A DNA stretch of 32,000 bases, taken from contig NZ_CP042911.1 of assembly GCF_008065095.1 (NCBI RefSeq), positions 2,310,001 through 2,342,000 of the forward strand, written 5' to 3'. Position numbers and translations under genes: made by a program. Of this stretch, positions 1-32,000 are shown in pieces. This DNA comes from Gemmata obscuriglobus (lineage in GTDB: Bacteria; Planctomycetota; Planctomycetia; Gemmatales; Gemmataceae). The number at the start of each line of letters is the position of its first letter. Positions within the stretch are counted from its first letter, which is position 1. Under the pieces are notes generated by a model. It had not been told where the DNA came from and did not search any database. It saw only the letters and a list, made by a program, of their open reading frames with translations.

Positions 1-1
1 G

Positions 2-694
2 GCCGAGCGCGAGGGGCCGACGGTCACCGACATCCCGTGCCCGGCGTGCGGCAAGCACATGGTCCGGAAGGTCGGCCGGTTCGGCGTGTTCTACACGTGC
101 GAGGGGGCACCCGATTGCCCCACGACGATGAACGAGAACGCCGAGGGCGTTCGCACCGTCACCGCGCTGCCGACCAAGCACAAGTGCCCGAAGTGCGAGA
201 AGCACAACCTGCTCCTGAAGGAGAGCAAGGCGGGCAAGAAGTATGTGCAGTGCCCCGACGCGAAGTGCAAGTTCATCAGCGACGCCGACGCCGACGGCGC
301 GCCGGTGAAGCCGGCCGACACGGGTGTCGCGTGCGAGAAGTGCGGCAGCCCGATGGTGATCAAGGTGGCGTGGCGCGGGCCGTTCCTGTCGTGCAGCGGG
401 TACCCGAAGTGCCGCAACGCGAAGTCGATCAACGCCGAGCTGCGCGAGAAGCTCAAGGACATCCTCCCGCCGCCACAGGAGAAGGTTGAGAAGAAGGAGG
501 ACCCGGCGCTGTCGGTGGAAGTGACCGAGACGTGCCCGGAGTGCGGCGCGCCGCTGAAGCTGCGGAAGTCGCGGTTCGGGCCCGGCTACTACCTGGGCTG
601 CTCGAAGGGGCCGAAGTGTAAGGGCAAGGGGAAGATCAGCCCCGAGCTTCAGGCCAAGATCGACGCCGCCGTTGCCGCTCCGGCGGCGCAGTGA
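2..694 (+). CDS. topA: DNA topoisomerase I, C-terminal zinc-ribbon region (5' end lies outside the window)
   Basis: The frame is open from position 2 with no stop before 694. It contains five tandem C4 zinc-ribbon modules of the topoisomerase type: CPACGKHM..FYTCEGAPDCP, CPKCEKHN..VQCPDAKCKF, CEKCGSPM..LSCSGYPKCRN and CPECGAPL..LGCSKGPKCKG. The tail is lysine-rich. Confidence 0.7.
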   Translation, partial: AEREGPTVTDIPCPACGKHMVRKVGRFGVFYTCEGAPDCPTTMNENAEGVRTVTALPTKHKCPKCEKHNLLLKESKAGKKYVQCPDAKCKFISDADADGAPVKPADTGVACEKCGSPMVIKVAWRGPFLSCSGYPKCRNAKSINAELREKLKDILPPPQEKVEKKEDPALSVEVTETCPECGAPLKLRKSRFGPGYYLGCSKGPKCKGKGKISPELQAKIDAAVAAPAAQ

Positions 695-1650
695 ACCTGT
701 CGGCGGAGTTCACCGCCCTTGTTGCCCGGGGAACGTTCGGCAACAAGGGCGCCTGTCCGGGGCTCGCGAGTATGGGCAAACCGTTCGACGCGACCCTGAA
801 CACCCTCATTGATGCCCACCTCGGCGATTGGGCCGCGTTTCTGGGCGCTCGCGCCGGTGTGCCGCCCGGACCGGCTGCGCCTCTCGACACCGATCTGTCA
901 GCGACGCTGCAAGCGGACCGCCTGTTCCGCATCGACGGCGTGTCGCCCGCGGCGTTGCACCTGGAACTGGAATCCAGCGGCCGGCTCGGCATTCCGGGCG
1001 AATTGTTGCGGTACAACGTTGCGGCCTGGGCCGTGAACGGTTTGCCCGTCCACTCGGTGCTCGTGCTGCTGCGCCCGAAGGCCACCGCCACTGATCTCAC
1101 CGGCACGCTGGAGTTGGCCGGCGCGGACGGGGCACCGTACCTGACGTTCCGGTACACGGTGATTCGAGTGTGGCTCGAAACCGTGGACGCGCTGTTGGCT
1201 GCGGGGCCGGGTGTGGCTCCGCTGGCGCTGCTCACCAACGAGGCGGATGCGGACCTGCCGGCGGCGTTCGTTCGCTTCCGGCAGGCGTTGCGATCGGCCG
1301 CCGTTCCCGATAGTGTGGAACGTGGGTTGCTGGGCTCCACGTTCGTGCTGTGCGGCTTGCGCTATGACCCGGCTCGCGTCGAGACCCTGTATCGGGAGCT
1401 GAGTATGACCCTCGAAGACTCGACGACGTACCAACTCATTCTCAACCGGGGGGTGGCTCAAGGTGAGGCCCGGGGGGCCGTTGCGGAAGCCCAACGGCTG
1501 CTGCTACTGCTGGGGCAGGAGCGGTTCGGTATGGCTCCGTCGGCAATTGAGGCTGCACTGCGGGCTGTAACAGATCGTAGTCGATTGGAACGGCTCGCGC
1601 GACGTGTTCTTACCGCAACCGACTGGAACGACCTGCTCACCACGAACTGA
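691..1650 (+). CDS. Rpn-family / PD-(D/E)XK putative nuclease with a DUF4351-like C-terminus
   Basis: 319-aa ORF. A nuclease-core-like pattern is present: LQADRLFRI ... ALHLELES ... LLRYN. The C-terminal segment LLLGQERFGMAPSAIEAALRAVTDRSRLERLARRVLTATDWNDLL fits the DUF4351 pattern. The GTG at 691 overlaps the topA stop (GTGA). An alternative ATG start is at 772. Confidence 0.5.
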   Translation: MNLSAEFTALVARGTFGNKGACPGLASMGKPFDATLNTLIDAHLGDWAAFLGARAGVPPGPAAPLDTDLSATLQADRLFRIDGVSPAALHLELESSGRLGIPGELLRYNVAAWAVNGLPVHSVLVLLRPKATATDLTGTLELAGADGAPYLTFRYTVIRVWLETVDALLAAGPGVAPLALLTNEADADLPAAFVRFRQALRSAAVPDSVERGLLGSTFVLCGLRYDPARVETLYRELSMTLEDSTTYQLILNRGVAQGEARGAVAEAQRLLLLLGQERFGMAPSAIEAALRAVTDRSRLERLARRVLTATDWNDLLTTN

Positions 1651-1754
1651 ACTGAAGGGCGCGTGAATTGAGGTCCTCGACATCTCACCGAGTTGCTCGA
1701 CGCGCTCGCCCTGTCGAGCGAGCGTGACGGCCCGTTCGGCTGAGCTTTCCGTCA

Positions 1755-2261
1755 TCACGTCGTGTAGAGCGACGGCATCCGGGGCCACACGTACAGGCTC
1801 ACCATCATGCACGCGGCGGTGACCGCGGCCAGCCCGCCGATCAGCATCGCGAACACGGCCAGGGCGTTACCGGCGTACTTGCCGCCGGCGCGTTCGACCG
1901 CGCTCATTGCCGACCCGCCGAGCAGCGCGGCGCCCAACCCGAGAACGAACGGCAGCACGAACGCCACGATCTGGAGCGTGTAGTTCGCGACCTTCGACCT
2001 CTGGGTTTCGCGGACCAGCGCCCCGTCGAGGCTGTCACCAAAGACCGCATTCTCGCCCTCGGCCAGCTTGCGCGCGGGGAGCGATTCGGGGCGCGGGGCG
2101 CCGCTCGACGCGCCCCGTGCCTCGAGCAGCGGGCTGCCGGCGAGCTGCTTTTCCGCGTACATCGAGCCGTACAGCCCGAGCACGCCGGCGACCGTGGCGA
2201 CCACGATCCCGGCCCAGGCCGTCGGGTGAACCGGTGCGCCGCGCGTCGAGCCCGTGACCAT
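1755..2261 (-). CDS. Hypothetical integral membrane protein
   Basis: Internal ATG of ORF 1755..2417 (MVTGSTRG...). It has three hydrophobic helices: WAGIVVATVAGVLGLYG, IVAFVLPFVLGLGAALLGG and VFAMLIGGLAAVTAACMMVSLYV. The longer N-terminal extension is Arg/His-rich and would overlap the divergent MFS gene. Confidence 0.5.
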   Translation of the reverse strand: MVTGSTRGAPVHPTAWAGIVVATVAGVLGLYGSMYAEKQLAGSPLLEARGASSGAPRPESLPARKLAEGENAVFGDSLDGALVRETQRSKVANYTLQIVAFVLPFVLGLGAALLGGSAMSAVERAGGKYAGNALAVFAMLIGGLAAVTAACMMVSLYVWPRMPSLYTT

Positions 2262-2343
2262 TGTTCCGCCCCTTACTGGATTCGCCCCCACGCGTCGGGT
2301 ATGGTGGGCGCGTTCCCGCCCGGCACCTTCTCCCGAAGCCGCA

Positions 2344-3594
2344 ATGAGCACCGCTCCCGACCTCTCCCCGTGGCGCTGGTGGGTGTGCGCCCTGTTGATG
2401 CTCGCGACCGTCATCAACTATATGGACCGCATGGCCCTGAACCAGATGGCCGTAGAGATCAAGGCCGCGCTCGACCTGACCGACCTGCAATACAGTTGGC
2501 TCGAAAGCGTGTTTTCCCTCGCGTTCGCGTGCGGGGCGCTCGTCACCGGGTACGTCGTGGACCGCGCCCGCGTGTGGTGGGTGTACCCGCTGATGGTGGT
2601 GGGCTGGTCGCTGGCCGGCATTCTGACCGGGTTCGCCGGCTCGTTCTGGGCGCTGCTCACCTGTCGGTTCTTGCTCGGGCTGTTCGAAGCGGGGAACTGG
2701 CCCTGCGGCATCCGCACCACGCGCGCGGTGCTGCCGCCCGCCGAGCGGTCGCTCGGCAACGCCCTGTTCCAGAGCGGCACCGCGCTGGGGGCGGTGGTCA
2801 CCCCGCTGATGGTTCTCGCGATCCTCCAGCGGGCCGAGTCGCTTGAGATCACGGACACGTGGCGGGTGCCGTTCCGGGTCATCGGCGCGCTCGGGCTGGT
2901 GTGGGTCGCGCTGTGGTTCATCACCATTCCCGAAAGGATGTTGGCCGGGAGCGACGGAACCGGACCCGCGAACCGGAACGACGCCCGGTTCGCGGAGGTG
3001 TTCCGTGACCGCCGGTTCTGGGCGCTGGTCGCGGTGGTGGTGGCGGTGAACGTCACCTGGCACGGGTACCGCACCTGGCTGCCGCTGTACCTGCGCGAGC
3101 AGCGCGGGTACTCGCGCGAGCAGATGAGCGCGTTCACGACGGTGTACTACCTCGTGGCCGACGTCGGCTCGTGGACGGTCGGACTGCTGACGCTGCTCCT
3201 GTGCAAGCGCGGGGTGCGGGTTCACACGAGCCGGCTGCTGGCGTTCGGGGGCTGTTCGCTGCTGGCGACCTGCACCGCTGCGGTTCCGTTCCTGCCAGAC
3301 GGGTGGGTGCTCGAAGCGGGGCTGCTGGTGGTCGCGTTCGGGGCGCTCGGGCTGTTCCCGACGTACTTCGCGCTGAGCCAGGAACTGTCCGCGAAGCACC
3401 AGGGGAAGGTGACCGGCACGCTCGGGGCGTGCGCGCACCTGTCGTTGGCGGCTGTGTACCCCGTCGAGGGGCTCATTTGCGTTGCGACCGGATCGAAAGA
3501 ATGGGTGCTGGGCGGGGTCGGGTTATTTCCGCTGTTAGCTCTGATGGTGATGCTGGTGTTGTGGCCGCCCGGACCCGAGTCGGCCGCGGAGTAG
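2344..3594 (+). CDS. MFS transporter (ACS/hexuronate-transporter-like)
   Basis: About 12 hydrophobic segments. The N-terminal signature LATVINYMDRMALNQMAV and the loop GYVVDRARVWW are typical of ACS-family MFS proteins. The start was chosen at ATG 2344 (MSTAPDLSPWRWW). Confidence 0.8.
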   Translation: MSTAPDLSPWRWWVCALLMLATVINYMDRMALNQMAVEIKAALDLTDLQYSWLESVFSLAFACGALVTGYVVDRARVWWVYPLMVVGWSLAGILTGFAGSFWALLTCRFLLGLFEAGNWPCGIRTTRAVLPPAERSLGNALFQSGTALGAVVTPLMVLAILQRAESLEITDTWRVPFRVIGALGLVWVALWFITIPERMLAGSDGTGPANRNDARFAEVFRDRRFWALVAVVVAVNVTWHGYRTWLPLYLREQRGYSREQMSAFTTVYYLVADVGSWTVGLLTLLLCKRGVRVHTSRLLAFGGCSLLATCTAAVPFLPDGWVLEAGLLVVAFGALGLFPTYFALSQELSAKHQGKVTGTLGACAHLSLAAVYPVEGLICVATGSKEWVLGGVGLFPLLALMVMLVLWPPGPESAAE

Positions 3595-3630
3595 TTGGGT
3601 GTGCGGTATGGCGTAAGCCGGTTCGCTGCG

Positions 3631-3667
3631 CGGACCGGCCCCGGCACGTGGCATCGGGGCCGGTCCG
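3631..3667. terminator. Bidirectional stem-loop between convergent genes
   Basis: Perfect 13-bp GC-rich stem, cggaccggccccg (3631..3643) pairing with cggggccggtccg (3655..3667), with an 11-nt loop. It is followed by gtttcggtt and sits between the MFS stop (3594) and the stop of the minus-strand gene (3683). Confidence 0.6.
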
Positions 3668-3682
3668 GTTTCGGTTGCCCGT

Positions 3683-4630
3683 TCAGTCGCGGAAGATGCG
3701 GATCTGCTGCTTGACCACTTCTTGCTTTTTCTTCGTTTGATCGAGGGGCGGGATCGGCAGCACCAACTCGCTGCCGACCAGCACCAGGATGTCCTCACGG
3801 AAACCCTTCAGGTAGGCGGCGTCGGGCATGCGGTTGTCGCCGGCGACGAGTACCATCCCGCCGGCCGCGAGCCGCTTCAGCGTTTCGTTGCGCGAAACCA
3901 GCTTGCCGTTCAAGTCGTACGCCTCGAACTTCACTTCAGCCAGCGGCTTACTCACCACTTTTGCATCACTTGTGGAGTTACCGGGGTAGTAGATGCCGTC
4001 GCCGGCCCATTGGGCGATGCCGCGGCGGTTCACCCGCCCCTCGAACTGGATGTTGTCGTAATACGTCTGGCCCGTCGCCTGGGTCGTCACCTGAGCGATC
4101 ACTCCACCTTTGTTCTGTGCCGAGAGCATCGCGAGTTGCGGCGGCGGGGTGTTCGGGTACGGCTCGCTGCCCCACTGGATCTGTGCGTGCTTCAGTCCGT
4201 CCGCGACCATCACCACCGTATCGGGGTGGGCCGACTGGAGCCACGCCTTACTGATCGGTTGCCCGTCGGCGGATGCCAGCACGGTCGCGCCGGCCTTTAC
4301 ACGGGCCGTGGCCTCGTTCGCGGTCAGTTGGCGGCCGTCGGCGGTGGTGAACTTGCCGTCGAAGTCGGCGAGCACCTTGTTCAGGTATTGGGTGGTGATG
4401 GTGTCGTACTCGATCTGCTTCTGGACCTGCTTGTTGCCTTCCACAATGAACTGCGTGGCCGTTACCGTTTGCTTGACGTACAGGAGGGCGGTCACGCGAA
4501 CCGAGCCGCTGCCGTCGGCCTTGAGTGCGAGGACGCGTGGGGCCGGGCCGGTGACGTTCGGGACGGTGTCGCGGGGAAGGGGGGCGGCCGGTGCGACGAG
4601 GGCGGCCGAAAGGACCAGCGAGGGATACAT
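3683..4630 (-). CDS. Secreted hypothetical protein; paralog of 4829..5470 with two copies of a shared ~55-aa module
   Basis: Starts at ATG 4630 (MYPSLVLSAALVAPAAP, signal-peptide-like). It shares APRVLALKADGSGSVRVT and the module DG+.(I/L)..E.....G..V(L/V).S.DG.P(I/V)S..(F/W)L......(L/V)V(L/M)V with the next gene. Confidence 0.6.
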   Translation of the reverse strand: MYPSLVLSAALVAPAAPLPRDTVPNVTGPAPRVLALKADGSGSVRVTALLYVKQTVTATQFIVEGNKQVQKQIEYDTITTQYLNKVLADFDGKFTTADGRQLTANEATARVKAGATVLASADGQPISKAWLQSAHPDTVVMVADGLKHAQIQWGSEPYPNTPPPQLAMLSAQNKGGVIAQVTTQATGQTYYDNIQFEGRVNRRGIAQWAGDGIYYPGNSTSDAKVVSKPLAEVKFEAYDLNGKLVSRNETLKRLAAGGMVLVAGDNRMPDAAYLKGFREDILVLVGSELVLPIPPLDQTKKKQEVVKQQIRIFRD

Positions 4631-4744
4631 GCGACGCGGCTCCTGGGTGCAGAATCGGCAACACCAGCAGGATAACCCGTCGAAAAGGAGCGGTAAAGCC
4701 ACTGGTTAGTGGTGTTACAGTTTTGGGACAAGTCGGTTGTGCCC

Positions 4745-4830
4745 AAAAGCGACCGTGTAACGGCAAAGAGGACCGCCGCGAGCCATCAGTGGTTCGCAGC
4801 GGTCCTCTTTGCCGTTACACGGTCGCTTTT
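4745..4830. terminator. Very long perfect hairpin just downstream of the 4829..5470 CDS
   Basis: Perfect 32-bp inverted repeat: aaaagcgaccgtgtaacggcaaagaggaccgc (4745..4776) pairs with gcggtcctctttgccgttacacggtcgctttt (4799..4830), with a 22-nt loop. Its end touches the TAA stop (4829..4831). A-runs and T-runs flank both sides. Confidence 0.55.
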
Positions 4831-5470
4831 ACTTTCCGGGGGCTGGCGGCAACGGTCCCGGGAGTACTTGTGCCGGCACGGCCGGGGCGATCTGAACAGG
4901 GGCGACCTGGATCTGGATGCCGGGCTGGGCCGGTAACACCTGAATCCCGCCCTGGATCGCGGGCAGCGGGCGGGCGACCGGACGACCGGTGGCAGGACCG
5001 CTCAGTTCCGGCGACACCAGCACCAGCACATCGTCCTTGAACATCTTCAGGAACGTCGGGCTGACCGGCTTGCCGTCGGTCGAAACCACGACGATCGCTC
5101 CGGTGCTCAGGGTCTTCAGCGCGTCTTCGGTCGCGATCTTCTTGCCGTCGGCGGTGGTGACGGTCAGGTCCTTCACTTCGCTCAGTTCGATCACTTTCGT
5201 GCGGGAGATCTCACGAGCGACGACTGCCGGGGCGATGCCGTTCGGGTTGGCCGCGACCGGAGCGTTCGGCAATTTCTCGGTTCGGGTCACGGTGACCATG
5301 ATCTTGCCGTCGGCGCCCGGCTTCAGTTCGAGGATGCGGGGGGCCGGGCCGACCGGGACCGCGGGACCCGGAGGGGGCACGGGGGCAGCGAGGGTCATCG
5401 ACAGAACGAACGAGGTCAGCATCAGTTTTCGCGCTCCGATAAGAGGGATGGCAGTTCCCACGGGGCTCAT
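4829..5470 (-). CDS. Secreted hypothetical protein; paralog of 3683..4630 with a Pro/Gln/Ile-rich tail
   Basis: Starts at ATG 5470 (MSPVGTAIPLIGARKLMLTSFVLSMTLAAP); ATG 5422 is an alternative. It shows module similarity to the upstream paralog: APRILELKPGADGKIMVTV and DGKKIATEDALKTLSTGAIVVVSTDGKPVSPTFLKMFKDDVLVLVSPEL. Confidence 0.6.
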   Translation of the reverse strand: MSPVGTAIPLIGARKLMLTSFVLSMTLAAPVPPPGPAVPVGPAPRILELKPGADGKIMVTVTRTEKLPNAPVAANPNGIAPAVVAREISRTKVIELSEVKDLTVTTADGKKIATEDALKTLSTGAIVVVSTDGKPVSPTFLKMFKDDVLVLVSPELSGPATGRPVARPLPAIQGGIQVLPAQPGIQIQVAPVQIAPAVPAQVLPGPLPPAPGK

Positions 5471-5583
5471 CTTCCGACGGAATACCCGATGCCGGAGATT
5501 CTCGGAATCCTGATTTGGGGGGCGAAACGGTTGTTGACCGGGTGATGAGCGTAATTGGCGCTGCGGTCGTGTTCGTGGTGGCC

Positions 5584-6216
5584 TCACGTGTGGGTGCGGA
5601 ACCGCTCGCCGTCGCCGTCGGGGCCGCCCTGCCACGGGTCGCCGCGCATGTGGTAGCCGCCGCGCTCTCCGCTCTCCCAGAACCCCGGCCGATCTTCTTC
5701 CATGAACTCGATCCCGCGGACCCACTTCGCGCTCTTCCACGCGTACAACTTCGGCACCACGAGCCGCAGCGGGTGGCCGTGGTCGGGGGAGAGGAGCTGC
5801 CCGTTGTGGTGCGTCGCGAACAAGCAGTCGTCCCCGAAGAAATAGTCGATCGGCAGGTTGGTGGTGAACCCGTACTCGCAGTGAACCATGACGAACTTCG
5901 CCCGTGGCGAGACGGTAACGTGGTTCAGCAACTCGCGCGTGCCGACCCCTTCCCAGAGGTTGTCGAGTTTGCTCCACCGGGTGACGCAGTGCATGTCGGC
6001 GAACACCCGCACCCGCGGGAGCGCCGAGAACTCGGCCCAGGTGAATTGCTTGACCGTGCTAACCAGGGGGATCGGAAAAACGGTAAACGTCCACCGGGCG
6101 GGGTCGAACGGCGGAACGCTGCCGGCGTGGAGGACGGGCCACTTGTGGGTCTGCACCTGGCGGGGCGGGAGCCGGTTGGGGCGCTGCGTGTCCGAGCTGA
6201 TGATGGGGTCGTCCAT
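5584..6216 (-). CDS. Sulfite-oxidase-like molybdopterin-binding oxidoreductase (small, single-domain)
   Basis: 210 aa. Motifs of the Oxidored_molyb family are present: ADMHCVTRWSKLDNLWEGV, HCEYGFTTNLP, LLSPDHGHPLRLVVPKLYAWKSAKWVRGIEF. Confidence 0.75.
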   Translation of the reverse strand: MDDPIISSDTQRPNRLPPRQVQTHKWPVLHAGSVPPFDPARWTFTVFPIPLVSTVKQFTWAEFSALPRVRVFADMHCVTRWSKLDNLWEGVGTRELLNHVTVSPRAKFVMVHCEYGFTTNLPIDYFFGDDCLFATHHNGQLLSPDHGHPLRLVVPKLYAWKSAKWVRGIEFMEEDRPGFWESGERGGYHMRGDPWQGGPDGDGERFRTHT

Positions 6217-6229
6217 GTCGGTGCTCCCG

Positions 6230-6721
6230 TCAGTACCGCAGACCGTTCTTACGGGTGTGAATCGTGGGCTTTGCGTCGTGGAGTACGCCGCCCGCGGTCA
6301 CTTCACCGATGACGAGTGTATGATCGCCGACCGCGACCCGGTTCGCCACCCGGCACACCAGGTACGCGTGAGCGGCCAGCAGCACCGGCGGGGCGGGGCC
6401 GTCGCGCCGCACGTCGAGCCCCGTGAACGCCGCTTCGCCGGGCTCGAACCCTTTGCCGAAGTGCGCGACCAGCGCCTTGCCGCCCTCCGGGATCACGTTG
6501 ACGACGAACGTCGCCCCGGCGCCCAGCCATTCCAGGGCATACCGCTGGTTATTGAGTGCGACCGAGACTTGTGGCGGGTGGAAACTGCACTGCTGCACCC
6601 AGGACGCGAGCATCCCCGTCTCGCGGTCGCCACTTTTGGCGGTGAGAACGAACAGCCCGCTGGGGACGCGGCCCAGCGCGGCGGCGAGGGATTCGGAAGG
6701 GTCGCTCGGCGCGGTGTTCAT
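6230..6721 (-). CDS. Flavin reductase-like (FMN-binding split-barrel) protein
   Basis: 163 aa. The motifs VPSGLFVLTAKSGDRETGMLASWVQQCSFHPPQVSVAL and DHTLVIGEV match the flavin reductase domain pattern. It lies 13 bp upstream of the molybdoenzyme gene on the same strand. Confidence 0.7.
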   Translation of the reverse strand: MNTAPSDPSESLAAALGRVPSGLFVLTAKSGDRETGMLASWVQQCSFHPPQVSVALNNQRYALEWLGAGATFVVNVIPEGGKALVAHFGKGFEPGEAAFTGLDVRRDGPAPPVLLAAHAYLVCRVANRVAVGDHTLVIGEVTAGGVLHDAKPTIHTRKNGLRY

Positions 6722-6768
6722 GTGCGTATGATACCGCGGGAGAGCTGAGGTGCCATGTGCCGGCGCGG

Positions 6769-7062
6769 TCAGAGGGCCGCGCTCGCGAGCGCCCGTAAGC
6801 GGTCCAGGGCTTCACGGAACAAGGATCTTGCCTGTTCCGGCGGCAGGCCCATTCGTCGGCCGACGTCCTCGACCCTCTCGTCGCCGCCGAGCGTCCGTTG
6901 CAGCAGTTCCAAGTGGTCGTTCCGAATGCCCGCGTAGGCCGCCCGGAGTGCGATCAGTTCGCTGTCACTCACCTCGGCCGCAGGCGCAGTAGGCGCGTCC
7001 CAACCGGCATCGTGCAGGATGCGGTTTACGTGTTCCAGTGCTTCACGGGTCGCGGCTGTCAC
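6769..7062 (-). CDS. Small hypothetical protein with a sigma-70 region-4-like helix-turn-helix tail
   Basis: 97 aa. The C-terminus ERVEDVGRRMGLPPEQARSLFREALDRLRA resembles a region-4 HTH. It is tightly packed, with its start 2 bp after the stop of the upstream gene. Confidence 0.4.
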   Translation of the reverse strand: MTAATREALEHVNRILHDAGWDAPTAPAAEVSDSELIALRAAYAGIRNDHLELLQRTLGGDERVEDVGRRMGLPPEQARSLFREALDRLRALASAAL

Positions 7063-7064
7063 GG

Positions 7065-7421
7065 TTACACCTTCTCGATGAGTCGTCGCACCAGTTGAGC
7101 GGCCAACACTTTCGCCTCATTTGTTTCGGCGAGTCGCATCAACTGGGGGAGAATTTGCAGCCGCATGTTGTCTTCCCGAAGCTGGATCAACCGGTAGACG
7201 GGAAAGGCGATCGTTACCTGAACCAAGCCGCCCGATGCTAACAGCGCCCATATCTGTGAGACGGCACCATAAACGAGCAAACTCAGGCCGGTTGTGAATA
7301 GTGCGAGCAGAACCCCGACAACGATCCACTCCTGGCGCCGGTTCTTGGCAATCGCCGCTTCGATGCACGCCGTGACCTCTCGGACGACCTCGGCGTCGTT
7401 TTTCCTGCTCACGTCGGGCAC
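7065..7421 (-). CDS. Hypothetical small membrane protein
   Basis: 118 aa with two adjacent hydrophobic helices (WIVVGVLLALFTTGLSLLVYGAV and IWALLASGGLVQVTIAFPVY). Its codon usage matches neighbouring genes. Confidence 0.45.
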   Translation of the reverse strand: MPDVSRKNDAEVVREVTACIEAAIAKNRRQEWIVVGVLLALFTTGLSLLVYGAVSQIWALLASGGLVQVTIAFPVYRLIQLREDNMRLQILPQLMRLAETNEAKVLAAQLVRRLIEKV

Positions 7422-7484
7422 CTGGAAGTTTCGCGCGCCGTCGCTCTATTTCACCAGCTCGCGAAGAGCCGGTCAAGCGCTGCT

Positions 7485-8873
7485 TCACCCCCGCGGGTAG
7501 GGCACCGTGAGCACACGGTTTCCGCCGGGGTTCAGCAGCACCACGCCGGCCCCGTCCGGCCACGTCACGGTCACACGCTCCGCGGCGGTCGCGTCCCCCA
7601 ACCCGAAGTGGGCGACCGGTTCCATCTGACACAGGTAGCCGCTCCCGCCGCAAATCCCCTTCACCCGCACGCGGCCGGCGTACTCCGCACGCACCACCGC
7701 CCCGCGTGCCGGCGCCCCGAACCGCGTTAACGGCCGCACCCGCAGCCAGTTCGGGTGCGCCGCCCGGGCTTTGAACACGCCCAACGGCTGTGCGGCCTTT
7801 TCGCCGCGTGAAACGAGCAGTTCCAGCACCCCGTCCCCGTCGACGTCGGCAACGGCCGCCCCGGTGCCGTACCCGTCGGGGTCCAGCGCGGCACCGGCAT
7901 CGAGCATCGTTACGCCGAACGCCGGTCCGGGGCCGGGGGGGGGGCCCGCTCCCGCCACCCGGAACACGCGGTTCGGCTCGCACAGGTGGTTCAGGAAGAT
8001 CTCGTCGTTGCCGTCGTTATCGAAATCGGCCGCGAGCACCGTGCGCACCGCCGACGGGAACGCGAACCCGGGCGTGGCGAAATCCTTCCAGCCGTCGCCG
8101 GCCCGTGCCATCAAACGGTGTGGGCCGTCCCAGTTGCCCCACGCGAGGCCGAACTCGCCACCGGCGTCGAACGCGGTGAGTCCGCGGGCGTGCTCTTCGC
8201 AGTCGCGCAACCGGAGCGGCGACGCGAGCTCCTCGAAAGTGCCGCCGCCCAGGTTGCGGAAGGCGAAGTTGGGGCCGCGCTCGTTCGCACAGAAGAGATC
8301 GACGTGGGGGCCGAAGAGGGGCAGCGCTAGCACGCCGCGCCCGCCCCCGGTGCGCGCCAGCCCCAGGGCCGGCGCGAGATCGACCAGCGTGCCGGCCGGG
8401 TTCAACTCGTACAGACGCATCGGCTGGCCGTGGTTCGCCACGAAAAACCCGTACCGACCCACCCCCCGCCGGTCCAGGACCGCGACGCTCCGGCCCGACG
8501 ACAGGTTCCGCGCCGCGCGGTTCGCGGGCCGGTCGAACAGGTCCTCCCAGGTGCCGTCCGGGCCGCGCTTGAACAGTCGGTCCGCGACCCTCTTGGCTCC
8601 GGAGAACGAGTCGCAGTTGAGGACGTATAACTCCTCCCGCCCGTCGCCGTCGAGGTCGCCGGCTGCGACCCCCACCGCGGGCGCGTCCGGGTCGGCCAGT
8701 TCCGCCGGCGCGGCGTCTCGCAGCGCCCCTCCGGACCACGACAGCACCCGATTCGGCCCCGCGAACCCCGCGACGACGAAGGAGAACCGTCCGCGGTCGA
8801 GGTCCGCCACGGCTGCGCCGTAGTGGAACCCCGGCGGGTTGTCGGCGATCAGGTGAGACACGTCCTCGAACAT
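7485..8873 (-). CDS. CRTAC1-family protein (FG-GAP/VCBS repeats plus ASPIC/UnbV C-terminal domain)
   Basis: FG-GAP-type Ca-binding repeats are present: AAGDLDGDGREELYV, LAADFDNDGNDEIFL, AVADVDGDGVLELLV. The C-terminal pattern is UnbV_ASPIC-like: NWLRVRP..GA.V......R....I.GGSGYLCQMEPVAHFGLG. The start was chosen at ATG 8873 (MFEDV); an alternative GTG is at 8885. Confidence 0.75.
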   Translation of the reverse strand: MFEDVSHLIADNPPGFHYGAAVADLDRGRFSFVVAGFAGPNRVLSWSGGALRDAAPAELADPDAPAVGVAAGDLDGDGREELYVLNCDSFSGAKRVADRLFKRGPDGTWEDLFDRPANRAARNLSSGRSVAVLDRRGVGRYGFFVANHGQPMRLYELNPAGTLVDLAPALGLARTGGGRGVLALPLFGPHVDLFCANERGPNFAFRNLGGGTFEELASPLRLRDCEEHARGLTAFDAGGEFGLAWGNWDGPHRLMARAGDGWKDFATPGFAFPSAVRTVLAADFDNDGNDEIFLNHLCEPNRVFRVAGAGPPPGPGPAFGVTMLDAGAALDPDGYGTGAAVADVDGDGVLELLVSRGEKAAQPLGVFKARAAHPNWLRVRPLTRFGAPARGAVVRAEYAGRVRVKGICGGSGYLCQMEPVAHFGLGDATAAERVTVTWPDGAGVVLLNPGGNRVLTVPYPRG

Positions 8874-9097
8874 CGGAACCCGCACGACGGAGTACGCAAC
8901 ACTTGTAACCGTAACTCATGAACTGCAAAGCGCAAGCGGGAAACGGTTTCTGGGGCCAACTGCGCCGAGCCGTTCGGCCGACCGTCCCGTCGCCGGGGCC
9001 GGCCGGCTCGCTAAGACATGAGAACCTCTCCCGGCCCTCCGCGACGGCTCGCGGTTCGGTACACTTCTCAGCACGCACCAGTCGGGAGATTGTTTCA

Positions 9098-12000
9098 ATG
9101 ACCCGCACCCTCGCCTTGCTGGCCGCACTCGCGGCGCCGGCGGCCGCTCGCGCACAGGCGCTGCAGACGGTCGCGGAGAAGACCGATTACAAGGCCACCT
9201 CGCGCGGCGCGGACGTGGTGGCCTTCTGCGAGGCGGTCGCGAAGCGCGGCCCGGTCGCGCGGCTCGACTACTTCGGCGCCTCGCACGAGGGCCGCAAGCT
9301 GCCGTACCTCGTGCTGTCCCACGAGCGGATCGCGACGCCCGAGGACGCGAAGAAGTCGGGCAAGCTGGTCGCGCTGGCGTTCGCCAACATTCACGCCGGC
9401 GAGGTGGACGGCAAAGAGGCGCTACTCGCTCTCGCCCGCGACCTCACGGACCGCACCGACCACCCGCTGCTGAAGAACCTGGTGCTCGTGCTCGTCCCGA
9501 ACCTGAACGCCGACGGGAACGAGAAGATCGACCCCAAGAACCGCCTGGGCGACAACGGCCCCATTGAGGGCGCCGGCACCCGGGCCAACGCGCAGAAGCT
9601 CGACCTGAACCGGGACTTCGTGAAGCTGGAGTCGCCCGAGATCCGGGCGCTCATCAAGCTGGTGAACGAATGGAACCCGGCGGTGGTGATCGATTGTCAC
9701 ACCACCAACGGCAGCAAGCACCGGTTCAAGCTCACCTACGACGGCCCGCGCTACCCCTCGTCGTCCGACCTCGCGAAGTGGGCCGACGGCACCCTCTTCC
9801 CGGAAGTGACGAAGAAGGTGAAGGACGCGACCGGGTTCGACATCGCGCCCTACGGCAACTTCAGTCCCGACCGCACCCGCTGGGAGACGTACCCGGCCAC
9901 GCCGCGGTACAGCATCCAGTACTTCGCGCTGTGCGGGCGGCTCGGCATCCTGAGCGAGTCCTACAGTTACGCCACGTTCAAGGAGCGCATCGATGCGACG
10001 CGGGCGTTCGTGACCGCGTGCCTGGAGGTGGTGGCCGAGAACCGCAAGGGCGTGGCGAAACTCGTCGCGCTCGAAAAGCCCGCCCGGGTCGCCGTGCGGA
10101 CGAAGACCGAGGCGTTCCCGGAAAAGTTGCAGGTTCTGGGCTTCGAGGAAATCGAGAAGGACGGTAAGCGCGTCGTGACGGCCGCGCACAAAGCGTACCA
10201 CCTCGACTACGCCGGCCGCGTGGCACCGACCGAGTTCGCGGACCTGCCGTTCGCGTACCTCGTGCCCGCGGACTGCACCGCGGCGGTCGAGACGCTCCAG
10301 CGGCACGGCATTCAGGTCGAAGAGCTGCGCGAGGACGTGGACCTGGACGCGGAGCGCATGCTGGTCACGAGCGTCGAGAAGGCGGGCCAATCGCAGTCCG
10401 CGACCGTGACCAGTGTGGTCGGACGGTGGGACCGCGAGACGCACCGGGTTCCGGCCGGCACGATCGTCGTGAAGACGGGACAACCGCTCGGCGCGCTGGC
10501 CGGGTACCTGCTCGACCCGCGCTCCGAGGACGGCCTGACCACCTGGGGGCAACTGCCGGTCGGCGGCACCCAGACGCACTTCCCGGTGCTGCGCCTCCCC
10601 GCTGCCGTTCCGCTCGCCCTGGGCGCCGCGCCGAAGCTCCCCGAAGCCCGCCGCACGAACCAGCCGATCACCGACGCTCAACTGACCGGGCGCGGTGGGA
10701 TGTCCGCGTTCGGGTTCTCCGGCACGCCGCTCACCACCGGGGCGTGGATCGACGGTGAACACTTCTTACAGGTCAAGGACGGGGTGCTTCTGAAGGTGAA
10801 GGCGCGGACGGGCAAGGGGGAGCCGTTCACCGACCCGGCGAAGATCAAGAGCTCGCTCGACGCGATCAAAGGACTCGACAACGCCACCCGCGACCGGCTC
10901 GCGAAGGGTACCTCGTTCCGCACCAGCCCGGACCGGGCCGCGTTCCTGTTCGACATCGGGCCGGACATCGGTATCGGGTACTTCGACGGCAACCCGGGGG
11001 CGCGGCTCACCAAGAGCGACGGCGCGAAGGAGCACGTGACGTTCTCTCCGGACGGGAAGCGGGTGGCGTTCGTTCGCGGTGCGAACCTCTTCGCCGTGAG
11101 TGTGGAGAAGCCGCTCGAAGAGCACAAACTCACCGCCGACGGCGGCGGCGAGGTGTTCAACGCCAAAGGCGACTGGGTGTATGAGGAGGAGATCTTCAAC
11201 CGTAACGGGAAGGCCTACTGGTGGTCGCCGGACGGAAAACAGCTCGCGTTCCTGCGGTTCGACGACGCCCCGGTGAAGAAGTTCAACCTCGTGGACCTGC
11301 AACCGGTCGGCGGCCGTCTGGAGAGCTACGCGTACCCGAAGCCCGGCGACCCGAACCCGCTGGTGAAGGTCGGTGTGGTGAGTGCCGACGGCGGGAAACC
11401 GACCTTCCTCGACCTGGGCGGCTACAAACCCGAAGAGACGCTGATCTCCCGCGTGGGTTGGGTCGGCAAGTCGGGCACGGTGTTCGCCTACGTCCAGAAC
11501 CGCACGCAGACGTGGCTCGACTTCGTGGTGTGGGACTCGCCGACCGCGAAACCCAAAACCCTTTTCCGCGAGACGACGCAGGCGTGGGTGGACGACGCGG
11601 GCGAGCCGCGCTGGCTGCCGGACGGCACCTTCCTGTTCCTCAGCGAGCGGACCGGCTGGAAGCACCTGTATCACTACTCCGCCGAGGGTAAACTGCTCGC
11701 GGCGGTCACCCAGGGCGACTGGGAGGTGAAAGACGTTCTGCGCGTGGACGCGAAGGAGAAAACGGTCTACTTCAGCGCGGCGCTCACCAGCCCCACCGGC
11801 ACCGACCTGTGCCGCGTGACGTTCGGCTCCGACACCGAACTGCTCACGGAGAAGGGCAAAACGCACCGCGTTTCGCTCGCACTGGAGGGGGAACTCTTCG
11901 TGGACCGGTTCAGCGACCCGATGACGCCGACCCAGTCGAACCTGTACGAGGTGGGGAAGGGCGTGGTGCGCAAGCTCGACACCAACCCGGTGCGCGAGCG

Positions 12001-12772
12001 CAACGAGTTTAAGTTCGGCAAGTACGAGCGGGTGAAGATCACGCTGAAGGACGGGTTCGTGCTGGAAGGCGCGATCACCTACCCGCCGGACTTCGACCCG
12101 AAGAAGAAGTACCCGGTCTGGCTGTTCACCTACGCCGGGCCGCACAGCCCCACGCTGCGCGACGAGTTCGGCGGCGGGCGCGTCATGGAGCAGTCCCTCG
12201 GTACCTCCGGCATCATCACCTTTCGGGTAGACCCCCGGAGCGCGAGCGGGAAGGGGGCGAAGTCCGCGTGGGCGTGCTACAAGCAACTCGGCGTGCAGGA
12301 ACTCAAGGACCTGGAAGAGGCGGTGGCGTGGCTCGCGGAGAAGCCGTACATCGACGCCAAGCGGGTCGGCATCAGCGGGCACAGCTACGGCGGGTTCATG
12401 GCCGCGTACGCGCTGACCCACTCCAAAACCTTCAGCGCGGGGATCGCATCGGGGCCGGTGACGGACTGGAAGCTGTACGATTCTATCTACACCGAGCGCT
12501 ACATGCTCACCCCGAAGGAGAACCCGGAGGGGTACGCGAAATCGAGTTGTGTGGCCGCGGCGAAGAACCTTGCCGGGAAGCTCCTCATCGTTCACGGGAT
12601 GATGGACGACAACGTCCACATGCAGAACAGCGTGCAACTTGTGGACGCGCTTCAGCGGGCCGGGAAGGACTTCGAGCTGATGCTGTACCCGCAAGCCCGG
12701 CACGGGATCGGCGGCGGGCACTACTCGCGGCTGCAACTCGACTTCATTCGCCGAGCGATGAAGGAGAAGTAA
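9098..12772 (+). CDS. Secreted fusion protein: N-terminal M14 zinc carboxypeptidase domain plus C-terminal S9B dipeptidyl-peptidase IV domain
   Basis: Starts at ATG 9098, preceded by GGGAG, with the signal peptide MTRTLALLAALAAPAAARAQA. M14 motifs: HAGE (9392..9403), NADGNE, DLNRDF, DCHTTNGS. DPP4 motifs: DWVYEEEIF, YWWSPDGKQLAFLRFDD, GHSYGG (Ser codon 12383..12385), HGMMDDNVH, ARHGI. Confidence 0.85.
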   Translation: MTRTLALLAALAAPAAARAQALQTVAEKTDYKATSRGADVVAFCEAVAKRGPVARLDYFGASHEGRKLPYLVLSHERIATPEDAKKSGKLVALAFANIHAGEVDGKEALLALARDLTDRTDHPLLKNLVLVLVPNLNADGNEKIDPKNRLGDNGPIEGAGTRANAQKLDLNRDFVKLESPEIRALIKLVNEWNPAVVIDCHTTNGSKHRFKLTYDGPRYPSSSDLAKWADGTLFPEVTKKVKDATGFDIAPYGNFSPDRTRWETYPATPRYSIQYFALCGRLGILSESYSYATFKERIDATRAFVTACLEVVAENRKGVAKLVALEKPARVAVRTKTEAFPEKLQVLGFEEIEKDGKRVVTAAHKAYHLDYAGRVAPTEFADLPFAYLVPADCTAAVETLQRHGIQVEELREDVDLDAERMLVTSVEKAGQSQSATVTSVVGRWDRETHRVPAGTIVVKTGQPLGALAGYLLDPRSEDGLTTWGQLPVGGTQTHFPVLRLPAAVPLALGAAPKLPEARRTNQPITDAQLTGRGGMSAFGFSGTPLTTGAWIDGEHFLQVKDGVLLKVKARTGKGEPFTDPAKIKSSLDAIKGLDNATRDRLAKGTSFRTSPDRAAFLFDIGPDIGIGYFDGNPGARLTKSDGAKEHVTFSPDGKRVAFVRGANLFAVSVEKPLEEHKLTADGGGEVFNAKGDWVYEEEIFNRNGKAYWWSPDGKQLAFLRFDDAPVKKFNLVDLQPVGGRLESYAYPKPGDPNPLVKVGVVSADGGKPTFLDLGGYKPEETLISRVGWVGKSGTVFAYVQNRTQTWLDFVVWDSPTAKPKTLFRETTQAWVDDAGEPRWLPDGTFLFLSERTGWKHLYHYSAEGKLLAAVTQGDWEVKDVLRVDAKEKTVYFSAALTSPTGTDLCRVTFGSDTELLTEKGKTHRVSLALEGELFVDRFSDPMTPTQSNLYEVGKGVVRKLDTNPVRERNEFKFGKYERVKITLKDGFVLEGAITYPPDFDPKKKYPVWLFTYAGPHSPTLRDEFGGGRVMEQSLGTSGIITFRVDPRSASGKGAKSAWACYKQLGVQELKDLEEAVAWLAEKPYIDAKRVGISGHSYGGFMAAYALTHSKTFSAGIASGPVTDWKLYDSIYTERYMLTPKENPEGYAKSSCVAAAKNLAGKLLIVHGMMDDNVHMQNSVQLVDALQRAGKDFELMLYPQARHGIGGGHYSRLQLDFIRRAMKEK

Positions 12773-13052
12773 AGTCGGTAGTTTAGGTCGCATGGGCATG
12801 GGGTAGGTGGTTCGGGTAGTCGGCGGGTCGCGTGTTGAACCATGCGGGCCGCCGGCGCTCCCGCGCCAAGCGATCTCGGACAGGTGCTTGGTTCGGTCCG
12901 GTTGGCTGAAGGCGGGCACTTCGCGCGTGGCTGCCACATCCGCGCAAGTCGTTGGGGCGAAACGCCGCGGCGACTGAACCGCGAATAAGTGAAGACAGAG
13001 GGCCGCCGGCGCACATGCAACCGGTAAGGAAACCGTGCGCAGGGAGGAAGCC

Positions 13053-15857
13053 ATGAGGGTAAGCCAAACTGTCTCGTTGGGCCGGGCGGTCGTGGGGGCG
13101 GGGGGCGGGACAGACACCGACCGCGAGTTACTCCGCCGGTTTGCGCGCGACGGCGACCAAACGGCGTTTGAGGCGCTCGTGAGGCGACACGCCGGCATGG
13201 TGCTGGGCGTGTGCCGTCGGTCGCTGCCGACCGTTCAGGACGCCGAAGACGCGTGCCAGGCGACGTTTGTGGTGCTGGCCCGCCGTGCCGCCGCCGTCCG
13301 GTGGAGCGAGTCGGTCGCGAGTTGGCTGTACACCACCGCCCGCCTGGTCGCGCGGAACGCTCGCGTTGCGGCCGCCCGGCGGGTCGAGCGTGAGGCCCGG
13401 GCGGCGGTGCCGGAGGTGGTCGAGCCAGTCGACCGGGTGACCGGGCGCGAGATGTTGGCGGCCCTCGACGCGGCGATCGATCGGTTGCCGCCGGCGTACC
13501 GCGAGCCGCTGGTACTGTGTTACCTAGAGGGGCTGACGCACGATGAGGCGGCGGCCCGGCTGGGCGTGCCGCGGGGCACGGTCGGCACACGGGTGGACCG
13601 CGGGCGAAAGCGGTTGCACGCGGCGCTGGTGCGGGCCGGGCTCGCGCCGACCGCCGGGTTACTGGCTCTCGCGGTCGCGAACCCGGCGTCGGCGCGGCTG
13701 GTCGGGCTGGCCCTCGCGGCGGTGGCGGGGCCGGTGCCGGTCGCGGTCGCGGAGCTGGCGAACGGAATCGCCACGACCGGAACGGCGAAGTCGCTGGTGT
13801 GTGCGCTCGTGGCGTTGGCGTGCGCCTGCGCGCTGGCCGCCGGGCTGGCGTCGGTGGCACCATCGCGTGGGGGCGTGGCCCGACCGACCGCGGCGAAGGG
13901 GGAACCGCCTGTGGTGGCGCCTTCGGCGGCGCGAGTTGAGATCAAGGGGCGGGTGGTCGACGCGAACGACAAACCGCTGCCAGGGGCGAAGCTGTTCCTG
14001 CACTTGGGGCACACGATAGTGCCGGCGCAGCAGGTGGCTGCGGGCGACGACGGCCGCTTCCTGTTCACAATCTCGGGTGACACATTGCCCTTGCTGCTTG
14101 CCACTGCGCCTGGGCAGGGGGTGGGGCGGTGGCCCCTGAACGGGCGCCCGGTGGCGGAGTTCACGCTCCGGCTGACCCCAGACGAGCCGGTCCGCGGGCG
14201 TGTCGTGGACCCGGAGGGCAAACCGGTCGCTGGCGTGTCGGTGTCGGCCCGCGCGCTGTACATGTACCACGGTGAGAAGGATTTCGATCGCTGGTTGAAG
14301 GCGGCACGCGACCCGGATTGTAAGGAGGTGGCGAGAGGCGGTGAGCCGATCTACGGCACAGAGCGTGGATTCACCGGACCGATCGAGCCGGCCACTTCCG
14401 ACCGCGACGGCCGGTTCGAGCTTCGCGGCATCGGCCGCGACCGGGTCGTGGTCCTCCGTGCCTCCAGCCCTACCACCGCCACGCACGAACTGACCGTGGT
14501 GACGCGGAAGGTCGAGCGGTTCACCGCCCGCGCCGACACTGCCATCACCGGCAGCGCAGAGGAGGTCCACGGGTGCGAGCCGGTGGTGGTGGCCGCGCCG
14601 GTGCCGGTCACCACCGGTCGGGTGCTCGACGACGCCACCGGCGAGCCCGTCCCGGGTACCGTGCTGCGGGTCGGTGGGCTGCACGGTTCGTCGAGGCTGG
14701 CGGAACTGATCGCGGTTGCGGGCCGGGACGGGACGTTCGTGCTGCCCGGGCTGCCGCCGGGCGGGCGGCCGCACGCGTTCGTCCTCCCGCCGGGCGACAC
14801 TTTATATCACGCACTCAAGGTGAGCGTCCCCGACGAGCCCGCCGGCCGCGCCGGTTTCGACATCAAGCTGACTCGTGGCGTGCCGGTCACGGTGAAGGTC
14901 GTTGATAAGGTGACCCGCGCGCCGGTAGAGTCGCAGCTCCGGTACGGCGTGTTTCCGGGCGACAATCCGAACCAGAAAGCGGTGCCGAACGTGCGCCACT
15001 TTCACCAGACCGAGCACCCGCGTCGGCCGTACATCTCGTACGAGTCGGAGTTCCGTATCGTCGCATTCCCCGGCAAAGGGATGCTGGCCGTGCAGGTCCC
15101 GGAAGTCGGCGCGTTCGGCGGCGCGTACCTCTGCGGGGTCGGGGCCGGGACGTTCGAGAAGCACCGGCGGGGCGACGAGTTGGTCGGCACGACCGGGGTG
15201 AGCAGAACCTCCGTCCGGGACTGGCACACGTTCGCCGAGATCGACGTGCCGGCCGACGCGAAGTCGTTCGCGGTCACGCTCGAACTGGACCGCGGGTTGA
15301 CGGCGCCGGTCCGGCTGATCGACGCCGACGGGCGACCGGTCGCCGGGGCCGAGAGTTACGGGCTGGTCCACCCGGCCGGGGGCGCGCGGTGGTCCCGGCC
15401 GCTGGCCGACGCGACGCCGACCGCGGTCGCCCTGCGCGCCGGCGAGCAGCGGCGGGTGATGTTCGTGCACACTGACCGCAAACTGGCCGGGTCCGCGGTC
15501 GTGGTCGGCGGGGCGAAGGACCCGGTCGAGGTGCGAATGGTCCCGTGGGGTGAAGTCAAGGGGCGCATCGTGAACGCCGACGGTAAGCCGGTCGACGTCC
15601 GCCTCGATCTCTCTACCGACTTCGTTCGCAAACCAGATCTCAAGTTCGGGTCGACGCCCATCTGGAACCCGGCGATTGCGGGTGTCTACACTGGCGAGGA
15701 CGGGTGCTTCCGCATCACTGGCTTGGTACCCGGCTTGACGTACCGGTGGGGCGTCAACGGGTGGACGGTCGACGCGGCTACGTCCACGGACACGGTCGCG
15801 AAAGGCGGCGAGACGATCGACCTCGGCGAGATCGTGGTGCGCCCCGAACAGCCGTGA
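13053..15857 (+). CDS. ECF (group IV) sigma-70 factor fused to a transmembrane helix and about six carboxypeptidase-regulatory-like beta-sandwich repeats
   Basis: ATG 13053 follows AGGGAGGAAG. Region 2: DQTAFEALVRRHAGMVLGVCRR..DAEDACQATF. Region 4: YREPLVLCYLEGLTHDEAAARLGVPRGTVGTRVDRGRKRL. Transmembrane segment: LVCALVALACACALAAGLASV. Repeats include GRVVDANDKPLPGA, GRVVDPEGKPVAGV, GRVLDDATGEPVPGT, VRLIDADGRPVAGA and GRIVNADGKPV. Confidence 0.8.
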   Translation: MRVSQTVSLGRAVVGAGGGTDTDRELLRRFARDGDQTAFEALVRRHAGMVLGVCRRSLPTVQDAEDACQATFVVLARRAAAVRWSESVASWLYTTARLVARNARVAAARRVEREARAAVPEVVEPVDRVTGREMLAALDAAIDRLPPAYREPLVLCYLEGLTHDEAAARLGVPRGTVGTRVDRGRKRLHAALVRAGLAPTAGLLALAVANPASARLVGLALAAVAGPVPVAVAELANGIATTGTAKSLVCALVALACACALAAGLASVAPSRGGVARPTAAKGEPPVVAPSAARVEIKGRVVDANDKPLPGAKLFLHLGHTIVPAQQVAAGDDGRFLFTISGDTLPLLLATAPGQGVGRWPLNGRPVAEFTLRLTPDEPVRGRVVDPEGKPVAGVSVSARALYMYHGEKDFDRWLKAARDPDCKEVARGGEPIYGTERGFTGPIEPATSDRDGRFELRGIGRDRVVVLRASSPTTATHELTVVTRKVERFTARADTAITGSAEEVHGCEPVVVAAPVPVTTGRVLDDATGEPVPGTVLRVGGLHGSSRLAELIAVAGRDGTFVLPGLPPGGRPHAFVLPPGDTLYHALKVSVPDEPAGRAGFDIKLTRGVPVTVKVVDKVTRAPVESQLRYGVFPGDNPNQKAVPNVRHFHQTEHPRRPYISYESEFRIVAFPGKGMLAVQVPEVGAFGGAYLCGVGAGTFEKHRRGDELVGTTGVSRTSVRDWHTFAEIDVPADAKSFAVTLELDRGLTAPVRLIDADGRPVAGAESYGLVHPAGGARWSRPLADATPTAVALRAGEQRRVMFVHTDRKLAGSAVVVGGAKDPVEVRMVPWGEVKGRIVNADGKPVDVRLDLSTDFVRKPDLKFGSTPIWNPAIAGVYTGEDGCFRITGLVPGLTYRWGVNGWTVDAATSTDTVAKGGETIDLGEIVVRPEQP

Positions 15858-15901
15858 GGTGGTCGCGCAAAAAAACGCGCTTGCGCTGAAAACGTTTTAC
15901 G

Positions 15902-15965
15902 CGTGGCGCCGGGGACGGCCCCTCGGCCCTCTCTAGGAGACCGGGGGGCCGTTCCCGGCGCCACG
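15902..15965. terminator. Bidirectional hairpin between convergent genes
   Basis: 21-bp inverted repeat with one mismatch: cgtggcgccggggacggcccc (15902..15922) pairs with ggggccgttcccggcgccacg (15945..15965). It lies between the stop of the sigma gene (15857) and the stop of the Clp-like gene (15998). The smaller palindrome aaaacgtttt lies just upstream. Confidence 0.55.
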
Positions 15966-15997
15966 TTCGTCAGTGAATCCCGCGCACTGTGCGGTGT

Positions 15998-18373
15998 CTA
16001 CGAAAACACACACACGCCGTCGCACCAGTCGGCTGCGATTACCTTCCCGTCTGTGATCGGGTTCGCGAGCAGCCATCGGGCGAGAGGGGCAACCACCTCG
16101 CGCTCGATCGCGCGCTGGAGCGGTCGTGCCCCGTACCGCGGGTCAAATCCCACCTCGGCGAGACGCTCCACCAGTCGCTCCGACCACCGCACCGCGGCCC
16201 CGCTGCGCACCAGCCCCTCGCGGGCGGCGATGGACTCCAACTCGCGCCGGGTGATGGCCCGCACGGACGCCGGGAGCAGTGACCGGAACGTGACTACGGC
16301 GTCCATCCGGTTGAAGAACTCCGGGCGGAAGAACTTCATCGCGGCGTCCTGGTACCGCACCCCCGAATCCGCACCGAACCCCACCGCGCGCGACTGCCCG
16401 GCCCCGAGGTTCGAGGTCATGATGATGATCGTGCTGCGGAAGTTGGTGACGCGGCCGTACTGGTCCGTGAGCCGGCCTTCATCGAACACGCCCATGAGCG
16501 TGTCGAACACGTCCGCAGCCGCCTTCTCGATCTCGTCCAACAGCAGCACGCTGAACGGCTGCTGGCGCACCCGCTTCACCAACTCGCCGGGCTCGCCGCG
16601 GGGCGGCCCGAGCAGCCGGTACACCGCGTCGAACCCGCCGTACTCGCTCATGTCCAGCCGGATCAACCGCCGGTCCCGTGCGGAATGCGGAATTCGGGAT
16701 TCGGAATGCGGAGAGGCGGTACCGCTGCTTCGTTGGTTTTCCTGCTGCAATTCCGCATTCCGAATTCCGCGTTCCGAATTACTTCCCCCGTGTCCGAAGA
16801 AGTAGTCGGCGAGCGCCTGGGCCATGTGCGTTTTGCCGACCCCCGTCGGACCGCAGAACAGCATCACCGCGGGCGGGCGGTTCGGGTCGTTCAGCCCCGC
16901 CTTCACGGTCATCACGACGTTGGTGGCGGCCTCGCACGCCTCCGGCTGGTCGATGACGCGCGCCCGGAACCAGCTCCGCACGTCGTCGCGCTGGAGCGTG
17001 ATCTCGTCGCGCAGGAACAGCTCCGGTAGCCCGGTCTGCCGGCGGAACCGGTCCACCACCGCGGTCGGGGTGACCGGCTTCTTGCCGTCGCGGACGTGTT
17101 CGTCTACCAACTGTCGCGCGAACCCGGACGCGGGGCCGGGGAACGCCGCGTAGGGCATGAACCGCCGGAACAGGCGGACGATGCGCTCGCCGGTCCCGCG
17201 CTCGACCTCTACCCCGGGACCGCTCGCGGACGCGTCGAGCTGCCGGTCGATGACCGACAGCGCGGTGGCACGGTCGAACGGTTCGACGCGGACGATCTGG
17301 AACAGGTCCGGTAGCCCGGGCATGAGCCGGTGGCACGCGTCCAACTCCGCGGGCGTTACCTCGGCGATCATGCGCAGTTCGCCGCGGGCGAGGTACGGGA
17401 CCAGGAACGCCGCGATGCTGTCGGTGGGGCCGAGCCCGCCGGTGCGCACGAGTTCCAGCAGCCGCTCCGCGCACAGGACGCCGTTGATTTCGCCCAGTTC
17501 CGCAATCAGCGACTCGACGCGCTCCTCCCACTGCCCGAGGTACCGCATCCCGGCGACGATGCGGCCGGCGGACGTGAGCCAGAACTTCCGCTTCTGCGGC
17601 CGCGGTTCGTCGGCGTCGCGAGAGCGGTTGGTGTCGGCGAGGGCTTTCTTCTCGGCCTCCCGGACGGCGTCGACCATGAGCGTGGTTTTGCCGACGCCCG
17701 CCTCGCCCAGGAGCAGCACGTTGGCCTTTTCGTGGTGCAGCTTGCGGACGAGCGCGGCGAGGTCGGCTTCGCGGCCCCAGGCGCGGGCGTAGCCCTTGCG
17801 CACCGCGCGGTCGCCGACCGGTTCGGCCACCTTCGCCAGCGTGGGCGGCGGGGGTACCGTGAGCGGGCCGCCTGGCGGTTCCTTCGGAACGGGAACGACG
17901 AGCTCGAGCAGCTCGGCCTCGACCGGCGGCAGGTACGCGCCCACCTCTTCCGGCGTCAGCCCTTCGAGCTTCTGCGAGACGTACCGCTCGACGAGCTTTT
18001 CGAGTTCGGTCCCGTTGGGGTAGTCGAACCGGAGCCCGAGCAGCGGCAGGTCCGCGGCGAACTGACCGCTCTTGCGGGTGCCGACGACGCACGGCACCCG
18101 CACCGGCACCTCGGCGTCCGTGGGGTACAGCCGGTTCTTCCCCTTGTACTCGGGCCGCACGTTGACGGTGAACCAGCGCAGCTCGGGCTCGCCGAAGTCC
18201 GGCGCCTCGGCGTGCTCGTCCTTGCGGTGCAGCCAGCGCAGGTACTCCTTGAGGTCGTCGCGGGCGTCGTTGGCGGTCTTGCCGAACCCGGTGGTGCCGA
18301 GGTCCAGCGCGATCGCGGAGTGCCCGCCGGCGGCGTCGCGACAGAGCAGGGCGTGGTAGCGTGCGGTGGGCAT
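15998..18373 (-). CDS. Clp/Hsp100-like double-AAA+ ATPase, paralog A (791 aa, no C-terminal extension)
   Basis: Starts at ATG 18373 (MPTARYHALL). D1 P-loop: LLLGEAGVGKTT. D1 small-domain motif: RFMPYAAFPGPA (compare the ClpA/B LPDKAID motif). D2 motifs: FCGPTGVGKT, LLLDEIEKA, MTSNLG, FRPEFFNRMD, GARPLQRAI. There is no ClpB-type M-domain. Confidence 0.85.
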   Translation of the reverse strand: MPTARYHALLCRDAAGGHSAIALDLGTTGFGKTANDARDDLKEYLRWLHRKDEHAEAPDFGEPELRWFTVNVRPEYKGKNRLYPTDAEVPVRVPCVVGTRKSGQFAADLPLLGLRFDYPNGTELEKLVERYVSQKLEGLTPEEVGAYLPPVEAELLELVVPVPKEPPGGPLTVPPPPTLAKVAEPVGDRAVRKGYARAWGREADLAALVRKLHHEKANVLLLGEAGVGKTTLMVDAVREAEKKALADTNRSRDADEPRPQKRKFWLTSAGRIVAGMRYLGQWEERVESLIAELGEINGVLCAERLLELVRTGGLGPTDSIAAFLVPYLARGELRMIAEVTPAELDACHRLMPGLPDLFQIVRVEPFDRATALSVIDRQLDASASGPGVEVERGTGERIVRLFRRFMPYAAFPGPASGFARQLVDEHVRDGKKPVTPTAVVDRFRRQTGLPELFLRDEITLQRDDVRSWFRARVIDQPEACEAATNVVMTVKAGLNDPNRPPAVMLFCGPTGVGKTHMAQALADYFFGHGGSNSERGIRNAELQQENQRSSGTASPHSESRIPHSARDRRLIRLDMSEYGGFDAVYRLLGPPRGEPGELVKRVRQQPFSVLLLDEIEKAAADVFDTLMGVFDEGRLTDQYGRVTNFRSTIIIMTSNLGAGQSRAVGFGADSGVRYQDAAMKFFRPEFFNRMDAVVTFRSLLPASVRAITRRELESIAAREGLVRSGAAVRWSERLVERLAEVGFDPRYGARPLQRAIEREVVAPLARWLLANPITDGKVIAADWCDGVCVFS
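16679..16783. repeat. 105-bp palindromic element made of inverted heptamer arrays, inserted in frame in paralog A
   Basis: Left arm: five tandem heptamers gcggaat/gcggaat/tcgggat/tcggaat/gcggaga. Right arm: the inverse array caattcc/gcattcc/gaattcc/gcgttcc/gaattac. It encodes SNSERGIRNAELQQENQRSSGTASPHSESRIPHSA, which is absent at the same site in paralogs B and C. It is visibly less GC-rich than the flanking sequence. Confidence 0.7.
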
Positions 18374-18380
18374 GGCGATA

Positions 18381-18450
18381 AGGCAAAAGTGTGAAGGCAA
18401 AAGGCAAAACGCAAGGCGAGCCGCCTCACGAGTTGCTTCTTTTTTGCCTT
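18381..18450. repeat. A/T-rich spacer with a reiterated AGGCAAAA motif between paralogs B and A
   Basis: aggcaaaa occurs at 18381..18388 and 18395..18402, and ggcaaaa at 18403..18409. The inverted copy ttttgcct is at 18443..18450. The 92-bp intergenic region is clearly lower in GC than its surroundings. Confidence 0.5.
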
Positions 18451-18465
18451 TTAACTTGCTCCTTT

Positions 18466-21400
18466 TTACTTGGTTGCCCGCGGCAGTGCGGCGAGCGTGA
18501 AGGTGCGGAACACGTCGGCGAACTCGGCCCGCGACGGCAGCGGCGAGACGAGCCCGGTGCGCAGGTCCGCGACCGGTTGGCCGTCGGCGTACACGCGCAG
18601 GATCGGGCCGAACGCGAACGGGTCCGGCACCGCGCCGAGCCACCCGTCGAGCACGTCCACGCGCACCGGCACCGGGCCGCCGTGCTTCGGCAGGAACAGG
18701 TGCGTTCCGGCCTCGGCCTGTGCCAGTGCGCGGGCGTGGAGCCCCTTCAATCGCAGGGCGAGCGTTCCACGCTGTTCGGACGCGATCGGAACGTTTTCCA
18801 GTTCCAGCCCCAACCCGTGCGCCCAGACGCGCAGGTACCAGCCGTGCAGCGCGGCCGCGCCGGGGCACGCTTCGCCCTCGGGGAACCCGCGGATCAGCAG
18901 GTACACCGGCCTCTCATCGACCGGCGCCGACACCATCAGGTTCAGCAGCGCGAGCCGGTTCTCCAGGTCGAACACGTCCTGGTCGTCGGGCAGCGGTTCG
19001 GACCCCTCGAATAGCTCGCGGAGCGCCCCTTGCATGTCTTCCGACGACATCACCGAACGGAGCGGTTGGTCCCGCTCGTGCCAACCCTCACCGCGGCCCG
19101 AGCTGAGAGAGTAACGGTTGATCTTGATCGCGCGGTAACGGGCGCGGCGCCCGGTCGATTCGGGCTGGGAGGCTTCGAGGTACGAGTTGCGCCGGGCTTC
19201 GAGCCGGGCCTCGTAGGCGTCGAGTGTGCCGGCGATGGCGTCGGCCAGTTCCTTGAGCGCGAAGTAGCGCTCGTGGTCGCGCGTCACCCGCCCGGCGGTC
19301 AGTACGGTCCCCGGGCGAATGGCGTCGAGCACCGCGTCCACCTTGTCGAGCGCGTCCCATGCGGCCGATAGGCGGTCCCGGAGCGGCCGGGCGGCGCGCT
19401 CGTCGAGCGGGAGCTTGGCCGCCCATTCCGGTGCCTGCACATCAACGGCCAGTGTGCCGGCCGCGGCGCGCACCGTTACGATCGTGAGGTCGTTCACCGC
19501 GAGTGCCGCGAGCCGAGAGGCCGCGGGCTGAGTCAGTTCGTGCTCCACCGCGCGTTTCATGGCGCGGGCGCCGAGTGCAGGGTCGTAGCCCGCCTGGATG
19601 ACGCGGTCCAGCGCGTCGGGGGCGACGTTCAGCACACACTTCCGCTGGCTAAAGCCCTCGCGGGCGAGCACCTCACCCACCAGCCGCCGGGCGATCCGCG
19701 CCATCTCCTCGCGCGACAGCTTGCGGAACGGGATCACCCGGTCCAGGCGGTTGAAGAACTCGGGCCGGAAGAACTTCTCCGCCGCCCGCGTGTACGCGAA
19801 CGACCGGTCCGCTTCGGTCACGAACCCGAGGTTCCCTTCGGCGTCGCGTACGCCGAGGTTCGAGGTCATGAGGACGAGCGCGGAGGTGAAGTCCGCGGTG
19901 CGGCCGAGCGAGTCCGTCAGCCGCCCCTCGCCCAGCAGTTGCAGGAGCAGGTCGAACACCTCGGGATCGGCCTTTTCGATCTCGTCCAGCAGCACCACCG
20001 CGAACGGCTGGCGCCGGATCGCGCTCGTGAGCAGCCCTTCGGGTTGCTGGAACGTGCCCACGAGCCGCGCCGCGGCGCCGGGCTGGTTGTACTCGTTCAG
20101 GTCGAAGCGCAGCAGCCGATCAGAATCGCCGAACAGCGTGCGCGCGATGGCCTTGGCGCACTCCGTCTTGCCGACGCCCGTGGGGCCGAGGAACAGGAAC
20201 GCCGCGAGCGGCCGGTCCGGGTCGTTCAGCCGCGCCTTGGCGACGCTCACCACGTCGGCGAGGGCGTCCACCGCGTCGGGCTGGCCGATCACCTGCTCTT
20301 GAAGCTTGTCCCGGACTGCGTCGCGGTCCAGCCGCTGCTTCGGGTCGAGGAACGCGAGCGACAGCCCGCTCCGGGCGGCGAAGTCGTTCAGCACGTCGTC
20401 GCGGGTGATCTCGGGGCGCGGCGGGAACTCGTACCCGTCGGCCGGGCGCGTCGCGCTGGACCCGACCTCCGCGGCGCGTTCGTCGGGGTTCGTGGTGGCG
20501 CGCACCGCCAGGCGCGTCAGCACCGCGGCGGCCTTCCCCGGGAACGCGGCGGTGCGGTCGTAGCGGCGTTGCTGGTCGATGACCGCGGGCAGCACGTCGA
20601 GCCCGAACACGCAGGCGTGCTTGCCTTCGAGTCGCCGCTGCTGGTCCACCAGGACGCGGAGCGTGTCGGCGTCGGTCGGCTGGCGCACCGGGATGATGTG
20701 GAACAGGTCGCTGAGCCCGCGGTCCCGCTCCTGGAGCACGCGCAGGCTCTCGGGGGTGATCTCGGCGAGCACCCGCACGTCGCGCCGTTCGAGGTACGGT
20801 TTCAGGACCACCGCGGCACTGAGCGACGACTGGCTCGTGACGCCGGCGAGGAACAGGCCGAGCAGGTCGTCGAAGTAGAGCACGTGGTCGCGCTTCTTGG
20901 CGTGCTTCAGGATCGCGAGCAGCCGGCCCTCCCACTGGCCCACGTAGGACATGCCCGAGATGAGCCGCTGTGGCGACACCAGCCACGTGTTGAACCACTG
21001 CCGCTGGTTCGCCTTGCGCTCCGCGACGCGGCGGTACACGCACTCGTGGACGATGGCGGATTTGCCGACGAGGCGGGGGCCGCACAGCAGCACGGGGCGC
21101 CGGTCGCCCAGCTCCAGGAGCCGGTGGAGTTCGTTCACCTCGCGGTCGCGCAGCACGGCGCGGTCGAGTTCGTCGGGGTACAGCCAGTCGAGGCACCGGC
21201 CGACGCGACGCAGCTCGGTGGCGCCGTCCCCCGTTTCCCCGCCGCCGAGCGACAGGAAGTTGGCGGGCGGCTTCTTCGGCACCACCGCGGGCACGCTGGC
21301 GCTCAGGTCCAGCACCTGGACCCACGCCTTGCCCGACAGGGAGCCGAGTTCGGGGCGCACCTCCTCGTCAACGTCGGCGTCGCGTTCGACCCCGCGCCAG

Positions 21401-21792
21401 TGCTCCGTGTAAACCGCCTGTGCGCGGTCCTCCAGGGGCTCGCCGCGGGGCACCTCGAACCACAACTCGGGCACCGCGGGCGTGAACGCGAGCCGGCGGC
21501 CGAGGTGGTCGAACGCCAGCACGAGGTACTTGGTGCGCGCGACCCGGCGCCGCAGCTCGACATCGACGGTGGTGCGGTGCGCGGTGACGGCCGGGCAGAA
21601 CGCCCAGGCCGCGAGTTCGTCGTGCCGCTCCTTGCGGCCGAGCGCTTCGAGGTGCTCGACCAGCTCCCGGGTGAGCTTCGTGAGCAGCCGGTTGAGGTTC
21701 CCGTCGGTGCGCTCGGGGCCGCCGAAGAACAGCGGGCGCGCGGTGTACCCGTTCTTGTGCTGGAAGACGTAAATCGGGACGCGGAAGTTCAT
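18466..21792 (-). CDS. Clp/Hsp100-like double-AAA+ ATPase, paralog B (1108 aa) with a release-factor-like C-terminal extension
   Basis: Starts at ATG 21792 (MNFRVPIYVF). D1 P-loop: LLCGPRLVGKS. D1 Walker B-like motif: VLYFDDL. D2 motifs: FLGPTGVGKTE, VLLDEIEKA, MTSNLG, FRPEFFNRLD, GARAMKRAV. About 320 aa follow the D2 small domain. Confidence 0.85.
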   Translation of the reverse strand: MNFRVPIYVFQHKNGYTARPLFFGGPERTDGNLNRLLTKLTRELVEHLEALGRKERHDELAAWAFCPAVTAHRTTVDVELRRRVARTKYLVLAFDHLGRRLAFTPAVPELWFEVPRGEPLEDRAQAVYTEHWRGVERDADVDEEVRPELGSLSGKAWVQVLDLSASVPAVVPKKPPANFLSLGGGETGDGATELRRVGRCLDWLYPDELDRAVLRDREVNELHRLLELGDRRPVLLCGPRLVGKSAIVHECVYRRVAERKANQRQWFNTWLVSPQRLISGMSYVGQWEGRLLAILKHAKKRDHVLYFDDLLGLFLAGVTSQSSLSAAVVLKPYLERRDVRVLAEITPESLRVLQERDRGLSDLFHIIPVRQPTDADTLRVLVDQQRRLEGKHACVFGLDVLPAVIDQQRRYDRTAAFPGKAAAVLTRLAVRATTNPDERAAEVGSSATRPADGYEFPPRPEITRDDVLNDFAARSGLSLAFLDPKQRLDRDAVRDKLQEQVIGQPDAVDALADVVSVAKARLNDPDRPLAAFLFLGPTGVGKTECAKAIARTLFGDSDRLLRFDLNEYNQPGAAARLVGTFQQPEGLLTSAIRRQPFAVVLLDEIEKADPEVFDLLLQLLGEGRLTDSLGRTADFTSALVLMTSNLGVRDAEGNLGFVTEADRSFAYTRAAEKFFRPEFFNRLDRVIPFRKLSREEMARIARRLVGEVLAREGFSQRKCVLNVAPDALDRVIQAGYDPALGARAMKRAVEHELTQPAASRLAALAVNDLTIVTVRAAAGTLAVDVQAPEWAAKLPLDERAARPLRDRLSAAWDALDKVDAVLDAIRPGTVLTAGRVTRDHERYFALKELADAIAGTLDAYEARLEARRNSYLEASQPESTGRRARYRAIKINRYSLSSGRGEGWHERDQPLRSVMSSEDMQGALRELFEGSEPLPDDQDVFDLENRLALLNLMVSAPVDERPVYLLIRGFPEGEACPGAAALHGWYLRVWAHGLGLELENVPIASEQRGTLALRLKGLHARALAQAEAGTHLFLPKHGGPVPVRVDVLDGWLGAVPDPFAFGPILRVYADGQPVADLRTGLVSPLPSRAEFADVFRTFTLAALPRATK

Positions 21793-21872
21793 GGCGAAAA
21801 AGGCCCATTCCCGATGCTTCAGTGCCAACAAGCGACACCGCTAACCCGCAGCGAGTTCGGCGCGCGGTGCGT

Positions 21873-22057
21873 GGACCTAACCCCCCGGCCCCCTTCCCTG
21901 AAGGGAAGGGGGTGAACGCGGGTAATGCCTCCTTGGAACCGTTTAACGGTCCGGTGTGGCCCGCGTCGAAATACGACTCACGCCACACGGCTGCGCAGGA
22001 GGCGTTGCCCGCGTTCACCCCCTTCCCTTCAGGGAAGGGGGCCGGGGGGGTAGGTCC
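21873..22057. repeat. 185-bp element with 60-bp terminal inverted repeats (MITE-like or structured RNA) between paralogs C and B
   Basis: The left arm (21873..21932) is ggacctaaccccccggcccccttccctgaagggaagggggtgaacgcgggtaatgcctcc. It equals the reverse complement of the right arm (21998..22057) except for 3 mismatches. Each arm contains its own 10-bp hairpin (cccccttccc / gggaaggggg). The 65-bp centre holds further small palindromes, accgtttaacggt and ccggtgtggc..gccacacgg. Confidence 0.7.
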
Positions 22058-22063
22058 TCCCCC

Positions 22064-25000
22064 CTACTCCGAGATCATCTTGAGCAGCGTGGACCGCACG
22101 TTCGCCGCCAGCGCCGGCGCCAGCCACCGGTCGAAGCCGCCGTACACGTTCGACCACACGCGCTCGACCACCGCGTCGTGCATCTCGCCGGTGCCGAAGT
22201 CGTACTGCCGGCGCACCGGCTCGTCGCTGAACCAGCCGCGGCGAACGACCGTCTCCGGCGGCAGGTACTCGCGCGCTGGGCCGCTGCTCGCCCGCACCAT
22301 CACGTCCGGGCCGTCGCCGGTTTTGTCGTCGGGCCGTTTGATCTCGTGCCGCCCGGTTTCGCCCCAGAACCGTAGTTGCGCGCCCACGCCGCCGATTTCC
22401 AGAACGAGGCCGATGGTGCCGGCGGTTGTGTCGGGGGCGTGTTCTGCCGGCGCCACCGCGACCCGCTTGAACAACAGCTTCTCCGGGTCCCTGAAAAAGT
22501 AGTTGTCGTTCACCCACACCGTTTTCGGCAGGTTCGGGTCCGCTGCACGGCCGAGCGGGGCGCGCTCGGGCGGCGTCGCGGGCGGGTCGTTCGGGGCCGG
22601 CAACGCGTAGCGGAACACACGCACCGTCATCCCGTGCTCGTGCGCGATCGCGCGGTAGGCGGCGGCCATCTCCGCGAGGTTCCCGCGGTGCTCGGAGAAC
22701 AGCGCGAGTGTGACGCGATCCCCCTCCGGTGCGCTCAAGGCGTACAACCGAAGGAGCAACTTGTCCCAGGCGCGGTTCGCTTCGTCGAGCCGCTCCTGAA
22801 TCTCCCGGGCGGGCGGTTCCGCCGTTTCGTGGAACGCGATCACGGTGGCGTCCTCGAGCGCGAACGCGGCGTCCCGCTGGCGCGCGACCTCGTCGGCCAG
22901 TTCCCGGAGCCGGCCGAGCTTCGCCAGCGCCTCGGCCTCCGCGCCGCTGATCTTCTTCTTTGCGGCCTGCCTCTTGAGGATGCGGACCTCTTGCTGCGCG
23001 AGCTGGTACACCTCGTTGTTCAGCTCGCGCACCGCGGACGACGCGGCCAGCACCTGGTGCCACCGGCGCATCACCTGCGCGCCGGCCGCGAGCTTCCCGC
23101 TCGGCCCGGACGGCTCACGCGCCGATTTCGCCCGCGCCCCCTGAAGGGCGCGCACGGCGACGATCGGCACGCCGTCCGCCACGCCCACCTCAACGGCCAG
23201 CGGCACGTTGCCGGCGTGCCGGTTCATCTGCCGGGCGAGCGGCGCGAGCAGCTCGCGCTCCATCGCCCGCTTCAGCGGGCGCGCGCCGTACCGCGGGTCG
23301 TAACCGACCGCCGCCAGGTGGTCCAGCAGCGCCGGGTCCGTCGCGAGCGACAGGTCACGGAACCGCACCCCGTCGCGGCCCTGCACCTTGTGCCACTCGC
23401 GGTCCGTGATGCCGCGGATCACCTCCGGCCCGAGCGGCGCGAAGGGCACGATCCGGTCGAGCCGGTTGAACATCTCGGGCCGCAGGAACTGCTCCACCGC
23501 CCGCGCGAAGTGCTCCTGCGATTCGGTTTTCCCGACCGCGCCGGTCAGGAACCCGGACGAGCCGCGGCGGAACGAGTCCGCGCCCAGGTTCGACGTGAGG
23601 ATGACGACGGTGTTGCGGAAGTCCGCGAGCCGGCCGCCGGCGTCCGTGAGGCGCGCCTCGCCGAGCGCCTGGAGCAGCAGATCGAAGAACGAGTGGTCCG
23701 CCTTTTCCACCTCATCAAGGAGCAGCACCGCGAACGGCTGCTCGCGCACCCTCGCGGTGAGCAGCCCCTCGCTCCCGAACGCCCCGCCGACGAGCCGGCG
23801 CACCGACACCGGGTCGGCGTACTCGCTCATATCGAACCGCGTGAGCCGGTCCTTCGAGCCGAACAGGAACTCCGCCACCGCCTTCGCCATCTCGGTCTTG
23901 CCGACGCCCGTCGGGCCGATGAACAGCAGCGACGCGATGGGCCGGTTGGGGCGCGTCAGCCCCGCCTTCACGGTGGCGAGCAGGTCCGTCACCAAGCTCA
24001 CGGCGTCGGGCTGGCCGATCACGCGCCGGGCGAACCAGTCGTGCGTGGCCGCCAGGTCGAGGGGCACCGACGGGTCCAGGACGGCGCGCGGCAGCCCGGT
24101 TTCGCGCGTGAACGCATCGTACACCTCGGTTTCGGTGATCGGCTCGCCCTTGGCGCCGTCGCGGATCAGGTTTTCGAGGAACCGGAGCGGCCGGCCCGGG
24201 TACGCGGAGTACGTCGCGTACCGGCGGTGGAGGCGGTCCGTTGCGGCGAGCGCGGCCGGCTCGGTCACGCGGCGGGCGTTGTCGCGTGCGAAGCTCGCGA
24301 GGATCGCGCGCCCCTTGGCGGTGCCGGGCTCCTCGACCGTGATGTGCCGGAACGCGTCGAGCAACTGCGGGTCCAGCTTCTCGATGAGCGGCAGTTGCTC
24401 GGGGGTGCATTCCGCGACGCACAGCAGCTCGCCGCGGCCGATCGCCGGGCGCAGGAACGTGGCGAGGCCGGACGAGTTGTGCTCGCTCTTGCCCACCTCG
24501 AGCAGTTCCACCAGGGGGCCGAAGTGGATCACGGCCTTGCGCTTCGTCGCGTCCTTGATGAGGTCCTGGCACCGCTCCTGCCACATGCCGAACCCGGTCT
24601 GGCCGGCGACGACCCGCGCGCCGCTGGTCTGGAAGACCGGGGCACGCGCCGACGCGCGCCAGCGGCGGGCGAGTTCGCGCACCGCGGCCGTTTTGCCGAC
24701 CCCGCTCGGGCCGATCAGCAGGACGCTTTGCGTCGGGTTGCCCGTCAGCGCGCGGGTGAGTTCCGAGACCGTCTCATCGGCCTCGTAGGTCTTTTCGTCG
24801 TCGCGCCCGAGAAGTGTGGCGATCTGTTGCAGCAGCGTGAGCTTTCCGTCCTGCTGATCGGTTTCGGCGCGGATCGCGCGGTCCTTGAGGGTCGGGATGC
24901 GGACGGCGAGCGCGTGGGACTCCACGGCGAACCCGAGCGTGGTCTGAACGCCGGCGACCGACTTCAGGTTCACCGACAGGTTCAACCGCCGCAGCGCCGC

Positions 25001-25468
25001 CAGCGTGTCCTTCTGGAGCAACCGCACGAGGTTGTCGGCCGGGTCCGCGATCACCTCGATCCCGAGTTCCAGAACACGCGCCAGGGTGTAGCCCTTGAAT
25101 TGGGGCGCGCTGGGGCCGAACGGCGCTCCGTCTGGGTCGGAGGGGCTGTCCGAGGCGCTCTGATCCCACACCGCGGCGTGGAACGTGAGCAGCAGCGGGT
25201 CGCGCCAAGCTTCGTTCGTGCGCGGCGGGGACAGTTCCAGCGTGAACGTGAGTTCTCGTGCCGCCCGGGAGCGGCGCCGCCGGAGCAGCGTTTCGGGATC
25301 GAGTTTGGGAATCAGCTCAGTGAGGTTTCGCCGCGCGGCCGTACCCGCAAGGGCGCGGTTCGCCCCGAGGCGAGCGAGTTCGGGGAAGAACAGCGGTTCC
25401 GCCAGCACCGCCCCGGGGCCGAGCTTGCGCAGGGCGAGGGAAACGGGGAACTCGATCTCAACCGCCAT
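22064..25468 (-). CDS. Clp/Hsp100-like double-AAA+ ATPase, paralog C (1134 aa) with a release-factor-like C-terminal extension
   Basis: Starts at ATG 25468 (MAVEIEFPVS). D1 P-loop: LLIGPSGVGKT. D2 motifs: FIGPTGVGKTE, LLLDEVEKA, LTSNLG, LRPEMFNRLD, GARPLKRAM. About 360 aa follow the D2 small domain. Confidence 0.85.
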   Translation of the reverse strand: MAVEIEFPVSLALRKLGPGAVLAEPLFFPELARLGANRALAGTAARRNLTELIPKLDPETLLRRRRSRAARELTFTLELSPPRTNEAWRDPLLLTFHAAVWDQSASDSPSDPDGAPFGPSAPQFKGYTLARVLELGIEVIADPADNLVRLLQKDTLAALRRLNLSVNLKSVAGVQTTLGFAVESHALAVRIPTLKDRAIRAETDQQDGKLTLLQQIATLLGRDDEKTYEADETVSELTRALTGNPTQSVLLIGPSGVGKTAAVRELARRWRASARAPVFQTSGARVVAGQTGFGMWQERCQDLIKDATKRKAVIHFGPLVELLEVGKSEHNSSGLATFLRPAIGRGELLCVAECTPEQLPLIEKLDPQLLDAFRHITVEEPGTAKGRAILASFARDNARRVTEPAALAATDRLHRRYATYSAYPGRPLRFLENLIRDGAKGEPITETEVYDAFTRETGLPRAVLDPSVPLDLAATHDWFARRVIGQPDAVSLVTDLLATVKAGLTRPNRPIASLLFIGPTGVGKTEMAKAVAEFLFGSKDRLTRFDMSEYADPVSVRRLVGGAFGSEGLLTARVREQPFAVLLLDEVEKADHSFFDLLLQALGEARLTDAGGRLADFRNTVVILTSNLGADSFRRGSSGFLTGAVGKTESQEHFARAVEQFLRPEMFNRLDRIVPFAPLGPEVIRGITDREWHKVQGRDGVRFRDLSLATDPALLDHLAAVGYDPRYGARPLKRAMERELLAPLARQMNRHAGNVPLAVEVGVADGVPIVAVRALQGARAKSAREPSGPSGKLAAGAQVMRRWHQVLAASSAVRELNNEVYQLAQQEVRILKRQAAKKKISGAEAEALAKLGRLRELADEVARQRDAAFALEDATVIAFHETAEPPAREIQERLDEANRAWDKLLLRLYALSAPEGDRVTLALFSEHRGNLAEMAAAYRAIAHEHGMTVRVFRYALPAPNDPPATPPERAPLGRAADPNLPKTVWVNDNYFFRDPEKLLFKRVAVAPAEHAPDTTAGTIGLVLEIGGVGAQLRFWGETGRHEIKRPDDKTGDGPDVMVRASSGPAREYLPPETVVRRGWFSDEPVRRQYDFGTGEMHDAVVERVWSNVYGGFDRWLAPALAANVRSTLLKMISE

Positions 25469-25630
25469 GAACGCTCCCGGAACAGGATCGCACAGTGTGA
25501 CGCATCGGGACAGAGGGGGCAAGTGGGTGCCCGGTTCGGTGCGCCGGATCGGAACAAACGCGCGCCGAATTTGTTCCAATTCGTGTATGTGGTACGGGCC
25601 GAGCGGCTACTGAATGGGTAGGAGGGGGCC

Positions 25631-27250
25631 ATGTCGCACCGCACCGCCCGTTTCGTCGCAGCACTCGTTCCCGAGCGCGAATTGCCGACCGATGCGGAAC
25701 TGCTCGCTCGGTTCGCCGCCGGGCGCGACGCCGGCGCGTTCGAACTGTTGGTCTGGCGCCACGCCGGGCTTGTGCTTCGCGTGTGCCGCGCGGCCCTCCG
25801 CGACCGGCACGCCGCGGAGGACGCCGCTCAAGCCGTGTTTTTGGCCCTGGCCCGTCAGGCCGGCTCGGTCGGTCGGTCCGGGACCGCCGCCGGCTGGCTG
25901 TTTCGGGTGTCGCGTCGGGTGTCTGCTCGGGCGGCGCGGCGCCGAGTCGCGGTTCCTGTGCCAGCTTCCGATCTCGACGCGCTCCCCGCGCCTGACGCTC
26001 CTGAACCGGACCGTGACGCCGAACGCGCGGTTCAGGAGGAGGTCGCGCGGCTGCCGGAATCGCATCGGGCGCCGGTGCTTCTGTGCTTCTTTGAAGGGCT
26101 GACCCACGCCGAAGCGGCCCGGCGGCTCGGTGTTCCCGTCGGCACCGTGGCGGGGCGGATCGCGCGGGCCAAAGAGGTTCTGGCCGTCCGGCTGAGGCGG
26201 CGCGGCCTCTCGCTCGCCGTTCTCCCTTCAGCCGGTGTTCTGATCGTTCCGGCGTTCGTGTCGGCCACCGCCCACATCGCAATCACCTTTGCGGCGGAAG
26301 GCCGCGTCGGTGTGCCCGGCCCCGTTCTCGAACTCGTCAATCAGGAGTTGCGCGTGATGGCCCTCAAGAGAGTGCTCGGCGGCGCTGCCGCGCTCGTGCT
26401 GGTCGTGGCTGGTGCGTGCCTGAGCTTCGGGATGAGCGGGCCGCCCGAACCACCCGCCGCGCCTACCCCGGCCCCGCACGTGGCGGCCGAAAAGCCGCCT
26501 GCTCCGAAGGTGCCGGCTCCGGTGATCGGCAAGGCGTTCGCTATCGCCCCGATCACCACCGACCTCCAGCGTCAGCTCATTCGCGGCGCCGGGGCCGACT
26601 CAGCGGTGCTTCTGATTGTGGACGCGCAAACGCTGCTAAAGGACGATAAGACACTCGATGTCGGCGCCCTTCAGCTCGCCGAGATGCGGAAGGGCCTACG
26701 AGCATTCCGGCGAGCGAAAGGCCAATCTGTCGCCCACAGCGCGGTTCACTATCCGTTCGGTCGCGAAATATCAGGTGACAGCGCGGACGCGCTCGATTTC
26801 GTGCTCGCCGGTGCGGCGCGCGCTGAAGAGTTCGCTCCGGTTACGCCGCTCGGATACCACACCGTACACAACCAGGCGTTCGATTTCGTCAAGTACATCA
26901 GCCCACTGAAGGAGAAGGCGGCGGGCGACACGGCCGAGGTTGGCGTGGGTGACGAGCGGGTGGTTGCGTACCCGGTGCGAACGCCGCTCAGTCAGGTGTT
27001 GACCGGCTCGGTCAGCGGAGTGCTCATCGTAAAAACGCCGGTCATGTGCCAGGGGGACGTGTGGCAGGCGGACGGCTTGGGGGCATCGGTCCGGGGCACA
27101 CTCGAAAAGCTGAAGCTGGCCAAGGGCAGTCGGGTCTACTTCTCGCTGAACGTGCAAGGGCGGAACCCCAAGGCGACCGACCAACTGCGGCTCGACTGTG
27201 CGGAGTGGGCGAAAGACGCCGGATTAGAGTTGTGGCAGACCAGCTATTAA
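25631..27250 (+). CDS. ECF sigma-70 factor fused to a transmembrane helix and an uncharacterised ~270-aa C-terminal domain
   Basis: ATG 25631 is preceded by GGAGGGGG. Region 2: DAGAFELLVWRHAGLVLRVCR..AAEDAAQAVF. Region 4: HRAPVLLCFFEGLTHAEAARRLGVPVGTVAGRIARAKEVL. Transmembrane segment: VLGGAAALVLVVAGACLSFG. It is a paralog of the 13053 sigma gene in its sigma part. Confidence 0.8.
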   Translation: MSHRTARFVAALVPERELPTDAELLARFAAGRDAGAFELLVWRHAGLVLRVCRAALRDRHAAEDAAQAVFLALARQAGSVGRSGTAAGWLFRVSRRVSARAARRRVAVPVPASDLDALPAPDAPEPDRDAERAVQEEVARLPESHRAPVLLCFFEGLTHAEAARRLGVPVGTVAGRIARAKEVLAVRLRRRGLSLAVLPSAGVLIVPAFVSATAHIAITFAAEGRVGVPGPVLELVNQELRVMALKRVLGGAAALVLVVAGACLSFGMSGPPEPPAAPTPAPHVAAEKPPAPKVPAPVIGKAFAIAPITTDLQRQLIRGAGADSAVLLIVDAQTLLKDDKTLDVGALQLAEMRKGLRAFRRAKGQSVAHSAVHYPFGREISGDSADALDFVLAGAARAEEFAPVTPLGYHTVHNQAFDFVKYISPLKEKAAGDTAEVGVGDERVVAYPVRTPLSQVLTGSVSGVLIVKTPVMCQGDVWQADGLGASVRGTLEKLKLAKGSRVYFSLNVQGRNPKATDQLRLDCAEWAKDAGLELWQTSY

Positions 27251-27265
27251 GTGACAGCCCGCGTG

Positions 27266-27365
27266 TTTGTCTTTGTTCTTGTGGCACAGACATTCCTGTC
27301 TGTGCGACTTTAAACCTCGTTGCCGCACAGACAGGAATGTCTGTGCCACAAGAAACAAAGACAAA
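27266..27365. repeat. REP-like long palindrome, family copy 1
   Basis: Arms of 41 and 42 bp differ by a single T indel: tttgtctttgttcttgtggcacagacattcctgtctgtgcg pairs with cgcacagacaggaatgtctgtgccacaagaaacaaagacaaa, with a 17-nt loop. The core cacagaca-ttcc-tgtctgtg is itself a hairpin. It lies 16 bp after the sigma gene stop. Confidence 0.75.
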
Positions 27366-27477
27366 GAGGAGTTCGGTCTGCTTCTGGCGTATCGCCGGAC
27401 CCAGCCGGGCCAATCCGTTTCGGCCGCTCGTTCGTCGTACCCGTGTGGCGCGTTTCACCTCCCGGGAGTCATCTCCG

Positions 27478-29760
27478 ATGAACAAGCTCCTGCCGGTTGT
27501 TGCGGTCGCGGTCCTCGTCGGCGTGTGGGCGGTGCCCGCACCGGCAGCGGACGAGAAGAAGCCGCTCAAACACCTCGAAGGGCAGATCTTCGACCAGATC
27601 CTGGCCAAACACCAGGACCTGACGTTCGATCAACTCAAGGGCCGGGCGGTCAAGCCGCGCGCGTATTCGGGGATCGACTTCGACCCGACCAAGACTGCGC
27701 ACTTCGACACAGTGAAAACCAAACTCGGCCTGACCGACGACGAACTCGCTCTCTTCAAGAAGGCCGGCTTCGTATCAATCGACCAGAACCGCCGGCACTC
27801 GTTCGCGTCCGCGTACTTCCAGATCTACTCGGCCGACCTGCCGGTGCTGGTCACCACGGATTCCGTTCTGCACGCAATGCACAAATCCTACGACGACATC
27901 CTGATGGATATGGAGCGTGCCGTCTTCGTGCCGACGGTTCGCCAGATTCTGGCCGACACGCACGCGAAGCTCAGCGCGCCATACGCGGGCGGCGCGGCTC
28001 CCGAGAGCGTGGCGGACGTAGACCTGTACCTGACTGTCGCGCGGAACCTGCTCGAAGGCGCCGGGGCGCCGGCCGACGAGGTCGATTACGCCAAAAAACC
28101 GACGTGGGACGGCAAGCTGAAGGTCCGCTCGAACCACGGTCAGGACGAGGCCGTCCAGGCGCTGCTCTCCGAGGTGCGGGAACTCAAGCTCAAGGCCCCC
28201 CACGTGGGCTCGGCGCCGACGAAGATTTACGGCGGCGAGCGGTACCCGGACTTCTCGCAGTTCCGCCCGCGCGGGCACTACACGAAGGCCCAGGAGCTGA
28301 AGAACTACTTCCGCTGCATGATGTGGCTCGGGCGGGTCGATTGCGGCTGGAACGTGCTCCCCACGGACGACACGCCGGGCGTCAAGGCGAACAGTGACCG
28401 TGAGCTGACCGCCGCCATCCTGTTCTGCGAAGCGCTGAAGGAGTCCGGAAGCCTGAAGGCGCTCAAGTCGCTCGACGACATCATCGGGTTCATGGTCGGG
28501 CGCAGCGACAACCTCACCGTGTTCGCGCTGCTCGACGTTTGCGCGAAGCTGGGAACCGCTTCAGCGAAGGGAACAGTGAAGGACCTCGATAAGGTGAAGG
28601 CGGAACTGAAGAGCGGCAAGCTCGCGGCCCAGATGATTCGGTCGCAGCTCGTACTCTCGGACATCGGTAGTACGATCAAGGTCCCGCCGCCGGCGGTGTT
28701 CCAGGTGTTCGGTCAGCGGTTCATCCTCGACTCGTTCGTGCTGTCGCAGGTCGTGTTCGACAGCATCGTTTTCAAGAACCAGAAGATGCAGCGGATGATG
28801 CCCACCGGGCTCGACGCCCTGGCCGCGCTCGGTAGCGACGAGGCCGTGCTGCTGCTCGAACCCGAACTGAAGCGGTGGAACTACTCGGCGAACCTGCTCG
28901 CGTGCCGCGACTTTATCAACCTGCATCCGGAAACGTACTGGAAGAGCAACCTGTACGTGCTGTGGCTCGACTGCCTCCGCGCGCTGAACGCCGACATGAC
29001 CGGGCACAAGCGGTTCCCGCAGGCGATGCGGTCGAAGGGGTGGGCCATGAAGCAACTGAACACCCAGCTCGGCTCCTGGGCGGAACTGCGTCACGACACG
29101 ATCCTGTACGCGAAGCAGTCGTACACCGGGATGGTCACGTGCGAGTACCCGGCGGGGTACGTCGAGCCGTACCCCGAGTTCTACGCGAAGGTGAAGTTCT
29201 TCGCGGACGAGGCCGGCAAGCTGTTCGCCGCGGCGGAGTTTCCCGGTCTGAATGCCGAAGCGAAGAAAGGCTACGTCACGTTCTTCCGGCAGTTCAGCGC
29301 GACGGTCGGGCAGTTAGAAACGCTCGCGAAGAAAGAACTGGCGGGCGAGGCGTTCACCGACGCCGAGAAGGCGTTCATCAAAAAGACGGTGGACGCGCGG
29401 GGCGGGGGGAGCGGCCCGCCGCGGTACGACGGCTGGTACCCGAAGCTGTTCTTCAACCGCGACGAGTGCGCGAAGTGGGCGCCGGTGGTGGCCGACGTTC
29501 ACACCGACCCGGCGTCGCAGAGCTGCCTGGAAGTGGCCGTGGGCGACACCATGTTCGGGGTGATCGCGGTCGATAACGACACGGACCGCATGACCTACGT
29601 CGGCCCGCTGTACTCGTACTACGAGTTCCGGCAACCGGTCGATAAGCGGCTCACCGACCCCGAGTGGCACCAGATGATCGCTCAGGGCAAGGTGCCCGCG
29701 CGCCCGGAGTGGACCCGGGAGTTCGTGGCGCCCACTCGCAAGGCCGGGACAGGCCGGTGA
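27478..29760 (+). CDS. Secreted DUF3160-like protein
   Basis: Starts at ATG 27478 with the signal peptide MNKLLPVVAVAVLVGVWAVPAPA. It is 760 aa. As I recall, the motif FRPRGHYTKAQELKNYFRCMMWLGR is characteristic of DUF3160. That assignment is from memory and has not been searched. Confidence 0.5.
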   Translation: MNKLLPVVAVAVLVGVWAVPAPAADEKKPLKHLEGQIFDQILAKHQDLTFDQLKGRAVKPRAYSGIDFDPTKTAHFDTVKTKLGLTDDELALFKKAGFVSIDQNRRHSFASAYFQIYSADLPVLVTTDSVLHAMHKSYDDILMDMERAVFVPTVRQILADTHAKLSAPYAGGAAPESVADVDLYLTVARNLLEGAGAPADEVDYAKKPTWDGKLKVRSNHGQDEAVQALLSEVRELKLKAPHVGSAPTKIYGGERYPDFSQFRPRGHYTKAQELKNYFRCMMWLGRVDCGWNVLPTDDTPGVKANSDRELTAAILFCEALKESGSLKALKSLDDIIGFMVGRSDNLTVFALLDVCAKLGTASAKGTVKDLDKVKAELKSGKLAAQMIRSQLVLSDIGSTIKVPPPAVFQVFGQRFILDSFVLSQVVFDSIVFKNQKMQRMMPTGLDALAALGSDEAVLLLEPELKRWNYSANLLACRDFINLHPETYWKSNLYVLWLDCLRALNADMTGHKRFPQAMRSKGWAMKQLNTQLGSWAELRHDTILYAKQSYTGMVTCEYPAGYVEPYPEFYAKVKFFADEAGKLFAAAEFPGLNAEAKKGYVTFFRQFSATVGQLETLAKKELAGEAFTDAEKAFIKKTVDARGGGSGPPRYDGWYPKLFFNRDECAKWAPVVADVHTDPASQSCLEVAVGDTMFGVIAVDNDTDRMTYVGPLYSYYEFRQPVDKRLTDPEWHQMIAQGKVPARPEWTREFVAPTRKAGTGR

Positions 29761-29770
29761 GCGCCGCCGG

Positions 29771-31285
29771 CTACCGCAGGAACAGGCGGTAGACGGGGTT
29801 CTCGGTTTCGTCGACCCATGGGTACCCCAGCGTGTCGGCGAACGCGCGGAACGCGGTCGCGTCGGGCACCTGGACGCCGACCAGGATGCGGCCGTAATCC
29901 GCCCCCTGGTTGCGGTAGTGGAACAGGCTGATGTTCCAGTCCGGGTGCATGCTCGTCAGGAACTTGACGAGCGCGCCGGGCCGCTCCGGGAACTGGAACC
30001 GGTACAGCCGCTCGCCGCTGGCCAGCGGGCTGGGGCCGCCAACCATGTGCCGGATGTGGTCCTTGGCCAGGTCGTCGTCCAGCAGGTCGAGGGCGGCGAA
30101 GCCGCTCTCGGTGAACGCCCGGCCGGTGGCCGCCGCTTCTCCCCGATCCGTCACCGCCAGGCCGACGAACACGTGCGCTACCCGCTCGTCGGAGATGCGG
30201 TAGTTGAACTCGGTCACGTTCCGCCGCCCGATCACCTCACACAGCCGTCGGAAGCTCCCGCGCTCTTCCGGGATGGTGACCGCGAACAGCGCCTCCCGCC
30301 CCTCGCCCGCTTCGGCCCGCTCGGCGACGAAGCGTAGGCGGTCGAAGTTCATGTTCGCCCCGCAGGTGACCGCCACCAGCGAGCCGATGTGTGGGCCGTG
30401 TTCGGCCGCGTACTGCTTGACGGCGGCCACCCCCATCGCTCCCGCCGGTTCGAGCACGGTGCGGGTGTCCTCGAACACGTCCTTGATCGCCGCACACACC
30501 GCGTCGGTGTCGACCTCGATGAACCCGTCGGCCAGTTCGCGGGCCAGCCGGAACGTCTCCTCGCCCACCTGCTTGACGGCCGTGCCGTCGGAGAACAGCC
30601 CCACGTCGTTGAGTCGGACCCGCTCCCCGCTACGGACGGAGCGGGCCATCGCGTCGGAGTCGGTCATCTGCACCCCGATCACCTTGATCTCGGGGCGCAC
30701 CGCCTTGACGTACGCCGCCACCCCGGCGAGCAACCCGCCGCCGCCGACCGCGACGAAGATCGCGTGGATCGGGTCCTGGTGCTGGCGGAGGATTTCCATC
30801 CCGACGGTGCCCTGGCCGGCGATCACGTCCGGGTCGTCGAAGGGGTGGACAAAGGTGAGCCCGTTGGCGGCGCCCAGTTCGGCCGCGTGCTGGTAGGCGT
30901 CGGAGTAGCTGTCGCCGTGCAGCACGACCTCGGCCCCGAACCCGCGGACCGCGTCGGACTTCAGCCGCGGGGTGGTGACCGGCATGACCACCACGGCCCG
31001 GCACCCGAGCCGGCGGGCGCTCAGTGCGACGCCCTGGGCGTGGTTCCCGGCGGACGCGCACACGACCCCGCGGGCCAACTGGTCGGCGGGCAGCCGAACC
31101 ATCTTGTTGTACGCCCCGCGGAGCTTGAAGCTGAACACCGGCTGCGTGTCTTCCCGCTTGAGCCAGACAGGTGTGCCGAGCCGGGCCGAGAGCTTCTCCG
31201 CGCGCTCCAAAGGGGTCTCGACCGCGACATCGTAGACGCGCGCGGTCAAAATCCGCTGCAGGTATTCCCAGAGGCGAACGTCCAT
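29771..31285 (-). CDS. ilvA: Threonine ammonia-lyase, biosynthetic (threonine dehydratase)
   Basis: Starts at ATG 31285 (MDVRLWEYLQRIL). PLP-lysine motif: FSFKLRGAYN. Glycine-rich PLP loop: VAVGGGGL. The ~170-aa C-terminal regulatory region has two ACT-like repeats. Total length is 504 aa. Confidence 0.9.
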   Translation of the reverse strand: MDVRLWEYLQRILTARVYDVAVETPLERAEKLSARLGTPVWLKREDTQPVFSFKLRGAYNKMVRLPADQLARGVVCASAGNHAQGVALSARRLGCRAVVVMPVTTPRLKSDAVRGFGAEVVLHGDSYSDAYQHAAELGAANGLTFVHPFDDPDVIAGQGTVGMEILRQHQDPIHAIFVAVGGGGLLAGVAAYVKAVRPEIKVIGVQMTDSDAMARSVRSGERVRLNDVGLFSDGTAVKQVGEETFRLARELADGFIEVDTDAVCAAIKDVFEDTRTVLEPAGAMGVAAVKQYAAEHGPHIGSLVAVTCGANMNFDRLRFVAERAEAGEGREALFAVTIPEERGSFRRLCEVIGRRNVTEFNYRISDERVAHVFVGLAVTDRGEAAATGRAFTESGFAALDLLDDDLAKDHIRHMVGGPSPLASGERLYRFQFPERPGALVKFLTSMHPDWNISLFHYRNQGADYGRILVGVQVPDATAFRAFADTLGYPWVDETENPVYRLFLR

Positions 31286-31421
31286 CCCAGCTCTTCCGAA
31301 AGAGGCCCCGTCGTCGCGGCGAGCGCCGCGTTCTGACCTAATAGGAAGGACCGCGCTGCGAACCACCCGCAAAGTCACTCGGCGGCAAAATAACGGTGCG
31401 CGGAGCCAGCACATAACACGT

Positions 31422-31452
31422 TCGGCCCGTTCGCGCGGGGCGAACGGGCCGA
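31422..31452. other. 13-bp perfect hairpin in the ilvA upstream region
   Basis: tcggcccgttcgc (31422..31434) pairs with gcgaacgggccga (31440..31452), with a 5-nt loop. Its function is unassigned. It could be a terminator for the upstream minus-strand gene or an ilvA leader structure. Confidence 0.35.
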
Positions 31453-31570
31453 GTCGTTACTTACACGGGCGAGACGGGCTTCAAACGTGGGCGCGAGGTA
31501 TTCGGTCTCGGCTACCGCTGCGGCCCGCACGGAAGAGATCCGTGCTTCGGTGCCCGTTTTGGATTTGCCT

Positions 31571-31638
31571 TTGTGGCACAGACATTCCTGCCTGTGCGGC
31601 CTTCTCGCGCCGCACAGACAGGAATGTCTGTGCCACAA
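31571..31638. repeat. REP-like palindrome, family copy 2
   Basis: 29-bp arms with one mismatch: ttgtggcacagacattcctgcctgtgcgg pairs with ccgcacagacaggaatgtctgtgccacaa, with a 10-nt loop. The core is the same as in copy 1 at 27266..27365. Confidence 0.75.
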
Positions 31639-31696
31639 GAAACAGACACAACCAGTCGGACTGTGAATGAGGAGAGCCGCGCTTCGGTGCCGGCGG

Positions 31697-32000
31697 CTAC
31701 TTCTTCTTCTTGAGCGTGTCTACCTTCTTGTCGGCGTCTTCGAGTTCCATTCCGTCTTCGCCCTTGAAGGTGACGGTCAGGTCCTGCTCGATCTTCTGCT
31801 CGTTCAGCGACAGTTTTAGGGCGATTTTTTTGCCCGTGAGCTTGTAGGTGCCGTCGAGCTTCAAGTCCTTGCCCTCGTTGTTGATCGTCACCAACAGCTT
31901 TCCATCTTTGGCGAACTCGATCACCGTTCCGACGGGCGTGTCACTGGCGGATTTCGTCACCTCCCACTTGCCGAGCAGCTTGGGGGTGTCGTCGGCTTTC
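31697..32000 (-). CDS. Small K-rich lipocalin-like protein (5' end probably outside the window)
   Basis: The frame stays open upstream of the reported GTG through the window edge (..KADDTPKLLGKWEVTKSASDTPVGTVIEFAKDGKLLVTINNEGKDLKLDGTYKL..KKKK). The GKWEV...EF.KDGK pattern resembles the small Gemmata paralogous family and lipocalin-like domains. Confidence 0.5.
   Translation of the reverse strand, partial: KADDTPKLLGKWEVTKSASDTPVGTVIEFAKDGKLLVTINNEGKDLKLDGTYKLTGKKIALKLSLNEQKIEQDLTVTFKGEDGMELEDADKKVDTLKKKK

Follow-up and report, generated by a model that had tools for sequence, protein, structure and literature searches.

ClpA is a class-1 Clp/Hsp100 unfoldase that works as a partner of ClpP. 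In Pex1/Pex6, D1 is an inactive ring and D2 is the motor. An inactive D1 is mentioned in excerpts of PMC5762779 and PMC9265785. ClpI of Actinomycetota was defined bioinformatically as a double-ring Clp class whose N-domain varies and in which only some members carry LGF (PMC10149685). In release factors, the hydrolase domain is inserted in the codon-recognition domain and a helical GTPase-interacting domain lies ahead of it; ArfB retains the hydrolase domain only, and PrfH is without domain 1 (PMC6514570). The release-factor-like proteins Dom34 and Vms1 occupy the A site without a working hydrolase motif (PMC6514570); an ATPase partner does the mechanical work, on the ribosome or on the nascent chain.

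We analysed a 32,000-nt stretch of Gemmata obscuriglobus DNA (NZ_CP042911.1, 2,310,001 to 2,342,000), referred to as the window; all coordinates are positions in it. A conserved Clp-like operon was found whose products include release-factor-like tails without the catalytic domain. These features point to a so far undescribed machine, possibly one with ribosomes as its target; no description of the trio or its machine was found in the searchable literature. The trio would assemble as a hetero-oligomeric unfoldase, with these tails docking it on ribosomes and ClpP possibly receiving its product, a reading from sequences and models to which we give a probability of roughly 40%. The architecture of the trio and the release-factor homology itself are held with high confidence.

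Gene order and conservation of the operon

Gene C (22064..25468, 1134 aa) is the first gene of the operon, gene B (18466..21792, 1108 aa) the second, and gene A (15998..18373, 791 aa, without a release-factor-like tail) the third. The sequence-only reading had placed three co-directional genes here, and three open reading frames were found, all on the minus strand; each starts with ATG, and orthologue alignments begin at residue 1. The proteins are paralogous double-ring Clp/Hsp100 ATPases with 33-38% mutual identity over D1 and D2, in line with their earlier description as clear paralogues.

C-B-A order on a single strand was present in 39 of 56 loci from other genomes of three phyla in which both flanks were readable; the remaining loci carried C-B (8), B-A (6) or B alone (3). 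Two more C-B-A trios were miscounted by the script, one of which sits among the 6 B-A loci. Orthologues are thus not scattered singly, and the conserved triad proposed for related genomes was recovered. The order recurs in Planctomycetota, Acidobacteriota and Verrucomicrobiota, often with 4-bp overlaps of start and stop codons (12 of 37 C-B pairs and 8 of 33 B-A pairs). Each gene showed 36-49% identity to its own orthologues across phyla versus about 35% to its paralogues; C orthologues were found at 52 loci, with identities of 36-97%. The median length of A orthologues was 762 aa (n = 45), indicating that they also lack a tail. A is dispensable in some lineages, since some genomes retain only C-B or B-A. 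The data indicate that C, B and A are one operon and that their products are three paralogues of ancient origin, double-ring AAA+ unfoldases of ClpA type.

A domain scan of ten large neighbouring open reading frames detected no ClpP, ClpS, type VI secretion or chaperone domain, as the sequence-only reading had stated for the nearby genes. ECF-sigma domains were confirmed in both genes bracketing the block; these flanks are not conserved at orthologous loci elsewhere and are therefore probably incidental. No neighbour gene family besides the three was conserved beside C-B-A, and no translation or ribosome-rescue gene was conserved near the trio, which speaks against a ribosomal role.

Relationship to Clp/Hsp100 families

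As predicted beforehand, each protein matched AAA_2 and ClpB_D2-small in Pfam, D1 gave weak generic AAA matches, and the N- and C-terminal regions of A, B and C gave no match. The curated NCBIfam score of ClpA, ClpB, ClpV, ClpK or ClpG was reached by no trio protein: scores were 168-332 bits against cut-offs of 885-1900, a shortfall by a factor of roughly 3-9 (for the ClpA model TIGR02639, 250-323 bits against 993), which agrees with the view that these are not full-length members of characterised Clp families. ClpB was the best-scoring NCBIfam model. B and C each matched the ClpA model as a single stretch across both modules, and B residues 209-768 aligned in one stretch with residues 185-727 of ClpA structures. 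The B matches to ClpA in D1 and D2 are separated by about 29 residues, versus about 129 in ClpB, and Pfam found no Clp_N in A, B or C, so the reported lack of a ClpB/ClpC M-domain and of Clp_N was upheld.

Like ClpA, the trio has two AAA+ modules and no M-domain. It differs in having an alpha/beta N-domain of about 165-200 residues in place of Clp_N, and in consisting of three distinct subunits from a single operon. ClpI resembles the trio as a double-ring Clp class found by sequence, with LGF motifs in some members, but it has an M-domain, keeps the ATPase motifs and the pore loops of both rings intact, and is a single gene of another phylum without a release-factor-like tail (PMC10149685).

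The N-domain covers residues 1-225 of C (24794-25468), 1-205 of B (21178-21792) and 1-195 of A (17789-18373). Its relatedness among the three proteins, suspected earlier, was supported by profile-profile comparison (A with C, 96.5% probability; B with C, 93%), and the AlphaFold2 model of the B N-domain had a pLDDT of 87.4. No whole-domain match of the shared N-domain to solved structures and no viral structural match was found, and the domain is unique to the trio's family. The missing viral match counts against a role in anti-phage defence or conflict, with the AAA+ ATPases sensing and then aborting infection. Multi-gene ATPase modules are common in defence, and in the AAA_2 region PADLOC returned weak DolB and PDC-M37B matches, with E-values from 1e-16 to 1e-26; however, these were limited to the generic AAA core, an effector domain (nuclease, protease, TIR or transmembrane segment) is missing, orthologue identity follows taxonomy, and the neighbourhoods are varied and not island-like. 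We regard a defence role as very improbable.

D1 and D2 motifs and the ClpP-type loop

Motifs were surveyed in 45 A, 58 B and 52 C orthologues and compared with E. coli ClpA and ClpB. D1 spans approximately residues 226-470 of C (24059-24793), 206-460 of B (20413-21177) and 196-450 of A (17024-17788). Its Walker A Lys was 100% conserved in all three types (GPSGVGKT in C). The Walker B position reads F-G-P in C and C-A-E-R in A, and in orthologues C-[VA]-[ED]-[NRS] for A, F-D-D for B and [LVF]-G-[NSP] for C; the Arg fingers RR are changed to DL (A), DL (B) and DA (C). Judged by these motifs, D1 retains a nucleotide-binding P-loop and, unlike that of ClpA, no longer has the catalytic Glu or the Arg fingers in any of A, B and C. 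The earlier assignment of a ClpA/B-like D1 therefore stands for Walker A and fails for a working ATPase.

D2 with its small domain covers about residues 471-759 of C (23192-24058), where D2 appears active, about 461-774 of B (19471-20412), and 451-791 of A (16001-17023). As in ClpA, the ATPase motifs are present together with a D2-small domain: the logos show 100% conservation of Walker A, of the DE pair in Walker B and of TSN (sensor 1), and FFNR (Arg finger) and GAR (sensor 2) were conserved in per-residue conservation maps. In contrast to ClpA, the GYVG pore loop is missing through a conserved 5-residue deletion, and a pore-loop aromatic residue is kept only in B (Phe, 81%). The D2 had been called canonical, which is correct for its ATPase motifs and not for its pore loop; the deletion argues against classical processive threading into ClpP.

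Automatic annotation labels the orthologues 'ATP-dependent Clp protease ATP-binding subunit ClpA/ClpC', which would suit ordinary housekeeping ClpA/ClpB/ClpC/ClpV paralogues placed in tandem by chance. That is scarcely conceivable given that every curated family cut-off was missed by the factor noted above, Clp_N and the M-domain are missing, D1 is without catalytic residues, the D2 pore loop is deleted, and the proteins have a family-unique N-domain, with release-factor-like tails on B and C. The housekeeping identity was rejected on Pfam, NCBIfam, the motif comparison and a Foldseek search of the tail.

The ClpA/ClpX-type ClpP-docking tripeptide L-G-F was located at B residues 655-657 (19822..19830, minus strand), with matching sites on the same strand at A residues 664-666 (V-G-F, 16376-16384) and C residues 638-640 (S-G-F, 23549-23557). 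The B loop aligns with the ClpA loop SIGL both in the BAP hybrid 5ofo and in E. coli ClpA, and the loops are equal in length (SIGL versus NLGF in the trio). The Gly was 100% conserved in all three types and the Phe in 93% of A, 74% of B (plus Leu or Tyr) and 92% of C; the first position is hydrophobic (L/V/I) only in A and B. From the loop and the models, putative coupling to ClpP has slightly less than an even chance, and the B or C tail, joined to the D2 small domain, could be an obstacle to ClpP docking. The loop is present although a clpP gene is missing nearby. The sequence-only reading could not see this loop, the loss of hydrolysis residues in D1 or the release-factor homology of the tails.

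Release-factor-like tails of B and C

The C-terminal extensions, already noted on B and C, measured 334 aa in B (residues 775-1108, 18469-19470) and 375 aa in C (residues 760-1134, 22067-23191). The B tail was modelled with AlphaFold2 without templates (pLDDT 86.8, pTM 0.81) and the model compared with the PDB by Foldseek; among the matches listed, 50 of 50 were RF1, RF2, mtRF1 or PrfH (best E 4.7e-7). RF2 and RF1 were the top four among 177,635 PDB sequences with the B tail profile, and RF1/RF2 also ranked first with the C tail profile, accounting for 40 of its 45 PDB sequence matches (best E 7.5e-5); profile E-values of the two tails versus release factors span 7.5e-5 to 1e-2. The Pfam PCRF and RF-1 models gave 0 matches to 48 B-type tails. 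Global TM-scores against release factors were at most 0.42, because the relative domain arrangement differs.

When aligned specifically with RF2 and RF1 of E. coli, the tails matched the family motifs E-x-G-x-H-R and I-R-x-Y...D-L-R-T-G; they carry the second as I-R-x-Y...D-(L/H)-R, with the exact DLRTG like E. coli RF2. The two motifs are 124-125 residues apart in RF2/RF1; in the tails the median distance is 47 residues for the B type and 41 for the C type, and GGQ occurred in 3 of 112 tails. With about 80 residues fewer between the motifs and GGQ so rare, domain 3 with its GGQ has been lost. The codon-recognition superdomain 2/4 contacts the 30S decoding centre in release factors. On three independent lines of evidence, namely model, profiles and targeted alignment, the B and C tails are remote RF1/RF2 homologues that comprise helical domain 1 and codon-recognition domain 2/4, without the GGQ domain; unlike the free-standing factors, they are fused to an AAA+ C-terminus. 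ArfB is the opposite case, as the tails retain all but the hydrolase.

The best-conserved tail residues are the release-factor hallmark motifs, which suggests selection on a release-factor-like interaction surface or core. In contrast to RF1/RF2, the stop-codon motifs SPF/PxT and the third-base-reading His/Thr are not conserved (by alignment, with the adjoining loop assessed by eye), so the module may serve a non-ribosomal use. One such use is unlikely in our judgement: a stress disaggregase or general unfoldase for misfolded or aggregated proteins, working as homo-hexamers or a mixed ring, with a regulatory, oligomerisation or substrate-binding tail. The loss of the stop-codon residues would fit it, as would the Hsp100-like core with ClpB as best NCBIfam model, the absence of conserved translation genes nearby, and neighbourhoods resembling ordinary chromosome. 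However, the M-domain for Hsp70 coupling is missing, the deletion in D2 removes the pore-loop Tyr that threading of the ClpB/ClpG type requires, the hallmark motifs lead tail conservation, and a plain disaggregase needs no three distinct subunits in fixed order across phyla.

Improbable as well is a regulatory protease that works with ClpP on one specific client outside the ribosome. Its tails would mimic release factors not to enter the ribosomal A site but to catch a release-factor partner, such as RF3 or another translational GTPase, or a tRNA-like molecule. The conserved (L/I/V)-G-F loop of ClpA loop length and the retention of release-factor domain 1 (the GTPase-interacting domain of Burroughs and Aravind) speak for it, but superdomain 2/4 is kept too, with the best-conserved motifs, the D2 pore loop is non-canonical, and the neighbourhood holds no conserved partner gene.

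A proposed ribosome-docking unfoldase

In the preferred reading, a ribosome-docking unfoldase, C, B and A would co-assemble as one hetero-hexamer. A hetero-oligomer is probable from sequences and models, and co-assembly is suggested by complementary degeneration: the pore-loop aromatic is kept in B only, the hydrophobic ClpP-loop position in A and B, and the tails in B and C. The non-hydrolysing D1 ring would be the assembly scaffold and D2 the motor. Pex1/Pex6, and also NSF D2, are comparable in that one ring binds nucleotide without hydrolysis residues and the other is the motor; their paralogous subunits are presumed to alternate within the ring, as we infer for co-assembly of the trio. Pex1/Pex6 belong to the classic AAA clade, whereas the trio is Clp/Hsp100, and have two subunit types rather than three.

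On ribosomes that are stalled or idle, the tails would dock the machine at the A site and the GTPase centre independently of the codon, although we propose such docking tentatively. The D2 motor would then extract or unfold a ribosome-bound polypeptide, or split or remodel the ribosome, and the product may pass to a ClpP encoded elsewhere in the genome. By analogy only, this logic would be shared with Pelota/Dom34-ABCE1 and Vms1-Cdc48 of eukaryotic and archaeal ribosome rescue and quality control; their folds (aeRF1 superfamily, ABC ATPase) are unrelated to the trio, and they are separate polypeptides, whereas the trio tails are fusions.

Non-coding elements

The 162-nt divergent intergenic region upstream of C (25469..25630, minus strand) contains the palindrome GGAACAAATTCGGCGCGCGTTTGTTCC and is presumed to be the operon promoter region; no sigma-70-type promoter match was found in it. 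An inverted repeat of 199 nt (21866..22064; 68-nt arms, 91% complementary, 63 nt between) occupies most of the 271-nt C-B gap and looks like an inserted repeat element, since in many other genomes the C and B genes share a 4-bp overlap. The 92-nt B-A spacer (18374..18465, minus strand) holds a terminator-like hairpin of 9 pairs (18410-18430) followed by TTTTGCCTT repeats, which, by its sequence, may attenuate transcription ahead of A. A further inverted repeat (15902..15965; 25-nt arms, 92% complementary) lies where A and the ECF-sigma gene 13035-15857 converge, in the gap from the A stop to the end of that gene, and is likely a bidirectional terminator at the operon end.

A tandem trio of Clp/Hsp100-like proteins

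Three head-to-tail ORFs on the minus strand of the window, which has a GC content of ~68%, encode proteins with two AAA+ modules (A, B and C). Gene A lies at 15998-18373 (791 aa), gene B at 18466-21792 (1108 aa) and gene C at 22064-25468 (1134 aa), each counted from the ATG start assigned in the sequence-only reading. ORF, Pfam and BLASTP analyses found these coordinates to be exact, and the ATG starts agree with the orthologues, whose alignments begin at residue 1. Pfam searches yielded AAA_2 (PF07724) at 128-142 bits and ClpB_D2-small (PF10431) at 45-53 bits in all three proteins, weak generic P-loop matches alone in the first AAA+ module (D1), no match in residues 1-200, and none in the final 330-375 residues of B and C, which is the pattern of recognized core and unassigned termini that the sequence-only reading had expected. 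The proteins had also been described as clear paralogues with related N-terminal domains (N-domains). BLASTP gave 33-38% identity across both ATPase modules, and profile-profile comparison related the N-domain of A to that of C with 96.5% probability and that of B to C with 93% probability. The C-terminal extensions (tails) of 330-375 residues were carried by B and C only, as claimed; the orthologues of A in other genomes (A-type; B-type and C-type likewise for B and C) were without a tail and had a median length of 762 aa. On sequence criteria, A, B and C belong to the Clp/Hsp100 superfamily (class 1, two AAA+ modules).

Comparison with named Clp families

Few bacterial machines have been studied as thoroughly as the Clp/Hsp100 unfoldases, and to our knowledge nearly all of these are homo-hexamers with N-domains of the Clp_N or zinc-binding type. 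The trio was scored against the NCBIfam models for ClpB, ClpA, ClpV/TssH, ClpK and ClpG, whose curated cut-offs range from 885 to 1900 bits. A, B and C reached 250, 323 and 263 bits with the ClpA model TIGR02639 (cut-off 993), and 168, 265 and 189 bits with the ClpA model PRK11034 (cut-off 1350). Scores were 290-332 bits with the ClpB model (cut-off 1232), 219-228 bits with the ClpV/TssH model TIGR03345 (cut-off 885), and 204-247 bits with the ClpK/ClpG models NF033606/NF033607 (cut-off 1900). At 168-332 bits, the three proteins fall outside every named Clp family, in agreement with the view that this is not a housekeeping clp arrangement. Public annotation labels the orthologues ClpA, ClpC or 'AAA family ATPase'; Pfam, NCBIfam and PADLOC contain no model for the A/B/C family, its N-domain or its tail, and full-text searches of the literature found no description of the family. 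ClpI was considered as a match for the trio and rejected, since it is a single-gene protein with intact motifs and an M-domain (PMC10149685).

When compared with ClpA structures, residues 209-768 of B aligned with ClpA residues 185-727 in a single stretch. The alignment of B with ClpB fell into two pieces, in which ~29 residues linked the D1 match to that of the second AAA+ module (D2), versus ~129 residues in the M-domain region of ClpB; the M-domain is absent, as had been stated. The single-stretch alignment and the ~29-residue linker indicate a ClpA-like core of two rings without an M-domain. Absence of Clp_N also held, given the unmatched residues 1-200 and an AlphaFold2 model of this region of B, which is alpha/beta where Clp_N is all-alpha. 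The scanned ORFs of the window and the genes tabulated for two related loci included no type VI secretion genes, whose absence had likewise been noted.

The ATPase modules and the ClpP-type loop

A, B and C were aligned with E. coli ClpA and ClpB, and residue frequency tables were compiled from 45 A-type, 58 B-type and 52 C-type orthologues. D1 had been characterized as ClpA/B-like, and this was correct insofar as it aligned with D1 of ClpA/ClpB and kept Walker A, with a Lys invariant in all three types; its catalytic residues, however, are gone. At the Walker B position, where ClpA/B have I-D-E, the A-types have C-[VA]-[ED]-[NRS], the B-types F-D-D and the C-types [LVF]-G-[NSP], and in the window proteins IDE is replaced by AER, FDD or FGP. 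The Arg-finger pair RR is replaced by DL in A, DL in B and DA in C. With Walker A kept and the hydrolysis residues lost, D1 would probably bind nucleotide and not hydrolyse it. The aromatic residue of the D1 pore loop was retained (Tyr 97% in A, Tyr/Phe in B, G-F in C).

The description of D2 as a canonical Clp module stood for its ATPase motifs: Walker A, the DE pair of Walker B and TSN (sensor 1) were essentially invariant in the frequency tables, and FFNR (Arg finger) and GAR (sensor 2) were conserved in per-residue conservation maps. It did not stand for the D2 pore loop (GAPPGYVGYEEGG in ClpB), which is five residues shorter in all three types and has lost its Tyr, an aromatic residue remaining in B only (G-T-F, Phe 81%). 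The combination that marks ClpA/ClpB/Hsp104, two hydrolysis-competent rings and a D2 G-Y-V-G, was not found in the trio.

The loop with the ClpP-docking tripeptide in ClpA (R-K-S-I-G-L) has a counterpart of equal length in B (G-N-L-G-F). The tripeptide reads V-G-F in A and L-G-F in B across phyla, and x-G-F in C. Its Gly was found in 100% of A-, B- and C-types and its Phe in 93% of A, 74% of B (Leu/Tyr otherwise) and 92% of C, and A and B have L/V/I at the first position. No ClpP-type motif was seen at the corresponding place of E. coli ClpB in the alignment. The last AAA+ module of the trio carries a putative ClpP-docking loop of the kind present in ClpA/ClpX/ClpC.

Homology of the B and C tails to class-I release factors

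A template-free AlphaFold2 model of the B tail (residues 775-1108; pLDDT 86.8, pTM 0.81) comprised four long helices followed by an alpha/beta domain. The sequence-only reading had left the termini unassigned. In a Foldseek search of the PDB, the B tail matched class-I release factors (RFs) alone among the 50 matches listed (RF2, RF1, mtRF1, mtRF1a and PrfH), with a best E of 4.7e-7 and 42 of the 50 below 1e-3. The global TM-score was at most 0.42 (closed RF2, 1gqe); modest TM-scores are expected for a multi-domain protein with its domains placed differently. When a profile built on 48 B-type tails of three phyla was searched against 177,635 PDB sequences, the top four matches were RF2 (E 0.0067) and RF1 (E 0.0096), and with 42 C-type tails RF entries made up 40 of 45 matches among PDB sequences (best E 7.5e-5). 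No PCRF or RF-1 match was obtained from Pfam in the 48 B-type tails; because Pfam is blind to the tails, the release-factor link is invisible to routine annotation.

The tails were then aligned by targeted HMM comparison to E. coli RF2 and RF1. Residues 30-203 of RF2, ending in the signature E-T-G-V-H-R, matched a B-type segment with E-x-G-T-H-L, and residues 315-347 matched B-type FxFGPvvRvY...DLRTGlv. The C-type tail matched RF2 residues 174-205 and 322-363 and RF1 residues 279-355 (RTYNFPQGRVTDHR). The E-x-G-x-H and R-x-Y...D-x-R motifs are the best-conserved positions of the tails. Between these two motifs lie 124-125 residues in RF2/RF1, a stretch that includes SPF/PxT and the whole GGQ domain, versus a median of 47 residues in B-type and 41 in C-type tails, and GGQ was present in just 3 of 112 tails. 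The HMM alignment stops just short of the SPF position, where the loop of B reads F-L-P-K-H-G-G-P by eye and contains no SPF/PxT. Visual comparison pairs B-type DPFxFGP with DIGWGS of RF2, a segment that we take to be the switch loop. Some B-type tails (loci L063 and L067 of Verrucomicrobiota and L075 of Vicinamibacterales) had ~100 additional residues and carried further helical or low-complexity segments between E-x-G-x-H and R-x-Y, again with no GGQ.

Sequence and model together identify the tails of B and C as RF homologues with domain 1 and the codon-recognition domain 2/4; the GGQ peptidyl-tRNA hydrolase domain 3 is missing from them. The tail is a helical GTPase-interacting domain plus a codon-recognition domain, without the inserted peptidyl-hydrolase domain. 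All canonical RFs have the peptidyl-hydrolase domain inserted into the codon-recognition domain, according to a survey of RF architectures by Burroughs and Aravind (PMC6514570). The survey lists ArfB/ICT1 as hydrolase only, PrfH without domain 1, and also MRPS35, and term searches of it returned no mention of 'Clp' and no architecture like the tail (PMC6514570). The tail represents an RF variant of everything except the hydrolase domain, for which those term searches found no counterpart, and the trio are Clp/Hsp100 unfoldases with an unprecedented domain fusion. As a further possibility, the tail may preserve a bacterial codon-recognition domain that predates the GGQ insertion; if so, this pre-GGQ state would bear on the origin of bacterial release factors.

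A family-specific N-terminal domain

The template-free AlphaFold2 model of B residues 1-205, a confident one (pLDDT 87.4), contained a beta-beta-beta-alpha unit followed by a meander of four strands with a long helix and, last, a further single strand. The sequence-only reading could name no family for this region, and Foldseek likewise found no whole-domain match in the PDB and nothing among viral models; the first ~50 residues resembled the N-domain of the HicB antitoxin (rmsd 1.4 Å, E 0.14; PDB). An N-domain profile had no match among PDB sequences, and a word-indexed profile search returned fragments of the A/B/C family alone. The N-domain of C was searched exhaustively with phmmer against 1.84 billion representative proteins, which gave 122 matches. 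The long ones were proteins of 1040-1180 residues (one exception of 822 residues) with the N-domain at the N terminus, and the remainder were shorter and fragment-like. As it was seen only N-terminally in A/B/C family proteins, the domain is specific to this family.

Conservation of the C-B-A triad and its neighbourhood

Full-length orthologues of B were present throughout Gemmataceae. A B profile scan of one genome per species identified 79 loci, and BLASTP of their ORFs against A, B and C resolved three clearly separate orthologue groups. Orthologues in other phyla were 36-49% identical to their window counterpart, versus ~35% between paralogue types, and the closest among the loci was Gemmata algarum JC673, with A/B/C proteins 95-97% identical to those of the window. 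Judged by record titles, the hosts were Planctomycetota (Gemmataceae, Pirellulaceae, Planctomycetaceae and Phycisphaerae), Acidobacteriota (Blastocatellia, Pyrinomonadaceae and Vicinamibacterales) and Verrucomicrobiota. A few loci were labelled as MAGs of other groups (e.g., Clostridia, Heliobacteriaceae and Alcaligenaceae).

Gene content was counted in the 56 loci with both flanks readable. The candidate system had been expected to recur as a conserved triad, and the C-B-A order on one strand was observed in 39/56 loci; two further C-B-A loci were left outside the 39 because stop-to-stop ORFs extending upstream upset the script. C-B without A was found in eight loci (e.g., Zavarzinella), B-A without C in six, one of which was a miscounted C-B-A trio, and B alone in three. 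The stop of C and the start of B overlapped by 4 bp in 12/37 pairs, and the stop of B and the start of A in 8/33 pairs, which points to an operon with translational coupling. C and B were ~2.6 kb apart in two loci (L015 and L037).

To look for shared neighbours, ORFs of the window and of 80 related loci (81 sources) were compared all-against-all by BLAST, and no further conserved gene family was detected. The apparent top families were shadow ORFs inside the A/B/C genes, and the highest-ranking genuine family, a generic short-chain dehydrogenase, occurred in 11 loci. The lack of a conserved neighbour family indicates that the three genes are a self-contained unit and that the ECF sigma, peptidase and DUF3160 genes are local neighbours outside the system. 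The two ECF sigma genes described as bracketing the trio are indeed present in the window, but the flanks elsewhere lack them, and a link to the trio was rejected on that ground. They lie at 13035-15857 (+) and 25631-27250 (+), encode 940 and 539 aa, respectively, and have large C-terminal extensions, with CarboxypepD_reg / Big_1-like domains in the former. The ORF at 8918-12772 (+, 1284 aa) combines a zinc carboxypeptidase M14, a DPP-IV N-terminal beta-propeller and a prolyl-oligopeptidase S9, an unusual fusion of two peptidases.

A proposed ribosome-docking model

The fixed gene order in three phyla, translational coupling and complementary losses (D2 aromatic in B only, full ClpP tripeptide in A and B only, tails in B and C only) suggest that A, B and C share one ring. 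In Pex1/Pex6, the D1 ring is inactive and serves as the scaffold of an active D2 motor; the trio would parallel it in having one inactive ring and paralogues within one ring, which for A/B/C is a prediction. In RFs, the decoding centre is contacted by domain 2/4, and the stalk and GTPase centre by domain 1. Since the tails keep both of these ribosome-contacting parts, they would target the machine to the ribosome, and from their sequences they appear to lack the stop-codon reading elements as well as the hydrolase. The logic would be that of Pelota/Dom34, a catalysis-free RF relative that marks stalled ribosomes for an ATPase, and the conserved GF loops suggest delivery to ClpP.

We assign the ribosome-docking model as a whole a probability of roughly 40%. 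Caveats on the model are that the RF homology is remote, that a genomic link to translation genes is missing, that the deleted D2 pore loop argues against classical threading, and that ClpP may face competition from the large tail on the D2 small domain. The main rival holds that the trio is a general unfoldase in which an RF-derived domain was put to other use, and we regard it as unlikely. A defence function was given low weight, since PADLOC matches (DolB, PDC-M37B, mad8 and IetA) were confined to the generic AAA core.

A specific form of the ribosome-docking model, which we put forward tentatively and consider rather doubtful, is a hitherto unrecognized bacterial machine for ribosome rescue or ribosome quality control: a hetero-hexameric Clp unfoldase that would place catalytically empty RF modules in the A site of stalled ribosomes independently of the codon. 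ATP would then drive nascent-chain extraction (for ClpP) or ribosome splitting, making the machine a counterpart of Pelota-ABCE1 or Vms1-Cdc48 built from bacterial parts.

The trio differs from known Clp proteins in its three subunits from one operon, a ring without the residues for ATP hydrolysis, a motor ring without the canonical pore loop, and two subunits with an RF module free of its catalytic domain. Planctomycetota, Acidobacteriota and Verrucomicrobiota are abundant, slow-growing environmental bacteria with large genomes. If the tails dock on ribosomes, these phyla would possess a new way to rescue ribosomes or to control the quality of nascent chains, and we know of no earlier case in which a Clp motor is physically and directly coupled to the decoding site. 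The ribosome link, if it holds, would make the trio a new kind of rescue system. Whatever its function, it would offer a natural bacterial Hsp100, presumably hetero-oligomeric, for mechanistic study, and a predicted new N-domain fold.

Local DNA features

In the window, a 199-nt inverted repeat (21866-22064) takes up most of the 271 nt that separate C from B; it begins at the C stop codon and has 68-nt arms, 91% complementary and rich in CCCCTTCCC/GGGAAGGGG, whereas C and B overlap by 4 bp in many other genomes. The repeat is probably a MITE- or REP-like insertion. A palindromic element of ~100 nt lies within gene A (16681-16780) and consists of GGAATKCGGAAT-type heptamer-like repeats with arms 86-89% complementary. 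It is in-frame and adds 38 low-complexity residues (~531-568) to D2 after the Walker A helix. The insert is also present in G. algarum, with a diverged copy in another Gemmata MAG, and long inserts occupied this site in 4/46 aligned A-type sequences in all. The element resembles a small mobile repeat whose presence is tolerated within a coding region.

The B-A spacer (18374-18465) contains a 9-bp GC-rich hairpin with a T-rich tail; three copies of TTTTGCCTT follow the hairpin, and AAAAGG-type repeats lie on its other side. By attenuation or termination, the hairpin could keep expression of A below that of B and C. Beyond the A stop lies a strong inverted repeat. The frequency of terminator-like sites did not exceed that in shuffled sequence, and a sigma-70 promoter scan yielded zero sites. 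Upstream of C, in the divergent promoter region facing the ECF sigma gene, a palindrome GGAACAAATTCGGCGCGCGTTTGTTCC was located at 25540-25580; its GGAAC half-sites presumably resemble ECF -35 elements.

Follow-up and report, generated by a model that had tools for sequence, protein, structure and literature searches.

Paralog B, encoded on the minus strand of the 32,000-nucleotide window of Gemmata obscuriglobus DNA that we analysed, ends in a true, diverged homologue of the bacterial class-I release factors (RFs). This tail of ~320 aa corresponds to the last 322 codons of the gene (positions 18469–19434 of the window). Both B and its neighbour, paralog A, consist of a ClpA/ClpC-like two-ring AAA+ ATPase followed by a C-terminal diverged class-I RF in which domain 1 and the domain 2/4 superdomain have been kept. 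The start of B is an ATG, and the N-terminal MNFR[IV]P is kept in 20 orthologues. The features of B to which we refer below are the following, with the evidence in parentheses.

18466..21792 (−): paralog B, 1108 aa, comprising an N-domain, a degenerate AAA+ D1, a canonical-ATPase D2, D2-small, and the RF-like tail
20860..20883 (−): D1 Walker B, VLYFDDLL, with DD replacing DE (alignment; DD kept throughout the B family)
20035..20058 (−): shortened D2 pore loop, GTFQQPEG (alignment with ClpA and ClpB)
19819..19833 (−): NLGFV, in register with the IGL ClpP-docking loop of ClpA (alignment with E. coli ClpA)
18928..19407 (−): RF domain-1-like helical region, residues 796–955 (AF2 helices, profile against RF1, hhalign)
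18643..18927 (−): RF domain-2-like alpha/beta part, residues 956–1050 (AF2, HMM, Foldseek)
18700..18714 (−): EAGTH motif, counterpart of the RF E-[ST]-G-[VG]-H (32 diverse tails and 107 tails)
18676..18693 (−): LPKHGG loop, shorter than its RF counterpart, where RFs have their SPF/PxT codon-recognition element (orthologue alignments)
18604..18642 (−): junction WLGAVPDPFAFGP, where RF domain 3 (GGQ) would insert (hhalign)
18469..18606 (−): RF domain-4-like end, with strand ILRVY, DLRTG (18553–18567), and a C-terminal helix (HMM, hhalign)

Homology of the B tail to release factors

An earlier, sequence-only reading of this region had aligned the tail manually with E. coli RF2 and RF1. All the peptides it quoted for B occur in B, and all its RF2 strings occur in E. 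coli RF2, with DLRTG identical in the two. The order of elements that it proposed (a helical equivalent of domain 1, the alpha/beta part of domain 2, then the domain-4 strand and DLRTG) was recovered by profile searches, Foldseek, and hhalign. A profile made from 32 diverse tails matched 14 of 177,635 PDB sequences, all of them RF1 or RF2, with E values from 1.1e-7 to 8.6e-4; the best non-RF match had E=0.46. Positions 77–253 of this profile match RF1 residues 3–178, and positions 77–176 correspond to residues 3–99 of T. thermophilus RF1. A profile of 19 orthologues had RF2 as its sole borderline match in the PDB (E=0.014), in the register of the manual alignment, and the corresponding HMM placed a weak domain-4 piece on RF2 residues 319–360. 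For the domain-2-like part, the HMM alignments with RF1 and RF2 reach as far as the E-S/T-G-V-H motif. When 107 tails were aligned by hhalign with E. coli RF1 and RF2, they gave a single collinear alignment (E=8.9e-6, probability 83%) spanning RF2 residues 4–363 and interrupted by one large gap, of ~95 residues, over domain 3.

The predicted structure agrees with the profiles. The AF2 model of the B tail has a pLDDT of 85–94 in the alpha/beta part, and four helices in the domain-1-like region (H34–55, H68–104, H144–161, and H165–185), which contains a low-confidence, poorly conserved insert at tail residues 108–165. The top 50 Foldseek matches of this model in the PDB are all RF1, RF2, mtRF1, or PrfH (best E=1.1e-7). 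Superposition on the RF2 domain-2/4 chain 5u4j_v covers 103 columns, with an rmsd of 3.9 Å and a target-normalised TM of 0.53. The predicted fold thus superposes on RFs, which the sequence-only reading had set as a check on its claim.

A second check that it had suggested, a search for the Pfam families PCRF and RF-1, had a mixed outcome: family-profile searches were significant, and the single-sequence hmmscan of the B tail was empty. The latter gave no match in Pfam, even at E≤1, or in NCBIfam, and missed the gathering threshold of PF03462. Only one of the 32 relatives touches PF03462 (E=0.0094), and PF00472 matches neither the B tail nor any of these relatives. A phmmer search of the tail against the PDB returned only noise. 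PADLOC found nothing in the tail; its matches, DolB and PDC-M37B, are restricted to the AAA+ core. Because Pfam and NCBIfam are blind to the RF-like module, database labels read just 'AAA family ATPase/ClpA', as they do for the members of at least 334 protein clusters (at 50% identity) that carry the RF-like tail.

Release-factor elements kept and lost

The tail shares with RF1 and RF2 a homologous domain 1 and 2/4 superdomain in the same order, the E-x-G-x-H motif, the R-x-Y of the domain-4 strand, and D-L-R-T-G, which is identical to that of RF2. The motifs do not disappear among orthologues: of the 107 tails, 99 carry E.G.H and 90 carry D.R[TS]G. E257 and G259 are invariant and H261 is nearly invariant in the 32 diverse tails, D306, R308, T309, and G310 of the DLRTG region are invariant in the orthologues, and tails with as little as about 22% identity still have E.G.H, D.RTG, and the R.Y of the strand. 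In RF2, the switch loop (aa 315–323) lies directly before the R-x-Y strand, and its Trp319 stacks on A1492 (PMC5378476). The hhalign alignment pairs the DPFAFGP part of WLGAVPDPFAFGP with this loop (DIGWGSQ, which includes Trp319); the segment DPxx[L/F]GP is conserved at the switch-loop position, and the tail has an aromatic/hydrophobic residue at the position of Trp319, as RF2 does.

These results effectively refute an explanation of the RF likeness by chance or by composition, the tail being helical and rich in Ala, Arg, and Leu in a genome of 69% G+C. Such an explanation could draw on the negative single-sequence searches (Pfam, NCBIfam, and phmmer against the PDB) and on an identity to RFs of only about 15–20%. 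Against it, independent profile and structure searches each yield release factors exclusively, at E about 1e-7, the alignment is collinear across three RF domains, and the motifs are kept in 107 diverse relatives.

Other elements have been lost. The domain-2-like part of B comprises RGFPEG...W..GLGLE, KGLHARALAQAEAGTHLF, the LPKHGG loop, and the strand VPVRVDV. The SPF/PxT tripeptide, already noted as not conserved, is gone: the loop reads LPKHGG, in a register against SPF/PxT that is ambiguous in hhalign. P265, H267, and G268 of this loop are invariant in close orthologues, and P-x-H occurs in about half of the family only (counted from the motif His, P stands at +4 in 49 of 99 diverse tails and H at +6 in 49, and the strict P-x-H is found in 39). 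The G-G-x-E of the alpha5 tip is not conserved, and the RGFPEG tip of B is not kept outside close orthologues. With SPF/PxT lost and the alpha5-tip GG.E not conserved, the tail cannot be expected to read stop codons. As had been proposed, the ~100-aa GGQ domain is gone from B, and its insertion site is occupied by about 12 residues (WLGAVPDPFAFG). Domain 3 is missing in B and in all 107 relatives examined, none of which has a GGQ at the insertion site. Most relatives have about 35 extra residues at this junction (about 45 in total, versus about 12 in B), and E.G.H and D.RTG are separated by 46–84 residues (median 74), versus 140 in E. coli RF2. Since the tail has neither domain 3 nor GGQ, it should not hydrolyse peptidyl-tRNA.

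The B tail therefore differs from RF1 and RF2 by the lack of domain 3, GGQ, SPF/PxT, and the alpha5-tip GG.E; in addition, RFs are free-standing, whereas the tail is the C-terminus of a 1100-aa AAA+ protein and falls below Pfam thresholds. Like the tail, PrfH (RFH) and ArfB/ICT1 are class-I RF derivatives that lack part of the architecture, and they serve in ribosome rescue, acting independently of stop codons; PrfH is among the Foldseek matches of the B tail (9mor_A, E=5e-3). PrfH has no domain 1 but has the GGQ domain, and ArfB consists of the GGQ domain only (PMC6514570). The B tail is the reverse, with domains 1, 2, and 4 kept and GGQ lost. The sequence-only reading knew of no fusion between an AAA+ unfoldase and the A-site-binding superdomain 2/4 of an RF, and we found no AAA+-RF fusion in full-text literature searches or in a 2019 survey of RF diversity, which lists only RF1, RF2, ArfB, and PrfH and no bacterial RF without a GGQ domain (PMC6514570).

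The AAA+ motor and the paralogs A and C

In Pfam, B matches AAA_2 at residues 527–685 (E=8e-39) and ClpB_D2-small at residues 692–770, and a D1 P-loop is also present; a partial NCBIfam match follows ClpA residues 185–715. The equivalog cut-offs of NCBIfam for ClpA, ClpB, ClpV, ClpG, and ClpK were missed, the best scores being 332 versus 1232 bits for ClpB and 323 versus 993 for ClpA. As in ClpA, ClpC, and ClpB, there are two AAA+ modules, a D2-small, canonical Walker A and B motifs in D2 (with DE kept in Walker B), and a sensor GAR. Unlike these proteins, the paralogs have no Clp_N and carry an unrelated N-domain, the Glu of the D1 Walker B is replaced, and the GYVG pore loop of D2 is deleted. 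The M-domain of ClpB is lacking, and a hydrophobic-Gly-Phe motif aligns with the IGL loop of ClpA. The RF-like C-terminal extension of 340–380 aa and the occurrence as three tandem paralogues are further differences from ClpA, ClpC, and ClpB. In B, Pfam gave no match to Clp_N, and the M-domain columns of the alignment are gaps. An N-domain profile had nothing significant in the PDB (spurious homeodomain matches at E about 0.1), and the N-domains of A, B, and C show marginal mutual similarity.

Where a canonical D1 Walker B has DE, B has DD, A has GP, and C has ER. The loss of 5 residues has removed the D2 GYVG from all three paralogs and from every full-length relative, and the Y-V-G of D1 is kept. 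The sequence-only reading had called B an AAA+ unfoldase. The ClpA/B-like double AAA+ ATPase is there, but given the DD/GP/ER of the D1 Walker B and the deleted D2 pore loop, processive unfolding is not assured. At the IGL position, B reads LGF, C reads VGF, and A reads SGF, and [LIVAM]-G-[FLY] is found in nearly all of 40 full-length relatives.

The two neighbours of B in the window are the following.

22064..25468 (−): paralog A, 1134 aa, with the architecture of B (Pfam)
15998..18373 (−): paralog C, 791 aa, a double AAA+ protein of the same type without RF-like tail (Pfam)

The A tail (22067–23203) is homologous to the RF-like tail of B, a likeness that the sequence-only reading had overlooked. 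It has a large Pro-rich insert inside domain 2 and the motifs VTLALFSEHRG (22682–22714), GETGRHEI (22340–22363), and RRQYDFGTGEMHD (22175–22213). In hhalign, 19 A tails taken from genome loci align with the B tails over 300 columns (probability 96%, E=3.8e-9); neither BLASTP of one tail against the other nor hhalign on shallower alignments had reached significance. The A-tail profile had no RF match in the PDB, and A tails matched E. coli RFs weakly in hhalign (E=0.0064, probability 6%). As these direct comparisons were null or weak, the assignment of the A tail to RFs rests on its homology to B and on Foldseek, for which the top 24 matches of a low-confidence model (pLDDT 54) comprise only RF1, RF2, and mtRF1 (best E=1.5e-5). 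Paralog C has an insert of ~38 aa after the D2 Walker A in the alignment, and its true ATG is at 18373, as judged from the onset of similarity between orthologues.

A, B, and usually C form one conserved operon in Planctomycetota, often overlapping or translationally coupled. The order A-B(-C), with 4-nt overlaps, holds at 27 loci of Gemmataceae and recurs in distant MAGs of Planctomycetota. The fusion is obligatory: each tail match that extends N-terminally enters ClpB_D2-small or AAA_2. Genes flanking the operon are unrelated to translation, vary between genomes, and gave no functional clue. A minus-strand ORF upstream of A (25607–26227) was rejected as a gene because the plus strand encodes an ECF sigma factor.

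Possible functions of the fusion

The sequence-only reading had suggested a ribosome-directed function, for instance docking on ribosomes that are stalled or have an empty A site. It is plausible that these proteins are an ATP-driven machine that docks on ribosomes through its RF-like arms. A, B, and C would form a mixed hexamer, as their gene order suggests. The arms would be catalytically dead, codon-independent docking modules for the A site or decoding centre, for which peptide release by the arm itself would be impossible, and they would anchor the motor on ribosomes whose A site is accessible, stalled and vacant ones included. The motor would then remodel or extract a ribosome-bound polypeptide (candidates being nascent chains, bound factors, and ribosomal proteins) and, judging from the conserved hydrophobic-Gly-Phe loop, would probably pass it to ClpP. 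We give this overall reading, a mixed A/B/C hexamer whose dead RF arms dock the motor on ribosomes where cargo is remodelled and probably fed to ClpP, about an even chance of being right. We are more tentative, and somewhat doubtful, about the further proposal that this is an unrecognised ribosome-directed Clp-type machine of planctomycetes, hetero-oligomeric and possibly ClpP-coupled, whose dead arms would plug into the decoding centre or the A site whatever the codon there.

Several observations argue for this reading: the fold and homology of the tail, the obligatory fusion, the A-B(-C) operon, and, for the proposed link to ClpP, the LGF/VGF motif. The persistence of E.G.H, R.Y, D.RTG, DPxx[L/F]GP, and, in about half of the family, P-x-H points to purifying selection on RF-specific elements, which we also count for docking. 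Precedents come from A-site binders that lack GGQ. Balon, by means of an HP motif, binds to the decoding centre in the absence of mRNA (PMC10901736), Vms1 recruits the AAA+ protein Cdc48, and Pelota works with ABCE1 (PMC6514570). The parallel with Pelota/Dom34-ABCE1, Vms1-Cdc48, and Balon is one of function only, namely an RF-shaped, non-terminating A-site binder combined with an ATPase or with ribosome inhibition; these systems differ by their aeRF1-type fold, by being separate polypeptides, and by having no Clp-type ATPase.

Some features of the proteins and of the locus count against docking or against its simplest mechanics. The alpha5 tip and the SPF/PxT loop are the major contacts of RFs with the A-site codon, and neither is conserved. 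The genomic surroundings, which differ among genomes, do not point to translation. The D1 Walker B is atypical and the D2 GYVG is deleted, which leaves processive unfolding uncertain. If the architecture of ClpA applies, the tail would exit D2-small on the ClpP-proximal side, far from the D1 entry pore, which makes it harder to picture how a ribosome-bound chain would be threaded directly.

The strongest alternative, which we consider unlikely though worth retaining, is that the RF-derived tail was exapted away from the ribosome, for oligomerisation or auto-regulation of the hexamer or as a platform for substrates or adaptors, so that its RF ancestry is only history. The loss of the codon-reading elements would fit this, as would the absence of translation genes in the neighbourhood, the large Pro-rich insert within domain 2 of A, and a divergence between the A and B tails such that a profile of close B orthologues misses A; the tail may also lie at the ClpP-proximal rim, a plausible site for contacts that regulate the motor. 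However, conservation falls on surface loops specific to RFs, namely at the switch-loop position, in D.RTG, and in the P-x-H loop, and a purely structural role should have kept core hydrophobics instead. We know of no case in which the bacterial RF domain 2/4 fold serves away from the ribosome. None is described in the 2019 survey either (PMC6514570).

It is clearly less probable, and in our view a poor bet, that the tail is an RF mimic acting on the termination machinery, which might compete with RF1 and RF2 for binding to the A site or to the L11 stalk, or might capture RF3 via domain 1, and so modulate termination or hibernation, with the AAA+ part recycling or removing the tail. Such a role would account for the retention of domain 1, which interacts with the stalk and GTPase (PMC6514570) and contributes to the significant HMM match, and Balon is a precedent for a hibernation factor with a GGQ-less RF fold (PMC10901736). 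Yet a competitive inhibitor should hardly need a double-ring ATPase of the 730-kDa class with six arms, the obligatory fusion and the three-paralog operon point to the motor as the effector, and the domain-1 region contains the low-confidence, poorly conserved insert.

In the current picture, ribosome rescue and quality control in bacteria rely on small free factors (tmRNA-SmpB, ArfA with RF2, ArfB, PrfH-RtcB, and RqcH), and proteases act downstream on tagged products. If the docking motor is real, bacteria would have a principle new to them, with motor and A-site-shaped module covalently joined. In a single polypeptide, it would parallel Vms1-Cdc48 and Pelota-ABCE1 and would extract or degrade ribosome-bound proteins or dismantle ribosomes. 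An RF-like domain missed by Pfam remains unannotated in the at least 334 clusters that carry it. The module would be the first known derivative of a bacterial-type RF to keep the decoding-side domains without the catalytic one. It also bears on the evolution of RFs by domain insertion. Its uninterrupted domain 2/4 might preserve a form of the RF codon-recognition domain that predates insertion of the GGQ domain.

The three-gene operon and its surroundings

Genes were called in the window (G+C ~69%) by combining a codon-position G+C filter with an ORF listing. The three tandem paralogs A, B, and C are all ClpA/B-like double AAA+ ATPases according to Pfam (AAA_2, ClpB_D2-small, and the P-loop of the first AAA+ module, D1), and their NCBIfam scores are far under every Hsp100 equivalog cut-off. 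The features of interest are:

22064-25468, minus strand: paralog A, 1134 aa
22067-23203, minus strand: C-terminal ~380 aa of A
18466-21792, minus strand: paralog B, 1108 aa
21178-21792, minus strand: N-terminal domain of B
20860-20883, minus strand: D1 Walker B of B
20035-20058, minus strand: pore-loop deletion in the second AAA+ module (D2) of B
19819-19833, minus strand: LGF motif of B
18469-19434, minus strand: final 322 codons of B
15998-18373, minus strand: paralog C, 791 aa

We placed the start of C at the ATG at 18373 because similarity to its orthologues begins there. A 956-aa ORF for C (to 18868) was rejected as an artefact that runs into the 3' end of B in another frame. C has a low-complexity insert of ~38 aa right after the Walker A of D2 (GHGGSNSERGIRNAELQQENQRSSGTASPHSESRIPHSARDRR).

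The closest locus is that of Gemmata algarum JC673 (86-100% amino-acid identity). The A-B-C order is repeated in many of 27 Gemmataceae loci, from Gemmata, Frigoriglobus, Urbifossiella, and one MAG labelled Singulisphaera. In a few of the Gemmataceae loci we detected no A upstream of B and C, and in Zavarzinella we detected A and B, not C. In distant MAGs of Planctomycetota the order is A-B-C or A-B, and the genes overlap by 4 nt. Since the flanking genes vary among genomes, what is conserved is the operon itself.

Several features of the window lie between or around these genes. The A-B spacer (21793-22063) is ~270 nt long; most related genomes have either a 4-nt overlap of the two genes or a gap of less than 15 nt. 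It is filled by a 68-nt inverted repeat (arms at 21866-21933 and 21997-22064, 91% complementary, 63 nt apart), with a mini-hairpin (CCCCTTCCC/GGGAAGGGG) in each arm. The repeat resembles a MITE- or REP-like insertion specific to this lineage, or else a structured RNA element. A 539-aa ORF (25631-27250, plus strand) lies upstream of A in divergent orientation; it encodes an ECF-type sigma factor (Sigma70_r2/r4), overlaps the start of a DUF3160 gene (27046-29760), and adjoins the operon only in this genome and in G. algarum. A high-GC3 ORF on the opposite strand (25607-26227, minus strand) matches no family and is probably spurious, since the plus strand there encodes the sigma factor. On the other side of the operon, an unusual 940-aa fusion (13035-15857, plus strand) joins an ECF sigma factor (regions 2 and 4) at its N-terminus to a long extension that includes a CarboxypepD_reg-like domain. 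A 1284-aa multi-peptidase fusion (8918-12772, plus strand) contains, in order, an M14 zinc carboxypeptidase, a DPP-IV N-terminal propeller, and an S9 prolyl-oligopeptidase.

Homology of the tails to class-I release factors

The D2-small domain of B stops at residue 770, and the remaining 338-aa tail is not recognized by Pfam, NCBIfam, or PADLOC. The sequence-only reading had proposed that this tail is a class-I release factor (RF)-like module; all the peptides it quoted are found in B, and all the RF2 strings in E. coli RF2. Searching PDB with the B tail alone (phmmer) gave no match. A word-indexed protein search retrieved 38 close relatives, whose alignment shows that the motifs RGFPxG, W..GLG.E, KG.HAR.LA..E.GTHL, and D.RTG persist. 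Their profile had RF2 as sole borderline match among all PDB sequences (E=0.014), in the register proposed earlier and with a weak collinear piece across DLRTG.

Searching 1.84 billion cluster representatives with an HMM returned at least 334 relatives (E≤1e-3). Many are proteins of ~1100 aa with the tail at ~750-1100; those extending N-terminally all run into an AAA+ D2, and databases name them only 'AAA family ATPase' or 'ClpA/ClpC'. A diverse profile of 32 sequences (identity down to 20%) had 14 PDB matches, all to RF1 or RF2 (E from 1.1e-7 to 8.6e-4), and the next match had only E=0.46. Its alignment spans residues 3-178 of RF1: domain 1, then domain 2 as far as E-S-G-V-H. The hhalign comparison of 107 tails with E. 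coli RF1 and RF2 (E=8.9e-6, probability 83%) gave one alignment, from residue 4 to 363 of RF2, with a single large gap corresponding to domain 3. The AlphaFold2 model of the B tail, built from the orthologue alignment, has a pLDDT of 76 overall and of 85-94 over the alpha/beta part. The top 50 Foldseek matches of this model in PDB are all class-I RFs (RF2, RF1, mtRF1, PrfH; best E=1.1e-7), and the domain-2/4-only chain 5u4j_v superposes on it with an rmsd of 3.9 A (TM 0.53, normalised to the target). Because profile, hhalign, and structure searches concur, the likeness is confirmed well beyond chance, and fortuitous resemblance is effectively excluded.

The C-terminal part of A is also RF-like and lacks a GGQ domain, and it has a Pro-rich insert within domain 2. 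Its AlphaFold2 model is poor (pLDDT 54); the top 24 Foldseek matches of this low-confidence model include only RF1, RF2, and mtRF1 (best E=1.5e-5). Comparison of 19 A tails from genome loci with the B tails (probability 96%, E=3.8e-9, 300 columns) indicates that they are homologous, at the profile level only. C has no tail. The conserved operon thus encodes two tail-bearing paralogues and a tail-less one.

Elements lost and kept in the tail and the motor

The GGQ domain is absent, as initially proposed: 12 residues separate the VPVRVDV and ILRVY strands in B, against ~95 in RF2. Most relatives have ~35 extra residues at this site, predicted to be helical in the consensus, which may be what is left of the long RF helix alpha7; no relative examined has a GGQ there. 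Among the diverse tails having both motifs, E.G.H and D.RTG are 46-84 residues apart (140 in RF2). The SPF/PxT tripeptide is not conserved, its loop being shortened to LPKHGG, and the alpha5-tip motif is kept in close orthologues only. Judging from these alignments, the stop-codon readers are gone.

Other elements persist. E.G.H is found in 99 and D.R[TS]G in 90 of the 107 tails; in 49 of the 99 there is a P at +4 after the motif His, and in 49 an H at +6, at the position of the recognition loop. The domain-4 strand R.Y is retained family-wide, as is a DPxx[L/F]GP segment that aligns with the RF2 switch loop (aa 315-323), whose Trp319 stacks on A1492 (PMC5378476). Because the retained elements are loops and not merely core residues, a decoding-centre-type interaction may still be under selection; this is our main argument for such selection, and it is an indirect one. 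The tail is an RF-derived module of domains 1, 2, and 4, without catalytic domain or codon readers, obligatorily fused to an atypical Clp-type ATPase.

In this ATPase, D1 retains the P-loop and a Y-V-G pore-loop-like motif, and its Walker B Glu is replaced (DD across the B family, GP in A, ER in C). The Walker A, Walker B, and sensor motifs of D2 are canonical; its GYVG pore loop was lost by a 5-residue deletion in the three paralogs and in every one of the 40 full-length relatives. The ClpB M-domain and Clp_N are absent from the three proteins. The place of Clp_N is occupied by N-terminal domains of ~205 aa for which no relatives were detected in Pfam or PDB and which resemble each other only marginally; that of B is highly conserved (MNFRIPIYV..., ELRRVGRCLDWLY). 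The family conserves a hydrophobic-Gly-Phe motif (LGF in B, VGF in C, SGF in A) at the position of the ClpP-docking IGL loop of ClpA, which suggests that the motor may be coupled to ClpP.

Possible function and relation to known systems

We propose that the paralogues would assemble as a mixed hexamer. Its RF-like arms, presumably unable to release peptide, would dock on stalled or vacant ribosomes, at the A site or the decoding centre, independently of the codon. They would thus tether an ATP-driven remodeller, possibly ClpP-coupled, to ribosome-bound proteins. Taken as a whole, this proposal seems to us about equally apt to be right or wrong. Its main competitor, which we regard as appreciably less probable, is that the RF fold was exapted to serve off the ribosome, in regulation or as an adaptor; in its favour are the placement of the tail on the ClpP-proximal rim, the disappearance of the elements that contact the codon, and the lack of translation genes nearby. 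The retained loops would point to the ribosome instead. A role as a termination or hibernation mimic is less likely still, and we consider it rather improbable.

Because the catalytic and codon-reading features that define RFs fail in the B tail, we class it as RF-derived and not as an RF. Likewise, its host is Clp-like and neither ClpA nor ClpB, because several defining features of these proteins are missing. A 2019 survey of RF diversity names RF1, RF2, ArfB (PH domain only), and PrfH (no domain 1), includes no PH-less version, and mentions AAA+ proteins only with Vms1 and Cdc48 (PMC6514570). The full-text literature searched had no description of a Clp/AAA+-RF fusion. The functional analogues Pelota-ABCE1, Vms1-Cdc48, and Balon differ in having the archaeo-eukaryotic RF fold and being separate proteins; Balon has no GGQ and needs no mRNA to bind the decoding centre. 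The association of an RF tail with a Clp-like ATPase is thus a new architecture and, more tentatively, it may represent a bacterial ribosome-directed machine of a truly new kind, which we see as a real possibility if not the probable outcome.

What the first reader, a model, noticed from the sequence alone, without database searches (positions are those of the whole stretch)
22067..23146. Paralog C carries a more divergent copy of the same GGQ-less release-factor-like tail
The last ~360 aa of C begin with a long charged helical region (EVYQLAQQEVRILKRQAAKKKISGAEAEALAKLGRLRELADEVARQRD). GDRVTLALFSEHRGNLAEMAAAYRAIAHEHGMTVRVF follows, matching the RF pattern DER..l.i.aG.GG.Ea..fa..L.RMY.R.Ae..g..vEv. 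Then GLVLEIGGVGAQLRFWGETGRHEIKRP matches i.G..aY..Lk.E.GvHRv.R. Finally, RRQYDFGTGEMHDAVVERV matches R(T/S)YNFPQ.RVTDHR. Again there is no room for a GGQ domain between the last two blocks. A ~60-aa Pro-rich insert separates the first two blocks. The same ordered motif set in both B and C argues that the resemblance is not chance. Paralog A has no such tail.
Basis: inference. Interest (0 to 1): 0.75.

Follow-up and report, generated by a model that had tools for sequence, protein, structure and literature searches.

The report
Clp unfoldase with catalytic-domain-less release-factor tail
The last ~350 residues of a Gemmata Clp-type protein unfoldase are a diverged bacterial translation-termination factor whose peptide-releasing (GGQ) domain is cleanly missing, an unreported fusion that may link a protein-pulling motor to the ribosome.

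Summary
Gene C (22064..25468, minus strand) encodes a ClpA/ClpC-like two-ring AAA+ ATPase. Its C-terminal ~350 aa carry no Pfam domain. A confident AlphaFold2 model (pLDDT 85.6) matches only bacterial class-I release factors in the PDB: the top 46 Foldseek hits, best E 2.5e-7. A 126-sequence profile of the tail aligns end to end with E. coli RF1/RF2 (P 4e-8).

RF domains 1, 2 and 4 are present. Domain 3 (GGQ) is absent: 36-47 residues in all 126 homologues, against ~119 in RF1. The stop-codon-reading loop is variable. Paralog B's tail is also RF-like and closer to RF2. Paralog A has no tail.

The Clp-plus-tail architecture is widespread (530 cluster representatives). Named examples are almost all Planctomycetota, annotated only as "AAA family ATPase". 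The C-B-A operon is conserved in 14 of 22 related loci examined and on one distant contig. I found no published description.

The fold identity is well supported (~0.9). The function is inferred: most likely a non-catalytic ribosomal A-site docking module that recruits the unfoldase (~0.4).

The parts
22064..25468 (-). Gene C: 1134-aa ClpA/ClpC-like double-AAA+ ATPase with an RF-like tail. The ATG at 25468 is the likely start; the maximal ORF begins at TTG 25579.
   Evidence: ORF list. Orthologue N-termini begin at MAVEIEF. Pfam and NCBIfam hits.
24830..25468 (-). C N-terminal domain (~213 aa) of unknown fold. It is not a Clp_N domain.
   Evidence: No Pfam hit at E<=1. Conserved in 20 loci. 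Only marginal profile similarity to the N-domains of B and A (P ~0.01).
24080..24766 (-). C AAA+ module D1. Walker A is intact (GPSGVGKT, 24689-24712). Walker B is degenerate (VIHFGPLV, 24509-24532). There is no ClpB M-domain.
   Evidence: Pfam AAA hits. Alignment with E. coli ClpA and ClpB. The family-wide motif is hLHLGNLV in 63 full-length representatives.
23453..23944 (-). C AAA+ module D2 (Pfam AAA_2). Walker A (23894-23917) and Walker B (23699-23725) are intact. The pore loop is 5 aa shorter than in ClpA/ClpB. SSGFL (23546-23560) sits at the position of the ClpA IGL ClpP-docking loop.
   Evidence: Pfam AAA_2 E 2.5e-41. Alignments.
23219..23434 (-). ClpB_D2-small domain. It is followed by a ~35-aa linker (23105-23218) to the tail.
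   Evidence: Pfam PF10431 E 5.4e-14. ClpB D2-small hits in the PDB.
22733..23104 (-). Tail, helical part (tail residues 4-127): four long helices, equivalent to RF domain 1. Conserved LRRxxQ..NE and LED motifs.
   Evidence: DSSP of the AF2 model, pLDDT mostly above 90. Global hhalign to RF1 1-105. Conservation.
22604..22717 (-). Tail b1-a5-b2 (residues 133-170), the first half of RF domain 2. RVTLALFSEHRG..AAAY corresponds to RF 'lEvRAGtGGdEA..RMY', with a 5-aa deletion of the GxGG loop.
22424..22603 (-). Family-specific insert (residues 171-230). A Pro-rich, disordered, length-variable linker (22523-22603) is followed by a predicted three-strand beta-meander.
   Evidence: pLDDT 57-71 with one segment below 50. 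Variable length, 25-106 aa across the family.
22286..22423 (-). Tail b3-a6-b4-loop-b5 (residues 231-276), the second half of RF domain 2. It has a near-invariant E252-x-G254-x-H256 motif, matching RF 'E.GvHRv'. The loop at the PxT/SPF position (260-270) is variable.
   Evidence: hhalign local P 4.4e-5 against RF1 157-187 and 2.8e-5 against RF2 175-205. Conservation.
22217..22285 (-). Junction (residues 277-299) where RF domain 3 (GGQ) would be inserted. Only 23 aa remain, carrying the family motif Y-x-P-P-x-G-I-x-R-R-G (YLPPETVVRRG, 22235-22267).
   Evidence: Gap opposite RF1 ~210-295 in the global alignment. H256-to-R301 spacing is 36-47 aa in 126 sequences. Conservation.
22067..22216 (-). 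Tail b6-b7-b8 plus the C-terminal helix (residues 300-349), equivalent to RF domain 4. RRQYDF..MHD corresponds to RF 'RTYNFPQ.RVTDHR'. R302 is invariant.
   Evidence: hhalign local P 1.1e-3 against RF1 290-346. DSSP. Conservation.
18466..21792 (-). Gene B: 1108-aa paralog with its own RF2-like, GGQ-less tail (18469-19470). Conserved LPKHGGP (18673-18693) lies at the SPF-loop position. ADLRTG (18553-18570) matches RF2 KDLRTG. NLGFV (19819-19833) lies at the IGL position.
15998..18373 (-). Gene A: 791-aa paralog without a tail, ending after D2-small. AVGFG (16373-16387) lies at the IGL position. A 40-aa low-complexity insert follows the D2 Walker A motif (16673-16792).

Best explanation
**What it is (shown).** The last ~350 aa of C are a diverged bacterial class-I release-factor module. 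It keeps the N-terminal helical domain 1 and the domain-2/4 'codon-recognition' superdomain. The peptidyl-tRNA-hydrolase domain 3 (GGQ), which in RFs is inserted into that superdomain, is missing. A ~35-aa linker tethers the module to the D2-small domain of a ClpA/ClpC-like two-ring AAA+ ATPase. That ATPase has an ATP-binding but hydrolysis-dead D1 and an active D2.

**How it most likely works (inferred).** The tail is a non-catalytic docking module for the ribosomal A site and decoding centre. It has lost the stop-codon-reading elements, so docking would not depend on a stop codon. It would bring the unfoldase to ribosomes, probably ones that are stalled or have a vacant A site. The unfoldase probably acts together with its operon partners B and A. 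Judging by the x-G-F loop, it may dock onto ClpP. Its job would be to extract or degrade a ribosome-bound protein, or to dismantle the complex. This would be a covalent bacterial counterpart of 'inactive release-factor paralog plus ATPase' systems such as Dom34/Pelota-ABCE1 or Vms1-Cdc48.

My probabilities are ~0.9 for the structural identity and ~0.4 for ribosome docking. The stated confidence is for the whole statement.
For: **Fold**
- AF2 pLDDT 85.6, pTM 0.77.
- Foldseek PDB ranks 1-46 are all RF1/RF2/mtRF1/PrfH, best E 2.5e-7.
- hhalign of the 126-sequence profile against RF1+RF2: global P 4e-8; two colinear local hits at P 4.4e-5 and 1.1e-3.

**Domain 3 absent**
- A large gap lies opposite RF1 ~210-295.
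- The spacing is 36-47 aa in 126/126 sequences.

**RF core motifs are the family's most conserved positions**
- E252 126/126, G254 125/126, H256 121/126, R302 126/126, Y304 110/126.

**Not a stop-codon reader**
- The PxT/SPF-equivalent loop is variable and gappy.
- The GxGG part of the alpha-5 tip is deleted.

**A real, selected protein part**
- dN/dS of the tail is 0.27-0.40, against 0.11-0.19 for the rest of the protein.
- 530 cluster representatives match the tail profile. All 63 full-length matches carried forward are over 1000 aa, with the tail after D2-small.

**Paralog B**
- It independently shows an RF2-like GGQ-less tail.

**Operon**
- C-B-A is conserved in 14 of 22 related loci examined. 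It is also present at ~40% identity on a distant contig.

**ATPase features**
-.

**Background from the literature**
- In RFs the hydrolase domain is an insert inside the codon-recognition domain, and domain 1 is the GTPase-interacting domain (PMC6514570).
Against: - No experiment or context links the proteins to ribosomes. The operon's neighbours (ECF sigma factors, DUF3160) are not translation genes and are not conserved beyond close relatives.
- Codon-reading residues are lost. A 25-106-aa insert sits in domain 2 and could clash with the A site. I could not test this.
- The tail is attached at the D2 end of the motor, which is the ClpP-proximal end. Substrates enter at the far end, so the geometry of a ribosome-docked complex is unclear.
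- The D2 pore loop is shortened and variable, and A has no aromatic residue there. Processive threading is therefore not assured.
- Foldseek TM-scores are only 0.36-0.41. This is expected for a multi-domain protein with a missing domain, but no per-domain superposition was available.
- The RF comparison profile held only two E. coli sequences.
Confidence: 0.45

Rival explanations
1. The RF-derived tail is an exapted scaffold with no ribosome contact. It would serve as a substrate- or adaptor-binding platform, or as a regulatory or oligomerisation element of the hexamer. Its beta-sheet might bind peptides by strand addition, as RF2 binds ArfA. Its long helical bundle might play the role of the missing ClpB/ClpC M-domain.
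For: - The codon-reading elements are lost and the corresponding loop is variable.
- There is no M-domain and no Clp_N domain, so another regulatory or adaptor site is needed.
- The tail begins with four long helices.
- The gene context has nothing to do with translation.
- GGQ-motif loss in RF family members has been reported before, in plant mtRF2b and a tick ICT1-like protein. The authors expect mtRF2b to lack hydrolytic activity and suggest a different function for the tick protein (PMC3472500).
Against: - The most conserved residues are those of the RF decoding-superdomain core and the remnant of the switch-loop region. That is hard to explain if only a generic scaffold were needed.
- Two anciently diverged paralogs (B and C) both keep the same domain-1+2+4 arrangement.
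Confidence: 0.35
2. The tail mimics a release factor in order to bind RF partners rather than the ribosome itself. Candidates are RF3 through domain 1, an ArfA/BrfA-like rescue adaptor, or an RF-targeting toxin. The unfoldase would then remodel or degrade those partners.
For: - Domain 1 is the GTPase-interacting domain in RFs (PMC6514570). It is retained and well conserved (LRRxxQ, NE, LED motifs).
- PDB hits include ArfA-RF2 and BrfA-RF2 complexes, in which adaptors bind domain 2/4.
Against: - No candidate partner gene is linked to the operon.
- PrmC-type partners are excluded because the GGQ domain is absent.
- There is no direct evidence.
Confidence: 0.12
3. The resemblance is chance, an assembly or annotation artefact, or a decaying RF pseudogene fused by accident.
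For: - There are no Pfam PCRF or RF-1 hits.
- BLASTP of B against C tails is negative.
- The shallow profile-profile comparison was not significant.
Against: - Foldseek hits are exclusive to RFs, for two independent models.
- Global profile P is 4e-8.
- The tail is under purifying selection.
- 530 cluster representatives share the same architecture.
- Orthologues at ~40% identity keep it.
Confidence: 0.02

Closest known systems
Bacterial class-I release factors RF1/RF2 (PrfA/PrfB)
   Same: The N-terminal helical domain 1. The domain-2/4 beta-sheet superdomain with the same strand and helix order. Conserved core motifs: E-x-G-x-H in b4, R-x-Y...D in b6/b7, and L..(M/A)Y in a5. A remnant of the switch-loop region with an RR pair.
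   Different: The whole of domain 3 (GGQ, peptidyl-tRNA hydrolase) is missing. The PxT/SPF tripeptide loop is not conserved. The GxGG loop at the alpha-5 tip is deleted. There is an extra 25-106-aa insert between b2 and b3. The module is not free-standing but is the C-terminal tail of an AAA+ ATPase. It falls below the Pfam PCRF and RF-1 thresholds.
PrfH (RF-H) and ArfB/ICT1, the reduced RF paralogs used in ribosome rescue
   Same: They are truncated derivatives of the RF architecture used outside normal termination. PrfH appears among the structural hits (9mor, rank 46).
   Different: The reduction goes the opposite way. PrfH lacks domain 1 but keeps the GGQ domain. ArfB keeps only the GGQ domain (PMC6514570). 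Here the GGQ domain is the part that is lost, and domains 1, 2 and 4 are kept.
Plant mtRF2b and tick ICT1-like proteins that lost the GGQ motif
   Same: They are RF-family members without the catalytic motif. The authors expect mtRF2b to lack hydrolytic activity and suggest a different molecular function for the tick protein (PMC3472500).
   Different: As described in the paper, it is the motif that is lost, and the proteins are free-standing. Here the whole domain is excised and the remainder is fused to a Clp ATPase.
Dom34/Pelota with ABCE1, and Vms1 with Cdc48 (archaea and eukaryotes)
   Same: Functional analogy only. In both, a release-factor-type A-site module is coupled to an ATPase that dismantles stalled ribosome complexes or extracts the nascent chain. 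Dom34 is catalytically inactive. Background from PMC6514570 and general knowledge.
   Different: The fold is unrelated: aeRF1 has an RNase-H-like fold, while this is the bacterial RF fold. Those are separate polypeptides rather than a fusion. No ribosome link has been shown for the Gemmata proteins.
ClpA/ClpC class-I Clp/Hsp100 unfoldases
   Same: Two AAA+ modules. AAA_2 and ClpB_D2-small domains. An intact D2 Walker A, Walker B and arginine-finger region. No M-domain of the ClpB type. An x-G-F tripeptide at the position of the ClpA IGL loop.
   Different: Scores are far below the NCBIfam equivalog cut-offs (320 bits against 1232 for ClpB). There is no Clp_N domain but a unique N-domain instead. 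D1 Walker B is degenerate. The D2 pore loop is 5 aa shorter. There is a ~350-aa RF-like tail. The genes occur as a conserved three-paralog operon.

Membership tests
Bacterial class-I release factor (RF1/RF2; Pfam PCRF PF03462 + RF-1 PF00472) | Domain-2/4 codon-recognition superdomain fold | tested here: met
   Foldseek ranks 1-46 are all RFs, best E 2.5e-7. hhalign local P 4.4e-5 and 1.1e-3, global P 4e-8. The DSSP topology matches.
Bacterial class-I release factor (RF1/RF2; Pfam PCRF PF03462 + RF-1 PF00472) | N-terminal helical domain 1 (GTPase-interacting) | tested here: met
   Four long helices precede domain 2. They are aligned to RF1 1-105 in the global hhalign, with low per-column confidence. 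For paralog B, the HMM match covers RF2 residues 10-202.
Bacterial class-I release factor (RF1/RF2; Pfam PCRF PF03462 + RF-1 PF00472) | Domain 3 with the universally conserved GGQ motif (peptidyl-tRNA hydrolase) | tested here: not met
   No counterpart of RF1 ~210-295. Only 36-47 aa lie between the b4 His and the b6 Arg in 126/126 homologues. There is no GGQ in the window's C tail.
Bacterial class-I release factor (RF1/RF2; Pfam PCRF PF03462 + RF-1 PF00472) | Tripeptide 'anticodon' (PxT or SPF) and the alpha-5 tip GxGGxEA that read the stop codon | tested here: not met
   The loop at tail residues 260-270 is variable and gappy. There is a 5-aa deletion at the GxGG position. FSE replaces GGxE.
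Bacterial class-I release factor (RF1/RF2; Pfam PCRF PF03462 + RF-1 PF00472) | Scores above the Pfam gathering thresholds for PCRF and RF-1 | tested here: not met
   No PCRF or RF-1 hit even at E<=10. The C-tail HMM finds no RF among PDB sequences.
Bacterial class-I release factor (RF1/RF2; Pfam PCRF PF03462 + RF-1 PF00472) | Binds the ribosomal A site and triggers peptide release | not testable with these tools
   This needs biochemistry or cryo-EM. Release activity is excluded in principle by the missing domain 3.
Class-I Clp/Hsp100 AAA+ unfoldase (ClpA/ClpB/ClpC) | Two AAA+ modules with an AAA_2-type D2 and a ClpB_D2-small domain | tested here: met
   Pfam AAA_2 E 2.5e-41, ClpB_D2-small E 5.4e-14, and AAA hits in D1. 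Alignment with E. coli ClpA and ClpB.
Class-I Clp/Hsp100 AAA+ unfoldase (ClpA/ClpB/ClpC) | Equivalog-level similarity to ClpA, ClpB, ClpV, ClpK or ClpG | tested here: not met
   The best NCBIfam score is 320 bits against a cut-off of 1232 for ClpB, and 262 against 993 for ClpA.
Class-I Clp/Hsp100 AAA+ unfoldase (ClpA/ClpB/ClpC) | Clp_N N-terminal domain; M-domain coiled coil (ClpB/ClpC) | tested here: not met
   No Pfam hit on the N-domain. The ClpB M-domain columns are empty in A, B and C.
Class-I Clp/Hsp100 AAA+ unfoldase (ClpA/ClpB/ClpC) | Catalytic Walker B acidic residues in both rings | tested here: not met
   D1 reads VIHFGPLV in C (family hLHLGNLV), VLCAERLL in A and VLYFDDLL in B. D2 has an intact DE in all three.
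Class-I Clp/Hsp100 AAA+ unfoldase (ClpA/ClpB/ClpC) | ClpP-docking hydrophobic-Gly-Phe/Leu loop (ClpA IGL) | tested here: inconclusive
   At the IGL position, A has VGF, B has LGF and C has SGF. Family members have VGF, FGL, PGF, TGF and VGW. This is compatible with ClpP docking, but binding was not tested.
PrfH / ArfB ribosome-rescue RF paralogs | Retain the GGQ hydrolase domain (PrfH without domain 1; ArfB as the hydrolase domain plus a C-terminal helical tail) | tested here: not met
   The GGQ domain is absent and domain 1 is present. Family definitions come from PMC6514570.
Known anti-phage defence systems (PADLOC) | Full-length match to a defence-system protein model | tested here: not met
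   Only partial, generic AAA+ D2 matches (PDC-M37B, DolB), covering ~130-160 aa.

The most novel reading that the evidence does not exclude
Planctomycetes have a previously unknown ribosome-associated AAA+ machine. In it, release-factor-derived, catalytically dead A-site sensors (the B and C tails) recruit a heteromeric Clp unfoldase made of C, B and A, possibly capped by ClpP, to stalled or damaged ribosomes. The machine would extract or degrade ribosome-bound proteins, or split the complex. This would be a bacterial, covalently fused analogue of Dom34-ABCE1 or Vms1-Cdc48 quality control.

A less likely corollary, at about 0.05: the uninterrupted domain-2/4 module preserves the ancestral, pre-insertion form of the bacterial codon-recognition domain.
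Probability: 0.3. Interest if true: 0.9.

Novelty: new variant of a known kind. Interest (0 to 1): 0.72.

Why it matters
Every reduced bacterial RF relative described in the survey I read (ArfB/ICT1, PrfH, MRPS35) keeps the hydrolase domain and sheds the decoding parts. This family does the reverse and attaches the decoding parts to a protein-unfolding motor.

If the tail still docks in the A site, it defines a new route by which bacteria couple ribosome-state sensing to ATP-driven remodelling or proteolysis. That makes bacterial ribosome quality control beyond tmRNA, Arf and RqcH testable with a defined set of genes.

If the tail does not dock there, it is a clean example of a translation-factor fold reused as a Clp accessory domain.

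Either way, hundreds of proteins now labelled only "AAA family ATPase/ClpA/ClpC" gain a specific, checkable domain annotation.

Tried and rejected
- **BLASTP of B tail against C tail.** No similarity.
- **Pfam on the tails at E<=10.** No RF families.
- **hmmsearch of C-tail profiles against PDB sequences.** Only ClpB D2-small hits, caused by upstream residues in the homologues. One search was largely wasted because alignment A4 carried D2 columns.
- **hhalign of alignments A1 and A2 as built.** It aligned only the shared D2 portion.
- **hhalign of trimmed but shallow profiles.** Colinear but not significant, E 0.28.
- **N-domains of A, B and C.** No Pfam hit. No PDB sequence hit for A's N-domain. 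Only marginal mutual similarity. By eye the start of A's N-domain recalls HicB-type antitoxin folds. This is recalled from memory, the Pfam and PDB sequence searches did not support it, and no fold comparison was possible.
- **PADLOC.** Only generic AAA+ partial hits, so this is not a known defence system.
- **Rfam over the window.** Nothing.
- **Promoter and terminator scan of the operon.** Not above chance.
- **Conserved neighbours.** None beyond close relatives.
- **Literature searches for an RF-like domain on Clp/Hsp100 or a GGQ-less RF fusion.** Nothing relevant.
- **Rejected: the literal GGQ tripeptide in 6 of 126 tails is a catalytic motif.** Four of them lie in the same column, in the short loop that replaces domain 3. 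The other two are scattered.
Full report
**What is in the window**

The window has ~65-72% G+C. At protein level its C-tail region is ~95% identical to Gemmata algarum JC673 contig 24 (L004).

Three paralogous genes lie head to tail on the minus strand:
- C, 22064..25468, 1134 aa.
- B, 18466..21792, 1108 aa.
- A, 15998..18373, 791 aa.

The spacers between them are 271 nt and 92 nt. All three are two-ring Clp/Hsp100-type AAA+ ATPases by Pfam: AAA in D1, AAA_2 in D2 and ClpB_D2-small. They score far below the NCBIfam cut-offs for ClpA, ClpB, ClpV, ClpK and ClpG.

C and B continue for ~350 and ~330 aa beyond D2-small. A stops there. The finding's coordinates (22067..23146) are the last 360 codons of C, and the quoted peptides are present.

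**Is the C tail release-factor-like?**

Simple sequence methods see nothing.
- Pfam gives no PCRF or RF-1 hit at E<=10.
- BLASTP of the B tail against the C tail is negative.
- A C-tail HMM finds no RF among PDB sequences.

Structure and deeper profiles give a clear answer.
- An AlphaFold2 model of the 349-aa tail, built on a 15-sequence alignment, is confident: mean pLDDT 85.6, pTM 0.77.
- In a Foldseek search of the PDB, ranks 1-46 are all bacterial-type class-I release factors (RF1, RF2, mitochondrial mtRF1/mtRF1a, PrfH).
- The best hit is E 2.5e-7 at probability 1.00. The first unrelated hit has probability below 0.1.
- TM-scores of 0.36-0.41 are modest. That is expected for a flexible multi-domain protein lacking one domain.

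An exhaustive profile search found 530 cluster representatives at E<=1e-3. From the best 150 of these, together with earlier hits, I built a 126-sequence tail alignment (Neff 6.7).

| hhalign comparison | Result |
|---|---|
| C profile vs E. coli RF1+RF2, global | P 4e-8, 93% probability |
| C profile vs RF2 alone, global | P 2e-6 |
| C231-261 vs RF1 157-187 (G..A..RF..E.G.H vs isG..y..lk.E.G.HRv) | P 4.4e-5 |
| C287-340 vs RF1 290-346 (RR..RRxYD...D vs RR..RTYNFPQ.RVTDHR) | P 1.1e-3 |

The first block (RVTLALFSEHRG..AAAY against lEvRAGtGGdEA..RMY) aligns only in the global alignment, with a 5-residue deletion of the GxGG loop.

**Which RF parts are present**

The model's secondary structure runs as follows:
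- Four long helices, tail residues 4-127. This corresponds to RF domain 1.
- b1 (133-140), a5 (143-159), b2 (163-170).
- A family-specific insert (171-230). Its first part is a Pro-rich, low-confidence, length-variable linker. Its second part is a three-strand meander.
- b3 (233-241), a6 (245-252), b4 (254-259), a loop, b5 (271-276).
- A 23-residue linker.
- b6, b7, b8 and a C-terminal helix (300-348).

This is the order of RF domains 2 and 4. According to Burroughs and Aravind, the RF hydrolase domain is an insert within the codon-recognition domain, and the helical N-domain contacts the GTPase (PMC6514570). Here that insert is missing. RF1 residues ~210-295 have no counterpart. The distance from the b4 His to the b6 Arg is 36-47 aa in all 126 homologues, against ~119 aa in RF1.

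The family's most conserved positions are the RF core motifs:
- E252 in 126/126, G254 in 125/126, H256 in 121/126.
- R302 in 126/126, R301 in 111/126, Y304 in 110/126.
- The junction motif Y283-x-P285-P286 ... R291-R292-G293.

The loop at the PxT/SPF position is variable and gappy. Stop-codon reading is therefore not conserved.

The tail is under purifying selection. Its dN/dS is 0.27-0.40, against 0.11-0.19 for the rest of the protein, which is more relaxed than the ATPase core.

**Paralog B, and the B-C relationship**

- The B-tail profile hits E. coli RF2 directly by sequence: E 1.4e-4, RF2 residues 10-202.
- hhalign gives P 7.3e-5 for B165-263 against RF2 102-205.
- The B model (pLDDT 78.5) hits only release factors in the PDB, best 1gqe RF2 at E 3.4e-7.
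- B is closer to RFs (13-22% identity) than C (9-13%).
- B keeps an RF2-like 'DLRTG' and has a conserved LPKHGGP at the SPF position.

Direct B-C profile similarity is weak. It was E 0.28 with shallow profiles and P 2.8e-3 with the deep C profile. None of the top 150 C-type representatives matches the B-tail HMM. The two tails are therefore homologous through their shared RF ancestry but diverged long ago. The title 'more divergent copy' is justified.

**Distribution and context**

Word-indexed searches found only 8-27 relatives of each tail, 17 for C when searched with a profile. Those with names were Gemmataceae.

The exhaustive search shows that the C-type architecture is common in metagenomes. 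Among the tail matches carried forward, the 63 full-length proteins are all over 1000 aa, with the tail after D2-small. Public names are just 'AAA family ATPase' or 'ClpA/ClpC', for example Lignipirellula cremea WP_145052575.1.

In a species-representative genome scan, 21 loci, almost all from Gemmataceae and related planctomycetes, encode close relatives. Together with locus L001, that gives 22 related loci. In 14 of them, B follows C, and A follows B wherever enough downstream sequence is held, except in L008.

In the other 8 loci no B or A was found next to the C-like gene. This includes locus L001, a Gemmataceae MAG. The same is true in L. cremea.

A contig labelled Actinomycetota carries the same C-B-A operon at ~39-42% identity, with one-to-one orthology. 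The label may be a binning error. The triplication is therefore old and the three genes are kept together.

Flanking genes in the window are ECF sigma factors, DUF3160 and a threonine dehydratase. They are not conserved beyond close relatives. No Rfam family occurs in the window, and promoter and terminator signals are not above chance.

**The motor**

I aligned A, B and C with E. coli ClpA and ClpB, and examined 63 full-length C-type representatives.
- There is no ClpB-type M-domain and no Clp_N domain.
- D1 Walker A is intact. D1 Walker B lacks the acidic pair in C (VIHFGPLV; family hLHLGNLV) and in A (VLCAERLL).
- D2 Walker A and B and the arginine-finger region are intact in all three.
- The D1 pore loop keeps an aromatic residue.
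- The D2 pore loop is 5 residues shorter than in ClpA/ClpB. In A it has no aromatic residue.
- At the position of ClpA's ClpP-docking IGL loop, A has VGF, B has LGF and C has SGF. Family members have VGF, FGL, PGF, TGF and VGW.

This is compatible with ClpP docking, but docking was not tested.

**Most likely mechanism**

*Shown:* an RF module made of domains 1, 2 and 4, without the hydrolase domain, is tethered to a ClpA/C-like ATPase. It is conserved, under selection, and present in two of three co-operonic paralogs.

*Inferred:* the RF decoding-superdomain core and the switch-loop remnant are what selection preserves, while the codon-reading residues are lost. The simplest reading is that the tail still docks at the ribosomal A site or decoding centre in a codon-independent, non-catalytic way. 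It would thereby target the unfoldase, probably a C/B/A assembly and perhaps with ClpP, to ribosomes. I put this at ~0.4.

The main rival, at ~0.35, is a non-ribosomal exaptation as an adaptor, substrate-binding or regulatory domain that replaces the missing M and N domains. A partner-mimicry model (RF3 or ArfA-like adaptors) gets ~0.1. Chance or artefact gets ~0.02.

The weak points of the favoured model are these:
- There is no translation-related gene context.
- The large insert in domain 2 has not been tested for steric fit.
- The tail is attached at the D2 (ClpP-proximal) end of the motor.
- The D2 pore loops are atypical.

**Comparison with what is known**

The module is not a release factor in the functional sense. 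Three defining features (the GGQ domain, the tripeptide anticodon and the Pfam thresholds) were tested and not met.

It is the converse of the reduced RF paralogs described in the literature I read. ArfB/ICT1 and PrfH keep the hydrolase domain (PMC6514570). Plant mtRF2b and a tick ICT1-like protein lost only the GGQ motif, as described in the paper (PMC3472500).

Functionally, the nearest analogies are Dom34/Pelota-ABCE1 and Vms1-Cdc48. Those have an unrelated fold and are separate proteins.

Five full-text literature searches found no description of an RF-like domain on a Clp/Hsp100 protein. The library does not cover most subscription journals, so absence from the literature is not proven.

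**Verdict**

This is a new variant of known kinds: the RF fold and a Clp ATPase in an undescribed combination. Its structural identity is well supported. Its function is uncertain but directly testable. Interest 0.72.

Noticed in passing
window 15998-25468 (minus strand); loci L004, L006, L012, L015, L017, L020-L024, L028: C, B and A form a conserved three-paralog operon in that order. Each paralog has a one-to-one orthologue even at ~40% identity on a distant contig. This suggests a hetero-oligomeric AAA+ assembly in which only two of the three subunit types carry RF-like tails.
   Followed up: partly
window 24509-24532 (C), 17456-17479 (A), 20860-20883 (B): The D1 Walker B motif is degenerate. 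C has VIHFGPLV (family-wide hLHLGNLV), A has VLCAERLL and B has VLYFDDLL. D1 probably binds ATP but does not hydrolyse it in C and A. D2 is intact in all three.
   Followed up: partly
window 23546-23560 (C), 19819-19833 (B), 16373-16387 (A): An x-G-F tripeptide (SGF, LGF, VGF) sits exactly where E. coli ClpA has its ClpP-docking IGL loop. ClpB has none. This hints that these ATPases may cap ClpP.
   Followed up: partly
D2 pore-loop region of C, B and A (alignment A5 columns ~812-823): The canonical D2 pore loop G-Y-V-G is replaced by a loop 5 residues shorter: GGAFG.SEG in C, GTFQQ.PEG in B and GPPRG.EPG in A. A has no aromatic residue there, and the loop is highly variable across the family.
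   Followed up: partly
window 16673-16792 (minus strand, gene A): A 40-aa low-complexity insert (HGGSNSERGIRNAELQQENQRSSGTASPHSESRIPHSARD) lies just after the D2 Walker A helix of A. It is absent from B, C, ClpA and ClpB.
   Followed up: no
window 22217-22285 (C tail residues 277-299) and homologues P0051, P0143, P0158, P0187: The short loop that replaces RF domain 3 carries the family motif YxPPxGIxRRGxI(G)x(Q)P. Q occurs at tail position 298 in 45/126 members. Four members have a literal GGQ in the same column. The window's C has SDEP there. This is probably not catalytic, but it is curious.
   Followed up: partly
L001 (Gemmataceae MAG), L009, L011, L013, L014, L018, L027 (Lignipirellula cremea CP036433.1): A C-type Clp+RF-tail gene also occurs alone, without B or A next to it. 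This includes other Gemmata-like genomes, at ~47-57% tail identity to the window. Genomes like the window's may therefore hold a fourth, solitary paralog.
   Followed up: partly
window 17777-18373, 21133-21792, 24830-25468 (N-domains of A, B, C): The ~200-aa N-terminal domains have no Pfam or PDB sequence match and only marginal similarity to each other (P ~0.01). By eye the start of A's N-domain recalls HicB-like antitoxin folds. That impression is from memory and is unsupported: Pfam and PDB sequence searches found nothing, and no fold comparison was possible.
   Followed up: partly
window 25631-27250 (+) and 13035-15857 (+): Two ECF-type sigma-factor genes with very long C-terminal extensions flank the operon. 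One is 539 aa. The other is 940 aa and has CarboxypepD_reg-like repeats. Only the first is conserved, and only in the closest relative.
   Followed up: partly
window 8918-12772 (+): A 1284-aa ORF begins with a signal-peptide-like segment. By eye it looks like a fusion of an M14 carboxypeptidase-like domain with a DPP-IV/S9 prolyl-oligopeptidase-like domain. It was not run through Pfam.
   Followed up: no
P0001 (430 aa) and P0032 (468 aa) on a 10.09-Mb contig; P0008 and P0033 on a 98.9-kb contig: In some public assemblies the C and B orthologues are called as short fragments. This suggests frameshifts or miscalled starts in these high-GC genes, and it helps explain why the architecture has gone unannotated.
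   Followed up: no
window 18410-18430 (minus strand): A terminator-like hairpin with a T-run lies in the 92-nt B-A spacer. The number of such sites in the region is not above the shuffled expectation.
   Followed up: no
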